NCBI GenBank assembly: GCA_963827685.1
Contig: CAWHBU010000003.1
Span: forward strand, 352,001 to 416,000
Reading direction: 5' to 3'
DNA length: 64,000 nucleotides
Source: an uncultured delta proteobacterium
GTDB lineage: Bacteria > Desulfobacterota > BSN033 > UBA1163
Both the position numbers and the translations under genes were made by a program. The notes beneath the pieces were generated by a model. The model did not search any database. It was not told the DNA's origin and was given only the letters and a program-made list of their open reading frames with translations. Shown here one piece after another: positions 1 to 64,000 of this stretch. How positions within the stretch are numbered: the stretch's first letter is position 1; each line of letters opens with the position of its first letter.

Positions 1-34
1 TCCTGGAGGGAGGGGACGGAGGGGAGGGGGACAA

Positions 35-451
35 ATGATCCATTCAGAAACGATTTCTTTAAGTACAAAAGGTTTTAGCGATATCCTGGACATTACCCAT
101 CATGTAGATGCCGTGACAGACCGCTCAAGAACTGAAAATGGATTGGTCACCGTATTCTGTCCTGGGTCGACAGGTGCTGTCACAACGATAGAATATGAAT
201 CGGGCGTACTGAGGGATTTACAAAGGGCGATAGAGAAGATCGCCCCATCCGATATCCCTTACGAACATGATAGACGATGGGGCGATGGCAATGGCTTTTC
301 TCATGTGAGGGCAGCTCTGATGAAACCCTCCCTCAGCATCCCAATGGTCAAGGGAAGATTGGCCTTGGGAACGTGGCAACAAATCGTTTTCATCGATTTT
401 GATAATCGAAGGAGGGAGAGAAATATTCTTGTTCAGGTGATAGGTGAATAA
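35..451 (+). CDS. yjbQ: YjbQ/UPF0047 family protein (secondary thiamine-phosphate synthase-like)
   Basis: 138 aa with 'DGNGFSHVRAAL' and 'LALGTWQQIVFIDFD' motifs typical of UPF0047. Confidence 0.9.
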   Translation: MIHSETISLSTKGFSDILDITHHVDAVTDRSRTENGLVTVFCPGSTGAVTTIEYESGVLRDLQRAIEKIAPSDIPYEHDRRWGDGNGFSHVRAALMKPSLSIPMVKGRLALGTWQQIVFIDFDNRRRERNILVQVIGE

Positions 452-571
452 TGTCGGATTATGAAGCAAGTTCTGAAAGGATCCTTAATTCCATACGAAT
501 TAGGTCAAGAGGTGCTACGATAACGCTTTTTCAGCACACCTTTTCGCTCTCTGGATTTTTTCTGTCGCTAT

Positions 572-1507
572 TCAGGTTGACTCCCCTTCCTTTACTTGGT
601 CAACACACTTTTGGAGGGCCTTGACGAGCTGAGATCGCATCTCTTCGTTTGAATGACTGGGTTTAAAACCGAGATCTCTTTCTGCCTTTTCCCAGCTTAA
701 ATCCCAGGCCTCGTTTAAAAAGGCAGGTCCCTGCCATTCATTGGATGGTATCAGCTGGATGGAGGAACTTGATTCTGTAAGACGCACAATCATTGCCCCG
801 ATCTCTTCCCACGTTAATAAAAGACTGCCTACATTGTAGATCTGGCCAGAGGGCCCAGGTTTTGTGATGGCTGACATCATGGCACTTCCCAAATCGGCCA
901 TGGTAACGAAAGTTCCCCCTGCACCATGAACCATTTCCAGAGGCTGGTGTTTTAACGACTTCTTTATCAAATCCCGTAAATGGCGCCCGCCAATATTGTC
1001 ACCGAAAGCCCACCAGAAACGGAAGATTGTCGCAGAAAGGCCTCGCTCTCTGCTGTAAAACTTGCAGAGCTCTTCTGCCGTGAACTTGCCTAACGCATAA
1101 AGAGGTTTACGTGCCTCTCCGAGAAGGCAGGGATGGGTCTCAGTGACCGGGTGCAGGGCAGCTCGGCCATAAACGGTTGCTGTGCTCGTGTAAACAAGGT
1201 GACGCACTCCTGCTGATGAAGCAGCTTCCAAGAGATGAAGATGACCCTCGATGTCCTCTTCAAAAATTGTATTCGGTTCATCAGCAAAACTCCAGGCCAA
1301 ATTTACGATCGCGTCAATCCCTCGGACCATTTCGCTGACGAGTGCCCCATCCGTTAAATTCCCCTGAAAATAGGGAACGGCAAGTTCCTCCATCTCTCTG
1401 GTTTTGGTGGCTTTGTCCAACACCACGACTTCATGACCACGATTGGAAAAATCTTTTATCAGATGTTTCCCAACTTCGCCTGCACCACCGACAATCAGAA
1501 CCTTCAT
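572..1507 (-). CDS. NAD-dependent epimerase/dehydratase (extended SDR)
   Basis: N-terminal GGAGEVG Rossmann motif and YALGK (YxxxK); SD AGAGGGG upstream. Confidence 0.85.
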   Translation of the reverse strand: MKVLIVGGAGEVGKHLIKDFSNRGHEVVVLDKATKTREMEELAVPYFQGNLTDGALVSEMVRGIDAIVNLAWSFADEPNTIFEEDIEGHLHLLEAASSAGVRHLVYTSTATVYGRAALHPVTETHPCLLGEARKPLYALGKFTAEELCKFYSRERGLSATIFRFWWAFGDNIGGRHLRDLIKKSLKHQPLEMVHGAGGTFVTMADLGSAMMSAITKPGPSGQIYNVGSLLLTWEEIGAMIVRLTESSSSIQLIPSNEWQGPAFLNEAWDLSWEKAERDLGFKPSHSNEEMRSQLVKALQKCVDQVKEGEST

Positions 1508-1527
1508 CTTCTTCCCCTCTTGATCAC

Positions 1528-1575
1528 AAAAAGAGGGGATGGGGAGCGGAATATTCTCCGCCCCTTTCCCCTCTT
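1528..1575 (-). terminator. Intrinsic terminator-like hairpin between oxlT and the epimerase gene
   Basis: Minus strand AAGAGGGGAAAGGGGCGGAGAATATTCCGCTCCCCATCCCCTCTT-TTT: GC-rich stem followed by a short U tract. Confidence 0.55.
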
Positions 1576-1680
1576 CAACTTACATAATCATTTTCTCTCA
1601 TTCTGAACAGAAGGTAGTTCTACCCTCGTATACGCTCCTGCCGAATATCGATGTCCTCTGCACCAGGAAATTTTTCCGCT

Positions 1681-3006
1681 TCAAGCTCCCTTTGGAACTT
1701 CCTTTGCAATTCTGCTTCTGATCACAGGCCTTAAGACGAAGAAGGCAAGGAGCGCAGCCATGGCGTCGAATAGGGCCGTGATGTAATAAGGAACAACGAA
1801 CGACCCAGCGAAGAACGCTGCCATCAGAGCGGCGCCATATCCTGCCAGAATGGAAGACACTCCTTTAGCGGTGTATAACATGCCGTAGTTGGCGGTGGCA
1901 TTTTTGGGTCCGAATACGTCACCGGTGATGGCAGAGAACAGTGCGTATATTTCGCCCCATGAAAGGAAGACGAAGGGCAAGACGAGGACGAACAATATCG
2001 GGCTACCATGGATTTGAGTCATCAGAAAGATGAGGAACGCCTCTACCGCAAAGGCAAGGGTCATCGTATATTCCCTGCCCAGTTTGTCAGAGATTGAACC
2101 CCACATAATCCTGGAGAAGGCGTTCGTGACCCCGGCCAGCGTAGCCGTAAAGGGAACGATTGCAAAACCCCACACTTTCGTATCGAATACATTGAGAGAC
2201 TTGGCAATCTGGGATAAATTTCCTGTGGTCATCAGGCCTCCCGTGGCGACAAAAAGGAACATGATGTACAAGAGATAAAACTCAGGCCTCGTCAGCGTTT
2301 GAGACCAGGTATAGTTCACCTTTGATTGAGCAACGGCCTTGGTCACCAGTTTTGAGCGCTGTTCCCATCCAGGAGGCGCCCATCCCGCAGGAGGATGACG
2401 CAGTATCAAGGCCATGATGAAAGCGATGATGCCCTGGGCGACCCCCCATACAGCCATTGCGCCGGCCCACCCCATACTGCTTATCGTCCCCGCAATGGGT
2501 ATGATGGTTAATGCTGCTCCGCCGCCAAATCCTGCGGCAGTTAGGCCGGCTGCCAATCCCCTTCTATCAGGGAACCATTTAACAGCATTCGCTACCGTTG
2601 AAATATAGATGATTCCTGCCCCGGTCCCGGCAATGAGGCCGTAATAGATGTAAAGTTCAAAAACAGACTTAGCGACTGTTCCTCCGAGTAGCCATCCAGC
2701 AAGAATGGCAATGGAGCCTAACATCATGAGCTTGCGGATACCGAACCTATCGACGAAGTATCCTGCTACCGGCACAGGCCATGTTTCAAACAGAATGAAC
2801 ATTGAAAATATGGCCGCTATTTTAGCGTAGGGCACCCCTGTGAATTGTTGCTTCATCCCTGGCGTAAAGAGGGTGAACGAATATTGATAATTCGATATGA
2901 CGATCATCGCGATGACACCAGCGAATAGTTGGACCCACCGATTACCAGCGAGTGAACCGTAGGTTTGTTTGGCAATGTCGACTTGAGTTGTGGTTGTGTC
3001 AGGCAT
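1681..3006 (-). CDS. oxlT: Oxalate:formate antiporter (OFA family MFS)
   Basis: About 12 hydrophobic segments; motifs 'NRWVQL', 'SNYQYSFTLF', 'KWFPDRRGLAAG', 'NYGMLYTAKG'; adjacent to oxalate oxidoreductase genes. Confidence 0.85.
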   Translation of the reverse strand: MPDTTTTQVDIAKQTYGSLAGNRWVQLFAGVIAMIVISNYQYSFTLFTPGMKQQFTGVPYAKIAAIFSMFILFETWPVPVAGYFVDRFGIRKLMMLGSIAILAGWLLGGTVAKSVFELYIYYGLIAGTGAGIIYISTVANAVKWFPDRRGLAAGLTAAGFGGGAALTIIPIAGTISSMGWAGAMAVWGVAQGIIAFIMALILRHPPAGWAPPGWEQRSKLVTKAVAQSKVNYTWSQTLTRPEFYLLYIMFLFVATGGLMTTGNLSQIAKSLNVFDTKVWGFAIVPFTATLAGVTNAFSRIMWGSISDKLGREYTMTLAFAVEAFLIFLMTQIHGSPILFVLVLPFVFLSWGEIYALFSAITGDVFGPKNATANYGMLYTAKGVSSILAGYGAALMAAFFAGSFVVPYYITALFDAMAALLAFFVLRPVIRSRIAKEVPKGA

Positions 3007-3053
3007 AGTCCTCCTCCTTTCTCAAAATGCCTAGGTTAGGGCTAAACGAACTC

Positions 3054-3089
3054 GGTTCAGAGTATTCCGCCAGCGGAATACTCTGAACC
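3054..3089. other. Perfect 17-bp inverted repeat between the beta-subunit gene and oxlT
   Basis: GGTTCAGAGTATTCCGC-CA-GCGGAATACTCTGAACC. Confidence 0.8.
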
Positions 3090-3103
3090 CGAATGGCAGA
3101 AAA

Positions 3104-5328
<2,225 letters not shown>

Positions 5329-5344
5329 GATTTTTCCTCCTTCA

Positions 5345-5674
5345 TTAGAAAGGTTTTTCAAGACGAACAACCCCGTCCTCAAAGTCAAGCTCTGGAACAG
5401 CACTAAGGGCATCCGCCGGACATTCGTGGATGCAGATCTGACAGCCTTTGCAAAACTTCCAGTTCCATTCCATCTTGTCTTCTTTTTCATTGTAGGACCA
5501 GCAGGAATCTGGACAGGCAATGTAACAAGTAAAACAACGGGTGCACTTCTCATGGTCAATCACCGGACGAACGATCCGCCAGTTTGAAGTGATAAAGAGT
5601 TCCTGCTGCCTCACTGGAGCAGGTGTGATCGCTCCGAAGGGAACTTCTCTATCTTTTGGGACTTTTATCGCCAT
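5345..5674 (-). CDS. OFOR delta subunit (2x[4Fe-4S] ferredoxin-like) of oxalate oxidoreductase
   Basis: CTRCFTCYIACP and CKGCQICIHECP; 'NWRIVRPVID' and 'VPELDF' resemble the OOR ferredoxin domain. Confidence 0.88.
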   Translation of the reverse strand: MAIKVPKDREVPFGAITPAPVRQQELFITSNWRIVRPVIDHEKCTRCFTCYIACPDSCWSYNEKEDKMEWNWKFCKGCQICIHECPADALSAVPELDFEDGVVRLEKPF

Positions 5675-5721
5675 AATCTTCTCCTTTCTCTATGCTTTCT
5701 TTAAATTCTTCTTTTCTTCCA

Positions 5722-5752
5722 CATTCTGCATTCCTCATTCCGCATTCGGCAT
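5722..5752. repeat. 7-nt periodic tandem array (CATTCNN)x4
   Basis: cattctg cattcct cattccg cattcgg cat, immediately after the gamma-subunit stop. Confidence 0.7.
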
Positions 5753-6390
5753 CAGCCTCCCCAGAAGTACTCTGAACGGGGTTTACGAAATTTTTGCATT
5801 TTCACTTCATTAAAACCGCGTTCCATCGCCGCGACGTTGGTAATGATTTTTGCAATATTCTCTTTTTTCGCCATCCCCGTCACCTTGGCCATTGCCCCGA
5901 GCAGGGGTGCGGCAATGCCGGCTCCAATTCCTGCCGTGTCCACCCCTCCTTCTGAACCGGAGAAGTCAACCGTCTTTATCCCGGAGATTCCATCTGCATC
6001 CACTGTGGCAATAGCGCCTAATATATCCGCATTGGGGATAAATTTAAGCATATAATCGATCGGCCGGCTCGTATTAATAATCAAGAGGCCGCCTTCAGGC
6101 ATCCCTTTGAGCACATTGATCCCCTTAACAATGGTGGGTTCAACGATCACCACCACATCAGGGTGAGCGTTCGTATAGAGATATTTCATCTCGATCTCTT
6201 CATCACTGATTCGCGCGTATTTCCGGGTTGTAACGAGCACACGGTCGGGCAGGTCTTCATAATTGTCAAAGGCCTGGACAAATCTGCCCTCCATCTTTGC
6301 TGCCTGAGCAAAGGCATTGGCCACATCGCGGGCCTCCTTATCCATGACCACTCCTCGTGTCCAAACTGTGATTTCAGTTACTTTAGCCAT
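5752..6390 (-). CDS. OFOR gamma subunit (domain III) of oxalate oxidoreductase
   Basis: Start MAKVTEITVWTRG after SD AAGGAGG; 'NYEDLPDR' and 'GIGAGIAAP' resemble the N-terminal part of the Moorella OOR delta chain. Confidence 0.85.
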   Translation of the reverse strand: MAKVTEITVWTRGVVMDKEARDVANAFAQAAKMEGRFVQAFDNYEDLPDRVLVTTRKYARISDEEIEMKYLYTNAHPDVVVIVEPTIVKGINVLKGMPEGGLLIINTSRPIDYMLKFIPNADILGAIATVDADGISGIKTVDFSGSEGGVDTAGIGAGIAAPLLGAMAKVTGMAKKENIAKIITNVAAMERGFNEVKMQKFRKPRSEYFWGG

Positions 6391-6455
6391 AAATAGATAC
6401 CTCCTTAAAGCAATGTTGGGCAATCAAACTGATCCATGAAATTAAACAATCGATA

Positions 6456-7193
6456 TCAGGAATGAGATTTCTCCGCCTGAAACCTATGAGCTTCCACACC
6501 TCCTTTCTTTTTCTTGAACAATACATCCTCCACCTTCTTTAGATGCCGGCGCATCGCCTGCCGAGCGCCTGTACCATTGCCATTCTTAATAGCCAACAGG
6601 ATCTCGCGATGACCCTGAAGGGATTTTTGTTTTCTCTCCTCGGTTTGAAGGTAATTTTCACGAGTCTTGCTAAGGAGGTCCAGAAGGGCAAGAAGAAGAC
6701 GCTCCAAAATCCTGTTTCGCGACATCCGGGCCAAACAGTGATGAAAATCGGAATCCGTTCGAATCGGGTTCATACCCTGGGCGACTTCTTTTTTTTGTTC
6801 CTCAAGGATCTCCTCGAGCTCAACGATTTCCTCAGGGGTTGCATTTTCTGATGCAAGTTGGGCCACTTCGGGTTCGATCATTTTGCGCAGAGAAAAGATG
6901 TCGATCAGATCATCCTTCTCATGAAAGAGGGAAGTGGCTAAAGGTTGTACCAGGGCTTCTTCATTAGAAGCGATCACGTAAGTTCCATCTCCCTGTCGTC
7001 TCTGAACAAGGTTCATTGCTTCAAGATAAAAAGTGGCCTCCCTTACAGAGGCGCGGGATACTTTGAAGGTATCGGCTAATTCTCTTTCAGTCGGAAGCTG
7101 GTCACCTTGCTTGAATTTCCCTCTTTGGATAAGATGATGGATTTGTCCTACGATATCCTCGTAGACTCGCTTTTTTTTAACCGCCTTCAACAT
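6456..7193 (-). CDS. FadR/GntR family transcriptional regulator
   Basis: wHTH 'LPTERELADTFKVSRASVREA' plus FCD domain 'DSDFHHCLA...HREILLAI'. Confidence 0.92.
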   Translation of the reverse strand: MLKAVKKKRVYEDIVGQIHHLIQRGKFKQGDQLPTERELADTFKVSRASVREATFYLEAMNLVQRRQGDGTYVIASNEEALVQPLATSLFHEKDDLIDIFSLRKMIEPEVAQLASENATPEEIVELEEILEEQKKEVAQGMNPIRTDSDFHHCLARMSRNRILERLLLALLDLLSKTRENYLQTEERKQKSLQGHREILLAIKNGNGTGARQAMRRHLKKVEDVLFKKKKGGVEAHRFQAEKSHS

Positions 7194-9322
7194 GGGGACA
7201 CCCCCTCCTTTTCCTGAACTTCTTTGAGTGCCTCTTCAAGATGAGAAGCAGTGACTAAAAGCTTTTTTGATTTGCTCTTCCCCGAGTCGTGGATCAATTC
7301 TCCGATGGCAAGCATGGTTGCCCTCCTCGCAATGAAGGCGATATGAGAACCCGTCATTCCATCTGTGCGTTTGGCCAACTCTGCCAGGTTTACATTGTCG
7401 GCCAAAGGCCTCTCTCTGGTGTGAACCCGAAAGATCTCTAACCGCTCTTCCTCGTCGGGGAAGGGAAAGTTAAGAATATAGTCAAGCCGTCCGGCCCGCG
7501 TTAAGGCGGGGTCGAGCAGATCTTCACGATTCGTCGCTCCGAGCACAAGGACCTGAGAAAGATCACTCAGGTTATCCAGCTCATTAAAAAACTGACTGGC
7601 CATGCGTTCGACCGCCCCGCCTTCATTTCCATAGCCACGGGTGGTCACCAGGGCATCGATTTCATCAAAAAACAGGATGCAGGGGGCCGACTGTTTCGCT
7701 TTTTTAAAGATCTGATGCAGGGCTTTTTCTGATTCTCCAAGCCACTTTGAGAAAAGGATGGGACCGCTGATGGAAATGAAATTCAGGCCCGTTTCTCCCG
7801 CCAAAGCCTTTGCCATAAGCGTCTTCCCAGTGCCCGAAGGTCCGGAGAAAAGAACCCCTCTCGGAGGGAGTACTTTACCTTCGTCAAAAAGCTCCGGAAA
7901 TTTGTGGGGCCAATCTACAATGGAGATGAGGGTTTCTTTAATCCTCTTCAATCCGCCGATATGGTGCCACTGGACCTTAGACCTCTCCGTATAAAATTCA
8001 CGCGTTGCTGTGGGTTCAATCTCACGGAGGGCCGCCAAAAAGTCCTCCATCGTGATCTCCAGATGATCCGGGTTGACGAGCATGGCATCGAGATGATTGT
8101 CGCTCTCGAGAGAAAGATATCTCCTTAAAGCCACCATTCCCGCCTCTTTGCATAAAGCCTCTAAATCCGCTCCGACAAAGGCATGGGTAATCTGGGCAAG
8201 GCGTTCCAAATCGACATCAGAGGCCAGGGGCATACGGCGGCTGTGAATCCTAAGGATGGCGTGGCGGCCTTCGGCGTTCGGAACGGAGAGGGCCATCTCA
8301 CGGTCAAAGCGACCTGGTCGTCTGAGAGCAGGGTCGATCATCTCCGGGATGTTGGTGGCCCCAATGACAATCACCTGTCCACGGGAGACCATCCCATCCA
8401 TCAAGGCCAGGAGCTGGGCAACCACTCTTTTCTCGACATCTCCTAGGACCTCTGCGCGTTTTGGGGCGATAGCATCGATTTCGTCGATAAAGATGATGCT
8501 GGGGGCATTGCGGGTTGCATCTTCAAAGATCTCCCTTAGGCGGGCTTCACTTTCACCATAAAATTTATGGATGATTTCCGGTCCGTTCACCCGAATGAAA
8601 TGGAGTTTTGTCTCGCTGGCGATGGCGCGGGCAATGAGGGTTTTCCCTGTCCCAGGAGGACCATAGAGGAGTACCCCCTTGGGTGCTTCGACTCCCAGTT
8701 TTTCAAAAACCTCCACATAGCGCAAGGGGAGCTCGACCATCTCGCGAATAAGCTTTAATTCTTTTTCAAGCCCACCGACGTCCTCGTAAGAAACATGAGA
8801 AGGTGCCTCGATGGAAATATCTGGTCTTTTTATCAGGAATTTGGTCTTCAGGTTAATCAAAACTCCCCCTGATGGAGAAGTCGCTTCGACAAGAAAAAAA
8901 CGGTCCTTCCCTGTTAAAAAGGGGACATTGATTTTATCCCCAATCAGTATAGGTAACCCCTGGAGGATTTTGGGAAACTGCTCCAGCTCGCTTCCTTCTG
9001 GGACGACGTTTGTTAAATCGAGAGGGGTAATGAGGACCGTTGTGGCGATTTTATAGGGGATTTTTTTTATTCTTACAATTTCCCCCAAGTTTACCTCGGC
9101 ATTGCTGCGAGTGATCCCGTCGATCTGAATTATTTTTTTTCCATAATACTCTGGGAAGGTTCCGGTGATCCTGGCGACTGTTTTTTTCTCTCCACTCATC
9201 TCGATCAGATCGCCGAGGACACCTCCTAACGCCTTAATATCCTCTGGATCGAGGCGCGCCAATCCCTTTCCGACATCTTCAGCCAAGGTTTCAGCCACCT
9301 TTAATTCAATAAAACCGCCCAC
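7187..9322 (-). CDS. CDC48/p97/VAT-family AAA+ ATPase (N-domain plus two AAA modules)
   Basis: N-domain 'DVGKGLARLDP...IDGITRSNA'; Walker A GPPGTGKT and GPSGTGKT; Walker B FIDEID and FFDEID; SRH 'DPALRRPGRFD'; GTG start after GAGGGAG inferred. Confidence 0.9.
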   Translation of the reverse strand: MGGFIELKVAETLAEDVGKGLARLDPEDIKALGGVLGDLIEMSGEKKTVARITGTFPEYYGKKIIQIDGITRSNAEVNLGEIVRIKKIPYKIATTVLITPLDLTNVVPEGSELEQFPKILQGLPILIGDKINVPFLTGKDRFFLVEATSPSGGVLINLKTKFLIKRPDISIEAPSHVSYEDVGGLEKELKLIREMVELPLRYVEVFEKLGVEAPKGVLLYGPPGTGKTLIARAIASETKLHFIRVNGPEIIHKFYGESEARLREIFEDATRNAPSIIFIDEIDAIAPKRAEVLGDVEKRVVAQLLALMDGMVSRGQVIVIGATNIPEMIDPALRRPGRFDREMALSVPNAEGRHAILRIHSRRMPLASDVDLERLAQITHAFVGADLEALCKEAGMVALRRYLSLESDNHLDAMLVNPDHLEITMEDFLAALREIEPTATREFYTERSKVQWHHIGGLKRIKETLISIVDWPHKFPELFDEGKVLPPRGVLFSGPSGTGKTLMAKALAGETGLNFISISGPILFSKWLGESEKALHQIFKKAKQSAPCILFFDEIDALVTTRGYGNEGGAVERMASQFFNELDNLSDLSQVLVLGATNREDLLDPALTRAGRLDYILNFPFPDEEERLEIFRVHTRERPLADNVNLAELAKRTDGMTGSHIAFIARRATMLAIGELIHDSGKSKSKKLLVTASHLEEALKEVQEKEGVSPC

Positions 9323-9347
9323 AGAAAATGCTTCTCCCTCGATGAGC

Positions 9348-9405
9348 AAATTGGTATAAAGATCAGACCAATTTCATATTAGAATATTTCTGCCCATTCT
9401 GTCAA
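9348..9405 (-). promoter_or_regulatory. sigma70 promoter with overlapping FadR-type operator for the oxalate operon
   Basis: Minus strand TTGACA-N18-TAATAT followed directly by the palindrome AAATTGGT-N11-ACCAATTT (9348-9374), which has FadR/PdhR/LldR-like TTGGT..ACCAA arms. Confidence 0.65.
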
Positions 9406-9547
9406 GACATTTTGCGTTATGCCAGATTATCGTGTGCTTAAGAGGCGAAGGGGTAAAAATGAAAGACGGCGTCGGGGCGAGCGGGATACGACCGGAATTC
9501 GCATTTCTTGACTAAGATTTTCTGCGGCGAAGAAACGGGGATGTTTT

Positions 9548-10777
9548 TCATTCATAGCGAAGAGCTTCGATGGGGTTGAGCAGAGAGGCTTTCCGTGCCG
9601 GATAGAATCCAAAAAATACGCCTACCGACCCAGAAAAGAGAAAAGCCAAAAGGACAGCTTCGACTGAAAAGAGGGTCGGCCATTGGGTAAAACTGGATAA
9701 GATGAGGGTCCCTGCCACTCCAATCCCAATTCCCACTGTTCCCCCAATCAGACTGAGAACCAAAGATTCAATGAGGAATTGAAGGAGGATATCCCGTCCC
9801 TTTGCACCGACGGCGATTCGAATGCCAATCTCTCTTGTTCTCTCCGTGACGGAGACAAGCATAATGTTCATAATCCCGATACCCCCGACAATCAAAGAGA
9901 TGGAAGCAATGGCACCCAGGAGAAGGGACATAACATTCGCTGATTGCTCAGCGGTCGACATAATCTCTGTGAGATTCCGCACCGTAAAGTCATTATCCTG
10001 CTTCGGTTGAATATGATGCCTCTGTCGAAGAAGATCATTAATTTGATTCTCCACATCCTTCATCACCTCCGGTTGCGTCGCTTGCACCATGATCACTCTC
10101 ACCATCCCCGGGAATTGCATTCCAAAGAGTTTTTTTTGGGCCGCGGTCAAGGGGACGATGATCGTATCGTCCTGATCCTGCCCCTGAGTCGATTGTCCCT
10201 TCGGAGCAAGTACTCCGATCACGGTGAAAGGAACCATCTTAATACGAATGACTTGGCCAGTCGGATCGATCCCTCCAAAGAGATTATCTACCACGGTCTG
10301 TCCAAGAAGACAGACCTTTGTCGCTCCGTCTATATCCTGTTGTGTAAATGGGCGACCCGAAGAAAGGGACCAGTCTCTGATTTCGAGGGCCTCGGGGGTT
10401 GTTCCGTTAACAATGGTCGACCAGTTCTGGTTCCCGAAGACTACCTGTGCTCCCCCGCCGAGGTAGGGCGCTACATACTTGACCGCTGGAATCTCGTTTA
10501 GGATTGCTTTGGCATCATCCACTCTTAATGTTGGAACTGTTCCTGATCCGAACCGAAGTCCGCCGCTTGTTGAGCTCCCTGAGAGGACGATTAGGAGGTT
10601 CGATCCCATACTGGCAATCTGCTCGGCGATTCGCTTCTTTGCCCCTGAGCCCACAGCAATCATAGCAATCACCGCACCCACACCGATAATGATCCCCAAC
10701 ATGGTCAGGGCCGAGCGCATCTTATTGACCGTGAGCGCCCTTAGGGCAATCCGAAGGCTTGCGAGAAGACGTGTCAT
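9548..10777 (-). CDS. MacB/FtsX-family ABC transporter permease
   Basis: 'RSALTMLGIIIGVGAVIAM' and 'GGIGIMNIMLVSVTERTREIGIR' signatures. Confidence 0.92.
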   Translation of the reverse strand: MTRLLASLRIALRALTVNKMRSALTMLGIIIGVGAVIAMIAVGSGAKKRIAEQIASMGSNLLIVLSGSSTSGGLRFGSGTVPTLRVDDAKAILNEIPAVKYVAPYLGGGAQVVFGNQNWSTIVNGTTPEALEIRDWSLSSGRPFTQQDIDGATKVCLLGQTVVDNLFGGIDPTGQVIRIKMVPFTVIGVLAPKGQSTQGQDQDDTIIVPLTAAQKKLFGMQFPGMVRVIMVQATQPEVMKDVENQINDLLRQRHHIQPKQDNDFTVRNLTEIMSTAEQSANVMSLLLGAIASISLIVGGIGIMNIMLVSVTERTREIGIRIAVGAKGRDILLQFLIESLVLSLIGGTVGIGIGVAGTLILSSFTQWPTLFSVEAVLLAFLFSGSVGVFFGFYPARKASLLNPIEALRYE

Positions 10778-11499
10778 TTCCCTCCCATCCTCCCTCCTGC
10801 AATGGTAGGCGCCGAATTCTTGCGATCATCAACGATTTTTCCGTCCCTGAAGAGAATATCCCTTTTGGCAAAGGAGGCAATATCCGGCTCGTGAGTGATC
10901 ATGATGATGGTAATTCCCATCTCTCGATTGAGGCGCTGAAAGATACCCATGATCTCTTCACTTGTCTTGGAATCAAGATTGCCCGTGGGTTCATCCGCTA
11001 AGAGGATGGAAGGCTGGTTGACTAAGGCCCGGGCGATGGCTACCCGTTGCTGTTCACCTCCAGAAAGTTGGCTGGGATGATGATGCTCCCTTCCCTTTAA
11101 GCCCACCTCAGAAAGAGCTTTTTGTGCCATCTCCTTCCTTTTGGAAGTTTGAGTTCCTGCGTAGGTCAGAGGCAGCTCGACATTCTCTAAGGCCGAAGTC
11201 CTAGACAAAAGGTTAAACCCCTGAAAGACGAAGCCGATCTTTCGATTCCGAATCTCCGCCAACTCATCCCTCGAAAGGTGTTCTCCATTAATGCCTTCCA
11301 AAAGATATTGCCCGCTCGTCGGTCGATCCAGGAAACCTATAATATTCATGAAGGTTGACTTCCCAGAGCCTGAAGCTCCCATGATGGCCACAAATTCACC
11401 TCGTTCAACCAACAGAGAAACACTCCGAAGGGCTTGAACTTCCACCTCGCCCAAGCTATAAACCTTCACCAAATCTTGAACCTGAATTAATGAACCCAT
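10774..11499 (-). CDS. MacB/LolD-type ABC ATP-binding protein
   Basis: [28 protein letters not shown]. Confidence 0.93.
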
Positions 11500-11502
11500 A
11501 TT

Positions 11503-11680
11503 TTAAATCCAAATTTCAAAATCCCTGCCTTCGCCGAAGCGGCTTCGCGCAGGCAGGCAAATGTCAAATCAATGTCAAAGTTCAAATTCTGGAATTTTTT
11601 GCATTTTGATTTTGGATTTGATTTGACATTGATTCACCTTTGGTTCATCACTTCGTGCGAGCTTTGACATTTGACATTTT
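11503..11680. repeat. Periodic inverted-repeat element (about 7-nt TCAAATG/CATTTGA arms) with a nested GC hairpin
   Basis: Left arm caaatgt/caaagtt/caaatt units; right arm gatttg/gacattt units; CCTGCCT...AGGCAGG insert at 11524-11557. Confidence 0.7.
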
Positions 11681-11691
11681 CTCCACGGTTC

Positions 11692-13200
11692 TTATCTCCC
11701 TATTCCGCGCATGAGAGGTGGAGCGCCGGCTTGGCTCTGAGTTTTCTTGCCCGAAGTCTCTTCAACAATCACTTCTCCACCTTCTTTGAGATCTCCAGAC
11801 ATCACCTCACTGAAAGTACCGTCGGTAATTCCAAGGATGATAGAGACTGGCGTTGATTTTCCTTCTGAAGATAGGACCCACACCCTTCCTGGTTTTCCCT
11901 GCTCCGCCTGAGAAGACTCAGATAGCTCCTTCAGCTTCTGTTTCTGTTCGTCTGTGAGAATCCCTCCGATTTTCTGTCGGATGAGACCTTGGATCCGGCC
12001 CCTCGCCTCCTCTGGCTTCATCTTTTGGCTAACCTCCTGAAATTCCTGCCTCGATGACCTCAGAACCATTTCAAGTTTCGACTGCTGATCCGGTGTCAGG
12101 TTTAATTCTTTTGTCAATCGCTCGATCAAGAGACGGCCCATCGATGCAGAGCTTTCGCTCCTTTTTTGAGGAATTCCCCCCTGCTTTGCAGATTCCGGTT
12201 GAAACCTGAGAGCAGCGTTGGGTATTTTCAAAACCCCTTCTCTATGGGCAATCATAACGGAGAGGTTGGCGGTCATACCCGGCATCAGCTTTAAGTCTTT
12301 ATTGTCCACCTGGATCACAACATCATAAGTTACCACATTCTGTACGATAATGGGAGCAATGCGAACCTCAGAAACTTTTCCACGAAAAATTCTTCCAGGA
12401 TAAGCATCAACGGTAAAGGTCGCATCCTGCCCCACTGTAATACGTCCAACGTCTGCTTCACTCACATTCGTATCAACCTGCATCTTGGTCAGGTCTTTGG
12501 CGATGGTAAAAATAGTTGGGGCCTGGAGGCTGGCTGCCACGGTTTGGCCAACATCGACATTCCTCGAAACGACAGTCCCATTGACCGGAGAACGAATAGT
12601 GGCATATCTCAGGTTGGTCTCCGCCAGTTCCAAAGCGGCCTTCGCCTGCCCCACCTGAGCCTTTGAAGATTCCACTTGGGCTTTGGCCACCTCTTTCTGA
12701 GCTACAGCGGTATCATAATTTACCTGGGCCGTATCGAGGGTAGCTTGAGCAATGACCTGCCTTTCCAAAAGCGGCTTGTTTCGATCGAGATTTCTCTTTG
12801 CATCCAGGACAGCCACTTCAGCCTTCACAAGATTGGCCTGAGCATTCTCAAGATTGGCCTGGGCGGTCAGCACATTGGCCTTTGCCTGATCGACCTGAGC
12901 CTGAAAAATCGCAGGGTCTATCTGGGCGATCACCTGTCCCTCTCTTACCCGGGAATTAAAATCAGCATAAAGAGCTTTGATCGTCCCTGAAACCTGGCTC
13001 CCCACTAAAACATTGATGACCGGATTGATCGTCCCGGTAGCTGTCACGATCAAGTCGACCTCTCCCCTCTCGACCTTTACCAAACGAAATTTTTGGTTCG
13101 ATCCATTCTGGCCGGTCAACTGATAGATTGAAAATCCTCCTACAAAAATGATAAGGACGATCCCAATCGCTATCAAATATTTCTTCGTTCGGTTTCCCAT
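11692..13200 (-). CDS. MacA-like efflux periplasmic adaptor (membrane fusion protein)
   Basis: N-terminal TM anchor, 'VGSQVSG', coiled-coil hairpin, 'IRSPVNGTVVSRNVDVGQTVAAS'. Confidence 0.9.
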   Translation of the reverse strand: MGNRTKKYLIAIGIVLIIFVGGFSIYQLTGQNGSNQKFRLVKVERGEVDLIVTATGTINPVINVLVGSQVSGTIKALYADFNSRVREGQVIAQIDPAIFQAQVDQAKANVLTAQANLENAQANLVKAEVAVLDAKRNLDRNKPLLERQVIAQATLDTAQVNYDTAVAQKEVAKAQVESSKAQVGQAKAALELAETNLRYATIRSPVNGTVVSRNVDVGQTVAASLQAPTIFTIAKDLTKMQVDTNVSEADVGRITVGQDATFTVDAYPGRIFRGKVSEVRIAPIIVQNVVTYDVVIQVDNKDLKLMPGMTANLSVMIAHREGVLKIPNAALRFQPESAKQGGIPQKRSESSASMGRLLIERLTKELNLTPDQQSKLEMVLRSSRQEFQEVSQKMKPEEARGRIQGLIRQKIGGILTDEQKQKLKELSESSQAEQGKPGRVWVLSSEGKSTPVSIILGITDGTFSEVMSGDLKEGGEVIVEETSGKKTQSQAGAPPLMRGIGR

Positions 13201-13201
13201 C

Positions 13202-14521
13202 TCACTTTTCCTTCCCTTTCTTCCTGAACAAGAGACGAACCGGAACCCCTTCGAAGCTGAAGGTTTTCCTCATCTGATTAAGCAAATGACGTTCATAAGA
13301 AAAATGAATTCCATCTGGAAAATTGGTATAAATCACAAAAGTCGGTGGAGCCGTGGAGACTTGAGTGATATAGTTCATTTTCACACTTCGACCTTTATAA
13401 AGCGGAGGAGGAAATTTTTCAACCCAATTACCAAAGTATTTGTTTAATTGAGAGGTAGGGATTCGCTTTTTAGTCTGCTCTGACACATGGTCTACCACAT
13501 CCAGCACCTTCCTAACCCTCTGGCCTGTCAAGGCGGAAATAAAAAGGATGGGAGCGTAAGAGAGATACTTGAGGTCTTCTCGCACTTTTTCCTCATACTG
13601 AACCATGGTTTGAGAATCCTTTTCAACAAGGTCCCATTTATTCACGACAAGAATGCATCCCCTTCCCTTTTCATGGATGAACCCACCGATACGGGCATCC
13701 TGATCGGTCACTCCTTCCTCGGAATCTAACAACAAAAGAGCGACATCCGATCGATCAATGGTTCGAAGGGCTTCCACAATACTATACTTTTCAAGCCGCA
13801 GGCTGATCCGGCTCTTCCTCCGGATACCCGCTGTATCAATCAAGACGTATCTCCTCCCGTCTCTCTCAAAAAAGGTATCAATCGCATCGCGGGTTGTCCC
13901 AGGGGCCTCATCCACAAGCACCCTCTTATATCCTAATAAGCGGTTAATCAATGAGGATTTCCCGACATTTGGCCGTCCTACCACAGCCACCTTGGTTACA
14001 TCTTGATCCCATTTTTTCTCGATCACACTCGGAAGGGCCTTTATCACATCATCCATCAATCCCTTCACGCCATATCCATGTTCTGCCGAAATTGAATAAA
14101 TCGTTTCCACACCCAACCCATAGAATTCAAGGACCTTCTCCTCATGCTTTGGCCCGTCAATCTTATTGACGATATAGAACACAGTTTTATTCAATCTTCT
14201 AAGAATATTGGCAATTTCTTTATCCGAAGGAGCAAGACCTTCCTTCCCGTCCATCATGAAAAGAATCACGTCGGCCTCATCCATGGCCAACTGGCATTGC
14301 TCACGCATCTGGATAAAGAGACGATCTTTTGAAACAGGCTCGAACCCGCCGGTATCGATCAACGTGAAAGCACTTTCCTCCCACTCCACATCGGCATAAT
14401 TCCGATCCCGTGTCACGCCGGGCTCTTCCCAGACAATGGCTTTCTTCCCCCCAGCGACCCGGTTAAAGAGGGTAGATTTCCCAACATTTGGTCTTCCGAC
14501 AATAGCGATGATAGGCTTCAT
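13202..14521 (-). CDS. der: Ribosome biogenesis GTPase Der (EngA)
   Basis: Two GRPNVGKS/DTxG/NKxD GTPase domains plus KH-like C-terminus; start re-called at MKPIIAIVG. Confidence 0.97.
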   Translation of the reverse strand: MKPIIAIVGRPNVGKSTLFNRVAGGKKAIVWEEPGVTRDRNYADVEWEESAFTLIDTGGFEPVSKDRLFIQMREQCQLAMDEADVILFMMDGKEGLAPSDKEIANILRRLNKTVFYIVNKIDGPKHEEKVLEFYGLGVETIYSISAEHGYGVKGLMDDVIKALPSVIEKKWDQDVTKVAVVGRPNVGKSSLINRLLGYKRVLVDEAPGTTRDAIDTFFERDGRRYVLIDTAGIRRKSRISLRLEKYSIVEALRTIDRSDVALLLLDSEEGVTDQDARIGGFIHEKGRGCILVVNKWDLVEKDSQTMVQYEEKVREDLKYLSYAPILFISALTGQRVRKVLDVVDHVSEQTKKRIPTSQLNKYFGNWVEKFPPPLYKGRSVKMNYITQVSTAPPTFVIYTNFPDGIHFSYERHLLNQMRKTFSFEGVPVRLLFRKKGKEK

Positions 14522-14632
14522 AGCAAATTGTTTATAAAGCATTATTATAAAATCTGCATAAAGTCTATACAATTTTCTTTATTCTTAAAGGCCTTCTCAT
14601 TTGAATACGAATGTGGTAAATTAATTTCAGAA

Positions 14633-14675
14633 CCCCCACCCTTATCCCCCCCTGAGGGGGAGGGATGGGTGGGGG
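14633..14675. repeat. C-rich/G-rich palindromic repeat unit
   Basis: CCCCCACCCTTATCCCCCCC-TGA-GGGGGAGGGATGGGTGGGGG; relatives at 1-30, 21669-21760 and 54871-54921. Confidence 0.7.
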
Positions 14676-14726
14676 ATATAGAGATTTACTGCGTTTGTAT
14701 TAAAACAAACTTTGGCGGGTAACAAA

Positions 14727-15209
14727 ATGGTCAAATTGATCAAAAAACCTATTATTTACTTATCCTTTTCATTATTCTTACTATTTCACGCTACGGGAGT
14801 AGCTCTATCCCAACCCAACGCTATGGAAGAAAAAGGTCCAGAGATCAGGTTGGGAGAGATAACCTTTTCACTCAGGGAATTTCAATCCACCCCATCCCGA
14901 CTTAGAATGCTGGAGATGCATATTGAGGTTCTCAACCGCAGTCGCACGTTTACTGCGCCACCTAATTCCATTACGGTGGTAGTCACCCAAAAAGAAGCGA
15001 AATTCCCGGAGGGAACCCCTGTAACCGAATTTGCTTCAAGCCCGCAGGAGGTAACCCTTGACCTTCCTCTCCCCCCTTCCACAGGTCGTGTATTGATTTT
15101 TGGTTTCTCCCTTCCGGAGACAAAACTTCAATCAATCACCTTTGAGATTCAAGTGAATCCCCCGGATGGAGAAAAGAAGATAGTAAAGTGGGAAAGTAGT
15201 GGAAATTAA
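14727..15209 (+). CDS. Hypothetical exported protein (beta-rich)
   Basis: Basic N-terminus, hydrophobic stretch and 'VALS' signal-peptide-like cleavage region; no family recognised. Confidence 0.65.
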
Positions 15210-15586
15210 ATGAGAGCGATCGTCTCTATCTCAATATCGGCATCCCTGGGGAGTTTTGCTACCCCGACTGTTGACCTTGCAGGGGGAGAAGATGGGAAAT
15301 AGGTGGCATATACCTCATTCACCTGATTGAAATTGCCGATATCTTTTAAAAAAATAGTCATCTTGACCACGTTTTCCATCCCTAACTTTTGGGATTCCAA
15401 TACCCCTCTTATATTTTCTAAAACCTGCTGAGTCTGTTGTCGGATGTCTCCTTTTACCAACTCCCCTGTTTTTGGATCGAGGGGTATTTGTCCGGACAGA
15501 AAGAGAAAATTCCCCGCTTGAATAGCCTGGGAATAGGGACCAATTGCCTTGGGCGCCTTTTCTGTTTGGATCATCTTCTTCTTCAT
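15206..15586 (-). CDS. ridA: RidA/YjgF enamine-imine deaminase
   Basis: '[11 protein letters not shown]', 'SGQIPLDP', 'PPARSTVGV', 'IEIETIA'. Confidence 0.93.
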
Positions 15587-15590
15587 GTCT

Positions 15591-16256
15591 TTATTCCTCC
15601 AACAATTCACAAACCTCTGAGGCCTCTCTCAAAATATAATCCGCTCCAGCCTTCTCAAACTCTTCCTTCTTTGTCCTTCCGGTCAATACCCCAATCGTCT
15701 TCATGCCCACCCTTTTACCTGCCTGAACGTCAATGATATGATCTCCAACCACCACTGAATCTCTCACGGAGGTTTTTAACGATTCCATTACCTGAGTCAG
15801 ATGCTCCGGATGGGGTTTAACATTCTTTACCGAATTTCTCGAAACGAAAACATCACAAAAATCGTCGATGTCAGGAAAGATCTTTCGAACCGCATCCTCA
15901 CAGTTCCGTGTAATGATCCCAACCTTAACTCCTTTCTCCCTTAAACTTCTCAAGGTTACCTTCGCCCCCGGAATGAGCTTGCCCTCCTGTGCCGCTTTCA
16001 TTTCTAACGCATGAAGAATATGATGGGACTCCTGATAAAACGTTTCTGCTTCGGAAGAATTCTTCTCATATAAGATCTCATAGATCTCATCTATGATTTC
16101 AAGCAGATACTTCTCTTGAATCGTCTCTTCTCCAATACCATAACGCCTCACCAAATCGAATACCCGTTCTCTCATGAGAGAAAAATCGATATTAAGAAAA
16201 GCCAGGGTCCCATCGAAATCGAAGACGATGGCTTTGATGGAATGAAGTGTAGGCAT
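15591..16256 (-). CDS. HAD-IA hydrolase (phosphoglycolate phosphatase-like)
   Basis: FDFDGTL, 'ITRN', 'KPHP', 'VGDHIID' motifs. Confidence 0.88.
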
Positions 16257-16316
16257 AGGATTAAAAATAAAGTAACATTTTAGCTCTTTGGAAAAAGCGT
16301 TCCCCTCACTGTCCCT

Positions 16317-16492
16317 AAGTACCAAATTCTAATCAACAAATCCTAAATTTCAAATAGTATCCAATATTCGGACTCCAATCACCACGGGAGCTTAAGTTTT
16401 TTTTGAATTTCGGTCATTGGAATTTTGGACATTATTTGGTTATGGGTGCTTGCCCTACACCATATTAGGTAGAGGGCTTGGGATTGGTGCTT
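16317..16492. repeat. Periodic inverted-repeat element (CCAAAT/ATTTGG-type arms)
   Basis: Termini AAGTACCAA...TTGGTGCTT; caaat/ccaat units mirrored by attgg/atttgg units. Confidence 0.65.
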
Positions 16493-16581
16493 CATAACTC
16501 ATCAGAATTTTTCAAAAAGCTAAATAGATACAAAATAAATACACTACCGAAAATATATCTGTCAACGACAATAATCAAATT

Positions 16582-18122
16582 TGTGTTAGCAAAGTAGAAA
16601 TGTCCCCATTAACTGCTTAAGTTAAAATGTCCCCATGGAACAGGAGAAGATACTCATGGGGCAGAGGGAGTTAAAGAGGTGGCATCTGATGGAGATCGTA
16701 AAGGTAGGGAAGATCACCTTGAGGGAGGCTGGAGAGAGGATAGGTGTGTCCTACCGTCAGGCGAAGCGGATTGGGCAAGCGATCCGGGAGAGAGGGATCA
16801 AAGCCTTGGTGCATGGTAACAGGGGACGACCTTCGAACCACCGGCTCAAGGAGTCCTTACGAGAAAGGGTATTAAAGCTGTCGGAAGAGGTTTACTGGGA
16901 CTTTAACGATACCCATTTTACGGAGAAACTTCGGGAGTGCGAAGGGATCGATTTGAATCGAGAGACGGTGAGGAAGTTACGGCGGGAGGCGGGGATGGCA
17001 CCCAAGCGCAGGCGTCGGGGACCTAAGCATCGAAAGCGACGGGAGCGAATGGCTCAAGAAGGATGGATGGTCCTCTGGGATGGGAGTCCCCACCCCTGGT
17101 TTGGCCGAGACCTTCCACCTTGCTGTCTGATGGCTGCCATCGATGATGCGACCGGGAAACTGCTGGCCGCCCGTTTCTTTCCCTTTGAAGGTTCCGCAGG
17201 CTATTTCTGGCTTCTTAAAGAGATGATTAAAAAATATGGAATCCCAATGATGATCTATCAGGATCGCCACGGGTCGTTGCATCGGAATGACCCTCACTGG
17301 AGCTTGGAAGAGCAACTCGCTGGCCGACAGGAACCGACTCAAGTCGGATTAGCTCTCGAAGCCTTGGGGATTGAGCCGATCTCGGCTCTTTCTCCTCAGG
17401 CCAAAGGAAGGATAGAAAAACTCTTTGCCACCCTGCAGGATCGTCTGGGAGCAGAACTCCGTTTAAAAGAAATTGTAACGATGGAAGAGGCCAATCGCTT
17501 TTTACAATCAACCTTTTTAAAAGACTTTAACCGTCGCTTTGCCGTCAGACCCAGAGAATCCCAAAAAGCCTGGAGAGAAGTCCCAAACCATCTGGACCTG
17601 GATCGAATCATCAGCTTTCGCTATACGGCTACGGTCGGCAACGATAATACGGCTCGGCTGGGAGGATTGGTTCTCGATATTCCCCCTGGCCCTCAAAGAA
17701 GATCCTATGCGAAGCTCAAGGTGGAAGCTCGGCAGCTTCTCAACGGATCTTGGAGAATCTACGCTCAAGATCAGTTGATTGCGAAACATCCTCCTACTTC
17801 CCTCCGGGAACCGGTGAGAGCTCTTCCCCGAAAGAAACACCATGCAAAAGGAGTTAAAGATTACCACTGGGTCTATCTCGCTTCAGCACCCTCCAGGGAA
17901 GGTGACCCTTACCCCCTGCTCATCGAACATCGTTGATTGTAGCGCAACCTGGCGATTCACATTTCGCTTGTTGCCCATTAATAGGGATCTCTTATGAGAG
18001 CTCACTTAAAAAAAAGAAACTCAAATTGAAGTTCATCCACTCACTCAAGGGTCAAGATCAAAACCCTTGGAGGGGACATTTTCACGTTGCAGTTAAGGGG
18101 ACATATTGACTTCGCTTAAACA
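16582..18122 (+). mobile_element. IS1202-family (ISNCY) insertion sequence, 1541 bp, with 16-bp target site duplication
   Basis: Terminal IRs TGTGTTAGCAAAGTAGAAATGTCCCC / TGTTTAAGCGAAGTCAATATGTCCCC, each with a second internal AAATGTCCCC copy; CGACAATAATCAAATT duplicated at 16566-16581 and 18123-18138. Confidence 0.92.
16635..17936 (+). CDS. IS1202/ISNCY DDE transposase
   Basis: HTH, 'HGNRGRP', 'WDGSPHPW', 'AIDDATG', 'YQDRHG', 'SPQAKGRIEKLFATLQDRL'. Confidence 0.93.
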   Translation: MEQEKILMGQRELKRWHLMEIVKVGKITLREAGERIGVSYRQAKRIGQAIRERGIKALVHGNRGRPSNHRLKESLRERVLKLSEEVYWDFNDTHFTEKLRECEGIDLNRETVRKLRREAGMAPKRRRRGPKHRKRRERMAQEGWMVLWDGSPHPWFGRDLPPCCLMAAIDDATGKLLAARFFPFEGSAGYFWLLKEMIKKYGIPMMIYQDRHGSLHRNDPHWSLEEQLAGRQEPTQVGLALEALGIEPISALSPQAKGRIEKLFATLQDRLGAELRLKEIVTMEEANRFLQSTFLKDFNRRFAVRPRESQKAWREVPNHLDLDRIISFRYTATVGNDNTARLGGLVLDIPPGPQRRSYAKLKVEARQLLNGSWRIYAQDQLIAKHPPTSLREPVRALPRKKHHAKGVKDYHWVYLASAPSREGDPYPLLIEHR

Positions 18123-18191
18123 CGACAATAATCAAATTATCTTGATACATAGCAGAAGATTTGATATGAACCTATAAGGAGGAGAAAGAAA

Positions 18192-19913
18192 ATGATAACA
18201 TCGCTAAAAGATAGAATCCGGATCGCTTCGGGTCATGGAACAGCTGACCTTCTAATCAAAAACGGAAGGGTCGTGGATGTCTTCTCAGGTCAGATTGAAA
18301 AAAAAGATGTGGCCATTTTCGGAGGCGTGATCATAGGTTTCGGAGATTATCAAGCCAAAGAGATCGTCGATGTGAAGGGCGATTTCCTCTGTCCTGGTTT
18401 GATCGATGGTCATGTCCACATTGAATCGAGCATGGTAACTATCCCTGAATTCGCTCGAGCTGTTCTTCCTAACGGAACCACCTCTGTTGTCGCCGATCCG
18501 CACGAAATTGCCAATGTCCTTGGTCGAAAGGGCATTCGCTTTATGGCTGAATCGGCGAGAGATGTTCCTCTAAATGTTTTCATTATGCTCCCTTCCTGCG
18601 TTCCAGCCACTCATATGGAAACCTCTGGAGCTATCCTTAAGGCAACCGATTTGAAACCTCTGTTTAAAGAACCCTGGGCCATTGGATTGGCAGAGATGAT
18701 GAATTTCCCAGGCGTCATCTTCAGGGATCCAGAAGTTCTCAAAAAAATTGAAATGGCAAAGGGAAAGCGAATGGATGGCCACGCCCCCATGCTTTCGGGA
18801 AAGGGGCTTTATGCTTATCTCACTGCAGGAATCAGATCTGACCATGAATGTACCACTCTTAAAGAGGCCAAGGAGAAATTGAACAATGGCATGTGGATTA
18901 TGATCAGAGAAGGGACGACCGCAAGAAATCTCAGAAGTCTCCTTCCTCTTATCAATCTCAAGAATTCAAGGCGATTTCTTCTTGTCACCGACAACCGTCA
19001 CCCCAAAGAACTCCTTAAAGAGGGCCATATCGATTCCATGGTCAGGCAGGCAATCCGATGGGGAACAGACCCCATCTTAGCTATACAAATGGCAACGCTC
19101 AATACTGCGGAATATTTCAGGCTTGATGACCTCGGAGCCATTGCTCCAGGTTATCGAGCCGACATCGTCAGTTTCGATCATCTCGGGCGGTTTCGAATTC
19201 ATAAGGTCTTTAAAGATGGGATATTAGTTGCTGAGAATGGTAAAATGCTCTTCCCTCCCATCCGAAAAGTGAAGGGTCCTAAAATGAGGGGATCTGTCCG
19301 AATCAAGCCTCTTGAGAAAGATGTCTTTTTACTTCGAAGTGACCAGCCTTTCGCTAAAATCATCCAACTGATACCAGACCAAATTGTCACGAAAAAAGTA
19401 ATGAAGAAGATCCTCTTGAAAGAGGGGGTGGCCCATCCCAATATCAAAGAGGATATCCTTAAGATTGCAGTGGTTGAACGGCATAAAGCCACAGGGAATA
19501 TCGGGATTGGTTTTGTCCAGGGGTTTGGCTTAAAGAAGGGAGCCATCGGTTCGTCCGTAGCTCACGATTCACATAACCTCGTCATTGTGGGAGCCAATGA
19601 TCAGGATATGTTGAAAACAGTGGAAATCATTCAAGCCATGGGAGGCGGATTGACAGTAGTTTTGAACGGAAAAGTAATAGCTTCCCTCCCCTTGCCCATC
19701 GCGGGTCTGATGTCAGAAGCCCCGGTGCCCAAAGTCCACCTTCAGTTAGAAGCCCTTCATCGCGCTGCCAAAAATCTTGGGTGTCAAATTCCAGACCCAT
19801 TTATGACGCTTTCTTTTCTATCACTGCCAGTGATTCCAGAATTAAAAATCACCGATAAAGGTCTGGTTGATGTAAACCAGTTCAAACTTGTTCCGCTGTT
19901 TGGAGAAGACTAA
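18192..19913 (+). CDS. ade: Adenine deaminase
   Basis: DGHVHIESS, DPHEIANV, EMMNFPGV, DGHAP, SDHE, AHDSHN motifs. Confidence 0.93.
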   Translation: MITSLKDRIRIASGHGTADLLIKNGRVVDVFSGQIEKKDVAIFGGVIIGFGDYQAKEIVDVKGDFLCPGLIDGHVHIESSMVTIPEFARAVLPNGTTSVVADPHEIANVLGRKGIRFMAESARDVPLNVFIMLPSCVPATHMETSGAILKATDLKPLFKEPWAIGLAEMMNFPGVIFRDPEVLKKIEMAKGKRMDGHAPMLSGKGLYAYLTAGIRSDHECTTLKEAKEKLNNGMWIMIREGTTARNLRSLLPLINLKNSRRFLLVTDNRHPKELLKEGHIDSMVRQAIRWGTDPILAIQMATLNTAEYFRLDDLGAIAPGYRADIVSFDHLGRFRIHKVFKDGILVAENGKMLFPPIRKVKGPKMRGSVRIKPLEKDVFLLRSDQPFAKIIQLIPDQIVTKKVMKKILLKEGVAHPNIKEDILKIAVVERHKATGNIGIGFVQGFGLKKGAIGSSVAHDSHNLVIVGANDQDMLKTVEIIQAMGGGLTVVLNGKVIASLPLPIAGLMSEAPVPKVHLQLEALHRAAKNLGCQIPDPFMTLSFLSLPVIPELKITDKGLVDVNQFKLVPLFGED

Positions 19914-19920
19914 TGCAAAT

Positions 19921-20020
19921 CAGAAGGCAGAAAGCAGCAAGCAGTATGCAGAAACAACAGAATGATTTTATTGGTTTTTCACCTGCCGACTGCCTACTGC
20001 CTTCTGCTTACTGTCTTCTA
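19921..20020. repeat. Mirror-symmetric 7-nt periodic element (CAGNANN)x5 ... (CTGYYNW)x5
   Basis: cagaagg cagaaag cagcaag cagtatg cagaaac ... ctgccga ctgccta ctgcctt ctgctta ctgtctt. Confidence 0.85.
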
Positions 20021-20025
20021 AAAGG

Positions 20026-21351
20026 ATGTTTAATATGAATTGGGACAACCTATTAGAGGAAGCGACCCATCATCTTCAGGAATATATCCGTATTCAAACA
20101 GTCAATCCGCCCGGGAATGAAATAGAAGGAGCGAGGTTTTTTAAAAGAATTTTCGATGCGGAGACTATTCCATGTCAGATTTTCGAGCCGTTACCAGGCA
20201 GAGGAAGTATCCTCGCCACATTAAAAGGGAATGGAAAGAAGAAACCCATCCTTCTTCTCAATCATATGGATGTGGTTCCTGTTGAAAAAGAACGTTGGAC
20301 GGTAGATCCTTTTGATGGAACCATTCAAGATGGATATCTCTATGGTCGCGGAGCTCTTGATGATAAATCCATGGGGATCGTAGAGATGATGGCCCTGTTA
20401 ATCCTGAAACGTGAAAGGGTTTCTCTGAAAAGAAATATCCTCTTTTTGGCTACGGCTGATGAGGAAACCGGAGGACAATGGGGAATCCAGTGGGCCATGG
20501 AAAATATCCCCTCCTTGAAAGAAACAGAATATGCCCTCAACGAAGGAGGATATATCATTCTTAACAAGACCGGTGCTCCGGATCGATATGAAATTTCCAA
20601 TGGCCAGAAGATCGTCCTCCAGCTCCAATTAAAGGCCAAAGGGACTTCAGGTCATGCTTCCATGCCTCATTCTGACAACCCCAACGTGAAACTGATCCAC
20701 GCTTTGGAGGCAGTGACAAAATGGGAAACCCCCTATACTATCCTTCCCATGGTTAAAGAATTTTTTTCTAAGATGACTCCGAAACAGCCTCCTGACGAAA
20801 GAAAATATTTTGAGGATATTGAGAAAGGCCTCAGAGACCCTTCTTTTTCAGCCAGGTTGACAAAAAATCTGGTCTATAATGCCATGATAAGGAATACCAT
20901 CTCTCTCACCATCCTGCAGGCCGGGAATAAGGTCAATGTCATCCCTTCAGAATCAATGGCCACTCTTGACTGCCGCCTCATCCCTGGATCTTCCAAGGAA
21001 GATTTCTTAAATGAGATCAAGAAAAGAATAGGAGGTGAAATTGAAGTGGAGGGAAAGATGGAAGGAAAACCCATCCCACCCTCACCCTTTAATACGGATC
21101 TTTTCCAGGCCATCCAAAAGTTCGCTTCTGAGAATGATCCGGATTGTCCGGTGGTTCCCTACCTTCTTCCCGGGGCGACAGACAGCCGTTCCCTGAGGGA
21201 AAGAGGAATTACGTCTTACGACTTCTGCCCTTTTCGTTTGTCAGAGGAAGAAATATTAAGAACACACGGAAATGACGAACGAATCGCTTTAGAAAATCTG
21301 AGATTTGGAATGAGGATGCTGGTTGACATTGTTAAGGAGGTGGCTGCTTAA
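20026..21351 (+). CDS. M20/M25/M40 family metallo-hydrolase
   Basis: NHMDVVP, GRGALDDK, DEETGG, THGNDE metal-ligand motifs. Confidence 0.9.
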   Translation: MFNMNWDNLLEEATHHLQEYIRIQTVNPPGNEIEGARFFKRIFDAETIPCQIFEPLPGRGSILATLKGNGKKKPILLLNHMDVVPVEKERWTVDPFDGTIQDGYLYGRGALDDKSMGIVEMMALLILKRERVSLKRNILFLATADEETGGQWGIQWAMENIPSLKETEYALNEGGYIILNKTGAPDRYEISNGQKIVLQLQLKAKGTSGHASMPHSDNPNVKLIHALEAVTKWETPYTILPMVKEFFSKMTPKQPPDERKYFEDIEKGLRDPSFSARLTKNLVYNAMIRNTISLTILQAGNKVNVIPSESMATLDCRLIPGSSKEDFLNEIKKRIGGEIEVEGKMEGKPIPPSPFNTDLFQAIQKFASENDPDCPVVPYLLPGATDSRSLRERGITSYDFCPFRLSEEEILRTHGNDERIALENLRFGMRMLVDIVKEVAA

Positions 21352-21370
21352 TCCTCGTCCAACCGCAGCA

Positions 21371-21592
21371 TCATTTCCGAAACAATGCAAACAGCAATGT
21401 CAGGATGATGCTGATAAGGATGGAGGTGACAATGGGAAAATAGAAAGTGAAGTTCTTTTTTCTGATGATGATATCTCCGGGAAGTCTACCTATCCAAGGA
21501 ATTTTCTCACCAATCAATAGAAGTAAGCCGATAAGAATAATAAAGACACCCAGAAGAATGAGCATCTTGCCTAAAGCACCGAACCCAACCAT
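21371..21592 (-). CDS. DUF2905 small membrane protein
   Basis: 'GRLPGDI...FYFPIVTSILISIILT' signature. Confidence 0.85.
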   Translation of the reverse strand: MVGFGALGKMLILLGVFIILIGLLLLIGEKIPWIGRLPGDIIIRKKNFTFYFPIVTSILISIILTLLFALFRK

Positions 21593-21668
21593 TTAAAACA
21601 CCTCCAATCCAAGCCCTGATCCTGGCAATAAGTTTTCGATTTTGCACACTGGGATTACGTAGAGAATA

Positions 21669-21760
21669 CTTCCCCTCCCCTGGCGGGAGGGGATATAGGG
21701 GGGGAATAAATCTTCTTGTTCACCCCCACCCTCACCCTCCCCCGTCAAGGGGGAGGGAAG
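21669..21760. repeat. Inverted doublet of C/G-rich palindromic units
   Basis: TCCCCTCCCC-TGGC-GGGAGGGGA ... CACCCCCACCCTCACCCTCCCCC-GTCAA-GGGGGAGGG. Confidence 0.7.
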
Positions 21761-21808
21761 TGCGTTGCATTTGCACCATTGGTGGGTGACGAGACCCATA
21801 TGTAAAAT

Positions 21809-22384
21809 TTATTTTGTATTTGGTGCTTGTTGTTTGGTGCTTGATGCGCTCTTGCCAGAGCGCAAAAACCTTTCTTTTTCACTATAGATACATCCGCAAT
21901 ATTGCTGACGGTATAATCCCATCGCCTTGGAGACCTCCATCCCTCTCTTCCATCCCTGTCGAAAATCTTCATAATAGAATGGAATACCAATCTCGTGAGC
22001 GATACGCTCGCCGGTTTCTTTGATGAGAGCATGATTTTGATGGGTACTTTGGAGAAGGGTGGTTGAAAATCCATCGAAAAACATCTTCTTCGCCTCTTGA
22101 GCTGTGGCTTCAAGGCGAACCTTATAACAATATTGACATCTCTCTTTCACCTGGTGGGACACATTCCTTAAAAACTCTTCGAGGAGATATTCATCCCGAT
22201 AGATCACCTTCAACCCGACCCGCTCTGAGTATTGTATCAATGTGTCCAGTCTTTTTTGATATTCCTGGTAAGGATGGATGTTTGGATTGAAAAAGTATCC
22301 AGTGACATCATCCCCCTTTTCTTTCATTCGTTCGAGGGGAGTGATGGCACAGTTGGCACAACAGATGTGGAGAAGAATTTTCAT
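21809..22384 (-). CDS. queH: Epoxyqueuosine reductase QueH (DUF208)
   Basis: LLHICCANC, FNPNIHP, RCQYC, YRQQYCGCIYS. Confidence 0.92.
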   Translation of the reverse strand: MKILLHICCANCAITPLERMKEKGDDVTGYFFNPNIHPYQEYQKRLDTLIQYSERVGLKVIYRDEYLLEEFLRNVSHQVKERCQYCYKVRLEATAQEAKKMFFDGFSTTLLQSTHQNHALIKETGERIAHEIGIPFYYEDFRQGWKRGMEVSKAMGLYRQQYCGCIYSEKERFLRSGKSASSTKQQAPNTK

Positions 22385-22395
22385 TCAAAGGATAG

Positions 22396-22470
22396 ACGAA
22401 TTAATCGAATGGGAACGAATTTTCCAAATAAAGCCTGTTCGAGTTATTCGCTGCCATTCGTCTCATTCGT
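22396..22470. repeat. Mirror-symmetric 9/10/9-nt periodic element (CGAAT ... ATTCG)
   Basis: CGAAT-like units at 22397, 22406, 22416, 22425; ATTCG-like units at 22437, 22446, 22456, 22465. Confidence 0.8.
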
Positions 22471-22489
22471 ATAAAAAAGACGTATTTCA

Positions 22490-24973
22490 TTAACTTGCGG
22501 CCGATAACTTTTTTTCAGAATCTTTCCTCCGTGGAATCCCCAGATCCTTCTCCACTTGCAAAATCCTGTCGGTCGTCTTGATGACCGTGTCAGGATTGAG
22601 GGAGATGCTGTCGATGCCGCAGCGGACCAGAAACTCGGCGAATTCTGGATAGTCGCTGGGAGCTTGTCCGCAGATGCCAATCTTCCTTCCGTTCTTCTTG
22701 GCCCTTTCAATCACTAACTGAACCATTTTTTTCACAGCCGGATCCCGCTCATCGAAGATATGAGAAACTTTCTCTGAATCACGATCCAATCCCAACATCA
22801 ACTGGGTCAGATCATTCGATCCAATGGAAAACCCATCAAAAATCTCAGCGAATTCATCCGCCATGATCACATTACTGGGGACCTCACACATCACATAGAT
22901 TTCGAGGCCATTTTCCCCCTGGATCAGACCGTGCTTTCTCATCTCCGCAATCACCAATCTCCCCTCCTCCACCGTCCTGCAGAAGGGGATCATCAATTTT
23001 ACATTGATCAGACCCATTTTATCCCGAACCTTTTTCATCGCCATGCATTCGAGAGCAAACCCTTCCTGATAAGACTCGTCATAGTACCGGGAGGCTCCTC
23101 GGAAACCAATCATGGGGTTGTCTTCGACAGGCTCAAATTCGATTCCACCGATGAGATTGGCGTACTCATTGCTTTTAAAATCACTCAATCTCACTATGAC
23201 ATCTTTAGGATAAAAGGCAGCAGCAATCTTGGCCACCCCTTGAGCCAACCTATCAACGAAGAAGGCTTCCTTATCTTCATACCCGATGGTCAACTGTTCA
23301 ATCTCCTTTTTAGCATGACTATCGCTGATTGAATCAAATCGGACAAGAGCCATTGGATGGATCTTAATGTAGTTATTGATGATAAATTCTACCCTGGCCA
23401 GACCCACCCCATCGTTGGGAATAAAGGAGAGGTGGAAGGCATTGTCCGGATTTCCCACGTTCATCATGATTTTTGTTTGAGGCTTCTCCAGATGTGCCAT
23501 ATCGAAGTGCCTCACCTCATAATCGAGGATCCCTTCGAAAACCAATCCCGTCTCCCCTTGTGCACAACAAACGGTGGCACTTCGATAGTCTTTCAAAACC
23601 TCGCTTCCATCTCCTGTTCCCACCACACAGGGAACGCCCAGTTCCCGGCTGATGATGGCCGCATGACATGTCCTCCCTCCGCGGTCGGTCACAATGCCCG
23701 AGGCAATTTTCATGATGGGTTCCCAATCCGGGTCTGTCATCTGGGTAACCAATATCTCGCCCTTCTTAAACTTCTCTATCTCTCTCGCACTGGTGATGAC
23801 ATTGATGGGCCCAGCGCCAATCTTTTCACCGACACTCTTCCCCTGTACCAGCACCCTTCCTTTCTCTTTTAAAGAATAGGTCTCCAAAACGTTCATGGCT
23901 CCTTGGGATTTTACCGTCTCTGGCCTGGCTTGAAGGATAAAGAGCTGTTGGGTAATACCGTCCTTGGCCCACTCAATATCCATGGGCATGTAGACCCCTG
24001 CTTTTTTCGAATAGTGCTCTTCGATCTTTATCCCCCATTGTGCAAGCTTAATAATCTCCTCGTCATCCAAGATGAAATCCGCCCTTTCTTGTGCGGAGAC
24101 AGGAACATTCTTGGTTGATCCCTCTCCCTCGAGCGTGTAGATCATTTTGATCTCTTTCGTCCCGAGGGTTTTCTGAATGATGGGTTTATAATTTCCTTTG
24201 ATGCAGGGTTTAAATACATAAAATTCGTCGGGATTGATGACTCCCTGAACAATATTCTCTCCCAATCCATAGGAACCTGTGATGTACACCACGTCCGGAA
24301 AGCCGGATTCCGTATCAATGGTGAACATCACCCCAGAACAGGCTTTATCCGACCGCACCATCTTCTGAATTCCGATGGAGAGAGCGACCTGAAAGTGGTC
24401 AAACCCCTTGTGGGTTCTGTAAGAGATGGCACGGGTGGTAAACAGTGAGGCAAAACATCGTTTGCAGGCCTGAACAAGGGCATATTCCCCGCGAATATTA
24501 AGATAGGTCTCCTGCTGACCGGCAAAACTTGCACCCGGAAGGTCCTCGGCTGTGGCGCTGCTACGGACTGCCACATCCGTATCCTCTCCATATTCCTTGC
24601 ACAACTTCCGATAGGCTTTAACAACCTCTTCAACGATCTCCCTGGGAAACTCCAAACTATGGATAAGCCTCCGGACACGGCTTCCCCTCTCTGAAAGGTT
24701 TTCCACATCCTCGACGTCGAGACCCGTCAGTATCTCTTGAATACCTTCTTTAATCTTTGTTTTACCCTTGACATCATGCCAGTCCTGTACAATCCCTTCA
24801 TCCAAAAGGGAATGGTAGGCATTAACGGTTATAGCAAATCCATTAGGAACGGTCACCCCTTGTTTCGTCAGTTCCTTCCGCATCTCCCCCAAGGAGGCAT
24901 TCTTTCCTCCTACAACGGGAAGATCGTTAAGTCCGATTTCGTCAAACCAAAGGATATAAGGTTTTTTAGCCAT
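22490..24973 (-). CDS. ppsA: Phosphoenolpyruvate synthase (pyruvate, water dikinase)
   Basis: VGGKNASLGEM, VAVRSSATAED, ILQARPETV, GGRTCHAAI (phospho-His), GFSIGSNDL. Confidence 0.96.
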   Translation of the reverse strand: MAKKPYILWFDEIGLNDLPVVGGKNASLGEMRKELTKQGVTVPNGFAITVNAYHSLLDEGIVQDWHDVKGKTKIKEGIQEILTGLDVEDVENLSERGSRVRRLIHSLEFPREIVEEVVKAYRKLCKEYGEDTDVAVRSSATAEDLPGASFAGQQETYLNIRGEYALVQACKRCFASLFTTRAISYRTHKGFDHFQVALSIGIQKMVRSDKACSGVMFTIDTESGFPDVVYITGSYGLGENIVQGVINPDEFYVFKPCIKGNYKPIIQKTLGTKEIKMIYTLEGEGSTKNVPVSAQERADFILDDEEIIKLAQWGIKIEEHYSKKAGVYMPMDIEWAKDGITQQLFILQARPETVKSQGAMNVLETYSLKEKGRVLVQGKSVGEKIGAGPINVITSAREIEKFKKGEILVTQMTDPDWEPIMKIASGIVTDRGGRTCHAAIISRELGVPCVVGTGDGSEVLKDYRSATVCCAQGETGLVFEGILDYEVRHFDMAHLEKPQTKIMMNVGNPDNAFHLSFIPNDGVGLARVEFIINNYIKIHPMALVRFDSISDSHAKKEIEQLTIGYEDKEAFFVDRLAQGVAKIAAAFYPKDVIVRLSDFKSNEYANLIGGIEFEPVEDNPMIGFRGASRYYDESYQEGFALECMAMKKVRDKMGLINVKLMIPFCRTVEEGRLVIAEMRKHGLIQGENGLEIYVMCEVPSNVIMADEFAEIFDGFSIGSNDLTQLMLGLDRDSEKVSHIFDERDPAVKKMVQLVIERAKKNGRKIGICGQAPSDYPEFAEFLVRCGIDSISLNPDTVIKTTDRILQVEKDLGIPRRKDSEKKLSAAS

Positions 24974-25040
24974 GGTCCCCTCCCTGGGAGCCTTAATTAT
25001 TTTATGAATTGGTGTTAACCTTTCGGTATATTAGAATATA

Positions 25041-25069
25041 AATTTAGCCGAACCTAACTGCCTTGTCAA
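25041..25069 (-). promoter_or_regulatory. Candidate sigma70 promoter for ppsA
   Basis: Minus strand TTGACA-N17-TAAATT. Confidence 0.5.
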
Positions 25070-25172
25070 GGGTGGTTCTCATCTCATGTGATTTGATTTG
25101 CAAATGAGGAATTGATTTTTGAATAAATTATAATTAATATAGGACGTTATCCTAGAGAAGGAAGTGAAATCC

Positions 25173-28001
25173 ATGAAAAGTCCGAGATATGTCTATCTTT
25201 TTGAAGAGGCAGATGGGACCAACAAGAAACTCCTTGGAGGGAAAGGAGCGGGCTTGGCTGAAATGACCCGTATGGGTCTTCATGTCCCGCCCGGCTTTAT
25301 CGTCACCACAGAGGCCTGCCTTCGTTACTATGAGAACAAAAAGAAACTCCCTAAAGGTTTGATGGAGGAAGTCCGGACAAACCTGAAGATCGTGGAGGAA
25401 AAAACAGGTAAGACGTTTGGAAGTGCCCAAAATCCCCTCTTCTTCTCTGTCCGTTCGGGCGCCGCGATTTCTATGCCAGGAATGATGGACACCATTCTCA
25501 ATTTGGGTTTAAACGACAAGACTCTGGAGGCTTTGATCCAGATCACTTCGGATGGAAGATTCGCCTTTGATGCCCACCGGAGATTTATTCAACTCTTCGG
25601 GAAAATTGCCTTGGGAGTGGAAGAAAAGGAATTTGACCAAATCCTTAACGAGACAAAAGAAAAAGCCGGAGCCAAGGAGGATACTGGTCTCGATGCGGAT
25701 GATCTCAAGGATGTCTGCAAACAATATCTGAAATTAGTTAAGAAGAGGACGGGAATTCCTTTTCCAGAGAATCCAATGGTCCAATTGGAACTCGCCATTG
25801 AAGCGGTCTTCAAATCGTGGATGGGCAAGAGGGCAGTGGATTATCGGAAGGAATTCAACGTTACCCCTGACATGGCAAATGGAACCGCTGTCAATGTGTG
25901 TACCATGATTTTTGGAAATATGGGTTTTGACTCTGCGACAGGGGTCGCCTTTACACGAGACCCGGGCACAGGAGAAAACATTCTTTATGGCGAATATCTC
26001 GTGAATGCTCAGGGTGAGGATGTCGTGGCCGGGATCCGGACACCCAAACCCATTCAAGAGATGAAGAAGGAAATGCCGAAAATCTATCGAGAGTTGGAGC
26101 GGGTCAGAAAAACCTTGGAAGAACATTTTCATGAAGTTCAGGACTTCGAATTTACCGTGGAGAAAGGGAATCTTTACATCCTTCAAACCCGAAACGGGAA
26201 GATGAATGCTCAGGCGATCGTTCGAACCTCCAAAGAGATGGTCTCTGAAAAACTCATTCATAAGCAAGAAGCAGTCCTGAGATTGAAACCTCAGGAGTTG
26301 GAACAACTCCTCCATAGGCGGATCGATCCAAATTTCAAGGGAAAACCGGTCTGCGCCGGCCTTGCCGCCTCCCCTGGAGCAGCCTCCGGAAAGGCAATCT
26401 TCGATGCCGATGAGGCGGAACGGGTAGGGAAGCTCGGCCACAAGGTGATCCTGGTTCGAGAAGAGACCAAGCCTGAGGATATTCACGGATTCTTTGCCTC
26501 ACAAGGAATCTTGACAACCCGTGGGGGAAAAACTTCCCATGCCGCCGTGGTGGCAAGAGGCATGGGGAAGCCTTGTGTTTCAGGATGTGAAGAACTCCAC
26601 ATCGATCCGAGAGGGAAAGAGGCGACGATAAGAAATGTTCACCTCAAGGAAGGAGATTTTATCACCATCGATGGCTCCAGGGGCGAGGTCTATCTGGGAG
26701 AGGTTCCTACTGTAGATCCTGAAATCAGCAAAGACCTGCTGACGCTCTTGAGCTGGGCGGATGAGATAAGAACCTTGGGCGTTCGGGCCAATGCCGATAC
26801 CCCTGAGGGAGCGGTTAAAGCCAGGCAGTTGGGTGCAGAAGGGATCGGCCTCTGCCGAACAGAAAGAATGTTCAATGCCGCGGATCGGCTCCCTATCGTC
26901 CGGCAGATGATCTTGGCAGGGTCGAAGGAAAAGAGAGCAGAGGCGATTGCAAAACTCCTTCCCATGCAGCGCAGCGACTTGAAGGAAATCTTCAAAGCCA
27001 TGGCAGGCCTGCCGGTGACCATCCGCCTCCTCGACCCACCGCTTCATGAGTTTCTTCCGTCCGCCGAAGAATTAGCCGAAGAATTGAGAAAGCTGAAGGA
27101 GGTTGAGACCGCCTTTTCCACTATGGAAAACATCTCCGATGCAATGAAGTTTTTGGATCCCTCTTTTCGGGAATCACTCGGACTCCTCGACCACGTGGTG
27201 ACGGATATTGTCGAGATTAGAGAGAAGAGACTCGATAAAAAGCTCATCCGGAAGGAACAGGAGACCCTCAGGAAGGTAAAAGAGATGATGGAGGTCAACC
27301 CCATGCTGGGCCATCGGGGAGTAAGATTGGGAATCACCTATCCTGAAATTTATAGGATGCAAATTCAGGCCATTCTGGAGGCAGCCGCCGAGCTGATTAA
27401 AGAGGGAGTCGATATTCAACCTGAAATCATGGTTCCGCAGGTCTGCACGGCCCAAGAATTGAAATGGGTTTATCAACTCGTCAAAAAGGTCCAAAAGGAA
27501 GTGGAGAAACAATATCGGATTCAGATCCCCTTCAAATTCGGGACCATGATCGAAGTCGTGAGGGCTTGTATGAGAGCCGGAAGATTGGCAGAGGTGGCCG
27601 ACTTCTTCTCCTTCGGGACCAATGACCTTACCCAGGCCACCTTCTCTTTCTCAAGAGAGGATGCGGAGAATAAATTCCTTCCTCTTTATAATCAACGAAA
27701 GATTCTCCAGGACAATCCCTTTGAAGTATTGGATGTAAAAGGCGTAGGAAGGTTAATGATGATTGCCATTGAGTGGGGAAGGAAGACGAAACCGGATCTG
27801 AAGATTGGAATTTGTGGTGAACACGGCGGTCATCCGGAATCAGTTGAATTCAGCCACAGCATAGGACTTTCTTATGTCAGTTGTTCCGTTCCACGACTCC
27901 CGATTGCGCGCCTCGCAGCAGCCCATGCCAAACTGAAAGAGAAGGATAGAATATTGCCAGAAAAATATGACCCGGATACGAGTTTTAACATCTTTCTCTA
28001 A
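25173..28001 (+). CDS. ppdK: Pyruvate, phosphate dikinase
   Basis: LLGGKGAGLAEM, SVRSGAAISMPGMMDT, GGKTSHAAVVARG, GIGLCRTE, FSFGTNDLTQ, ICGEHGG. Confidence 0.96.
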   Translation: MKSPRYVYLFEEADGTNKKLLGGKGAGLAEMTRMGLHVPPGFIVTTEACLRYYENKKKLPKGLMEEVRTNLKIVEEKTGKTFGSAQNPLFFSVRSGAAISMPGMMDTILNLGLNDKTLEALIQITSDGRFAFDAHRRFIQLFGKIALGVEEKEFDQILNETKEKAGAKEDTGLDADDLKDVCKQYLKLVKKRTGIPFPENPMVQLELAIEAVFKSWMGKRAVDYRKEFNVTPDMANGTAVNVCTMIFGNMGFDSATGVAFTRDPGTGENILYGEYLVNAQGEDVVAGIRTPKPIQEMKKEMPKIYRELERVRKTLEEHFHEVQDFEFTVEKGNLYILQTRNGKMNAQAIVRTSKEMVSEKLIHKQEAVLRLKPQELEQLLHRRIDPNFKGKPVCAGLAASPGAASGKAIFDADEAERVGKLGHKVILVREETKPEDIHGFFASQGILTTRGGKTSHAAVVARGMGKPCVSGCEELHIDPRGKEATIRNVHLKEGDFITIDGSRGEVYLGEVPTVDPEISKDLLTLLSWADEIRTLGVRANADTPEGAVKARQLGAEGIGLCRTERMFNAADRLPIVRQMILAGSKEKRAEAIAKLLPMQRSDLKEIFKAMAGLPVTIRLLDPPLHEFLPSAEELAEELRKLKEVETAFSTMENISDAMKFLDPSFRESLGLLDHVVTDIVEIREKRLDKKLIRKEQETLRKVKEMMEVNPMLGHRGVRLGITYPEIYRMQIQAILEAAAELIKEGVDIQPEIMVPQVCTAQELKWVYQLVKKVQKEVEKQYRIQIPFKFGTMIEVVRACMRAGRLAEVADFFSFGTNDLTQATFSFSREDAENKFLPLYNQRKILQDNPFEVLDVKGVGRLMMIAIEWGRKTKPDLKIGICGEHGGHPESVEFSHSIGLSYVSCSVPRLPIARLAAAHAKLKEKDRILPEKYDPDTSFNIFL

Positions 28002-28065
28002 ACTGCTTAGGAATCGTTTAGACCTCAACGGGTACGGGAATCGGTCAGGTAGGAGGAAATGACCC

Positions 28066-28494
28066 ATGCCCTTCAGAACATCGATCAAGGTCTGCTTCAG
28101 TGACATAGATAATGCGGGGATTGTCTACTATCCCCGTTTCATACATTACTTCCATTTGGCGATGGAGGAATTCTTCGCTGAGGAGATAGGGATCGATTAT
28201 GCAGACGTCTTACATAGACACAACCTCTCCCTTCCAACCGTCCACCTCGAAAGCGACTTTCGACGGAGGTTGCGTTACGGCGATCGGATCAGCATGGAAG
28301 TCAGAGTGATCCACATCGGCCAAAGCTCCATTACCTGGGGGTATCGGGGTTACCGAAGGGACGAAGAAGAAATGGTCGTGGAGGGGCAAAATGTTACGGT
28401 CTGCGTCAGGACAGATACCTTTGACAAAATAAACGTCCCTGAATGGCTGAGGCAGGGTTTGGCCAGCTACATGGAGAGGTTTAATAAGAAGTGA
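28066..28494 (+). CDS. Acyl-CoA thioesterase (4HBT/hotdog family)
   Basis: 'FSDIDNAGIVYYPRF' motif, 142 aa. Confidence 0.88.
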   Translation: MPFRTSIKVCFSDIDNAGIVYYPRFIHYFHLAMEEFFAEEIGIDYADVLHRHNLSLPTVHLESDFRRRLRYGDRISMEVRVIHIGQSSITWGYRGYRRDEEEMVVEGQNVTVCVRTDTFDKINVPEWLRQGLASYMERFNKK

Positions 28495-28528
28495 CTCCAG
28501 GACCCACAAGGTGGAGTGTCGTGAACCC

Positions 28529-30274
28529 TCAGACCTCAAGGGGAAGGATTTTCCGATCTCTTAATCTGACATATCCCTGATGAGTAATTCTCAGGTGAGG
28601 GATGGCAGGTGTTCCGAGAGTATCGATGGTGAGCATAGGCTTTTCCCATTTGACTCCGTTCTCCCTTAGGAATTCTTCGAGTTGTCTTACCTCTTCTCGC
28701 ACCACCTCCATCGATTTTAACGATACCAATCCGCAGAGAGGAGCAGGAAATTCAGCGACAACCTCCCCTCCCACCGCATAAACGCCTCCGCCGCCAATTT
28801 CTTTGAGCCTTTCAATGACCGTCTCCATCGATCGGGTATCGCACCCCACGATAATCATATCCGTTGTATCCCAGCACATCGTAGATCCATAGGCTCCCTT
28901 TTGAAGACCAAATCCTTTGAGAAGCCCCATGAAGGCCTTTCCGTTACCCACCCGATCTATGGCAAGGATCATGATGACGTCCTCCGATTCACCAGGGATC
29001 TCAAGATCAATCATCTTCTCCTGGGTCACCAGTCTTGTTACAAGTTCCATCACCCTTACCTTCCCTCGATTCGGGAGTGGAGGGACCGTGTAGTTAGAAA
29101 CCTTAACCATATGAAACATATATTCCGGAAAAAAAACTTTCTTTGGTTCAACCATCGATTTACCGTCTCTGTAAATAATCTTTCCGTCGCACATCACAAG
29201 CTGGGGGGAATAATCATGCGGTGAAGGGATGATCACAATATCCGCCATCTTCCCGGGGGAAAGAGAGCCGATAAGGTGATTCAGGCGGAAGTGGTCCGCT
29301 ACATTAATGGTAACCATTTGAAAAGTTATGGCCGGCGAAACTCCAAGCTTCAGCGCCTTTTTCAACGCGGCGTCAAGATAGCCCTCCTCAAGGAATCCAT
29401 CAGGGTCCACGCCGTCGGTGGCAAGGATCAATCTTCTAAAATCGACCTTCTTCCTGAAAATATCCTTGACTCCATCCAATTCTTTTCTTACGGACCCTTC
29501 CCTAATCATAACCGAGTAGCCGAGTCTCAGTCTTTCCAATACCTCATCTTCGTTGATGGGCTCATGACAGGACGAGACTCCGAAACAGGTATATGCCTGA
29601 AGCTTTCTTCCTCTGGCGCCTGCGCTGTGCCCTTCGATGATCTTCCCAAGTCCGAGAGCCATGGAGACAAGTTCTCTCACTCTCTCCCCCTGTCTTCCCT
29701 CCAAAAAAATGTTACCCCAGTAAATCTCACCTACGCCCAGGCACCTTGGGTCCTTCAGCAAAGGCAGGAGTTCTTCATTCGTGGGGGCATTAATTTCTTC
29801 GGATGGAGTGAGACCGCACATCGCCGGGATGGTGTAGTAGAACCTGATCGGCTGCTTTTCTAATCCTCTTGCCACGTATTCGATGCCGTCTTTGCCTACT
29901 ATCGGCGCGAACTCCATCGTTTCGGTAACAACCGTGGTGGTCCCGCCAGGGATGACATGCCTTGTGAATTCTTCGATCCCCGACCTGTTACTAATGGTGT
30001 GCGTGTGGCCGTCGATCAACCCGGGAAGAAGAACCATGCCATCTGCGTCGATCACCAGGGTCTTCTCTCCTTTGCATGGATCATGGTCAGGACCAACATA
30101 GGCGATCATTCCATCCTTGATCCAGATGGACTGTTTCTTGATAAACTCTCTTGTGAAAACATTGAAGACTGTACCATGGGTGATGATCGTATCAGGAGGA
30201 ACATTTCCTAAAGCCACTTCACTTAGCGTTTTTCTCTTTTCGATATCATTCATGAAAGGTTTCATAACAAACAC
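28529..30274 (-). CDS. Divergent adenine deaminase-family amidohydrolase (start uncertain)
   Basis: PGLIDGHTH, EGHS, SCHE, IREGS, ATDG, 'PGKMADIV'; Ade-like C-terminal domain. Confidence 0.8.
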   Translation of the reverse strand: MFVMKPFMNDIEKRKTLSEVALGNVPPDTIITHGTVFNVFTREFIKKQSIWIKDGMIAYVGPDHDPCKGEKTLVIDADGMVLLPGLIDGHTHTISNRSGIEEFTRHVIPGGTTTVVTETMEFAPIVGKDGIEYVARGLEKQPIRFYYTIPAMCGLTPSEEINAPTNEELLPLLKDPRCLGVGEIYWGNIFLEGRQGERVRELVSMALGLGKIIEGHSAGARGRKLQAYTCFGVSSCHEPINEDEVLERLRLGYSVMIREGSVRKELDGVKDIFRKKVDFRRLILATDGVDPDGFLEEGYLDAALKKALKLGVSPAITFQMVTINVADHFRLNHLIGSLSPGKMADIVIIPSPHDYSPQLVMCDGKIIYRDGKSMVEPKKVFFPEYMFHMVKVSNYTVPPLPNRGKVRVMELVTRLVTQEKMIDLEIPGESEDVIMILAIDRVGNGKAFMGLLKGFGLQKGAYGSTMCWDTTDMIIVGCDTRSMETVIERLKEIGGGGVYAVGGEVVAEFPAPLCGLVSLKSMEVVREEVRQLEEFLRENGVKWEKPMLTIDTLGTPAIPHLRITHQGYVRLRDRKILPLEV

Positions 30275-30380
30275 GGAGATGTCCTGTCAAATAACCTCTG
30301 CCAAACTCATGATGTCTATGCCTCCTGTGAGATATATTGTTATGCTGCCTGCCGCATGCGACCTGCTTTTGACGGCGTGG

Positions 30381-31226
30381 CTACGTCCGACGGCTAAGAT
30401 GTGTTTCTAACCACGCTTTGACATCTCCCAACACTTGGTCATGTTCCGGTTCGTTAAACACTTCGTGGTAAAGGCCATCGTAGATCTTGATTGTTTTATC
30501 GGCGGAGCTGACCGCATCGTATAACATCTGGGCGCCCTTCGGATCGACCAGCTTGTCTGCTCCGCCTTGCACAATCAAAATCGGAAGCGTTATCTTGGTG
30601 GCCTCGGCAGTGACACGCCGGATTGCCTTGACGAGTTCCGCTGACAGCCGCGCAGTGACTTTGCCACGGCATACCAGAGGATCATTGACATAGGCTTGCA
30701 CTACCGCAGGATCTCGAGACACCCCCTCTGCCTCCAACCCAATCAGTCCGAGCTTGGGCATCAAGACTGAAATCACCTTACCCACAAAAATGACAACCGG
30801 TGAGACGGTGCCGTGTACTTTGACAGCCGGTCCGGAAAGGACTGCACCTGTCAATTCAGCCTGGTGGTCGAGTAGGTATACTGCACCAATCAGCCCGCCC
30901 ATGCTGTGCCCCACCAAGAATATCGGTTGATCGGGCTGCCAATGGCGGACCATGTCAAAGTAAGTCTTCAGCGTAACCGTATAATCTTCAAATCGCTCCA
31001 CGTACACCCGCGTGCCGCTCGATTTGCCGTGTCCGATGTGATCAAGGGCGTAGACGGCATAACCAAGCGGAACGAAGTAATTGACAACGTTCATGTACCG
31101 TCCACTGTGTTCAGCCAGCCCGTGGATAATCAGCAGGATAGCTATTGACTTGCCCTCTGGCAACCAGGATTGGTAATAGATGCTGGCATCCCGCATCCCT
31201 TTGAACGTCCCCTCTTGATGTTTCAT
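30381..31226 (-). CDS. Alpha/beta hydrolase (lysophospholipase/monoacylglycerol lipase-like)
   Basis: HGLAEHSGRY, GHSMGG, GGADKLV, YHEVFNE. Confidence 0.92.
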   Translation of the reverse strand: MKHQEGTFKGMRDASIYYQSWLPEGKSIAILLIIHGLAEHSGRYMNVVNYFVPLGYAVYALDHIGHGKSSGTRVYVERFEDYTVTLKTYFDMVRHWQPDQPIFLVGHSMGGLIGAVYLLDHQAELTGAVLSGPAVKVHGTVSPVVIFVGKVISVLMPKLGLIGLEAEGVSRDPAVVQAYVNDPLVCRGKVTARLSAELVKAIRRVTAEATKITLPILIVQGGADKLVDPKGAQMLYDAVSSADKTIKIYDGLYHEVFNEPEHDQVLGDVKAWLETHLSRRT

Positions 31227-31554
31227 TTTCTGATCTCCTCCTCTTAAATGCCTTATGGAATCATGTCCGTGCTAAGCAGAGCACTAAGATTGACCATGTG
31301 GAATGTCAGCTGACCCGCTTCCCACTAATCTCGCCAAATCACAACTTCCCTTAGATGATCAATCTTTTCTGGTGTCTTATTTCTTATTGCGGGCATACTT
31401 TTTTATTTTTGTTGCTGCATTCGTTAAATGACAAGGGCAACCCCTTCTGTTTTGATGCTATATCTCCATCCCGCATATGTAGAATTTCATAACAAAACTC
31501 GAAGCTCGGCGTCAAATGCAAGGATATGCGCAAAAATGTATTACCAAATTAATC

Positions 31555-31585
31555 TTGACTTACTTCATACAATATGGTATACATT
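31555..31585 (+). promoter_or_regulatory. Candidate sigma70 promoter for vapBC
   Basis: TTGACT-N17-TATACA with an upstream TG. Confidence 0.45.
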
Positions 31586-31611
31586 CATAAAAAGTTGTAC
31601 AGGAGAGATAT

Positions 31612-31872
31612 ATGGAGACAGCTGTAACCATTAAAGGCCAGGTCGTCATTCCAGCAAAGATCAGGCATCGTTTGGGAATTAAGAAGGGCACCAAGTTCTA
31701 TGTCGAAGAGCGAAAGGGGGAGATTATCCTTCGCCCCTTGAACAAGGAGTACTTCCAGGAGATGAGTGGTATTCTCAAGGAAGGAGGACTCGTCAAGGCA
31801 CTGGAAGAAACCAGAGCAAAGGATCTTGAGCGAGAGGAGGAGAAGATTGGCCGCCGCAAAGGTTCTCGATAG
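31612..31872 (+). CDS. vapB: AbrB/MazE/SpoVT-family antitoxin
   Basis: 'VTIKGQVVIPAKIRHRLGIKKG' swapped-hairpin motif; overlaps a PIN gene. Confidence 0.88.
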   Translation: METAVTIKGQVVIPAKIRHRLGIKKGTKFYVEERKGEIILRPLNKEYFQEMSGILKEGGLVKALEETRAKDLEREEEKIGRRKGSR

Positions 31873-32248
31873 CTGGGCACTTCTATGTTACCTTGAACAA
31901 GAACCCGGATTCGAAAAGATAATTGACCTCTTCGAGAAAGCCGTCGAATCCTCTAAACCTCTTTTAATGTGCATTGTCAACTGGGGGGAAGTCTATTACC
32001 AAGTGGCAAGGCGGTTTGGGGAACAAAAGGCCCAGGAGGTTGAACGGCTCATACAGACACTGCCGATCACCCTCGTTGAGGCCAATAAAGAACTTACCCG
32101 GGAAGCGGCGCGCATCAAAGCCACAAAGCGAATGGCCTATGCGGATTGTTTCGCCGTTGCCCTCGCCCGCCTAAAAAAAGCCGAGATTTACACTGGCGAT
32201 CCTGAGTTCAAAGTGGTTGAAAAAGATATTAAGGTTGTTTGGCTATAA
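31847..32248 (+). CDS. vapC: VapC PIN-domain toxin
   Basis: VLDSWA, NWGE, YADCFA, YTGDPEF; TTG start after GAGGAGG inferred. Confidence 0.88.
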   Translation: MAAAKVLDSWALLCYLEQEPGFEKIIDLFEKAVESSKPLLMCIVNWGEVYYQVARRFGEQKAQEVERLIQTLPITLVEANKELTREAARIKATKRMAYADCFAVALARLKKAEIYTGDPEFKVVEKDIKVVWL

Positions 32249-32638
32249 CCAGAATCACAGAACATATATGTTCAGGTCTGTAGGAAAAACATATAGTCAC
32301 GATAACTTCCTGAAGTCAATAAGGCACCTTTCATGCCTTACAATGCAGATTTCAACCAGATATCTTCAGTTCGGGCAATGTGCAGGTATTGGCAAGCTAT
32401 CCGCTCATTTATCGCTTCCTCATCAGGTTGAGAATGATTATATCAGATTTGAAGCGGTAATTAAGACCACCATGGGCTGATGTTTTATTGGGAAAAATAA
32501 GGGGTCCAAAATCTACGAAATGAGTGCTATTAGAATTTGGTGCTATTTTATTTGGCTGGTATATTGATTTTTGCCCCGAAGGACCTTTAATATATGCAAT
32601 AAATGATTGAAAAGAAATATAAATGGAGGATTTAGATT

Positions 32639-34402
32639 ATGGAATATTCAAACACATTCGATCCTCGACGGATAATCAATTCAATTTACGACGGCATCGT
32701 TGCAGTTGATGACAAAGGCTGTATCAGCTACTTTAATAAAACTGCAGAAAGGATTTTTAATATTTCAGCCCACGAAGCACTGGGGTGGTTCATCCTGGAT
32801 GTACTCCCCCATACCGGAGGCAAACTTCTAGACTGTTTAAAAACAGGAAAGCCCTTTTATGGAGAAAAACTCAAAGGGGAAGAGGTCACACTTATCGCCA
32901 ATATCAATCCGGTTATTCAGGATGGCGAAATCTCCGGGGTCGTGAGCGTCTTCCAAGATGTCTCGGAAATCGAGAGAATTTCTAAGGAGCTGGACGTTTT
33001 CAAGAATATGAAGAATTGGCTCGACACAATCATCGATTCTTCTTACGATGGCCTCTGGATCTGTGATCATGAGGGCAAGGTGATTAGAATCAGCAAAGCG
33101 TCTGAAAGAATCAATGGCGTAAAAGCCGAAGAGGTGACCGGAAAGAATATACAAGAACTTGTAGCTGAGGGGCTGGTCGATAAATCAGTGACGTTAGAGG
33201 TCCTCAAGAGAAAGACTGCTGTAACGATGATTCAGCAGGTTAAAGGTGGAAAGAAAATTCTGATAACGGGGAATCCAATTCTTGACGACAAGGGGCAAAT
33301 CATATTTGTTTTAGCTAATGAGCGCGACATTACCGAGCTCGACAATCTGAGAAGTCGCCTTCAAGAGACCCAGGCTCTTGCAAAAGAGTATGTCTCAAAG
33401 CTCTCAGAGTTGGAGTTGAGGGGAGTCGATTTATCCGATATCATTCTGCGAAGCGGAAAGGTACATAGAATAATTAAAACAGCTCTAAGAGTTGCGAAAG
33501 TCGATTCAACAGTGCTTTTGTTGGGGGAATCAGGTGTTGGAAAGGGAGTGATTGCTAAATTGATTCATAAGCATTCGGAACGAAGCACCGGACCTTTCGT
33601 CCGAGTTGATTGTGCAGGAATTCCAGATACGCTGATTGAATCAGAGTTATTTGGATACGAGAAAGGGGCTTTCACTGGAGCGAAGAGCGAAGGCAAACCA
33701 GGTTTCTTTGAGCTCGCTAACAAAGGAACGCTATTCCTCGATGAAATCGGGGAGATTCCTCTAACTTCACAATCGAAGCTCCTCCGATTTTTGGAGGATC
33801 ACGAGATTATCCGTGTCGGAGGAACAGCAGCGAAGGAAATTGATGTTAGGATTATTGCAGCTACGAATAGAAATATCGAAGAAATGGTATCTTCAAAAAT
33901 TTTTAGAGAAGACCTCTATTATCGACTCAACGTCGTTCCCATCTATATTCCGCCTTTAAGGGAAAGACGGGAAGATATATTACCCTTAATCCTTTATTAT
34001 CTTGAAAAATTCAATGAGGATTACAAAAAGAACAAATCTCTTTCGTCAGAAGTGGTTGAAATCCTTTGCAGATATAATTTTCCAGGGAATGTTCGTGAAT
34101 TGGCAAACTTAATTGAAAGGCTCGTAGTAGTGTCCGAAAGTGACCAAATTCAGATGATAGATCTGCCAAGTGAGGTCACAAGCTTTGTTGCTAAGAAAGT
34201 ATCACACCCGCTTATTTCTGAAGGAATTTCACTTAGAGAGGCGTTGAGAAAATATGAAATTTCCATCATCGAAATGACCCTAAAGAAGTATGGGTCTCAA
34301 CGAGAGGCAGCGAAGGCTTTAAAAATAGATCAAGCAACAATTTCCAGAAAGATCAAGAAATGCCTTTTTATCAAACGGGATGATGTAATTTTGCATAACT
34401 AA
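32639..34402 (+). CDS. sigma54-dependent enhancer-binding protein with two PAS domains and a Fis-type HTH
   Basis: [48 protein letters not shown]. Confidence 0.95.
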
Positions 34403-34492
34403 ATGCAATCATGCACATTATTCAATTAACTAATCTTAAAAGGATTTTTTGATTACAATGTTTAAAACAAAACAGTCCATGCACAAATGCAT
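34383..34492 (+). promoter_or_regulatory. Three candidate upstream activator sequences ATGCA-N4-TGCAT
   Basis: ATGTAATTTTGCAT (34383), ATGCAATCATGCAC (34403), ATGCACAAATGCAT (34479). Confidence 0.6.
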
Positions 34493-34625
34493 ATCATTGG
34501 AAGACTCCGATCTTTTTTGTGCTATCCTTAATCTTTAATTCTAAGAACGTTTTTCTAACTAAGTTATCAACTAGTTATACATACAAGATTATACCCCTTT
34601 AAGTCTGTGAATTATTTTTTGCTTT

Positions 34626-34642
34626 TTGGCATGAAATTCGAA
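34626..34642 (+). promoter_or_regulatory. sigma54 (-24/-12) promoter candidate for gabT, with a non-canonical -12
   Basis: TTGGCATGAAATTCGAA: good -24 element, GA instead of GC at -12; next to an EBP gene. Confidence 0.55.
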
Positions 34643-34715
34643 TTCCTCTTGGCCCGACCCCAACCTTTGAATCGATCCTCTAAGAATAATTGATAAAAAG
34701 CGAGGTACATGATCT

Positions 34716-36029
34716 ATGAAAACGAATGAGTCATTGCTTGCGGAAAGGACCCAGCACATCCCTCAGGGGCTTTTTAATGTCCACCCTATTTTTGTTAAAA
34801 AGGCAAAAGGCGCCATCATTACCGATGTTGAAGGTAAGGAGTATATTGACTTTGCCGGAGGAATCGGAGTGTCAAACGTTGGTCACTGTGACGATGAGGT
34901 TTTAAGCGCAGTTCAGGATCAGATTCAGAACTACATGCACACATGCTTTCACGTGGTCATGTATGAACCTTATGTAGAGCTGGCAAAGAGGTTGAACGCC
35001 ATGACACCCGGAAACTTTGCTAAGAAGACGATGTTTACCAATAGTGGGGCGGAGGGAGTTGAAAATGCCGTCAAGGTAGCCCGGGATACTACCGGTCGAG
35101 GGGCTATCATCGCTTTCGACGATGCCTTTCACGGCCGTACCCTTTTGGCCTTAAGCCTCACGAGCAAGATGAAACCTTATAAGTTCGGATTCGGCCCTTA
35201 TGCGCCTGAGGTTTACCGAATGCCTTATGCGTACTGTTATCGATGCGCTTTTGGTTTGGAATATCCTTCCTGTGAGGTCCACTGTGCTTATTTCTTAAAA
35301 GAGTTCTTTCATACCCACATTTCCGCCGAGCAAGTAGCAGCATTGGTTGTGGAACCAGTATTGGGTGAAGGGGGATTCGTGGTTCCTCCCAAAGAGTACT
35401 TTAAAATCCTCAAAAGGATTTGTCAGGACAACGGGATCGTCTTTATTGCCGACGAGGTTCAAACCGGCTTTGGCCGGACGGCAAAAATGTTTGCGCTGGA
35501 ACATTATGAAGTGGCGCCCGATATTACGGTCATGGCCAAGTCCATGGCTGGAGGACTTCCTCTAAGTGCCGTGACGGGGAAGGCCGAAATGATGGATCAC
35601 CCTCAAGTAGGAGGGTTAGGGGGAACTTTTGCAGGCAACCCGGTTTCCTGCCGAGCAGCTCTTGCGGTGCTTGAACAGTTTGAGAAGAAAGACCTTCTCT
35701 CGAAGGCAGAACATATCGGCAAAAAGGTTCACAACAAATTCAAAGAACTCCAGAAAAGGTATCTTCTTATCGGTGACGTCCGAGGATTAGGAGCTATGGT
35801 GGGAATGGAGCTTGTGGTTGATCCTAAGACAAAAGAACCGGCTACCGCTCTCACGAAACAATTGATCAACCTGTGTCGCGAAAGGGGATTACTTATGATT
35901 TCAGCGGGCACTCACAGCAACATCATCCGGCCACTGATGCCATTGATTATCACAGATAGACAACTCGAAAAGGGACTTTCTATCCTTGAAGAGAGCCTAA
36001 GTGAAGTTCAACATTCACAAGATTCTTAA
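34716..36029 (+). CDS. gabT: 4-aminobutyrate/5-aminovalerate:2-oxoglutarate aminotransferase
   Basis: DFAGGIGV, NSGAEGVENAVK, FHGRT, EPVLGEGGF, DEVQTGFGRT, AKSMAGG, GLGGTFAGNP. Confidence 0.92.
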   Translation: MKTNESLLAERTQHIPQGLFNVHPIFVKKAKGAIITDVEGKEYIDFAGGIGVSNVGHCDDEVLSAVQDQIQNYMHTCFHVVMYEPYVELAKRLNAMTPGNFAKKTMFTNSGAEGVENAVKVARDTTGRGAIIAFDDAFHGRTLLALSLTSKMKPYKFGFGPYAPEVYRMPYAYCYRCAFGLEYPSCEVHCAYFLKEFFHTHISAEQVAALVVEPVLGEGGFVVPPKEYFKILKRICQDNGIVFIADEVQTGFGRTAKMFALEHYEVAPDITVMAKSMAGGLPLSAVTGKAEMMDHPQVGGLGGTFAGNPVSCRAALAVLEQFEKKDLLSKAEHIGKKVHNKFKELQKRYLLIGDVRGLGAMVGMELVVDPKTKEPATALTKQLINLCRERGLLMISAGTHSNIIRPLMPLIITDRQLEKGLSILEESLSEVQHSQDS

Positions 36030-36042
36030 ATATCTGGAAACC

Positions 36043-36312
36043 ATGGCTCAGGAACTATTTTTAGATGAATTAAATCAAGAGATTAAGGCAGATAAAAGCC
36101 ATTCCCAAATCATCATCAATATTACAAATTCCCCAAAGCTCCTTGGAGAAGTGAAAAAGATTGTTGAGGGCTTAGGGGCGCGCATCATCGAGACAAAGCA
36201 CCTTTCTCCTAACTTGACCCTCCTAAAGTTGGACGTGAAGGACATGCGGGAGGTGGCCCTTAAATTGACTGAGCAAGGGTTTTTGATTAAAGGAATCAAT
36301 GCATCGCTTTAA
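36043..36312 (+). CDS. Small hypothetical protein (ACT-like fold possible)
   Basis: 89-aa ORF with an alternating beta/alpha pattern; family not recognised. Confidence 0.55.
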   Translation: MAQELFLDELNQEIKADKSHSQIIINITNSPKLLGEVKKIVEGLGARIIETKHLSPNLTLLKLDVKDMREVALKLTEQGFLIKGINASL

Positions 36313-36363
36313 TTTAGATCTATTCGATGAATGCCTTTTGCACCGAAGAGGCTAAGAAATTCC

Positions 36364-37945
36364 ATGATCCTCACCGAGATCCTGAGAAAGGCCATCAAGT
36401 TTTTCCCAAAAAAGCAGGCTATTGTTTGTGGGGGGGGAGCGGTGGACCTATCTGGAATTCTACGACCGTCTCAACCGTCTTTCCCATTCCTTAGCAGATT
36501 TGGGCGTCCGAAAGGATGACAAGGTTGCTGTCCTTCATCCTAACTGTCACCATTTTTTGGAAGCCTATTATGGAATTATGCAGATTGGGGCTATCTCCGT
36601 CCCCATCAACTATAGACTCTCCGCACGGGAGATTGCATTTATTCTCCAAGATTCGGAATCAAAGATATTGATCGCAGATCCCGCATTTGAGGAACAGGTC
36701 GATCCAATCCGAGCAGAGATACAGGGAGTCGAAAAGATTTTCTGGACCGGGCAGAGGAAGGCATCAAAGGATCCCCGGGATTTAGACTATGAAATAGCGT
36801 TATCTAAGGCGAATTCAACCCCATTGCCAGAAACCCCTATCACGGCGGATGACATTGCACAGATTTACTACACAAGCGGCACGACGGGTCGACCAAAAGG
36901 GGTGATGCTTTTACACAAGAACATCTATGCCCATGCTATCGGAACGATAGCGGAAATTCATCTTACAGATAGTGATGTGTGGATTCACGTCGCACCGCTT
37001 TTTCATCTTGCCGACGCTTGGGCCACATGGGCGGTAACGTGGGTCGGTGGGACCCATGTGTTGATCAGGGAATTTGATCCAAGGGCGGTTCTGGAAACTA
37101 TGGAGAGGGAAAGGGTAACGCTCACCAACCTCATCCCCACCATGCTCAATCTGATGGTCAACTACCCCGAGGTGGGAAAGTACGATTATAGTAGTTTGAG
37201 AGTTCTTTTGAGCGGTGGGGCGCCTATTGCACCAGAAGTGGTTCGAAAGATTGCCCAGACCTTCAAATGCGATTATGTCCAGACCTATGGAATGACCGAG
37301 ACGAGCCCCTATCTGACTCTCTCTATCTTAAAGGACCATTTGAAGAGATTACCCGAGGAGGATCAACTTCATTTCAAATCGAAGACAGGAAGGGAATTCA
37401 TTGGCGTCGCGTTGAAAGTGATAAATGACTGCGGAGAAGAGGTTAGAAGGGACGAAAAAGAGGTGGGGGAGATCATTGTCAAGGGAGACATTGTGACGAA
37501 AGGGTATTGGAAACTACCAGAGGAAACCGAGAGATCGATCAAGAACGGCTGGCTCTATACTGGCGATATGGCAGTGATGGATGAAGAAGGTTATGTCACG
37601 ATTGTAGATCGAAAGAAAGACATGATCCTCACCGGTGGGGAGAATGTCTATTCGACAGAGGTCGAAAATATTCTCTATAAACATCCGGCTATCTTAGAGT
37701 GTGCTGTGATCGGTGTCCCCGATTCAAAATGGGGTGAGGCGGTCAAAGCGATCGTAGTTCTCAAAAACGGCCAAAAGGCGACCTCCCAAGAGATCATCCA
37801 ATTCTGCAAAAACTGGATAGCCCACTACAAAGCTCCTAAGTCGATCGATTTCATTGACACCCTTCCAAAAACAGGTTCCGGAAAGATCAACAAGAAGGAA
37901 TTGAGGGACAAGTGCTGGGAGGGCTACGAGAAAAAAGTTCATTGA
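36364..37945 (+). pseudogene. Long-chain fatty-acid--CoA ligase, frameshifted at a G8 tract (36430-36437)
   Basis: MILTEILRK...AIVCGG in one frame, GERWTY...YTSGTTGRPKG...YGMTE...YTGD in the next; removing one G joins them. Confidence 0.8.
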
Positions 37946-38023
37946 GGAAGTTGAGAGAACCATGGGGGATTAGAGCGCTCGATCCCATATAAAAATTCTT
38001 TATATGAGGAAGGGGGGAATTGA

Positions 38024-39289
38024 ATGCCCGAGAAAAAAAATAGGATCAACCCCATTGATGTGGCAATGAAGCAAGTGGATATCGCCGCGAAGAAATTGAG
38101 ATTAGAGCCAGGCCTTTGTGAAAAGATAAAGCAGACAAAGCGGGAACTGACCGTCCATTTTCCGGTCAAAATGGACGACGGAAGGGTCAAGATGTTCACC
38201 GGTTATCGGGTTCAACACAATATGACCCGAGGACCAGGAAAGGGAGGGATCCGCTATCACCCGGATGTCGATCTGGACGAAGTAAGGGCGTTGGCCATGT
38301 GGATGACCTGGAAAGCTGCTGTTGTCAATATCCCTTTTGGAGGAGCCAAGGGAGGTGTTCAGTGCGATCCAAAAAGCATGTCTCTCCAAGAGCTTGAGAA
38401 CATGACCCGCCGATTTACTTGGGAGATTGCGTCGATGATCGGTCCAGATCAGGACATTCCTGCCCCAGATGTCAATACCAACCCACAGGTCATGGCCTGG
38501 ATTATGGATACTTACAGCACACTTAAGGGTTATTCGGTCCATGGGGTCGTCACTGGAAAACCTCTGGAATTGGGAGGATCCCTGGGAAGGTTTGAGGCCA
38601 CAGGAAGGGGTGTGTTTATCACAGCTCTGGAGGCGGCCCGTCATCTCAAACTCCCCATGGGAAGAGCTCGCGTCGTTGTCCAGGGGAGTGGCAACGTGGG
38701 AGGAATTGCAGCCCAATATTTTGATCGAGAGGGGGCCAAGGTCATTGCGATCAGTGATTCGAAGGGAGGAGTCTATAATAAAAAAGGGCTGAATGTCTCA
38801 TCCGTCCTCGACTGTAAGAAAAAGTATTCCTGCCTCATTACCTCAAAAGTCAAAAGTGGGGATGAGATCTCGAATGAAGAACTCTTGGAGCTTGACTGCG
38901 ACATCCTTGTCCCCTCTGCATTAGAAAATCAGATCACTGACAAGAACGCCTCTAAGATAAAAGCTAAGATTATTGCCGAGGGCGCCAATGGTCCAACGAC
39001 TCCTGAAGCGGATGAAATTCTTCACGATCGTGGGATTTTTTTGGTCCCGGATATTTTAGCCAATGCCGGTGGGGTCACCGTTTCCTATTTTGAGTGGGTT
39101 CAAAACCTTCAGGAACTGCTCTGGAATGAAAAGGAGATCTCTGAAAGATTAACGAAGATTATGAAACGAAGCTTTGCCGAGGTGCTCAATATCTCACGAA
39201 GAGAGAAGGTCGATATGAGAACTGCGGCCTTGATGCTTGGCATTGGTCGTGTGGCAGAGGCAAGCAAATTGAGAGGAATTTATCCGTAG
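38024..39289 (+). CDS. gdhA: Glutamate dehydrogenase (Glu/Leu/Phe/Val family)
   Basis: GPGKGGIRYHP, PFGGAKGG, IPAPDVNT, EGANGPTT, NAGGVTVSYFEWVQN. Confidence 0.93.
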   Translation: MPEKKNRINPIDVAMKQVDIAAKKLRLEPGLCEKIKQTKRELTVHFPVKMDDGRVKMFTGYRVQHNMTRGPGKGGIRYHPDVDLDEVRALAMWMTWKAAVVNIPFGGAKGGVQCDPKSMSLQELENMTRRFTWEIASMIGPDQDIPAPDVNTNPQVMAWIMDTYSTLKGYSVHGVVTGKPLELGGSLGRFEATGRGVFITALEAARHLKLPMGRARVVVQGSGNVGGIAAQYFDREGAKVIAISDSKGGVYNKKGLNVSSVLDCKKKYSCLITSKVKSGDEISNEELLELDCDILVPSALENQITDKNASKIKAKIIAEGANGPTTPEADEILHDRGIFLVPDILANAGGVTVSYFEWVQNLQELLWNEKEISERLTKIMKRSFAEVLNISRREKVDMRTAALMLGIGRVAEASKLRGIYP

Positions 39290-39439
39290 ACCCTGAGGAT
39301 GGCTGGGAAGAAAACCGGAGAACCCAAAAGGAATTTCTCTCCAATCCCGATCCTGAATTTTTTGCAAGAGAATTGTTTCCTCGCTACAATTGGGCCGTAT
39401 GTTCTCAAAAAGATAACGATAAAGGAAAGGGAGCAAAAT

Positions 39440-40714
39440 ATGCTCAAGAATGAAATGAGACAGAAACTCTTTGGGCAAGTTGATCATTCTTTTGAAGAAC
39501 AAATCAACTTTCTCTCTAAACTCGTGACCTTCAAAAGCCTTGTCGGCCAGGAAGGCGAGGGGCAGCTCTTTTATGCTCAAGCGTCTCGTGACTTAGGATT
39601 GGAAGTGACTCTGTTTGAAGCCGATAAATCCGCGATTAGAACCCATCCCGCTTATGTGCCGATCGATCTGGAGTATGCGGGAAGACCGAATGTTATTGCC
39701 GAGATGAAGAAACCCAAGGAGGGCCGTTCGCTCATTCTCAATGGTCACATGGATGTCGTCTCTCCGGAGCCGGTTTCCAGATGGAGTGTCGACCCGTGGG
39801 GTGGGACGATCAAAGATGGCCGCCTCTACGGCCGTGGTTCCCTGGACATGAAGGCAGGGCTGGCAGCAAACTTCTTCGCTTTAAAGGCGATTTTAGATTG
39901 CGGTTTTCGCCCTCGCGGTAAGGTAATTTTGGAGAGCGTGATCGAAGAGGAATTAGGCGGTAGCGGAGGAACGCTCGCTTGTCTCATGAAAGGCGTTACG
40001 GCCGACGGGATGATGATTAGTGAGCCGACGCGGCATACCATTTTTGTGACCCATCCCGGCATCAAATATTTCCGGGTCAGAGTTTTCGGCCGTCCGGCCC
40101 ATGCAGCCTTATCCCATGAAGGGGTTAATGCGATTAGCAAAATGGTGCCGATCATTCAAGCTCTGGAAGCGTTGGATCTGAAGCGGGCGAGATCCTTATC
40201 CTATCCCAAGGTGGAGGTCCAAACGGGCAGGTCGTGTAACCTTTCGATGGGGAAGATGTCGGCTGGAGACTGGGTCTCGACTGTCGCCGGCTGGGCGACT
40301 TTGGAATGTCGAGTCGGATTCGTTCCGGGGGAGACCGGACCGCAGGTGATGGCCGAGGTTGAAAAGACTGTTCGCGAAGCTGTCAAGGGCGATGAATGGT
40401 GTTTGCAGCATCCGCCCGAGGTGGAATGGTTCGGGTGGAACACGGATCCATGGGTAGAGCCGGAGGATTCTGCCTTCGTTCAAATGTTTTTAGTGACCAG
40501 TCAAAGCATGATGACTCCTCCTCCCGAGTTGGTCGGTGCTTCCGGGGGCGTCGATACGCGGTTTGGCCAAATGTTTGGGACCCCGTCGATCGCCTTCGGG
40601 CCCAAAGGGGAAAATTATCATGGAATCGATGAATACGTTGATCTAGAATCGCTTCGCAACGTGACCAAGGTCTTGGCGCAGTTTATCGCCGAATGGTCGG
40701 GCATTATGGAATAG
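39440..40714 (+). CDS. ArgE/DapE-family deacylase (M20)
   Basis: NGHMDVV, GRGSLDMKAG, EEELGG, YHGIDE; start re-called at MLKNEM. Confidence 0.88.
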   Translation: MLKNEMRQKLFGQVDHSFEEQINFLSKLVTFKSLVGQEGEGQLFYAQASRDLGLEVTLFEADKSAIRTHPAYVPIDLEYAGRPNVIAEMKKPKEGRSLILNGHMDVVSPEPVSRWSVDPWGGTIKDGRLYGRGSLDMKAGLAANFFALKAILDCGFRPRGKVILESVIEEELGGSGGTLACLMKGVTADGMMISEPTRHTIFVTHPGIKYFRVRVFGRPAHAALSHEGVNAISKMVPIIQALEALDLKRARSLSYPKVEVQTGRSCNLSMGKMSAGDWVSTVAGWATLECRVGFVPGETGPQVMAEVEKTVREAVKGDEWCLQHPPEVEWFGWNTDPWVEPEDSAFVQMFLVTSQSMMTPPPELVGASGGVDTRFGQMFGTPSIAFGPKGENYHGIDEYVDLESLRNVTKVLAQFIAEWSGIME

Positions 40715-40723
40715 GGAGGAACA

Positions 40724-41578
40724 GTGTTCTTTCAACAGCTGACGAACGGCTTGATCATCGGCAGTGCCTATGCTCTAATCTCCACGGGATTGACGATGAG
40801 CTTTGGGATTATGCATTTTTCCAACTTTGCCCACGGGACGATCTTCATGGTCGGGGCTTATTTCATGTATTTTTTTTGCATGTTTCTAAGGATCCCCTTC
40901 TTCTTGTCCGTCGCCCTAAGCATGTTAGCGGTGGGGTCAATCGGGGTAGTGCTGGAGCGGTTTGTATTCCGGCCGACCTACGGGCGGCATTTGCTCGATG
41001 TCTTGATGTCCTTAGGCCTGATGATTTTTTTGGAGAATGCGGTTTTGCGTTTAGTGGGATCGGAGACGCTGAACGTGAAGACCCCTTATACGGATGTCAT
41101 TCTTTCCTTTTTTTCCGCTTCGGTGACCCTCCAGCGGATGATTATTTTTGTGGCCAGTCTGATTCTGATTGCAGCCCTCTATGCGTTTCTGAATTTTACC
41201 CGTATCGGCAAAGGCATCGTGGCTACGGCCCAGAGTCCCAGAGGAGCCTTGCTGGTGGGGATTGACTCATCCAAGGTATATATGATCACCTTTGCACTCA
41301 GTACGGGCCTGGCTGCGGCCGGAGGTGCTCTCTTGGCGCCCATTTTTTATGTCTATCCGACCATGGGGAATATGCCTGTTATCACGGCATTCGTGGTGGT
41401 GGTGCTAGGGGGAATGGGCAACGTTCATGGAGCCGTTGTGGGAGGATTTATTGTCGGGCTGGTTGAAACCTTTGGCGGCGCCTATATCTCTTCCGATTAC
41501 AAGAACGTCTTTGGTTTTATGATTCTCGTCGGCGTACTTTTGATGAGACCCCAAGGCATTTTCGGTAGGAGACCGTAG
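40724..41578 (+). CDS. livH: Branched-chain amino acid-type ABC permease
   Basis: 'NFAHG', 'AFVVVVLGGMG', 'RPQGIFG'. Confidence 0.9.
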   Translation: MFFQQLTNGLIIGSAYALISTGLTMSFGIMHFSNFAHGTIFMVGAYFMYFFCMFLRIPFFLSVALSMLAVGSIGVVLERFVFRPTYGRHLLDVLMSLGLMIFLENAVLRLVGSETLNVKTPYTDVILSFFSASVTLQRMIIFVASLILIAALYAFLNFTRIGKGIVATAQSPRGALLVGIDSSKVYMITFALSTGLAAAGGALLAPIFYVYPTMGNMPVITAFVVVVLGGMGNVHGAVVGGFIVGLVETFGGAYISSDYKNVFGFMILVGVLLMRPQGIFGRRP

Positions 41579-42562
41579 GTGAGAAAATCAACCAAGACGA
41601 TTATTTTGAGCCTGGTGCTTCTGGCTGCGCTCGCCTTTCCGCTAGTGGAAAAAGACTCCTATTACCAGCATCTCATCATCAGCATGTTTTTATCTGCGAT
41701 CAGTGTCTATGCTCTGAATATCATCACCGGTTTTACCGGACAACTTAACATCGCTCATGCCGGCTTTATGGGAATTGGGGCCTACGTTTCCGCCATTCTT
41801 ACGGCGCGCTTTGGGTTCTCTTTTTGGGTGACGATGCCTTCCGTTGCAGTGATTACGGGGCTTTTCGGTTTACTCATAGGATACCCCTCGTTACGGGTCC
41901 GGGGGATCTATTTTTCGCTAACGACACTCGGATTCGGCTCTATTTTGTACATCATTTTTGATAATTGGGTCGCGGTGACTGGAGGACCGATGGGGATTAC
42001 AGGAATCCCTGCTCCTTCGGCGATTCAGCTGTCCGAAGATCTTACCCTTACCTTCTCCACGAAGACTGGATTTTATTATCTCGTTTTGGTCTGGGTTCTC
42101 TTTTCGATCTACCTGAATCGGGAACTATTCAACTCGCGGTTAGGGCGCGCCATGCTGGCGGTCCGCGAAAACGAAGATTTGGCTCAATCGGTGGGTATTT
42201 CGGTTGCCAGGACCAAAGTCCTCGCCTTTGTGATATCGACGGCTCTCTGCGGGATTTCCGGATGCTTGTTTGCCCATTATTTCCGGGTTATCAGCCCGGT
42301 CAGTTTCTCGTTGGGAGAGGTCTTCCGTGTCCTGACGATGTTGGTCGTCGGGGGAATGGGGACCTTATCGGGTCCGTTTTTGGGCACGCTGATTTTTACG
42401 ATCTTGCCAGAGGTTCTGCGCAGTATGGAAGATTATGAAATGATCGCCTATGGATTCATCCTCATGCTGTGTGTGGCCTTTTTCCCCGAGGGCATCATGG
42501 GATATATCAAGCGAAAGATCAGTGAACGGGCGATTCTCTCTGTTTCTGGAGAGAAGAAATGA
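41579..42562 (+). CDS. livM: Branched-chain amino acid-type ABC permease
   Basis: 'GFTGQLNIAHAGF', 'GRAMLAVRENE', 'VVGGMGT'. Confidence 0.9.
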   Translation: MRKSTKTIILSLVLLAALAFPLVEKDSYYQHLIISMFLSAISVYALNIITGFTGQLNIAHAGFMGIGAYVSAILTARFGFSFWVTMPSVAVITGLFGLLIGYPSLRVRGIYFSLTTLGFGSILYIIFDNWVAVTGGPMGITGIPAPSAIQLSEDLTLTFSTKTGFYYLVLVWVLFSIYLNRELFNSRLGRAMLAVRENEDLAQSVGISVARTKVLAFVISTALCGISGCLFAHYFRVISPVSFSLGEVFRVLTMLVVGGMGTLSGPFLGTLIFTILPEVLRSMEDYEMIAYGFILMLCVAFFPEGIMGYIKRKISERAILSVSGEKK

Positions 42563-43344
42563 ACCTCTTGGTCTGCGAAAAGATATCAAGGAATTTTGGG
42601 GGGCTCAGGGCTGTCCATCAGCTGGATTTGACGGTCCAGGAAAAAGAGATTGTCGGACTGATCGGCCCCAATGGATCCGGAAAGACGACCATCTTCAATA
42701 TGGTGACCGGGTTTTTAGGTCTGAGCGGTGGAAGGATTCAATATGAAGGAAAAGACATCGGTCAATGTCCGCCTCATGTGATTGCCGGGTATGGTCTGGT
42801 GCGGACTTTTCAAAAAATCAGTGTCTTTTCCGATCTCTCAGTTTTGGAGAATGTCATCATTGGTCGGCACTTGCATCTCCACTCGAGCTTACTCAGCGGG
42901 CTCGTTCAGAGCCGCAGAAAGCATCTTGAAGACCAGGAGGTGCACCAGGAAGCCTTGCGCATCCTGAATTTTTTGGGCCTCTCCGAGTGGAAAAATCACA
43001 AGGTCAAGAATTTGCCGTTGGGGGGGCTTCAGCGGACTCTAGGAATTGGTGTTGCCCTGGCGGCGAAGCCGAAACTGTTGCTGCTGGATGAACCAGCATC
43101 GGGGATGAATCCCGAAGAGAAGAAACAGATCATCGAAGTGATCCGCAAGATCCATCAGTCGGGTATCACCCTTCTTTTGGTGGAACATGACATGAAAGTG
43201 GTGATGAATCTCTGCCAACGAATTGTCGTTTTAAATTTAGGGGAAGTTTTGGCCCAAGGGAGCCCTGAGGAGATCCAATCAGATCAGAGAGTCATTGAGG
43301 CTTACCTAGGGAAAGGGCATAGGCATGCTGCTGGAACTCGTTGA
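42559..43344 (+). CDS. livG: ABC ATP-binding protein (LivG-type)
   Basis: GPNGSGKTT, LLLDEPASGMN, VEHDM, EAYLG. Confidence 0.9.
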   Translation: MNLLVCEKISRNFGGLRAVHQLDLTVQEKEIVGLIGPNGSGKTTIFNMVTGFLGLSGGRIQYEGKDIGQCPPHVIAGYGLVRTFQKISVFSDLSVLENVIIGRHLHLHSSLLSGLVQSRRKHLEDQEVHQEALRILNFLGLSEWKNHKVKNLPLGGLQRTLGIGVALAAKPKLLLLDEPASGMNPEEKKQIIEVIRKIHQSGITLLLVEHDMKVVMNLCQRIVVLNLGEVLAQGSPEEIQSDQRVIEAYLGKGHRHAAGTR

Positions 43345-44032
43345 TGTGAATACCTATTACAGCAAGGCGCATGTCTTACAAGATGTTTCCTTGCAGGTCG
43401 ATCAAGGTGAAATTATAACCTTGTTGGGGGGCAATGGGGCCGGTAAGTCTACAACTCTTTTGACGATTTCAGGGGTCATTCCCCCCCGGAGCGGCAAGAT
43501 CTCCTTCCAGGGGACACTGATCAATCGTGAGAAGCCAGCGAAAATCGTAAAGCTGGGGATCGCTCAATGCCCGGAAGGAAAAGACCTGTTTCCGGCGATG
43601 AACGTTGAAGACAATCTAAAACTGGGGGCGTTTCTGCGGAAAGACTTTGATGGGATTGCCAAAGACCTCGAGAACATTTATCAGCGTTTTCCAATCCTGC
43701 CGAAGCGGCTTCGCCAGGCTGCCGGGTCCCTCTCCGGCGGAGAGCAGCAGATGCTGACGATCGGCAGGGCCCTGATGAGCCGCCCAAAGCTCCTGATGCT
43801 CGATGAACCTTCGACTGGGTTGTCTCCTCTGCTTACGGAAGAGATATTTTCGATCATTCAGGATATTAACCGAGAAGTAACTTCGATTCTTTTGGTGGAG
43901 CAGAATGTGGGGATGGCGTTGAGCGTGGCCCATCGGGGCTATGTTTTAGAGACGGGCAAGGTTGTGTTTGAGGGAACGCAACAGGAGCTCTTGAACAATG
44001 ACCGGGTGAGACAGGCTTATCTGGGGGAATGA
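43325..44032 (+). CDS. livF: ABC ATP-binding protein (LivF-type)
   Basis: GGNGAGKST, LSGGEQQML, LDEPSTGL, VEQN. Confidence 0.9.
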   Translation: MLLELVDVNTYYSKAHVLQDVSLQVDQGEIITLLGGNGAGKSTTLLTISGVIPPRSGKISFQGTLINREKPAKIVKLGIAQCPEGKDLFPAMNVEDNLKLGAFLRKDFDGIAKDLENIYQRFPILPKRLRQAAGSLSGGEQQMLTIGRALMSRPKLLMLDEPSTGLSPLLTEEIFSIIQDINREVTSILLVEQNVGMALSVAHRGYVLETGKVVFEGTQQELLNNDRVRQAYLGE

Positions 44033-44202
44033 GGGATCCATTTTGGGGGTGCCGGAAGGCGATGAATCTAGGACGGATCGGAGGGCCTGAATCGATTAAT
44101 GATATTGGATAGGAAAGGAGGTGGCGATCGGCGGGCATTTGATTGGCGGTCAAAGTTCATTTATAAAAATTCACGAAAAATATTCGAGAAAGGAGATAAC
44201 AA

Positions 44203-45396
44203 ATGAAAGTGAGAAGAAGGACCTATTCGACAAGCCGGATGAGTTGGCTATGGGGAGTGTTTTTCTGTTGTGCTTTGATCATTTCTGCCCCCGTTTCCTA
44301 CGCGGCCGATGTCGTCAAAATCGGAGCCGTTTATCCATTAAGCGGTGGGGTTGCCGATGCGGCCAGCTGGGTTATCGATGGGATGAAAATGGCCCAGGAG
44401 GAGATCAATGCAAAAGGGGGACTCTTCATGGAGGGGAAGAAGTACAATTTTGAATACGTGATTTACGACAGCAAATGCAACCCCACCGACGGGGTGGCTG
44501 CGGTAGAGAAATTAATCACCCGCGACAAAGTCCTGATGATCAACGGAGACTACTGCAGTTCCTGCACCTTGGCTCAAAGAGAAGTTACGGAGAGAAACAA
44601 AGTCGTGCAGCTAACGCCCATCTCGGTCCATCCCGACATCACGGGACCGGGGCATCCCTATATGTTTAGAACTGCCTGGTCGATTGCCGACTTCGCGAAA
44701 CCTTTTGTGGAATTCGTCCTTAAAAAATTGCCCCAGGTGAAAACGGTTGCCTTTCTGGCGATCACGGATGACTATGGACGCAGTGCGGTAAAGAATTATT
44801 CGGAGTTATTCAACAAAAACGGAATCAAGATCGCGACGGTGGAGTATTTTAAACACGGAGATACGGACTTCTATACCCAGATTACGAAGATTTCTTCTAT
44901 GAAGCCAGATGCGGTCTATATCGTCACCGATGAAGATGCTCAAAACATCGGTACCCTGAAGCAATTGAAAGAGCTGGGCTATAAAGGAAATATTTTCGGT
45001 TGCAGCACCTATGCAACGGATCGTATGGTCCAGATCGGCGGCAAGGAACTTTTGGAGGGGATTTATATTGAAGGTCACCCCTTCGAATTGTACGGGGATC
45101 AGCCGCGGGCGAAGGAATGGGCCGAAAATTACAAAAAGCGATTCAATAAGGAAGCAAATGCCTTTGCCTTAGCTGGATATGATTCGACCTATCTGATTGC
45201 GGATGTCTTGAAGATTGCAGATACCGCTACCGACAAGGAAAAGATCCGTTTGGCCATGTTCAAAACGAATATGAACGATCGGATTGGGTTCAATGGGCAA
45301 CCCCATTTCGACGCAAACGGACAGGTCCATGTGTATCTGGGGGTCCTTCAGTACAAAGACGGAAAACGGAGGGTCGCTTACCTGCAAGGGAAGTAA
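44203..45396 (+). CDS. ABC substrate-binding protein (LivK/LivJ family)
   Basis: Signal peptide, 'VKIGAVYPLSG', 'EEINAKGG', 'DDYG', 'DFYTQITKI'. Confidence 0.88.
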   Translation: MKVRRRTYSTSRMSWLWGVFFCCALIISAPVSYAADVVKIGAVYPLSGGVADAASWVIDGMKMAQEEINAKGGLFMEGKKYNFEYVIYDSKCNPTDGVAAVEKLITRDKVLMINGDYCSSCTLAQREVTERNKVVQLTPISVHPDITGPGHPYMFRTAWSIADFAKPFVEFVLKKLPQVKTVAFLAITDDYGRSAVKNYSELFNKNGIKIATVEYFKHGDTDFYTQITKISSMKPDAVYIVTDEDAQNIGTLKQLKELGYKGNIFGCSTYATDRMVQIGGKELLEGIYIEGHPFELYGDQPRAKEWAENYKKRFNKEANAFALAGYDSTYLIADVLKIADTATDKEKIRLAMFKTNMNDRIGFNGQPHFDANGQVHVYLGVLQYKDGKRRVAYLQGK

Positions 45397-45550
45397 GGAT
45401 CGTATTGAAGGGTTGATTGAAATCTCCACGGAGGATCTCGCCTGCGAGCCGGAGGAGTAGAAGGGGTTACCCGATCAGTGATCCTTCCCCCTTTACTCCT
45501 AAAGCTCGCTCCGAAGGGCTGATACCCTTGTTGCCTCGTTGGGTTCGTGG

Positions 45551-45803
45551 CAGACTATCTGCTGCTTTTGGAGAAAAGGCGGAAGGGCTCTCTGAGCTGG
45601 ATGGAGCAGAAATGGCGGTAAAATTTGTGGAACGCCTCTCTGATGACCTTCGAGTTCCGAGAAGGCTCAGAGATGTTGGAATTCTCGAAAATGCAATCCC
45701 CCGGCTGGCTGAGGCAGCTATGAAGGTGACCAGACTCCTGGCCAACAACCCAAGAAAAATAGCCCCTGAAGATGCGATCGCCATTTACAAATCCGCTTAT
45801 TAA
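45551..45803 (+). pseudogene. 3' fragment of an iron-containing alcohol dehydrogenase
   Basis: 'LRVPRRLRDVGI...IPRLAEAAM...RLLANNPRK...IAIYKSAY' is a Fe-ADH C-terminus; the N-terminal part is missing. Confidence 0.75.
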
Positions 45804-45829
45804 TCATTCACCGCAGAAAGGCAAATCAA

Positions 45830-47583
45830 ATGAAAGGCTTCTTCAATAAAATTCTAAGGATCAATCTCAAAGCAAAAACCTCCAAGGAAGAAACCATCTC
45901 TGATTCCATTTATGAAACCTATTTGGGTGGGAAAGGACTCGGAACTTATCTCCTCATGAAAGAAAATCCTCCTAGCGTTGATCCTCTTTCTCCGGAAAAC
46001 AAACTCATCTTCTGTACCGGCCCGATCACCGATACAAGAATCTATGGTTCCTGCCGACATGGCGTCTTCACCAAATCTCCCTTAACCGGAATCTTTTCTG
46101 AATCTTACTCCGGAGGAAAAGTGGCAGAACCGATGAGCCGGACGGGTTACGATGCATTTATTTTTGACGAAGCATCGAGTGAACCCATTTGGATTGAGAT
46201 CTCTGGACAAAAAGTTGCCTTCCACGATGCCAAACACCTCTGGGGAAAGGATACCTATTTCACAGAGGACGAAGTCTTGAAGAGAACCGACAAAAAAGGT
46301 GCGGGTGCTCTGGTGATTGGGCCTGCTGGAGAAAATCTGGTCCGATATGCTGTCATTGAAAATGATTACTGGCGATCCCTTGGAAGGACTGGAGTCGGTG
46401 CAGTGATGGGCTCCAAAAGGATGAAGGCTATTGTCTTTCACGGCGAAAAGAAAAAGGAGATTGCCTATCCTGATCGGCTCGAGCAGTTTGCAAAAGAAAC
46501 TTTAGAACGAGGCAAAGATAATCCTGGAGCCAAAATTATCGAAGGCTGGGCACCCCCCAATTGGTTGCTATAACTAATTCAGTTAGCGCGTTTCCATCAA
46601 AATATTGGCATCTCGGAACTTTTGAGGGATGGGAGAAGATCAGCGGAGAAGCTCTTCTCGAGCGCTGTCAGGTCAAACCCACCGCTTGTCTCCGTTGCTT
46701 TATGGCTTGTGGAGATTTAAGCGAGGTTAAGATGGGGAGGCATAAGGGTCTAAAAATTGAAGGACCTGAATATGAAACAATCTATGCCTTTGGTGGTCTC
46801 TGCATGATTCATGAAATTGAGGAGATCGCCTATCTCAATGATATCTGTGATCGTCTCGGCATGGATACCATCTCTGCTGGAAGCCTCTGCGCCTTTGCCA
46901 TCGAAGCTTCAGAGATGGGACGAATTAAAGAAAAGATTAATTGGGGGGAAGTGGACAAGATTGCAGAACTTCTCCATGATATCGCATCGAAGAAGGGGAT
47001 TGGAGCAATTTTATCAGAGGGGATTCGACATGCCGCCAACGTCTGGAATATGGAAGATGTGGCAATCCATGTGAAGGGACTCGATCCCGCAGGATATGAC
47101 CCAAGGGTCCTTAAAGGAATGGGCCTCGCCAATGCCACTTCTGATCGTGGAGCCTGTCACCTGAGATCAACGTTCTACAAAGCAGAACTTGCCGGGATGA
47201 TCCCGATGGACAAGATGGAGGGAAAGGCTAAGCTCTTCCTCGAATTCGAAGATCGGTTTAACATCCACGATTCACTGATCTTATGCCGATTCTATCGAGA
47301 TATCTATTGGGAGTGGAATTACCTATCGACCATCGTTGAGATGACCACAGGCCTCAAGTTAGATGAGAATAGTCTAAGAAAAATTTCGTCCACCATTCAG
47401 AATGAAACCCGGAAGTTCAATCTCCGCGAAGGCCTCACCCCGAAGGATGATACACTTCCAAAGAGATTTTTTGATGAACCTTTAGGCAAAGATGGAAAAA
47501 CGATCCGAAGAGAAGACCTCCAGGGAATGCTCCGGGATTACTATGCCCTGAGGGGTTGGAGCTCTGAGGGCATTCCTTTATAG
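45830..47583 (+). pseudogene. Aldehyde:ferredoxin oxidoreductase (W/Mo), frameshifted at about 46532-46535
   Basis: YLGGKGLG, KSPLTG, IGPAGEN, GAVMGSK in the first frame; CLRCFMAC, GPEYET, GMDTIS, DRGACHL in the second; one extra A restores AKNYRRLGTPQLV. Confidence 0.82.
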
Positions 47584-47616
47584 ATTTCAGATTGTAGATT
47601 TCAAATCAGAGATTGG
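47581..47616. repeat. 7-nt periodic arm (YAGATTK)
   Basis: tagattt cagattg tagattt, starting at the AOR stop codon. Confidence 0.5.
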
Positions 47617-47751
47617 AAAGCCAGGAACTTAATCCGTCAATATTAGAAGCCCTATTCACCTTGGATCTTTCCTTGACCGCCTCTCTTGGTCTCAACAGGA
47701 TAACTATAGTTAGGAAGTCACTAACCCCATGAAACTTTCAGCACCTAACAA

Positions 47752-47860
47752 GTGGCTTACCCTTTGGATGTTTTGAAAGAAGAAAAGAGTATTGCGATTT
47801 TTCTTGGAGCAACCGATACAGAAAAGAGCACTCTCCCAAAATTCTTAATCTCAAACTTGC
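47752..47860 (+). pseudogene. Relic of a P-loop NTPase N-terminus (Clp1/Nol9-like)
   Basis: 'IAIFLGATDTEKSTLPKFL' is one substitution away from GxxDxGKST; similarity is lost right after. Confidence 0.4.
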
Positions 47861-48466
47861 CTATGCCGGATTTGTTTAGTGGATTGCGGCTTGTACCCAA
47901 GATAATCAATGAGGTTAGCGATAATTATCGCCTCCACCCGGGTCATTTTCTTGGAGTCCTGATTTTCCAAAATCCGCAGCAAATCTTCACATCTGACGTG
48001 GCCAATGTCCTTGGCCAGCCTCCTGCTTACATTCTCGTAATCGATGAACGGCCGAGCTTGGGTGAGTCCTGCAAATATTCTCTCGGGATCCCGGTATTGA
48101 TATAGAATCTCTGCTTCCCTTCCATATCACTCAGAAGAGCGAAAAGAATTTCACAAGGGGTTTCAGGGTCAGGCCAGTAGTTGATGTCTAACCTCATAAC
48201 TAAGTAAAGAACCCCGCCCACAGGGTGGGGCTTTAAAACCTAAATTCCAATATACAAAACCGAGATCCCGAAACAAGCCGGATGACGTCCAGACGGTGCA
48301 TTTCGTACTTGGTGGCGGGAACGTCCAGACGAGGCGGCCCTGAATGGTCCAGCATTAGAGACAGCTTGATCCACACTCGCCCTTTTGATTATAAAGATTT
48401 CTACCTGACCTTCCCCCGAGTTGATGGACACACCTGAGAATTTGTATCATTGGACAGGAGGTGCGT

Positions 48467-48763
48467 ATGGGGGAAAAGAATCGTCATTTCAGCCGTGAGT
48501 TCAAACGAGATGCAGTGCAGTTGGTCACAGAGAAAGGGATGCCGGTAGGCAAGGTGGCCCGAGAGCTTGATATCCATCCCAATCTTCTTCATCTATGGAG
48601 GAGGAGGTTCTTAGCTAAAGGGGATAAAGCCTTCGTAGGGAAGGGCCGTGTAACGCCAGAGGAAGCGGAAATAAAGGGGCTCCGGAAGGAATTAGAAAAG
48701 GTGAAGGAAGAGAGGGACATTTTAAAAAAAGCCTTGGCCGTATTCTCCAAACGAAACAGATGA
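48467..48763 (+). CDS. IS3 OrfA (HTH plus leucine zipper)
   Basis: 'FSREFKRDAV...VARELDI...ERDILKKA'; A7G slippery site at 48724-48731. Confidence 0.92.
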   Translation: MGEKNRHFSREFKRDAVQLVTEKGMPVGKVARELDIHPNLLHLWRRRFLAKGDKAFVGKGRVTPEEAEIKGLRKELEKVKEERDILKKALAVFSKRNR

Positions 48764-49617
48764 AGTATCGGTTGATAGAAGAGCACAGAGAGACCTACAA
48801 GATAAGGAGTATGAGTGAAGTGTTGAAGGTATCCAGAAGTGGTTATTATGCGTGGAAGACGCGTCAACCGAGCACACGTCAGAAAGACGATGAGGAGTTG
48901 CTGGGGCACATACGGGAGATCCACACTCAAAGCAGAAGGCTCTATGGGAGTCCGCGGATCGCAGCGGAGCTCAATAAGCAGGGTCTTAGATGTGGGAAGA
49001 ACCGGGTAGCCAGGATCATGAAAGAGCACTCCATATGGGCAGAAGTGAAGAAAAAGAGATTCAGGCGGACTACCGATTCACGGCATCATTATGCCTTGGC
49101 TGCAAACTTACTGATTGACCAGAGGCAGACAGAGGGGGTATGGGCATCTGATATTACGTTTGTGCCCACTTCTGAGGGATGGCTCTATGTGGCAGCAGTG
49201 ATGAATGTGAAAAGCAGAAAGATCATTGGGCTGTCCATGAGCGATAAGCTCTCTCAGGAGCTAGCTTCTGCTGCGCTCAGGGACGCGGTGGGCAGGCAAA
49301 GCCCCTCTGAAGGGTTGATCCACCATTCTGATCGAGGCAGGCAGTATGCAAGCTATGCCTATCAGGAGCTTTTAAGAGAATACGGCATGACTCCTAGTAT
49401 GAGCAGAAGTGGCAATTGTTATGATAATGCCTATGTGGAGTCTTTCTTTGGCACGCTCAAGACGGAGTTGGTCCATGGTGAGCGGTACCGTTCAAGGCTG
49501 GAGGCGAGGCTTAGTATTTTTGAGTACGTGGAAGTGTTTTATAATCGTCAGAGGAGTCATTCGGCATTAGGGTACAGGAGCCCAGAGCAGTATGAAAAGC
49601 TCCTTAATGAAACTTAA
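48760..49617 (+). CDS. IS3 OrfB (DDE transposase catalytic part)
   Basis: YGSPRI, WASDIT, HHSDRGRQY, GNCYDNAYVESFF; ATGA overlap with orfA. Confidence 0.93.
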   Translation: MKYRLIEEHRETYKIRSMSEVLKVSRSGYYAWKTRQPSTRQKDDEELLGHIREIHTQSRRLYGSPRIAAELNKQGLRCGKNRVARIMKEHSIWAEVKKKRFRRTTDSRHHYALAANLLIDQRQTEGVWASDITFVPTSEGWLYVAAVMNVKSRKIIGLSMSDKLSQELASAALRDAVGRQSPSEGLIHHSDRGRQYASYAYQELLREYGMTPSMSRSGNCYDNAYVESFFGTLKTELVHGERYRSRLEARLSIFEYVEVFYNRQRSHSALGYRSPEQYEKLLNET

Positions 49618-49823
49618 TCATGTGTCCACTTTTTCAGGGGAAGGTCAACCGGTAATCCTCAAATGCTCCCAACAAATAACTCTAAGGACTTGCAGGTGAA
49701 GCGGTTGTTCTGCAAGTCTCTGTCAATTGAAGTCTTCACTTTTATGAAGTAAATCCCTCCCAATTTGCGTCATTTCCCTGCCGGAGGCAGGCAAAAGGGG
49801 GATAGAGGGGGAAAAAGCAGTAA

Positions 49824-51887
49824 TTAGGTAAGCTTTGAGAAGTCGGCGATTCTGAGGAAGAGTTTCCCGATCTCATCGAGGAGGGCGAGGCGATTATTTC
49901 GGATGGCTTCATCCTCAACCATTACCATGACCCCATCAAAGAATTCATCGATCGGTTTCTTCATCTGGGTCATTTCGAGGAGTGCAGAGGGATAGTCTCT
50001 TTGGTTGAGGTGAAGACCGATTTTCTCTTTCGCCTTGAGAAACGATTGATAGAGGTTCTGTTCAGCAGATTCAGCAAAGAGGGACGGATTGATCTCTCTT
50101 TTTGGGGGAGACCCTTTCAGGATATTCATCGCCCGCTTAAAAGCAGTCACAAGCGACTCAAAATCCTTCCACTCCTTGGCCTTCCTCAAAGCATCAATTC
50201 TGCCCTGAACATCAAGCAACTCGTCAAATAAAATACAGAGCACGGCGTCGGTCACGTCAAAAGGGTACTCCTTATCCAATAAGAAGTTTTGATAACGGAC
50301 TCGAAAGAAATCCAGAATTTCTTCTTTTACCTGTTCAGCCGGACGCTCCATCTTCTCTTTCAACTGCTTTTCGCTCTCTTCAACCAATCCCCTCAAGGAA
50401 ATGGAATATTTTTTTTCAAGGATGATCCGGATAATGCCCAGGGCTTGTCGCCTTAACCCAAAAGGATCGGCTGTTCCTGTGGGCACAAGACCCACTCCAA
50501 AGCAACCCACGATGGTATCCATTTTGTCGGCAATGCTGACGATATCTCCGACGGAACTGGAAGGCAGGCGGTCTCCTGCAAAACCGGGCAGGTAGTGCTC
50601 ATAAATTGCTTCAGCAACCTCAGGCCTTTCCTTAGATATTCGGGCATACTCCCTTCCAACGATCCCCTGTAGTTTTGGAAACTCGCCTACCATTCCGGTC
50701 ACTAAATCGGCTTTGCATAACAAAGAGGTTCTTCCAACCGCTTCTCGCAGCTTGGGATCGATTCGTTCTGCCATCCATAAAGCCAATTGTCTAAAACGCA
50801 TCACCTTTTCATAAGAGGTCCCCAGCTTTGCCTGAAAAACCACCTTCTTCAGGTGTTCTACTCTTTTCTCCAGAGAAATTTTCAGATCATCTTCGAAGAA
50901 GAAAACCGCATCAGAAAGCCTTGCCTTGAGGACTTTCTCATTTCCCTTCACCACCACTTCCCGGTTCTTCGGGTAAATATTGCTGATGCAGATAAAGTGA
51001 GGAAGCAATTTCCCATGGTCATCCACCACAGGGAAATATCTCTGATGCTCCTTCATCGAATGGATGAGAATCTCCCGAGGGAGGGAAAGAAATGTGCTGT
51101 CAAAGGTTCCACACAAGGCGACAGGATATTCCACCAGAAAATTGACCTCATTGAGGAGATCTTCATCTTTCAGGACCCTTCCCGAAACCTTGGCCCCTTC
51201 TCGAATCATCTCATCCTCTATCGTTTTCTTCCGCTCCTCAGGGTCAACAATCACAGAAGCTTTTCTCGTCTTTTGTAGATAGGATTGAAAATCCTTGACG
51301 GGAACAGGGCCGGGATGCATGAAGCGATGGCCGTAGGTCATCTTCCCACTCCGGATATTACCCACTTCGAAAGAAACCACTTCTCCTCCGAAAAGAGCCA
51401 ATATCCAGTGAATAGGCCTGGCAAAACGAATCGGGACATCTGCCCATTTCATCGACTTCTGAAATGGAATGGAAAGGATCCATTTGGGAAGGAGCGAGGC
51501 AAGAAGCTCAGAGGTTGGCCTCCCCGACTCCTTTTTCACAGCGCAGACATACTTCCCTTTCTCTGTTTGAATCATGGTCAAGGATTCAACAGGAACGGAT
51601 TGACTCTTCGCAAAACCAATGGCTGCTTTGGTGGGATTGCCTTTCGCATCAAAGGCGGCTTGTTTCGAAGGACCTATTTTTTTCGTCTCCTCGTCTTTCT
51701 GCTTTTCCGAGACGGATTGAATCACCAGGACAAGACGTCTCGGAGTTCCAAGAGTTTTTACGCCATTGAAGTCGATCCGGCTCGCCTCCAGTTCTTTTTG
51801 GGCGATGTTCTCCAAATCGATCAACGCCAGGGGAACAAACCCAGCCGGAATCTCCTCCGTCCCAATCTCCATTAATAGTTCTTTCAT
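49824..51887 (-). CDS. glyS: Glycine--tRNA ligase beta subunit
   Basis: EIGTEEIP, TPRRL, FARPIHW, KADLVTGMVGEFPKLQG, DPFGLRR, NRLALL. Confidence 0.97.
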   Translation of the reverse strand: MKELLMEIGTEEIPAGFVPLALIDLENIAQKELEASRIDFNGVKTLGTPRRLVLVIQSVSEKQKDEETKKIGPSKQAAFDAKGNPTKAAIGFAKSQSVPVESLTMIQTEKGKYVCAVKKESGRPTSELLASLLPKWILSIPFQKSMKWADVPIRFARPIHWILALFGGEVVSFEVGNIRSGKMTYGHRFMHPGPVPVKDFQSYLQKTRKASVIVDPEERKKTIEDEMIREGAKVSGRVLKDEDLLNEVNFLVEYPVALCGTFDSTFLSLPREILIHSMKEHQRYFPVVDDHGKLLPHFICISNIYPKNREVVVKGNEKVLKARLSDAVFFFEDDLKISLEKRVEHLKKVVFQAKLGTSYEKVMRFRQLALWMAERIDPKLREAVGRTSLLCKADLVTGMVGEFPKLQGIVGREYARISKERPEVAEAIYEHYLPGFAGDRLPSSSVGDIVSIADKMDTIVGCFGVGLVPTGTADPFGLRRQALGIIRIILEKKYSISLRGLVEESEKQLKEKMERPAEQVKEEILDFFRVRYQNFLLDKEYPFDVTDAVLCILFDELLDVQGRIDALRKAKEWKDFESLVTAFKRAMNILKGSPPKREINPSLFAESAEQNLYQSFLKAKEKIGLHLNQRDYPSALLEMTQMKKPIDEFFDGVMVMVEDEAIRNNRLALLDEIGKLFLRIADFSKLT

Positions 51888-51907
51888 GCTGGCCCTTTGT
51901 CAGATTT

Positions 51908-51965
51908 GTAGCGCCCTCATTTATTGAGGGCGAAGATTTTCGTCGGCATTAAATGCCGACGCTAC
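51908..51965. repeat. GTAG-type REP doublet (REPIN-like)
   Basis: GTAGCGCCCTCATTTATTGAGGGCG plus inverted GTAGCGTCGGCATTTAATGCCGACG, 25 bp each. Confidence 0.8.
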
Positions 51966-51969
51966 ACCT

Positions 51970-52842
<873 letters not shown>

Positions 52843-52947
52843 TATCTCTCCATATCCTTACAAAATCGAGGGGGTTCCTTATAATGAAGAAAGGTTTAGC
52901 AAATTTAACTCTTGGATGTCAACCCGTTCTCTAATTCAATGACAAAT

Positions 52948-53082
52948 GTGAAGCTCCCCGGCCACAGGCCGGGGCTTCCCGGGCACGTAGTGGCGAGCGG
53001 AAAGCTCGCAAAGGAAGTATCGTTTTGATTGTGCCCCTTAACCCCGCCTACAAGGCGGGGCTTGCGGGGCACTTGCCGGCCG
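52948..53082. repeat. Non-coding multi-hairpin element with IS200/IS605-like end palindromes
   Basis: AAGCTCCCCGGCC-ACA-GGCCGGGGCTT and AACCCCGCCT-ACA-AGGCGGGGCTT; related hairpin at 48209-48234. Confidence 0.6.
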
Positions 53083-53125
53083 AAGCTCAATCCCGCCAAG
53101 GCGGGATCAAATCAAATCCAAATGT

Positions 53126-53186
53126 GTAGCGTCGGCATTTACTGCCGACGCCCTTCCCTATCGTCCCCAGTAAATGAGGCCGCTAC
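53126..53186. repeat. GTAG-type REP doublet (REPIN-like)
   Basis: GTAGCGTCGGCATTTACTGCCGACG plus inverted GTAGCGGCCTCATTTACTGGGGACG. Confidence 0.8.
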
Positions 53187-53188
53187 CA

Positions 53189-53980
53189 CTACCCTATTCC
53201 CTTCCCTGATGGAAAGTCGTGAGAAATTTCTCTCAATGCCTTGAGTGATTTCAATTCTTTCCCCAATTGATAGCTAATGAATTTAGGGAGAAGCTCTCGA
53301 CTCTCGAACAAGGCCTGAAGGGTGAATCTCAATCTTTCAACCTTGGATAATTCCGTCTGGGAGATTTTTTCGATCAATCTGGCCGTCCCTAAGGAGAGTG
53401 GGATGAGATGATTCCACGTCTTCGAGCACTTTTCACATATCAGAGCACCTCTCTCAAGCGAGAAAAAGATGACAGGAACCTCTTGTAAATCCTCCCAATC
53501 TTTCTTACACAGATTACATCTCCTCATATTGGGCCGGTAGCCAAAAAGGGAGAGCATCCGGATTTCAAATATTCTCAATTGTTCCTCTTGGAGGTCCATG
53601 TCTTCAAGGTTCGATAAGAAGGAGAGAAGGAGCTCAAAGGCCTCTCGATTCGCTTCCCGTTCTCCGGCCATCTCGTTCACCAATTCCAAATAATAGTTCC
53701 CGTAAAGAATTTTCTTGAGGTCCTCCTTGATCTTCGGAAAAGAATGGAGGATATCACAGCTCTCAGCCCTCACCAACCCCAGCCCCTCCTTATCGAAGAA
53801 GATGAGCCGAAGGTGAGAAAAGAGGCCAAGGGCGTTTTGAAATCGCTTCCTGCTCCTCCTTGCCCCCTTTGCTATCCCTTTCAGCTTTCCAAATTCCTTG
53901 GTGAAGAAAGTAATGATTTTATCGGACTCACCGTAGTTGAGGGAGCGAATCACAATGGCATGGGTCGTGAAGAGAGGCAT
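53189..53980 (-). CDS. recO: DNA repair protein RecO
   Basis: 'YGESDKIITFFT..FGKLKGIAKGARRS', CxxC...CxxC zinc finger, 'ELKSL'; recO-glyQ-glyS synteny. Confidence 0.95.
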   Translation of the reverse strand: MPLFTTHAIVIRSLNYGESDKIITFFTKEFGKLKGIAKGARRSRKRFQNALGLFSHLRLIFFDKEGLGLVRAESCDILHSFPKIKEDLKKILYGNYYLELVNEMAGEREANREAFELLLSFLSNLEDMDLQEEQLRIFEIRMLSLFGYRPNMRRCNLCKKDWEDLQEVPVIFFSLERGALICEKCSKTWNHLIPLSLGTARLIEKISQTELSKVERLRFTLQALFESRELLPKFISYQLGKELKSLKALREISHDFPSGKGIG

Positions 53981-53994
53981 AAAAGAACCAGGTC

Positions 53995-54113
53995 AAATCC
54001 GAATATCGACGCTTTGATTTAGGAATCGAGGGATTTAGGAATTCGGGAATTTAATTCCAAAATTCATAAATTCGCAATCCCTTAATTAACTTTGGATTTC
54101 GTGCTTCGAGTTT
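53995..54113. repeat. 8-nt periodic mirror element nested in a 7-nt periodic relic
   Basis: GGAATCGA GGGATTTA GGAATTCG GGAATTTA / AATTCCAA AATTCATA AATTCGC AATCCCTT; outer arms aaatccgaatatcga ... ttggatttcgtgcttcgagttt. Confidence 0.65.
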
Positions 54114-54142
54114 AAAAAACCCCCAACTGTCATCTGACTAAA

Positions 54143-54850
54143 TTATTTTATGTTGGGTCCCTTTCCACCCGATGCTGGAGCAGACGGTCCCTGCGTCTTG
54201 ATGACTTCTGTTCCAGGCGGGCTGGTAAATTGGAAGAAGGAGATGGAAAGCCCTTCATTGGTTTTGATATTGATGAAACGGGTTCGAGTCACATTTCCCA
54301 AGGCATCGAGCACATCGACTTGAAGGACAATATAGGCCTTTTTATCGACCGTCAAAATCAATTTCGACAAAGTGGCAAGGGGTTCCTTGGGAGCTAACCC
54401 GACAACGTAGTTGTCCTCTTTCTGGGAGACGGATTCTTTCAGATTGAGGAGTTTGAAGTCCCGGCTCAGATTTCCCTCTCCAGCCAGAAAAGCCAGCGGC
54501 GTTTTCTCATTAAGAACACTTGAGACATCTGAAATGAGAACCTGCTTTTCATCAGGTTGATAGTACCAGAGGGTGTGACCATCCGAAATAAGCTTCTGGT
54601 TTGGAACAGTATAGTCCCACCGCATCATCCCTTTCTTCTTAAAATAGACTTTTCCTTCTCCCCGGTTGGGCTGTTTCATCCCCTTGCCGAAATACTCCTG
54701 AATAAAATTAGCTTCAATATCGTTTGTCTTTTCATATCGGTTCTGGATTTCGTTCAATACCTCTTGCCCGGTTAAGCAATAAACGGCTGGGATGAAGGAC
54801 AAATGGAATAGCACCAACGCAAAAAAGATCCGATGAGATATTTTCCTCAT
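54143..54850 (-). CDS. lolA: Outer-membrane lipoprotein carrier LolA
   Basis: Signal peptide; 'ANFIQ', 'GKVYFKKKGMMRWDY', 'ISDGHTLWYYQP', 'FQFTSPPG'; downstream of ftsK. Confidence 0.9.
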   Translation of the reverse strand: MRKISHRIFFALVLFHLSFIPAVYCLTGQEVLNEIQNRYEKTNDIEANFIQEYFGKGMKQPNRGEGKVYFKKKGMMRWDYTVPNQKLISDGHTLWYYQPDEKQVLISDVSSVLNEKTPLAFLAGEGNLSRDFKLLNLKESVSQKEDNYVVGLAPKEPLATLSKLILTVDKKAYIVLQVDVLDALGNVTRTRFINIKTNEGLSISFFQFTSPPGTEVIKTQGPSAPASGGKGPNIK

Positions 54851-54870
54851 TCTCGTCAACCTCTCGTGTT

Positions 54871-54921
54871 CCCCCCTCATCCCATCCCTCTCCCCCCAGG
54901 GGAGAGGGGAAGGGCGAGGGG
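54871..54921. repeat. C-rich/G-rich palindromic repeat unit
   Basis: CCCCCCTCATCCCATCCCTCTCCCC-CCA-GGGGAGAGGGGAAGGGCGAGGGG. Confidence 0.7.
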
Positions 54922-54926
54922 TTGTA

Positions 54927-57152
54927 CTATTCAATCTTCTTAACCAGAACCTCTCTGGGCTTGACCCCATCAGAAGGTCCCACCACGCCTTCTTCTTCCA
55001 TCTTTTCGACGATGCGGGCCGCCCGGTTATAACCGATTCGAAATCGCCTTTGGATGAGGGAGATGGAGGCCTGTCCGATCTCGGAAATAAAGGCGACTGC
55101 CTCATCATATTTCTCGTCGTATTCGTCCTCCGCTCCTCCGGCCGCCTCTTTTTCTTTCTTTACCTCGGCGAGAACCGAAGGGTCCAAATAAGAAGGCTTC
55201 CCTTGCTTTTTCAAGAATTCAACAATCCGCTTGATCTCGGCACTGGAGACGAAAGCGCCATGAAGACGTGTCAGTTTCGAACTGCCGGGTGGGAGAAAGA
55301 GCATGTCTCCGGCTCCCAGAAGGTGCTCCGCACCAATGGTGTCCAGGATGGTTCGGGAATCTACTTTGGAGGTAACCTGAAAGGAAATCCGCGCAGGAAA
55401 GTTTGCTTTAATGATTCCGGTGAGCACATCGACGGAAGGCCGTTGGGTCGCTAACAAAAGATGGATGCCCACCGCCCGTGCCATCTGGGCGAGTCGCGTG
55501 ATCGATTCCTCCACATCCTTCGATGAGATCATCATCAAATCCGCCAACTCATCGATCACCACCACAATATAAGGGATTCTTTCCATAGGCTCCAATGCTT
55601 TTTCTTCATCTCCCTCTAAAACATCGCCCTTCCGTTTATAAATTTTCCCTTTTTCTTTCAGTTCCTTCTCCATCCGCTGATGGTAATGCTCAATATTTCT
55701 TACCCCCTTTTCGGCTAAAACCGTATACCGCCGTTCCATCTCTTCGACCAGCCATCTAAGGGCCGCCGCTGCTTTTTTCGGGTTGGTCACAACAGGTAGA
55801 AGCAGATGCGGAATGCCTTCATAATCGGAGAGCTCCAGCATCTTCGGGTCAATCATGAGGAACCGGACCTCTTCTGGGATGGCCTTGAAAAGGATGCTGC
55901 AGATCATGGCATTGATGGAAACACTTTTCCCGGAACCTGTTGATCCAGCAACCAGGAGATGGGGCATTCTTGCAAGATCCACCACGAAGGGCTCTCCTGA
56001 GATATCCTTGCCAAGCCCAAAAGAGAGTTTTGATTTGAAAGTTCGAAAGGGATCGGAATCGATGATCTCTTTGAGATAGACGGTCTCCCTGTTTGTGTTT
56101 GGAACTTCAATGCCCACCACCGATTTGCCGGGGATGGGGGCGACGATACGAATGGACAGAGCGCTTAATGCCAGGGCCAGGTCATCTGCCAAGTTGACAA
56201 TCCGGCTGACTTTCACTCCGGGAGCCGGCTCGAATTCATAGACCGTGATCACGGGACCGGGCCTGACCTCGACCACTTTTCCCTCGACGCCATAATCCAG
56301 AAGTTTTTTCTCCAAAATACGAGAGTTCATGATCAAGCTCTCCCGGTCAATCTTCTGTCTTTTCTCCAACTCGGCCTCAAGCAAAGAAATGGGAGGAAGT
56401 TGGAAAGCTTTTGAGGCCTCTAAGAATTCGAACGCCTCCTGTTTCACTACCTCCTCCTTTTTCGGAGGAGGGGATGGCTTTTCTACGACGACGGTCGGGA
56501 GGGCCTCCTTCGCTTCTTTCTTCTGTTTCACCAATTTCTTTTGCCTCTCCGCACCTTCTTCTCTAACCATTTTAAGTGTACCGATCTTTTCGATCAGTTT
56601 TTGAACAGCCGCCCCCAAATGCTTGACGAGGGAGATGAAGGAAATCCCTGTCCCCAGAACGAATGAAAGGATTAGAATCACCAATAAAAGGATGGTCGCC
56701 CCCGGACGATTGAAATACCTGACAAGATTTCTCGAAAAAATTTCTCCAATAAACCCTCCCATTAAGAGATCCTGACGATAAATACGGACGGGATTCAACC
56801 ATAAACCAAAGAAGGCAGAGGTGGCGATGAGGATCACTGCCCAACCGGCTATTTTCAAAGATAGGTATTTCCACTCCCACCTGAAAATGAAACTGAAGGC
56901 AAAGACAACCAGGATAAAAGGAATCAGAAAAGAGGGAAAGCCAAATCCCTGGAAGAGAAAGCCGGAGAGATAGGCTCCTACACTCCCCATCCAATTATGA
57001 ACCGCCTTGACCTTTGAGGAGGTGTAGGAAAAGAAAGAGGGATCCATGGGGTGATAAGAGACCAAACCTAAAAAGAGGAAGAGCGCCACGGCGATCAGCA
57101 AAATCCCTATGGTCTCACGCTTTAACTTTTCCTGGATGGAATCCTCTATCAC
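54927..57152 (-). CDS. ftsK: DNA translocase FtsK
   Basis: N-terminal TM domain, MPHLLVAGSTGSGKS, VIDELADLM, ATQRPSVDV, gamma domain IGYNRAARI; GTG start after AGGAG. Confidence 0.97.
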   Translation of the reverse strand: MIEDSIQEKLKRETIGILLIAVALFLFLGLVSYHPMDPSFFSYTSSKVKAVHNWMGSVGAYLSGFLFQGFGFPSFLIPFILVVFAFSFIFRWEWKYLSLKIAGWAVILIATSAFFGLWLNPVRIYRQDLLMGGFIGEIFSRNLVRYFNRPGATILLLVILILSFVLGTGISFISLVKHLGAAVQKLIEKIGTLKMVREEGAERQKKLVKQKKEAKEALPTVVVEKPSPPPKKEEVVKQEAFEFLEASKAFQLPPISLLEAELEKRQKIDRESLIMNSRILEKKLLDYGVEGKVVEVRPGPVITVYEFEPAPGVKVSRIVNLADDLALALSALSIRIVAPIPGKSVVGIEVPNTNRETVYLKEIIDSDPFRTFKSKLSFGLGKDISGEPFVVDLARMPHLLVAGSTGSGKSVSINAMICSILFKAIPEEVRFLMIDPKMLELSDYEGIPHLLLPVVTNPKKAAAALRWLVEEMERRYTVLAEKGVRNIEHYHQRMEKELKEKGKIYKRKGDVLEGDEEKALEPMERIPYIVVVIDELADLMMISSKDVEESITRLAQMARAVGIHLLLATQRPSVDVLTGIIKANFPARISFQVTSKVDSRTILDTIGAEHLLGAGDMLFLPPGSSKLTRLHGAFVSSAEIKRIVEFLKKQGKPSYLDPSVLAEVKKEKEAAGGAEDEYDEKYDEAVAFISEIGQASISLIQRRFRIGYNRAARIVEKMEEEGVVGPSDGVKPREVLVKKIE

Positions 57153-57210
57153 AATTTCTCCTGACTCTAAGGTTCCCCCTCTCGCCAAGGGAAGGGATAT
57201 TAAGGAGTTG

Positions 57211-57924
57211 TCATTTTTGAGAGATCCTCTCAAAATTTCTGGAGATTGTTTCTCTCACTTTCTTCATCAGGGACTCCCTATCCTTTGAAGAACAATTCAT
57301 TGTCTCGATGGGACGATCCACTAACATTCGAATCTCTCCGGGGGCAGCGGTCAATCTATCCTTCGGCATGATGTCCCGGCTTCCACTGATCGCAATGGGA
57401 ACGATAGGAACCTTTGACTTAATCGCCAGGGTGAATCCCCCTTTTTTAAAAGGTTGGATCGAACCATCCGGGCTTCTTGAACCCTCGGGAAAAATGACCA
57501 TTGACATCCCATCTCGAATCTTCCGGGCGGCGTCGTTCATGGCCTCCACGGTGTCCCGGGTTCCTCCCCGATCAACGCTAATATAGCCTACGGCGGCCAT
57601 TGCCCAACCGAAAAAAGGAATGGAAAAGAGCTCTTTCTTGACTAACCATTTAAACTGATAGGGAAGATGGCCCAGCAAGGCAAAGATATCATAACTTCCC
57701 TGGTGGTTTGACATAAAGATATAGGGACCTTTTCCATGCAGATGCCCCATCCCTTCTATCCTGACCTTCACCCGGTTGGCCAGAAGAGCCGCTTTCCCCC
57801 AGAGTTTTGCATAATAATGACCCACCCTTCCCTTTCGGTCAAATGGATAGGTGATAAGAGCAAACACCCCCAGAACCAACGTGGCGATGACAATACAAGA
57901 CCAAACAAAAATTGTCCGGATCAT
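57211..57924 (-). CDS. plsC: 1-acyl-sn-glycerol-3-phosphate acyltransferase
   Basis: NHQGSYD (NHxxxxD), FPEGSRS, PIVP motifs. Confidence 0.9.
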   Translation of the reverse strand: MIRTIFVWSCIVIATLVLGVFALITYPFDRKGRVGHYYAKLWGKAALLANRVKVRIEGMGHLHGKGPYIFMSNHQGSYDIFALLGHLPYQFKWLVKKELFSIPFFGWAMAAVGYISVDRGGTRDTVEAMNDAARKIRDGMSMVIFPEGSRSPDGSIQPFKKGGFTLAIKSKVPIVPIAISGSRDIMPKDRLTAAPGEIRMLVDRPIETMNCSSKDRESLMKKVRETISRNFERISQK

Positions 57925-57926
57925 AA

Positions 57927-58018
57927 AACCGTGCACCGTGTCCGTGATTCGTGAATCGGCTTTTACTCTTTGAACTCTCGACTCATCATTCTTAATTCTT
58001 AACTCTATTTTAAATTCT
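57927..58018. repeat. Two adjacent 7-nt periodic arms (..CGTG and ..AYTCT)
   Basis: aaccgtg caccgtg tccgtga ttcgtga; ..cgactca tcattct taattct taactct. Confidence 0.55.
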
Positions 58019-58783
58019 CTTCTCCAACTCCTTGAGGATAGTCCCCACTTCCTCCTTAATTTTTTCATCGATGTCATAAGGGGATTTTCCTTCCCTGTCT
58101 GCTTGAAGAACTTTGGGATTAAAACTCATGTGGCCTAAGACGGGGAAATCGGAAAGCTGTTCTTCAATGAGTCGTTTATCCTCCTCAGAGTTGACTTTAT
58201 TTCCGACAATCATCGTATTTTTGATCTTTAAATCCTCACCCAATTTCTTGATCTGTCTTGCTGTATTTATGGCCCTCTGCCCTGGTTCCACGACAATGAC
58301 GAGGGCATCCACATATCCGGTGCTCCCCCTTCCAAGGTGTTCCAAACCTGCCTCCATATCAATGATCAGGGCTTCTTCCCGCTGGACCAGAAGATGACGA
58401 ACCAGATTCTTCAGAAGGACATTTTCAGGGCAAAAGCAGCCTCCCCCTCCCTGAGGAATAGAGCCTAATAGAAGAAGTTTGACCCCTTGGTAACTCACTC
58501 CCATGTCGTCAGGAAGGTCATCCACTTTGGGATTAAGTTTGAACATCGCCCCATAACCCCCCTTCTTTGCACCGGTTCTCTCCTCAATCATAGAAGTCAT
58601 GGAGGCAATCGGCGAGAGTTTGGCGAGAGCTTCTTTAGGAAGGCCGATGGCAGAGGCTAAGTTGGAATCGGGGTCGGCATCAATGGCAAGAACCTTTCTG
58701 CCTCGACTTGCCAAAATTCTTGCCATGACTCCTGCAAGCGTCGTTTTCCCAACCCCGCCTTTTCCTGAAATAGCAATCTTCAT
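58010..58783 (-). CDS. cooC: CooC/AcsF nickel-insertion ATPase
   Basis: GKGGVGKTT, DADPDSNL, GGGGCFCPEN (CxC), DMEAGLEHLGRG. Confidence 0.9.
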   Translation of the reverse strand: MKIAISGKGGVGKTTLAGVMARILASRGRKVLAIDADPDSNLASAIGLPKEALAKLSPIASMTSMIEERTGAKKGGYGAMFKLNPKVDDLPDDMGVSYQGVKLLLLGSIPQGGGGCFCPENVLLKNLVRHLLVQREEALIIDMEAGLEHLGRGSTGYVDALVIVVEPGQRAINTARQIKKLGEDLKIKNTMIVGNKVNSEEDKRLIEEQLSDFPVLGHMSFNPKVLQADREGKSPYDIDEKIKEEVGTILKELEKRI

Positions 58784-58882
58784 TCTCTGCTCCGGTACTT
58801 ATCATAATCAAAAAATGATTAAATGTCTATTGTGGCAGATATCTTACCTTTCTTTTTAGCTCGATTCCTACCCAAAGACAAA

Positions 58883-58911
58883 TTGACAAAGGGTTGCTTA
58901 TCATCAATAAT
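58883..58911 (+). promoter_or_regulatory. Candidate sigma70 promoter for the MFS gene
   Basis: TTGACA-N17-AATAAT. Confidence 0.5.
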
Positions 58912-58936
58912 ATTAAATCTTAAATAGGAAAGAACA

Positions 58937-60103
58937 ATGAAACTAAATAAAAAGGCGTTGGCGATTCTCAGCGCCGGCCATCTTGTCACCGATCTCAATC
59001 AAGGGGCCTTGCCTGCCCTTCTTCCTTTTTTTAAAGAGGCATTGAACCTTTCCTATACGATGTCAGGCGCCATCGTTCTTTCTTCCAATCTGACCTCTTC
59101 GATTATCCAGCCAGCATTCGGACATCTTTCAGACAGACGACCCATCGGATGGTTTCTTCCCCTGGCACCTTTCATTGCCTGTTTGGGATTATCGGTCACC
59201 GGATTCGTCTCCCATTATTCTCTTCTTCTCCTGTGTGTCATCCTGACCGGCGTTGGAATTGCAATTTTCCATCCGGAAGGATACAAAACAGCCTACTATT
59301 TCACCGGCGATAAGAAGGTCACAGGCATGTCATTTTTTTCGGTCGGCGGAAACCTGGGGATTGCCCTTGGCCCAATGGTGGCGATGACACTCGTCACCTT
59401 CTTCGGTCTCAAGGGAACGATAGGCTTGATCATACCCGGAATTTTCATTGCCATCATCCTGCTGACTTTCAACACGTCCATGCTTTCCTCTACGGTTGAG
59501 TCTGCCCATAAAGAGGCGACGAAGGAGTTGAGAAGACCTCTTACAAAAAACCAAAAGTTGTCGTTCTCTCTTCTCATCGTTATCGCAACTTTAAGAGCCT
59601 GGACCCAATTTGGAATGGCGACCTACATCCCTTTCTATTACATCAATTATTTGAAAGGAAATCCTCTGTATGCAGGGAAACTGGTTTCAACCTTTCTGCT
59701 CGCAGGGGCATTGGGAACACTCCTGGGTGCTCCGTTAGCGGATCGGTGGGGCCATAAAAAATTCCTGCTCATCACGTTGGCCCTGTCGTCTCCTCTTCTT
59801 CTTCTTTTCTACCATAGCAGCGGTTTCATGACTTTCGTCTTTTTGGGAGTATCAGGGATGGTCTTGATCTCCACGTTCGCCCTCACCACTGTGATGGGCC
59901 AAGCCCTCCTCCCGCAACATCTGGGAATGGCATCAGGGATGATGGTTGGATTTACCATGAGTGCAGGTGGACTCGGAGTGACCCTGCTGGGAGTGATTGC
60001 AGATACTTGGGGAGTCCCAATGGCAATCCAATCCATCTTCGCGTTGCCATTCATTGCATTTATTCTTGGTTTTTTGGTAAAGTATCCTCTTGAAAAAACA
60101 TGA
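58937..60103 (+). CDS. MFS transporter (Fsr-like)
   Basis: 'GHLVTDLNQGALPALLP', 'QPAFGHLSDR', 'FHPEG', 'FSVGGNLG'. Confidence 0.88.
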   Translation: MKLNKKALAILSAGHLVTDLNQGALPALLPFFKEALNLSYTMSGAIVLSSNLTSSIIQPAFGHLSDRRPIGWFLPLAPFIACLGLSVTGFVSHYSLLLLCVILTGVGIAIFHPEGYKTAYYFTGDKKVTGMSFFSVGGNLGIALGPMVAMTLVTFFGLKGTIGLIIPGIFIAIILLTFNTSMLSSTVESAHKEATKELRRPLTKNQKLSFSLLIVIATLRAWTQFGMATYIPFYYINYLKGNPLYAGKLVSTFLLAGALGTLLGAPLADRWGHKKFLLITLALSSPLLLLFYHSSGFMTFVFLGVSGMVLISTFALTTVMGQALLPQHLGMASGMMVGFTMSAGGLGVTLLGVIADTWGVPMAIQSIFALPFIAFILGFLVKYPLEKT

Positions 60104-60113
60104 CGGGTGAGCG

Positions 60114-61091
60114 ATGAGCACAATTCTGGTTACGGGTGGCGCAGGGTTTATCGGTTCACACCTTTGTGAACGCCTTTTGAGCGATGGGGTGAAAGTGATT
60201 TGTCTCGACAACTTTGACACTTTTTACGATCCCAATATAAAAATCAAAAATACGGAGACGCTCACAAAGAAATTTCCACACCTGTTTGAGCTTGTCACAG
60301 GGGATATTCGAAACCCCGAACAGCTTAAAGGGGTCTTTCAAAAAAACAAGGTCGATTTCGTTGTTCACCTGGCTGCCAGGGCTGGAGTGAGGCCCTCTAT
60401 TGCCGACCCCCTTCTTTACCAGGATGTGAACATACGAGGGACGATTGTCCTTCTGGAAGCTTGTAAAGAAAGAGGAGTCAAAAACTTTGTTTTTGCCTCC
60501 TCTTCTTCAGTCTACGGAGAAAACCAAAGGGTCCCATTCACGGAAAAGGACCTCGATATTCAACCCATCTCACCTTACGGAGCCACCAAACGGGCTGGTG
60601 AACTTCTCTGCTATTCTTATCATCACCTTTATGGGATGAACACCGCCTGCCTCCGGATCTTCACTGCCTATGGTCCAAGACAGAGACCGGAGATGGCGAT
60701 CCATAAATTTACTCGTTTCATTGATCAGGGTGAAAAAATCCCAATTTATGGGGATGGTTCTTCCCGACGGGATTACACCTACATTGATGATTTGATCGAT
60801 GGGATTCTCGGTGTCATTCGCCACCATAAAGGGTTTGAGATCTATAATCTCGGAGAATCTCAGACCACTTCTTTAAAAGAATTAATACGATTGATTGAGG
60901 AAACGTTCGGCAAAAAAGCGAATTTCGAAATGCTGGAGTTCCAGCCTGGCGATGTTTCTGTGACCTATGCCGATATCACCAAGGCAAAACGGATGCTGAA
61001 ATATCAACCTAAAGTGAAGATGAAGGAGGGTATCCAGCGTTTCGTGGAATGGTACAAGAGAGTCAAGGATTTACCGGATGCCACCGCCTGA
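60114..61091 (+). CDS. Nucleotide-sugar epimerase (UDP-glucuronate 4-epimerase-like)
   Basis: TGGAGFIG, HLAARAGVRPS, ASSSSVYG, YGATK, YGPRQRPEMA, RDYTYIDD. Confidence 0.9.
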   Translation: MSTILVTGGAGFIGSHLCERLLSDGVKVICLDNFDTFYDPNIKIKNTETLTKKFPHLFELVTGDIRNPEQLKGVFQKNKVDFVVHLAARAGVRPSIADPLLYQDVNIRGTIVLLEACKERGVKNFVFASSSSVYGENQRVPFTEKDLDIQPISPYGATKRAGELLCYSYHHLYGMNTACLRIFTAYGPRQRPEMAIHKFTRFIDQGEKIPIYGDGSSRRDYTYIDDLIDGILGVIRHHKGFEIYNLGESQTTSLKELIRLIEETFGKKANFEMLEFQPGDVSVTYADITKAKRMLKYQPKVKMKEGIQRFVEWYKRVKDLPDATA

Positions 61092-61178
61092 ACAAACCAT
61101 CCGTCTTGCAGTTTCTCATAACCGTAATTATCTTTCAATAAAAGAGGATTCGAAGAATCAAGCGGAGGTGGATGAGTA

Positions 61179-61316
61179 ATGATCTTTGCTATTATTTCGA
61201 TATGGATCCTGATTATTGTCGCTTTTGGGATTTATTAGCATGCCCTCAGGATCTCTCAGAAATTGACACAATGTTTAACACTTCTTGAGAAGATCGTAGA
61301 AGGAACAAAAAAATAG
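61179..61316 (+). pseudogene. Small single-TM protein ORF with an in-frame TAG
   Basis: SD GGAGGTG; MIFAIISIWILIIVAFGIY*HALRISQKLTQCLTLLEKIVEGTKK; TAG at 61236-61238. Confidence 0.5.
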
Positions 61317-61342
61317 CTCCAACCTTATTGCCTCATCGTGCA

Positions 61343-62290
61343 TCAATTGAGCAGTCTGTCTGGGCTTGACGATACGTCGACTTTGCGCGGTCGAACTACT
61401 GAGGCTACGACTGAAACGATGAGAATACCGGCAACAACACTTAAGGCGACGACAATTGGAATTTTGTAAATGTCTGCAAGAAGCATCTTAGCGCCTATGA
61501 AAACAAGAATGGAAGAGAGACCCAGATGCAAGTAGTGAAAGAGTTGCATAGCTCGCGCGAGTGCGAAGTAGAGTGCCCGTAGACCTAAAATAGCGAATAC
61601 GTTTGAAGTGTAAACAATGAACGGATCCAGCGTTATGGCGAGGATTGCCGGAATCGAATCTACAGCAAAAATAACGTCCGTAGTTTCTACGACCAACAAC
61701 ACGACAAATAAAGGGGTGGCAAAAGTCCTTCCGTTTTGTTGAACAAAGAATTTTCCCTGTGGAGAGTGATCTGTGACGGGCATAAATCGGCGGAAGAGTC
61801 TTAGAGCAGGGTTTCTCTCAGGATGGATTTCTTTGTCCTTCTGGAACACCATTTTGATGCCCGCGAGAATAAGGAACGCTCCGAAAACATAGATGGTGCA
61901 GTGAAATTGCTGAATCAATGTTACGCCCACTGCGATGAAGATTCCCCGCATAATCAGAGCACCGAGAATTCCCCAGAATAGGATTTTATGTTGGTAAAAG
62001 GAACCCACACGAAAGTAGGAGAAGATGAGGAAAAACACGAAAATGTTATCTACGCTTAGGGACTTTTCAAGCAAATAGCCTGTGAGGAATTCAAGTGCCT
62101 GTTCGGGACCACGCCAAACATAAATTCCGACATTGAAAGCAAGGCCTAATGCAATCCAGGCAGCGCTCCAAACAAGCGCTTCCTTAATCTTGACCTCGTG
62201 AGCTTTCCTATGGAAAACCCCAAGATCGATGGCGAGCATTGCGAGCACGAAGATGTTAAAGAGAATCCACGGCAGAATTTGGTTCAGCAT
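61343..62290 (-). CDS. terC: TerC/Alx family membrane protein
   Basis: EKSLSVDNIFVF, ETTDVIFAVDSIPA, TSNVFAILGLRALYF. Confidence 0.92.
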   Translation of the reverse strand: MLNQILPWILFNIFVLAMLAIDLGVFHRKAHEVKIKEALVWSAAWIALGLAFNVGIYVWRGPEQALEFLTGYLLEKSLSVDNIFVFFLIFSYFRVGSFYQHKILFWGILGALIMRGIFIAVGVTLIQQFHCTIYVFGAFLILAGIKMVFQKDKEIHPERNPALRLFRRFMPVTDHSPQGKFFVQQNGRTFATPLFVVLLVVETTDVIFAVDSIPAILAITLDPFIVYTSNVFAILGLRALYFALARAMQLFHYLHLGLSSILVFIGAKMLLADIYKIPIVVALSVVAGILIVSVVASVVRPRKVDVSSSPDRLLN

Positions 62291-62520
62291 TACTTTTCCT
62301 TCGTGCTCGCCTGTTTGTGAAATTTACTTTTGATCTTATTGAGTATTCTTCTTGCCCACAGTAATTCCGTTGCAAGAATGCCCAAGCCAAGCGGTATCAC
62401 GATAAAGGCTGGGCCTGGCAGTACGATCATAGCAATTCCAATAAACAGAATTGAAAAACCTATTAGAATTATTATGAGTCTCTTTGTCTGTTTGAGCGTT
62501 TTGAGCAATAAGGGATTCAT
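62290..62520 (-). CDS. PGPGW-domain small membrane protein
   Basis: 'GIAMIVLPGPAFIVIPLGLGILATELLWARR'; TAATG overlap with terC. Confidence 0.82.
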   Translation of the reverse strand: MNPLLLKTLKQTKRLIIILIGFSILFIGIAMIVLPGPAFIVIPLGLGILATELLWARRILNKIKSKFHKQASTKEK

Positions 62521-62543
62521 ATATCAAATATTCCATCCAAAAA

Positions 62544-62572
62544 CTTTTATTGTTATGTTGATCGATTGTCAA
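62544..62572 (-). promoter_or_regulatory. Candidate sigma70 promoter for PGPGW-terC
   Basis: Minus strand TTGACA-N17-TAAAAG. Confidence 0.45.
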
Positions 62573-62743
62573 TGTTTTTAATAACCGATAGGTCCTTCTG
62601 TGGATCCGCCAGTTTTATCGATTTCATGTTGAAATTTTTAATCCAGGAATCAATTTGATAAATCACTCTTTCAGGAAATCCCTAACGCACCGTGGATAGC
62701 TTTCTTGGTATTTTGCCGGCAGTTGCAAAACGAGCTATACCGA

Positions 62744-64000
62744 TCAACGCTTCATAGAAATACGACGCAGACTAAGATAAAGCGGCCGGAGCCGGTGGTA
62801 CATCTTAAGATAGACCTGATGATAGAGATCGTCGTAGATCTGGCAAGTTTTCGGGTCGGGCTCGAAGCTCTGGCCCTTGTGTGTCATGTCGGCTGCAGCA
62901 GCCTTGAAATCGGGGTGAACCTTAACACCCACTGCGGCATCCATGGCTGCTCCCAGTCCTGAAGCCTCATAAACATGCGGCCGGGCAGCGGTCATACCGA
63001 AGACATCCGCAGTCAGCTGCATAGCAGCATTGCTCTGGCTGCCTCCGCCGGCGACCCTCAGGTCCGTAACAGGAACGCCGCTCCGCTTTTCGGTGCGTTC
63101 CTTTCCCTCTCTTAGAGCATAGGCCAGTCCTTCCAGAATCGCGCGGTAAACGTGAGCCCGGGTGTGCACTTCACTAAACCCGATAATGGCCCCGCGCGCC
63201 TCAGGCCCTGGGTGGCGCAGCCCCGGAGACCAATATGGCTGCAGCACCAGTCCTTGCGACCCTGCCGGCACAGCTTTCACTAAGTCGTCAAATAATACCT
63301 CCGGTTCTACACCTCGCTCAGTGGCGATGTTTACCTCGGACAGTCCAAACTCACGCTTGAACCAGCTTATCATCCAATACCCGCGATAGATCTCGATTTC
63401 CAGGTTATAGAGCCCTGGCTCCGCCGCGGGGTAAGGTGGGATGAGCCGGATCACTTCGATATATTTGCTGTGGGTGGTGTTGATCGATGCGGTGGTACCA
63501 TAACTCAGGCAGGCAACGTTCGGCTCCAGCGCCCCTGACCCGAGCACTTCGCAGGCTTTATCGGCAGCGGCAGCTATTAGAGGCAACCCTTCCGGGATGC
63601 CGGTGGCTTCCGATGCCTTCCGCGTTATCTGGCCGAGCAACTGTCCCTGAGGTATGAGATCGGGTAGCAAGCTTGGGTCCATGGGTACGGCCTTCCACTT
63701 CCAATCCCATTTGGCTGCCCAGCGGTGGCCCTTATAGTCAAAGGGAATATAGCCGACCTGGCAACCCACCGAGTCTACGAACCTACCTGTCAGCAGGAAC
63801 GTGAGATACCCGGAAAGTAGCAGATACTTATAGGTCTTGCTCCATGTCTCAGGCTGGTAAGTGCGTATCCAGTTCGCCTCAGCTTCTGCGCAGAGATATG
63901 CCACCGTCTCGCTCGCTCCTACAATCGCAAACGCCAGGCCCCATAACCCGCCAAGGCGGGGTAGTCCTTCAGTTCGGCGCTTGTCCAGCCAGATAATTGC
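62744..64000 (-). CDS. FGGY-family carbohydrate kinase (5' end lies beyond the window)
   Basis: Frame open to the window edge (AIIWLDKR...); 'AAADKAC', 'SYGT', 'RAILEGLA', 'AGGGSQS', 'GAA'. Confidence 0.9.

Follow-up and report, generated by a model that had tools for sequence, protein, structure and literature searches.

An operon predicted to encode a four-subunit oxalate oxidoreductase, with a conserved Cdc48-type companion gene, in an uncultured Thermodesulfobacteriota bacterium

The window (the whole stretch of DNA that was analysed, 64 kb) carries what is very probably an operon for oxalate catabolism, whose product, a four-subunit oxalate oxidoreductase (OOR), would oxidize oxalate to two molecules of CO2 without CoA. 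To our knowledge, OOR has been characterized from one thermophilic acetogen only; this organism is Moorella thermoacetica, whereas the host studied here is an uncultured member of Thermodesulfobacteriota. An earlier note on this DNA had given a minus-strand unit of eight genes in the order CDC48-FadR-gamma-delta-alpha-beta-OxlT-epimerase, and the same order was obtained from the ORF listing and translation (Table 1).

Table 1. Features of the predicted OOR locus, in window coordinates.
Feature	Position	Strand	Basis
Promoter-like site TTGACA-18 nt-TAATAT, upstream of first gene	9376..9405	-	Consensus match only
Palindrome AATTGGT-N11-ACCAATT, between -10 box and CDC48 start	9349..9373	.	Candidate operator
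Cdc48/VAT-type double-ring AAA+ ATPase (N domain, D1, D2)	7187..9349	-	Pfam CDC48_N, CDC48_2, two AAA
GntR-family regulator with FCD ligand domain (FadR subfamily)	6456..7193	-	Pfam GntR 7e-20, FCD 6e-31
OOR gamma (OFOR domain III), 212 aa	5752..6390	-	Pfam POR gamma
OOR delta (OFOR domain V, 2 x [4Fe-4S] ferredoxin), 109 aa	5345..5674	-	Pfam Fer4 pair
OOR alpha (domains I and II), 397 aa	4135..5328	-	Pfam POR_N + PFOR_II
OOR beta (domain VI; TPP site, proximal [4Fe-4S])	3104..4105	-	Pfam TPP_enzyme_C
16-bp perfect hairpin between beta and transporter genes	3054..3089	-	Sequence
OxlT-family (OFA) MFS oxalate transporter	1681..3006	-	Pfam MFS
NAD-dependent epimerase/dehydratase-family (SDR) gene	572..1507	-	Pfam PF01370 1.9e-32

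The gamma, delta and alpha genes are each preceded by an SD box (AGGAGG or AAGGAG) located 6-9 nt before the ATG codon. The listed ORF for alpha (4135-5559) was too long; the SD-preceded ATG at 5328 yields the protein given in Table 1, which is colinear with Moorella alpha. For CDC48, the TTG at 9349 and the in-frame GTG at 9322 are both possible starts, and the regulator gene overlaps the CDC48 stop by 7 nt. At the other end of the locus, the epimerase/dehydratase gene begins 173 nt after the transporter gene, and its membership of the operon is uncertain. In 30 of 57 loci, a homologue lies downstream at a distance of no more than 6.5 kb; no NCBIfam model scored above its cut-off for the protein. 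The hairpin between the beta and transporter genes has no T-rich tail; therefore, to call it an attenuator or an element for RNA stability would be guesswork.

The assignment of the four subunits was examined by phmmer searches of the PDB. Alpha matched Moorella OOR chain 5c4i_A with 514.8 bits, without gaps over residues 3-394, against 205.3 bits for the best PFOR, and beta matched chain 5c4i_C, also without gaps, with 506.9 bits against 264.7 bits. Gamma and delta aligned with residues 13-207 (205.9 bits) and 226-315 (105.1 bits), respectively, of the fused Moorella chain 5c4i_B. Comparison with the Moorella subunits bore out the OOR assignment. In family models, alpha passed NF045791 (581.1 bits, cut-off 500) and gamma passed NF045790 (243.9 bits, cut-off 230); beta scored 566.5 bits with NF045792, 23.5 bits short of the cut-off of 590. 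Delta scored 109.5 bits with NF045790, below the same cut-off of 230, because this model was built on the fused chain and spans both gamma and delta; it passed the PorD model TIGR02179 (79.2 bits, cut-off 60.05). The PorC model TIGR02175 gave a score of 62, below its cut-off of 81. By Pfam, all OFOR domains of the set (I, II, III, V and VI) were present (POR_N, PFOR_II, POR, Fer4 pair and TPP_enzyme_C).

The earlier note had also pointed to the FPIRP motif and a downstream Arg and Asp in alpha, and these were indeed found to be the residues of the Moorella enzyme: Arg31 (in FPIRP), Arg109, and Asp116 and Phe117 in a switch/plug loop, DPPGDFG, that is identical to that of Moorella. The role in OOR of Arg109-alpha and of Arg31-alpha, which takes the place of Thr in YPITP, is described in PMC5020499, and PMC12654022 gives Glu154-gamma and Asn143-beta as catalytic residues. 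The counterparts here are gamma Glu147, kept in all 74 locus gammas, and beta Asn153, kept in 75 of 76 locus sequences. Beta contains the TPP motif GDGG...DN. All 12 cluster cysteines, corresponding to three [4Fe-4S] sites, were retained: four conserved ones in beta (Cys34, 37, 62 and 235) and eight in delta (44, 47, 50, 54, 75, 78, 81 and 85), the latter being invariant in 75/75 sequences. The domain set, active-site residues and three cluster sites are therefore shared with the Moorella enzyme (EC 1.2.7.10; PDB 5C4I, 5EXD and 5EXE; NF045790-NF045792), from which the proteins described here differ by Phe instead of Tyr at alpha position 28 and by approximately 10 extra beta residues at each end. 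From orthology, with five conserved active-site positions and overall similarity, it is inferred that the enzyme would turn over oxalate independently of CoA.

In a tree of 168 OFOR alphas, among which the Moorella alpha itself was not a row, the 80 rows with Arg31 formed a single clade (SH-like support 99). The window alpha was located inside this OOR clade, beside Thermodesulfobacteriota MAGs, and not with PFOR or VOR. Of the 80 Arg31 rows, 75 had the DPPGDFG loop and 24 had Phe at position 28; the loop was absent from all 88 rows that lack Arg31. The host genome encodes a single OOR set; in its remaining OFOR alphas, the motif is YPITP and the identity does not exceed 36%. Neither oxc nor frc reached its cut-off in this genome (233 vs 739 bits and 187 vs 504 bits, respectively), and OOR is therefore the only oxalate route that could be recognized in it. 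The genome also has acetyl-CoA synthase and a formate dehydrogenase with selenocysteine, as well as dsrA, all of them possible electron sinks. It is a MAG whose contamination is about 8%, and its dsrA lies on two short contigs.

The placement of the host in Thermodesulfobacteriota agrees with the suggestion of the earlier note that the lineage is not a Firmicute. It could nevertheless be supposed that the cluster was imported recently by horizontal transfer, so that the host lineage would say little about who oxidizes oxalate in the habitat. The alpha tree mixes phyla, an ISNCY transposase is encoded 7 kb away (16635-17936), and when 150 other genomes from the phylum were sampled, an OOR alpha (E <= 1e-100) was found in only one, and in none of four from the same family. 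However, the GC content stays even, at 0.47-0.53, from the operon into the flanking DNA, and in the nearest named relative GlyS is 90% and gamma 92% identical, as would fit vertical descent at that depth. Recent import is considered unlikely.

The transporter gene is consistent with oxalate as the substrate. Its product passed the oxalate/formate antiporter model TIGR04259 (370.9 bits, cut-off 335), and its best structural match was OxlT of Oxalobacter formigenes (8hpj, 183 bits), compared with 154 bits for a lactate carrier. Arg272 and Lys355 of OxlT are presented as the oxalate-binding basic residues in PMC10070484. In the alignment with OxlT (8HPJ/8HPK), the counterparts of both are kept, as are those of Gln34, Tyr35, Tyr124, Trp324 and Tyr328; two of the nine pocket residues differ, Tyr150 being replaced by Phe and Trp352 by Tyr. 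An MFS gene is located downstream of OOR in 31 of 63 loci. Since OOR makes CO2 rather than formate, antiport with formate would need the formate dehydrogenase of the cell.

A different true substrate, such as another small 2-oxoacid or dicarboxylate (glyoxylate or oxamate), in an operon not primarily devoted to oxalate, appears improbable. The position of beta just under the OOR equivalog cut-off and the Phe in place of Tyr28 could be read in this way, and Pierce et al. 2010 are said to have found the Moorella OOR slowly active on a few other 2-oxoacids. On the other hand, none of the residues known to contact oxalate or to belong to the switch loop has been lost, and the product of the linked transporter gene passes the antiporter equivalog and matches OxlT better than the lactate carrier. 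In addition, the similarity to Moorella OOR (514.8 and 506.9 bits, gapless) is as high as that within the clade, where the identity of locus alphas to the window alpha ranges from 57 to 96%.

The observation in the earlier note that domain III and the ferredoxin domain are encoded by two genes, each with its own SD, held: the two genes are in different frames, with separate SD boxes and a 77-nt spacer. In Moorella OOR, the only characterized enzyme, domains III and V form one chain, giving a three-subunit (alpha-gamma-beta)2 composition that the genes described here do not share. What did not hold was the implied rarity of the four-subunit layout. Among the informative loci from other species, 73 of 74 were split and only one, L077 from a Bacillota MAG, was fused, and the split form also occurs in Firmicutes of the Negativicutes, such as the cultured Sporomusa and Acetonema. 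Therefore, the III-V fusion is not general to the OOR clade. A rooted tree suggests that the split gamma/delta arrangement is ancestral and that the Moorella fusion is derived. The idea that the split is an artefact (a frameshift, mis-assembly or read-through stop) of a Moorella-like fused gene has the fused Moorella chain as its sole precedent and virtually no chance of being correct. It was rejected given the spacer and own SD of delta and the 73 split loci, all of which have a true stop (the three stop codons are all represented), a start codon and a spacer of 13-192 nt; the frame differs in 49 of these pairs and agrees in the other 24, as expected by chance. In addition, four metagenome runs from three studies listed no insertion or deletion over 3000-9420 (29, 29, 25 and 11 of 30 bins covered), and the protein clusters that are 212-214 aa long and at least 88% identical to gamma number at least 120.

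The split layout is that of the four-subunit OFORs (porCDAB/porGDAB-type PFOR, and VOR), for which the order gamma-delta-alpha-beta is canonical and the domain division is the same as here. Among structural relatives, the PFOR of Methanosarcina acetivorans (9BT4) ranked second for alpha, beta and delta, whereas for gamma it came third. However, these enzymes scored far lower than OOR (205, 265, 36.5 and 67.6 bits); they use CoA, have YPITP with Thr31 and lack the DPPGDFG loop, whereas the window alpha has FPIRP and the loop.

In 53 of 62 loci, OOR is preceded by a GntR/FCD gene. The protein in the window passed no specific NCBIfam equivalog, the NanR, LldR and PdhR models being the best sub-threshold matches. 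Its GntR and FCD domains are those of the FadR subfamily, for which a palindromic operator of the TGGT...ACCA type is expected; a candidate palindrome lies at the promoter and is conserved in relatives. The promoter-like site is the best match to the consensus in 300-9800 (10 of 12 positions), and the palindrome is the sole TTGGT-N9-13-ACCAA site in the window. In 11 other loci, an identical or nearly identical 24-mer was found 12-22 nt upstream of the CDC48 start; in L036, the distance is 124 nt. More distant loci have TGGTNNNACCA boxes instead, and 18 of 33 exact sites of this kind in 882 kb lie within -220..+20 of CDC48, GntR or gamma starts. The palindrome is thus a candidate for the operator of the GntR/FCD regulator.

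The Cdc48 ATPase is a more interesting feature of the operon than the split layout. The protein passed TIGR01243 (821.6 bits, cut-off 802.65), and its best structural match was VAT (5g4g, 824.5 bits). With archaeal VAT/Cdc48 (Thermoplasma VAT, 5G4G/5G4F/5VC7), it shares the N domain, two AAA rings and aromatic pore loops in both rings; in the translation, each ring has Walker A/B motifs and a pore loop (KFYG/KWLG). Unlike archaeal VAT, it is bacterial, its gene heads an OOR operon, and it has no C-terminal HbYX, ending in ...EKEGVSPC. In archaeal Cdc48, HbYX is the docking motif for the 20S proteasome. The gene adjoins OOR in 55 of 62 loci from at least six phyla, and GntR and Cdc48 are also the neighbours of OOR in L077, the fused-type locus from Bacillota. 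A second Cdc48 paralogue in the genome is only 49.6% identical. From this distribution, and by analogy with Rubisco activase, it may tentatively be proposed, with slightly less than an even chance of being right, that the unfoldase is a dedicated OOR helper, acting as an assembly or cofactor-loading factor or as an activase for dead-end enzyme, and that its association with OOR is older than the fusion of gamma and delta. If so, OOR would be the first defined client of a bacterial Cdc48, here without a proteasome partner.

The analysis established gene content, orthology, residue conservation and synteny; the parts of the following model that concern the substrate, independence of CoA, stoichiometry, regulation and the fate of the electrons are inferences. 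In anoxic sediment or peat, oxalate would be taken up by the OxlT-like MFS carrier and oxidized without CoA to two molecules of CO2 by an OOR with TPP and [4Fe-4S] clusters. This enzyme would consist of four polypeptides, presumably as (alpha-beta-gamma-delta)2, with domains I-II in alpha, VI in beta, III in gamma and V in delta. Two low-potential electrons would pass through the three clusters to ferredoxin. The FCD-type GntR regulator would control the operon, probably at the palindrome over the promoter, and the Cdc48/VAT-type unfoldase encoded by the first gene is a conserved companion.

As a single annotation, the operon is ordinary: the NCBI and JGI pipelines already label such proteins, including those of Sporomusa and Acetonema, as OOR subunits. 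Taken together with its 73 split relatives, it indicates that the common natural form of OOR has four subunits and that OOR is spread among anaerobes of soils, peat, wetlands and groundwater, including Thermodesulfobacteriota, Nitrospirota, Methylomirabilota, Myxococcota and Betaproteobacteria. This bears on the question of which organisms consume plant- or fungus-derived oxalate without oxygen; surveys based only on oxc and frc miss the OOR pathway, and PMC8062136 left OOR aside. For enzymology, the split form may serve as a natural test of the importance of the III-V linker, and the near-constant presence of Cdc48 beside OOR poses a testable question.

ORF listing and translation gave eight minus-strand genes in the interval 572-9349, ordered as the earlier note had claimed for an oxalate oxidoreductase (OOR) operon. 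Their coordinates and Pfam domains are given in the table together with other features of the region. The ORF finder placed the start of alpha at TTG 5559, from which the gene would overlap delta; ATG 5328 is preceded by an AGGAGG box, and the 397-aa product is colinear with Moorella alpha. As claimed, alpha contains FPIRP at residues 28-32 and the second motif stretch at 108-118. Gamma and delta are two genes, 77 nt apart, each with its own SD box.

Features of the OOR operon and its surroundings, in window positions
Feature	Position	Strand	Basis or remark
Promoter-like site (sigma-70 type), TTGACA-18-TAATAT	9405-9376	-	best match within 300-9800
Palindrome AATTGGT-N11-ACCAATT	9373-9349		directly after promoter-like site; ends at CDC48 TTG start
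CDC48_N + CDC48_2 + two AAA domains	7187-9349	-	Pfam
GntR + FCD	6456-7193	-	Pfam
POR (domain III), gamma, 212 aa	5752-6390	-	Pfam
Two-cluster ferredoxin, delta	5345-5674	-	Pfam
POR_N + PFOR_II, alpha, 397 aa	4135-5328	-	Pfam
TPP_enzyme_C, beta	3104-4105	-	Pfam
Perfect 16-bp hairpin, no T tract	3089-3054	-	between beta and transporter gene
MFS_1 transporter	1681-3006	-	Pfam
NAD epimerase/dehydratase	572-1507	-	Pfam
ISNCY-family transposase	16635-17936	+	370 bits vs cut-off 250; ~7 kb from operon promoter
Adenine-deaminase-family gene	18192-19913	+	
PEP synthase	22490-24973	-	
Pyruvate,phosphate dikinase	25164-28001	+	
Adenine-deaminase-family gene	28529-30274	-	

The four proteins were aligned, as the earlier note had proposed, with the solved chains of Moorella thermoacetica OOR (MtOOR, PDB 5C4I), which span all four. 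MtOOR is an (abc)2 assembly in which c comprises domains III-V (PMC5020499). In a search of all PDB sequences, the best match of both alpha and beta was OOR: alpha aligned with 5c4i_A without gaps over 3-394 (514.8 bits), the second match being the four-subunit PFOR 9bt4 (205.3 bits), and beta gave 506.9 bits with 5c4i_C versus 264.7 with 9bt4. Gamma and delta matched residues 13-207 (205.9 bits) and 226-315 (105.1 bits), respectively, of the single 315-residue chain 5c4i_B. Because the alpha and beta alignments were gapless, Moorella residue numbering could be transferred directly to the window. The residues named for MtOOR are Arg31 of the unique YPIRP motif, Arg109 and Asp116, all of alpha (PMC5020499), and the literature-curated catalytic residues are Arg31-alpha, Asp116-alpha, Glu154-gamma and Asn143-beta (PMC12654022). 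Arg31, Arg109, Asp116 and Phe117 of alpha were all kept in the window, as were Glu147-gamma (Moorella 154), Asn153-beta (Moorella 143) and the cluster cysteines, four in beta and eight in delta.

Alpha and gamma passed the NCBIfam OOR equivalog models (581.1 against a cut-off of 500 and 243.9 against 230), and beta, at 566.5, fell narrowly under its cut-off of 590. Delta scored 109.5, under the cut-off of 230, because that model was built on the fused chain; it passed the generic PorD model. Considering the orthology to Moorella, the kept oxalate-site residues and the NCBIfam passes for alpha and gamma, the claimed function as an OOR stands as a prediction from sequence. No description of a purified OOR other than that of Moorella, or of a four-subunit OOR, was found in the available text of the 'oxalate oxidoreductase' literature, and one oxalate survey left OOR out by its own statement (PMC8062136).

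A tree of alpha relatives, also proposed in the earlier note, was built with FastTree. When 1.84 billion representatives were scanned without a profile, 3839 relatives were obtained at E <= 0.001. The alignment had 170 rows: the window, the 98 listed representatives with lengths of 340-480 aa, and 71 alphas of full length taken from related loci. Two rows without the motif region were dropped, and 168 entered the tree. [YF]PIRP, Arg109 and DPPGDFG occurred together in 75 rows, and five further rows had Arg31 with a variant loop. Thr31 was found in 80 rows and another residue in 8, none of which had the DPPGDFG loop. A single branch, with an SH-like support of 99, separated the 80 Arg31 rows from all the others, a grouping equalled by none of 500 label shuffles. 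The window lay inside this clade, nearest to the related locus L003 at 96% identity, and its Phe at position 28 is common to 24 of the 80 Arg31 rows. The tree was built without Moorella alpha, the place of which rests on the PDB alignment and the NCBIfam scores. The five alphas with a variant switch loop (DDPGAFG in three, DDPGNFA and DQPGSFG in one each) form a side group of OOR-like enzymes, perhaps without the Asp116 mechanism.

The MFS protein passed the oxalate/formate antiporter equivalog (370.9 against a cut-off of 335) and scored 298 with the lactate-carrier model, under its cut-off of 320. Its best structure match was OxlT (183 bits), in which Arg272 and Lys355 bind oxalate (PMC10070484). 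Counterparts of Arg272, Lys355, Gln34, Tyr35, Tyr124, Trp324 and Tyr328 are present; unlike OxlT, the window protein has Phe for Tyr150 and Tyr for Trp352.

Eleven other loci have the same or nearly the same 24-mer as the palindrome at the operon start, 12-22 nt ahead of the CDC48 start; in the related locus L036, this distance is 124 nt. In more distant loci, the palindrome is replaced by TGGTNNNACCA boxes. Exact sites number 33 across 882 kb, and 18 of these, spread over 13 loci, fall within -220..+20 of a CDC48, GntR or gamma start. The exact TGGTNNNACCA was absent from the first 12 kb of the window. A second operator before gamma was not found in the window, where TTGGT-N9-13-ACCAA occurs once in 64 kb. 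The palindrome and the boxes fit a candidate operator for a FadR-subfamily regulator. The hairpin following beta may act in RNA stability or attenuation and thereby set the ratio of enzyme to transporter. In one contig each of two metagenome runs (X1 and X3, from two studies), 6432 was joined to 6724, skipping 291 nt that comprise the 3' end of the GntR/FCD gene (~89 codons) and some of the spacer that precedes gamma. The flanking sides of this junction are short (30 and 41 nt), and it may represent a population variant with a truncated regulator or cross-mapping from a relative.

The earlier note had supposed that the host is not a Firmicute, and this holds: the window GlyS is 90% and 87% identical to Thermodesulfobacteriota MAG proteins, and the nearest named relative, with the 90% GlyS, has a gamma at 92% identity. 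The genome containing the window (5.23 Mb, 14 contigs, 94.5% complete, 8% contamination) has 14 POR_N matches and one OOR set; its other alphas share no more than 36% identity with OOR alpha and carry YPITP. Neither oxalyl-CoA decarboxylase nor formyl-CoA transferase was found above cut-off in this genome. Since it encodes acetyl-CoA synthase, a TGA-containing formate dehydrogenase and dsrA, reduced ferredoxin could supply electrons to the Wood-Ljungdahl pathway, to formate production or to sulfite reduction. dsrA lies on two short contigs at nearly the same coordinates (C11:3-884 and C12:3-884; 443 and 442 bits, an internal TAA in each), and these copies could be fragments that are duplicated or that come from variant strains, the MAG having ~8% contamination. 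Of 150 other genomes sampled from the phylum, one has OOR alpha at E <= 1e-100, and the four sampled genomes of the same family have none; OOR is sparse within the phylum, with too few positives for a phylum-wide comparison of its occurrence with that of Cdc48. Near-identical DNA (at least half of the sampled words) was detected in three runs, described as metagenome, freshwater sediment metagenome and peat metagenome, one of which may be the source sample. A search for RNA runs containing 572-9420 listed none. Beyond the operon, the window contains a transposase gene and two genes of the adenine-deaminase family, of which one passes the equivalog cut-off and the other falls below it. Between these two, genes for PEP synthase and pyruvate,phosphate dikinase are divergently arranged.

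The order gamma-delta-alpha-beta is the canonical layout of four-subunit OFORs. One genome per prokaryote species was scanned, which gave 163 stretches with an alpha relative, and the best 80 (57-96% identity) were kept. Gamma and delta were separate ORFs in 73 of these best 80 and a single ORF in one, the Bacillota MAG locus L077; the other six were interrupted by a contig end. The four-subunit architecture claimed in the earlier note is real but is the ordinary state of the OOR family. All split pairs had a stop (TAA, TAG or TGA) and a spacer of 13-192 nt, usually with an SD box, and the frames differed in 49 pairs and were the same in 24, as expected by chance. Across 3000-9420, no insertion or deletion was listed in four metagenome runs, which belong to three studies. 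The stops, spacers, frame counts and indel-free runs rule out that the split arose by read-through or frameshift.

Split OOR is already auto-annotated in public databases. Protein clusters with 88% or higher identity to gamma number at least 120; many carry the JGI name 'oxalate oxidoreductase subunit delta', and one, from a Thermodesulfobacteriota MAG, is so named by NCBI. A search with the fused L077 protein gave 48 fused clusters of 309-338 aa, three of them with names (Moorella sp. Hama-1, a Bacillota MAG and a Chloroflexi MAG), and split forms of 201-236 aa named OOR delta by NCBI from Sporomusa species and Acetonema longum. A gamma-domain tree (FastTree, 179 rows, some long branches) was rooted on seven PorC sequences. 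Its first branch was the Sporomusa/Acetonema group, a clade of 19 rows that are all split, followed by two mostly fused groups (9 fused and 3 split; 40 fused and 2 split); the window fell in an all-split clade of 98 rows. At least five changes between the split and fused states are required. This tree suggests that the split is ancestral and the fusion derived, and the four-subunit form is probably the ancestral state of the OOR family.

The first gene of the operon passed TIGR01243 (821.6 against a cut-off of 802.65) and gave 824.5 bits with the VAT structure. In its translation, both Cdc48 rings contain aromatic pore loops (KFYG, KWLG) as well as Walker motifs, and the C-terminus has no HbYX tail. 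In 62 loci, the sequence upstream of alpha extends for 4.2 kb or more. OOR is directly preceded by a Cdc48 homologue in 55 of these, a count that tests adjacency and not function, and 53 have a GntR gene upstream. Broken down by phylum, Cdc48 was upstream in 27/27 loci of Thermodesulfobacteriota, 5/5 of Methylomirabilota, 3/5 of Myxococcota, 2/3 of Nitrospirota, 3/7 of Pseudomonadota, 1/1 of Deferrimicrobiota and 14/14 unranked loci; the seven loci without it were four betaproteobacterial, two from Myxococcales and one from Nitrospirota. Both Cdc48 and GntR are present at the fused-type locus L077. A Pro-rich C-terminal tail of beta was present in both Cdc48-linked and Cdc48-less loci and thus gives no signal separating the former.

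Five betaproteobacterial OOR loci without upstream Cdc48 and GntR (L039, L048, L051, L052 and L076) have extra OFOR sequence 1-2.5 kb downstream of beta. In the first four, it is a 733-785-aa frame matching alpha (27-36%) and beta (28-31%), and in L076 the alpha (31%) and beta (37%) matches lie in two overlapping frames. This downstream frame is a predicted fused two-domain OFOR.

The genome also encodes a second Cdc48-family protein (G000:C3:674407-676503, 933 bits to TIGR01243, in a 991-aa open frame), which is 49.6% identical to the OOR-linked one. Because of this second gene, the operon Cdc48 would be a dedicated paralogue. A literature search found no paper linking Cdc48 with OOR, and the Cdc48 partner is the point about the OOR operon most worth an experiment.

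Follow-up and report, generated by a model that had tools for sequence, protein, structure and literature searches.

Proteins of the Cdc48/p97/VAT family are known as general segregases that feed proteasomes. The Rubisco activases (Rca, CbbX, and CbbQ/O) are single-ring AAA+ proteins of other clades (classic for Rca/CbbX, and MoxR). In one report (PMC6017811, 2018), archaeal and actinobacterial Cdc48 proteins deliver to proteasomes, and the non-actinobacterial bacterial homologues, which group with the archaeal proteins and not with actinobacterial Cpa, are termed sporadic with no function given. The Cdc48 described below belongs to a bacterium and lies beside genes for an oxalate oxidoreductase (OOR), the same enzyme type as that of Moorella thermoacetica (5C4I, 5EXD, 5EXE).

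The protein has in common with Thermoplasma VAT and archaeal Cdc48 (5g4g, 5g4f, 5vc7) the N-D1-D2 architecture and the aromatic pore loops of both rings. Unlike them, it lacks a hydrophobic-Tyr-X (HbYX) tail and comes from a genome without a 20S proteasome, and unlike the general unfoldase VAT it is bacterial and bound to one metabolic operon. Cpa is likewise a bacterial double-ring Cdc48-family ATPase without a classical HbYX motif, according to PMC6017811, but here the genome is without a proteasome and the gene context is OOR. Like the Rubisco activases, it would be an AAA+ hexamer whose gene lies next to that of its client and which remodels the client with ATP, restoring or establishing activity; this shared principle is proposed by analogy. 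In contrast to the activases, it has the two rings of a Cdc48 and a double-psi-barrel N domain, and its client would be a TPP/Fe-S oxidoreductase.

The Cdc48 gene and the oxalate operon

Cdc48 is the first gene of an anaerobic oxalate-breakdown operon, whose genes are all on the minus strand. The gene, its upstream elements and its domains are as follows, with positions given in the window, the whole 64,000-nucleotide stretch of DNA that was analysed.

9376..9405, minus strand: sigma-70-type promoter-like site, TTGACA-18-TAATAT (from 10/12 consensus matches only)
9350..9372, no strand assigned: perfect palindrome ATTGGT-N11-ACCAAT, following the -10 hexamer and preceding the ribosome-binding site
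7187..9322, minus strand: Cdc48/VAT-family AAA+ ATPase, 711 aa (Pfam, NCBIfam and PDB matches, motif inspection)
residues about 1-185: Cdc48 N domain
D1: Walker A at 221 (GPPGTGKT), Walker B at 276 (IIFIDE), pore loop KFYG at 253-256
D2: Walker A at 494 (GPSGTGKT), Walker B at 549 (ILFFDE), pore loop KWLG at 526-529

The open reading frame has its stop end at 7187 and two candidate starts, TTG 9349 and GTG 9322. At the latter, GAGGGAG stands 8-9 nt ahead of the coding sequence, and homologue alignments begin at residue 1-5 of the 711-aa form. The double-psi-barrel plus beta-clam N domain is represented by the Pfam domains CDC48_N (71.5 bits against a cut-off of 35.1) and CDC48_2 (22.6 bits, barely above its cut-off of 22.4). 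AAA modules and AAA_lid_3 domains follow, two of each, and the whole protein matches the NCBIfam model "CDC48 family AAA ATPase" (TIGR01243) with 821.7 bits against a cut-off of 802.65. The closest solved structure is Thermoplasma VAT (5g4g, E 5.4e-247) and p97 is next; similarity of this order (~E-247) suggests that the protein would form a hexameric double ring. PALRRPGRFDRE is conserved along with the GPPGTGKT/IIFIDE and GPSGTGKT/ILFFDE motifs. Across the OOR-linked clade, conservation is complete or at least 90% for the Walker A/B motifs, the arginine fingers and the aromatic pore loops in each ring.

The protein ends in ...KEGVSPC, with no HbYX tail, and alignment of the OOR-linked clade shows a variable tail with no conserved C-terminal docking motif. 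A conserved terminal Cys was considered as a motif and rejected, because the ATGnTGA overlap with the start codon of the regulator gene forces this residue. The genome contains no 20S proteasome: its single PF00227 match lies ~130 bp from a weak AAA match, and the two are read as a putative HslV/HslU-type pair. The features that mark archaeal-type docking, HbYX together with a genomic 20S proteasome, are absent from this protein and genome. Proteasome independence of the window Cdc48 is supported, because the tail has no HbYX and the sole PF00227 match reads as HslV/HslU-type.

The TTGACA-18-TAATAT site (9405..9376) is the best of 11 promoter-like sites in the interval 1400-9700. The palindrome downstream of it may serve as a FadR-type operator, to be bound by the GntR/FCD regulator that the next gene encodes. 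Taken alone it is no rarer than expected by chance, since 95 of 100 shuffled sequences give a match at two or fewer mismatches. Of 52 related upstream regions, 11 retain its core, TGGTCTGA(T/C)CTT..ACCA, at positions -40 to -50.

The remaining genes of the operon are these:

6456..7193, minus strand: regulator of the GntR family, FadR subfamily, carrying an FCD domain; 245 aa (Pfam)
5752..6390, minus strand: OOR gamma-like subunit (domain III), 212 aa (NF045790; 5c4i_B)
5345..5674, minus strand: OOR ferredoxin-like subunit, 2x[4Fe-4S], 109 aa, between the gamma-like and alpha genes
4135..5328, minus strand: OOR alpha subunit, 397 aa (NF045791; 5c4i_A)
3104..4105, minus strand: OOR beta subunit (TPP-binding), 333 aa, with a Pro/Lys-rich C-terminal tail (5c4i_C)
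3054..3089, minus strand: perfect 16-bp stem-loop between the beta and transporter genes
1681..3006, minus strand: 441-aa MFS transporter, oxalate/formate antiporter family (TIGR04259, 370.9 bits against a cut-off of 335)

The regulator has clear GntR and FCD domains (70.9 and 107.9 bits, Pfam), and its NCBIfam matches are NanR/LldR/PdhR-like, all of them below threshold. Its ATG start at 7193 overlaps the Cdc48 stop TGA (7187-7189) by 7 nt. The original prediction had described a full N-D1-D2 CDC48-like ATPase, a proteasome-independent p97 homologue whose C-terminus (...GVSPC) is without HbYX, lying directly behind the operon promoter/operator and overlapping the FadR-type gene by 7 nt; the domain assignments, the family and structure matches, the single PF00227 hit, the upstream elements and the junction agree with it in each of these respects.

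Judged by its matches, the enzyme encoded downstream is OOR: the best PDB matches are the 5c4i chains, and both the alpha and the "delta" equivalog models are matched above cut-off. The alpha subunit (E 2.7e-153 to 5c4i_A; 581.1 bits to NF045791, cut-off 500) has its true start at ATG 5328 (MAQEKML), not at TTG 5559 of the mechanical reading frame. The gamma-like subunit (E 4.4e-60 to 5c4i_B; 243.9 bits to NF045790, cut-off 230) corresponds to residues 12-209 of a 315-aa Moorella subunit called "delta" in PDB and NCBIfam, and the ferredoxin-like protein corresponds to its residues 227-316. The Moorella subunit is thus split into two reading frames in the window, where the enzyme comprises four, the 109-aa 2x[4Fe-4S] protein included. 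The beta subunit matches 5c4i_C with E 1.9e-151 and falls slightly below the cut-off of NF045792 (566.5 bits against 590).

Two metatranscriptome runs contained only 5-7% of the sampled words, and their contigs come from relatives ~90% identical. The OOR genes are covered by these contigs, as are short stretches of Cdc48, and co-transcription in the window organism is not derivable from them. One 198-nt contig from a ~90%-identical relative spans the Cdc48/GntR junction; at this coverage (5-7% of words), neither run gave a contig joining GntR to the gamma-like gene.

Conservation of the Cdc48-OOR pairing

In a survey seeded with OOR alpha, and therefore unbiased towards Cdc48, all 40 OOR loci that could be evaluated, spread over two phyla, carried a Cdc48 gene; two further loci were cut by contig ends. 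In the window's phylum an OOR-type alpha occurs in 12 of 401 genomes, the next oxidoreductase being only 43% identical, and Cdc48 adjoins the OOR genes in all 12, in one of which (G366) the pairing spans a contig break. A Bacillota-type phylum contributes 30 genomes with an OOR-type alpha out of 401, and Cdc48 is directly upstream at each of the 28 evaluable loci (2 contig-cut). One of the 40 loci encodes an alpha subunit ~97% identical to the crystallised Moorella enzyme (5C4I_A); its order is GntR - Cdc48 - OOR, and the Cdc48 gene ends 163 nt upstream of the OOR genes. The regulator gene, which in the window is between Cdc48 and OOR, is upstream of Cdc48 in this Moorella-type arrangement.

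With Cdc48 as the seed instead, 59 of the 80 best-matching loci had OOR genes, in Thermodesulfobacteriota, Nitrospirota, Bacillota, Methylomirabilota and Deferrimicrobiota. Among the pooled distinct OOR loci, a set that is partly Cdc48-seeded, Cdc48 was found at 84/84, GntR at 75/79 and the MFS transporter at 39/80. The ATPase is a more constant neighbour of OOR than either the regulator or the transporter. In the 79 loci with enough flank, GntR is directly behind Cdc48 in 50, upstream of it in 24, downstream of the OOR genes in 1 and not found in 4. Most regulators of Bacillota-type loci are 24-29% identical to that of the window, the corresponding Cdc48 proteins 45-54%. Across phyla, at 45-93% identity, Cdc48 is intact with invariant catalytic residues.

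Within the window's phylum, no 2-oxoacid oxidoreductase alpha or gamma gene was found near any of 36 other Cdc48 loci. Locus L097, with a 43%-identical oxidoreductase and a related GntR gene, has no Cdc48. There are a few exceptions. In L032 a clade member is followed by a gamma-glutamyltranspeptidase gene in place of OOR; G038 and G039 hold clade-like Cdc48 fragments at contig ends, in fragmented assemblies where no OOR-type alpha was found. L032 and the G039 fragment retain the Cdc48-GntR pair with no OOR gene on the contig. Overall, the pairing of Cdc48 and OOR is near-obligate and clade-specific.

In two trees without an archaeal root, one of 78 rows and one of 106, a branch with SH-aLRT 100 sets the OOR-adjacent Cdc48 proteins apart on one side. 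Only 6 alignment positions distinguish the OOR clade from its relatives, in a comparison group that includes the clade members L004, L032 and L034, so no client-specific surface is evident. Both computational checks set out in the original prediction, a neighbourhood survey of OOR loci and a search for an OOR-linked Cdc48 clade, came out in its favour, and its suggestion of an ATPase and a GntR gene beside Moorella OOR fits the ~97%-identical locus. Its description of CDC48 as mainly archaeal and eukaryotic understates the bacterial side, since 47 of the 401 genomes in the window's phylum carry Cdc48, in at least 4 clades. A sister Cdc48 clade is tied to Hsp20/GvpN/GvpL-F clusters.

Proposed role and its alternatives

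We propose that the window Cdc48 may act as a proteasome-independent unfoldase and dedicated accessory factor that assembles or reactivates OOR, a reading that we regard as evenly poised. The choice of OOR as client and the outcome of remodelling are suggested by gene linkage. Cdc48 would be co-produced with OOR from a promoter probably under the neighbouring GntR/FCD repressor. Its N domain would recognise OOR, and ATP hydrolysis by D1 and D2 would thread part of one OOR subunit past the aromatic pore loops, so that the complex opens or partly unfolds. This could serve one of two purposes: i) loading of TPP and Fe-S cofactors during OOR assembly; or ii) clearing of OOR blocked by a dead-end thiamine adduct or damaged cofactor, followed by reloading, which is slightly favoured. 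The working principle would be that of a Rubisco activase, unlike that of a proteasome cap. As with an activase, the gene is encoded beside its presumed client and co-inherited with it, at 40/40 alpha-seeded loci and in a single clade. Cdc48 does not appear to be a stoichiometric subunit of OOR, since the matched PDB entries for Moorella OOR list alpha, beta and delta chains, while the locus with the ~97%-identical alpha still encodes Cdc48.

OOR is not known to possess a CoA site through which wrong acyl-thiamine adducts could be removed, and it undergoes suicide inactivation by pyruvate. A more specific form of the proposal, which we consider unlikely, is that Cdc48 would rescue OOR, making it the first "activase" in the classical Cdc48 clade to be specific for one enzyme. 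The TPP-binding subunit would be partly unfolded at the expense of ATP, ejecting the dead-end cofactor, and fresh TPP would bind. Other 2-oxoacid oxidoreductases, to our knowledge, manage without such an ATPase, and native Moorella OOR is active as purified; the need for an ATPase is for these reasons unexplained. Also against a dedicated OOR role, the gene to which the window Cdc48 is translationally coupled encodes the regulator, not an OOR subunit.

A prediction of complexes between the Cdc48 N domain (1-185) and the gamma-like, ferredoxin-like and alpha subunits, made from 44-row alignments without controls, returned a verdict of no answer, with scores of 0.00, 0.38 and 0.00, respectively, against a mark of 0.32, and weighs on neither side of the question of binding. 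Mirror-tree comparison of N, D1 and D2 with the OOR subunits over 44 loci gave raw r of 0.76-0.93 and partial correlations of 0.36-0.51, from pairs that are non-independent. As a means of naming the client subunit this comparison was rejected; the partial correlations single out no partner.

Instead of repairing OOR, the ATPase could unfold damaged or surplus OOR, or other proteins of growth on oxalate, for removal by a protease. Such turnover would suit a processive unfoldase that resembles VAT and has aromatic pore loops in each ring, the genome offers an HslV-type protease candidate, and archaeal and actinobacterial relatives feed proteasomes according to PMC6017811. We consider this quite unlikely. 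The protein has no HbYX or conserved C-terminal docking motif, the genome has no 20S proteasome, and no protease gene was found among the conserved neighbours searched for; a generalist role would, moreover, not predict a clade-specific, near-obligate tie to one enzyme.

The target could also be the regulator, if the ATPase strips or unfolds the GntR/FCD repressor to switch the operon and leaves the enzyme alone. The 7-nt overlap, the 50 of 79 loci with GntR directly behind Cdc48, and the Cdc48-GntR pairs kept without OOR on the contigs of L032 and G039 would all fit. FCD regulators normally answer to a ligand without an ATPase, however, and the regulator is the less constant partner (75/79 against 84/84 for Cdc48) and varies in position. 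Its Bacillota-type versions have diverged mostly to 24-29% identity while Cdc48 holds 45-54%, and L097 pairs a related GntR with the 43% oxidoreductase and no Cdc48, all of which makes a regulatory unfoldase distinctly unlikely.

That the ATPase merely hitch-hikes with a mobile oxalate cassette and has no OOR-related function is highly improbable: the correlated pairwise distances of Cdc48 and OOR subunits (r about 0.9 across 44 loci) and the patchy occurrence of the cassette in several phyla are what joint transfer would give, but drift would have deleted a useless gene, and this 2.1-kb gene stays whole, its catalytic residues unchanged between phyla at 45-93% identity, and is retained where gene order shifts, the regulator is swapped and the transporter varies.

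Implications and subunit tails

The conserved pairing points to an undescribed role of Cdc48 as a helper of the metabolic enzyme OOR. No published description of the pairing was found in the literature covered, outside which the primary OOR papers lay. A bacterial Cdc48 branch tied to one metabolic enzyme, without a proteasome, would broaden the known scope of the machine, and the OOR linkage would supply the "sporadic" bacterial Cdc48 genes with a testable function. The linkage also suggests a hidden maturation or repair need of OOR, which could decide recombinant production or engineering of the enzyme, e.g. for oxalate removal or CO2 chemistry. If Cdc48 does rescue OOR in the way proposed, natural anaerobic oxalate oxidation would require an unfoldase for repair, the ATPase would be needed for recombinant OOR to become or stay active, and bacterial Cdc48 proteins might generally be client-dedicated remodellers.

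The terminal tails of the OOR subunits were also compared as candidate recognition tags, and the comparison led to no conclusion on this point. The tail of the ferredoxin subunit (...GVVRLEKPF) is kept where this subunit is separate, but the fused Moorella-type subunit lacks it. Alpha has a conserved C-terminus, YW(I/V/L)(G/P)FE, and the beta tails are variable and Pro/Lys-rich.

Organization of the oxalate operon

The Cdc48-type ATPase, a predicted double-ring unfoldase of N-D1-D2 build, heads a compact series of minus-strand genes for oxalate oxidoreductase (OOR), with intergenic gaps of 65, 77, 16, 29 and 97 nt from the regulator through the transporter.

Genes of the oxalate operon, in 5' to 3' order
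7187-9322, minus: Cdc48-family ATPase, 711 aa; GTG start 8-9 nt 3' of GAGGGAG
6456-7193, minus: GntR/FCD regulator; 7-nt overlap with the ATPase stop
5752-6390, minus: OOR gamma-like ORF; best solved match a 5C4I chain
5345-5674, minus: OOR 2x[4Fe-4S] ORF, 109 aa
4135-5328, minus: OOR alpha; 5C4I match; scores as NCBIfam equivalog
3104-4105, minus: OOR beta; 5C4I match; NCBIfam score just below cut-off
1681-3006, minus: MFS transporter; scores as oxalate/formate antiporter equivalog

The original prediction placed the ATPase directly behind a promoter and operator and overlapping the regulator gene, and this arrangement holds, with a candidate promoter and operator. TTGACA-18-TAATAT (9405..9376), the top promoter-like site in the region, lies 5' of the ATPase gene, and so does a perfect palindrome (9350-9372). 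Of 52 related upstream regions, 11 retain the palindrome core, at positions -40 to -50. The sole strong stem-loop of the region, perfect and 16 bp long (3054-3089), lies between the OOR beta and antiporter genes, where it might act in attenuation or help to stabilise the transcript. A gene of the NAD-dependent epimerase/dehydratase family follows the transporter gene (572-1507); many related loci also have it downstream of OOR, with 55-73% identity. Genes for a MacB-type permease, an ABC ATPase and an HlyD-family protein lie upstream on the same strand (9548-13200). They were excluded as operon members; several close relatives also have MacB in the neighborhood of the operon, in varying place and orientation.

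The chains of 5C4I, the crystallised Moorella thermoacetica OOR, are by far the best solved matches to alpha, beta and the gamma-like ORF. NCBIfam OOR equivalogs are matched by alpha and "delta", with beta slightly under the cut-off, and by these matches the downstream enzyme is assigned as OOR. Moorella OOR has a single 315-aa subunit ("delta" in PDB and NCBIfam), which in the window is split into a domain-III ORF (5752-6390) and the 2x[4Fe-4S] ORF (5345-5674). The mechanically called "alpha" ORF of 474 aa overlaps the ferredoxin ORF in a different frame and overstates alpha by ~77 residues.

The ATPase matches Pfam CDC48_N and CDC48_2, has two AAA modules and two lid domains, and scores 821.7 bits against NCBIfam TIGR01243 (cut-off 802.65). 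Its closest solved structure is Thermoplasma VAT (E 5.4e-247), followed by p97 (~1e-170). Both rings carry Walker A, Walker B, arginine fingers and aromatic pore loops (KFYG in D1, KWLG in D2), and across the OOR-linked Cdc48 clade each of these features is either invariant or conserved to 90% or more. The C-terminus (...GVSPC) is unconserved in the clade; the frequent terminal Cys was rejected as a motif because it follows from the ATGnTGA sequence in which the ATPase stop overlaps the regulator's ATG.

Linkage of Cdc48 to OOR

Neighborhoods were surveyed with OOR alpha as the seed, which is unbiased towards Cdc48. In the window's phylum OOR-type alpha occurs in 12 of 401 genomes (the next oxidoreductase is at 43% identity), and Cdc48 lies beside the OOR genes in 12/12, one pairing spanning two contigs. 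In a Bacillota-type phylum, with OOR-type alpha in 30 of 401 genomes, Cdc48 is directly upstream of OOR in all 28 evaluable loci; two more are cut by contig ends. The linkage expected by the original prediction is thus kept, and its suggestion that an AAA ATPase and a GntR gene flank Moorella OOR is borne out: a locus whose alpha is ~97% identical to the crystallised enzyme reads GntR - Cdc48 - 163 nt - OOR. Among pooled distinct OOR loci, a set partly seeded from Cdc48, the ATPase is present in 84/84, a regulator, variable in type and position, in 75/79, and the transporter in 39/80.

A Cdc48-seeded scan of one genome per species found 496 relatives, of which the best 80 loci were kept. OOR genes adjoin Cdc48 in 59 of these 80, 19 are without OOR, and two (L032 and L034) group with the OOR-linked set and have no OOR on the contig. 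The L034 contig stops after the regulator gene, and OOR of the same genome begins another contig. In L032 (4027-5817) the OOR-clade Cdc48 is followed by GntR and then by a gamma-glutamyltranspeptidase gene in place of OOR; OOR of this binned genome lies on a different contig, whose first gene is a truncated second copy of GntR with just 80% DNA identity. This could reflect a rearrangement, a strain mix or a chimeric contig.

Phylogeny recovered the predicted OOR-linked clade. A branch with SH-aLRT 100 sets OOR-adjacent Cdc48 proteins apart from all others in trees of 78 rows (four fragments, L022, L037, L046 and L052, omitted) and 106 rows (rows >88% alike merged), both obtained by quick searches and without an archaeal root; L032 and L034 are the only loci without adjoining OOR nested among them.

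The pairing itself is confirmed. Judged by their listed entries, none of the papers that a full-text search turned up deals with it, though primary OOR papers may mention it in passing. One study describes Cpa and reports Cdc48 homologues in other bacteria as sporadic, with no function assigned (Ziemski et al. 2018, PMC6017811).

A candidate remodeller dedicated to OOR

PDB entries of Moorella OOR hold three chain kinds and no ATPase; the ATPase is therefore an accessory and not a subunit. It would be a VAT-like, processive, proteasome-independent unfoldase, evolutionarily locked to OOR, and hence may be read as a client-dedicated remodeller, most likely one that assembles or reactivates the enzyme. 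The genomic side of the original proposal of a dedicated chaperone/activase, linkage and clade, is upheld; the biochemistry, including the client subunit and the outcome of remodelling, we infer. Enzyme-dedicated AAA+ remodellers are a known class, and the candidate member in the window is of Cdc48 type. By the title of one study, OOR is reportedly suicide-inactivated by pyruvate, which would provide a chemical rationale for a reactivating role.

Action of the ATPase on the GntR/FCD repressor is weakened as an explanation because the regulator is variable and sometimes missing. Mere co-inheritance with a mobile oxalate cassette loses ground since the ATPase is strongly conserved while the surrounding gene order changes. 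Delivery of proteins to a protease is weakened by the lack of both a docking motif and a linked protease. No 20S proteasome was found in the window's genome; a weak AAA match lies ~130 bp from the single PF00227 hit, and the two are read as a putative HslV/HslU-type pair.

Other Cdc48 lineages

The window's phylum has 51 Cdc48 genes in 47 of 401 genomes: 12 OOR partners, two clade-like fragments, a second copy in the window's genome and 36 others. The fragments lie at contig ends in two genomes (G038, G039), in neither of which was an OOR-type alpha found. None of the 36 others has an oxidoreductase alpha/gamma gene nearby, and Hsp20 adjoins 20 of them. Two further clades of seven loci each (L150-L156 and L158-L164), 43-49% identical to the window's protein, have no OOR, oxidoreductase or gas-vesicle-cluster genes nearby among the neighbor types searched for. 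At another locus (L097, G293:C188) an oxidoreductase with alpha only 43% identical to OOR alpha lies downstream of a GntR gene 49% identical to the window's. No Cdc48 gene is present there despite the related regulator; the oxidoreductase is perhaps a sister enzyme that acts on a different substrate.

The second copy, 50% identical, lies outside the window (G000:C3:674392-676524; L081:8393-10525), clustered with GvpL/F-DnaJ, two Hsp20 genes, ArsA and a GvpN-like AAA gene. All 19 loci without OOR among the best 80 of 496 relatives are its orthologues, with Hsp20 directly upstream in 18/19. A literature query for "gas vesicle" and Cdc48 matched, by title, only haloarchaeal and unrelated work. 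This second clade (L055-L080, L130-L149), with members in Chloroflexota, Planctomycetota (Brocadiaceae), Spirochaetota and Thermodesulfobacteriota, has a gas-vesicle-like cluster with Hsp20 immediately 5'. The cluster also includes genes for GvpL/F, ArsA, a GvpN-like AAA_5 protein and a CheY-like receiver, and an unknown ORF of 206 aa.
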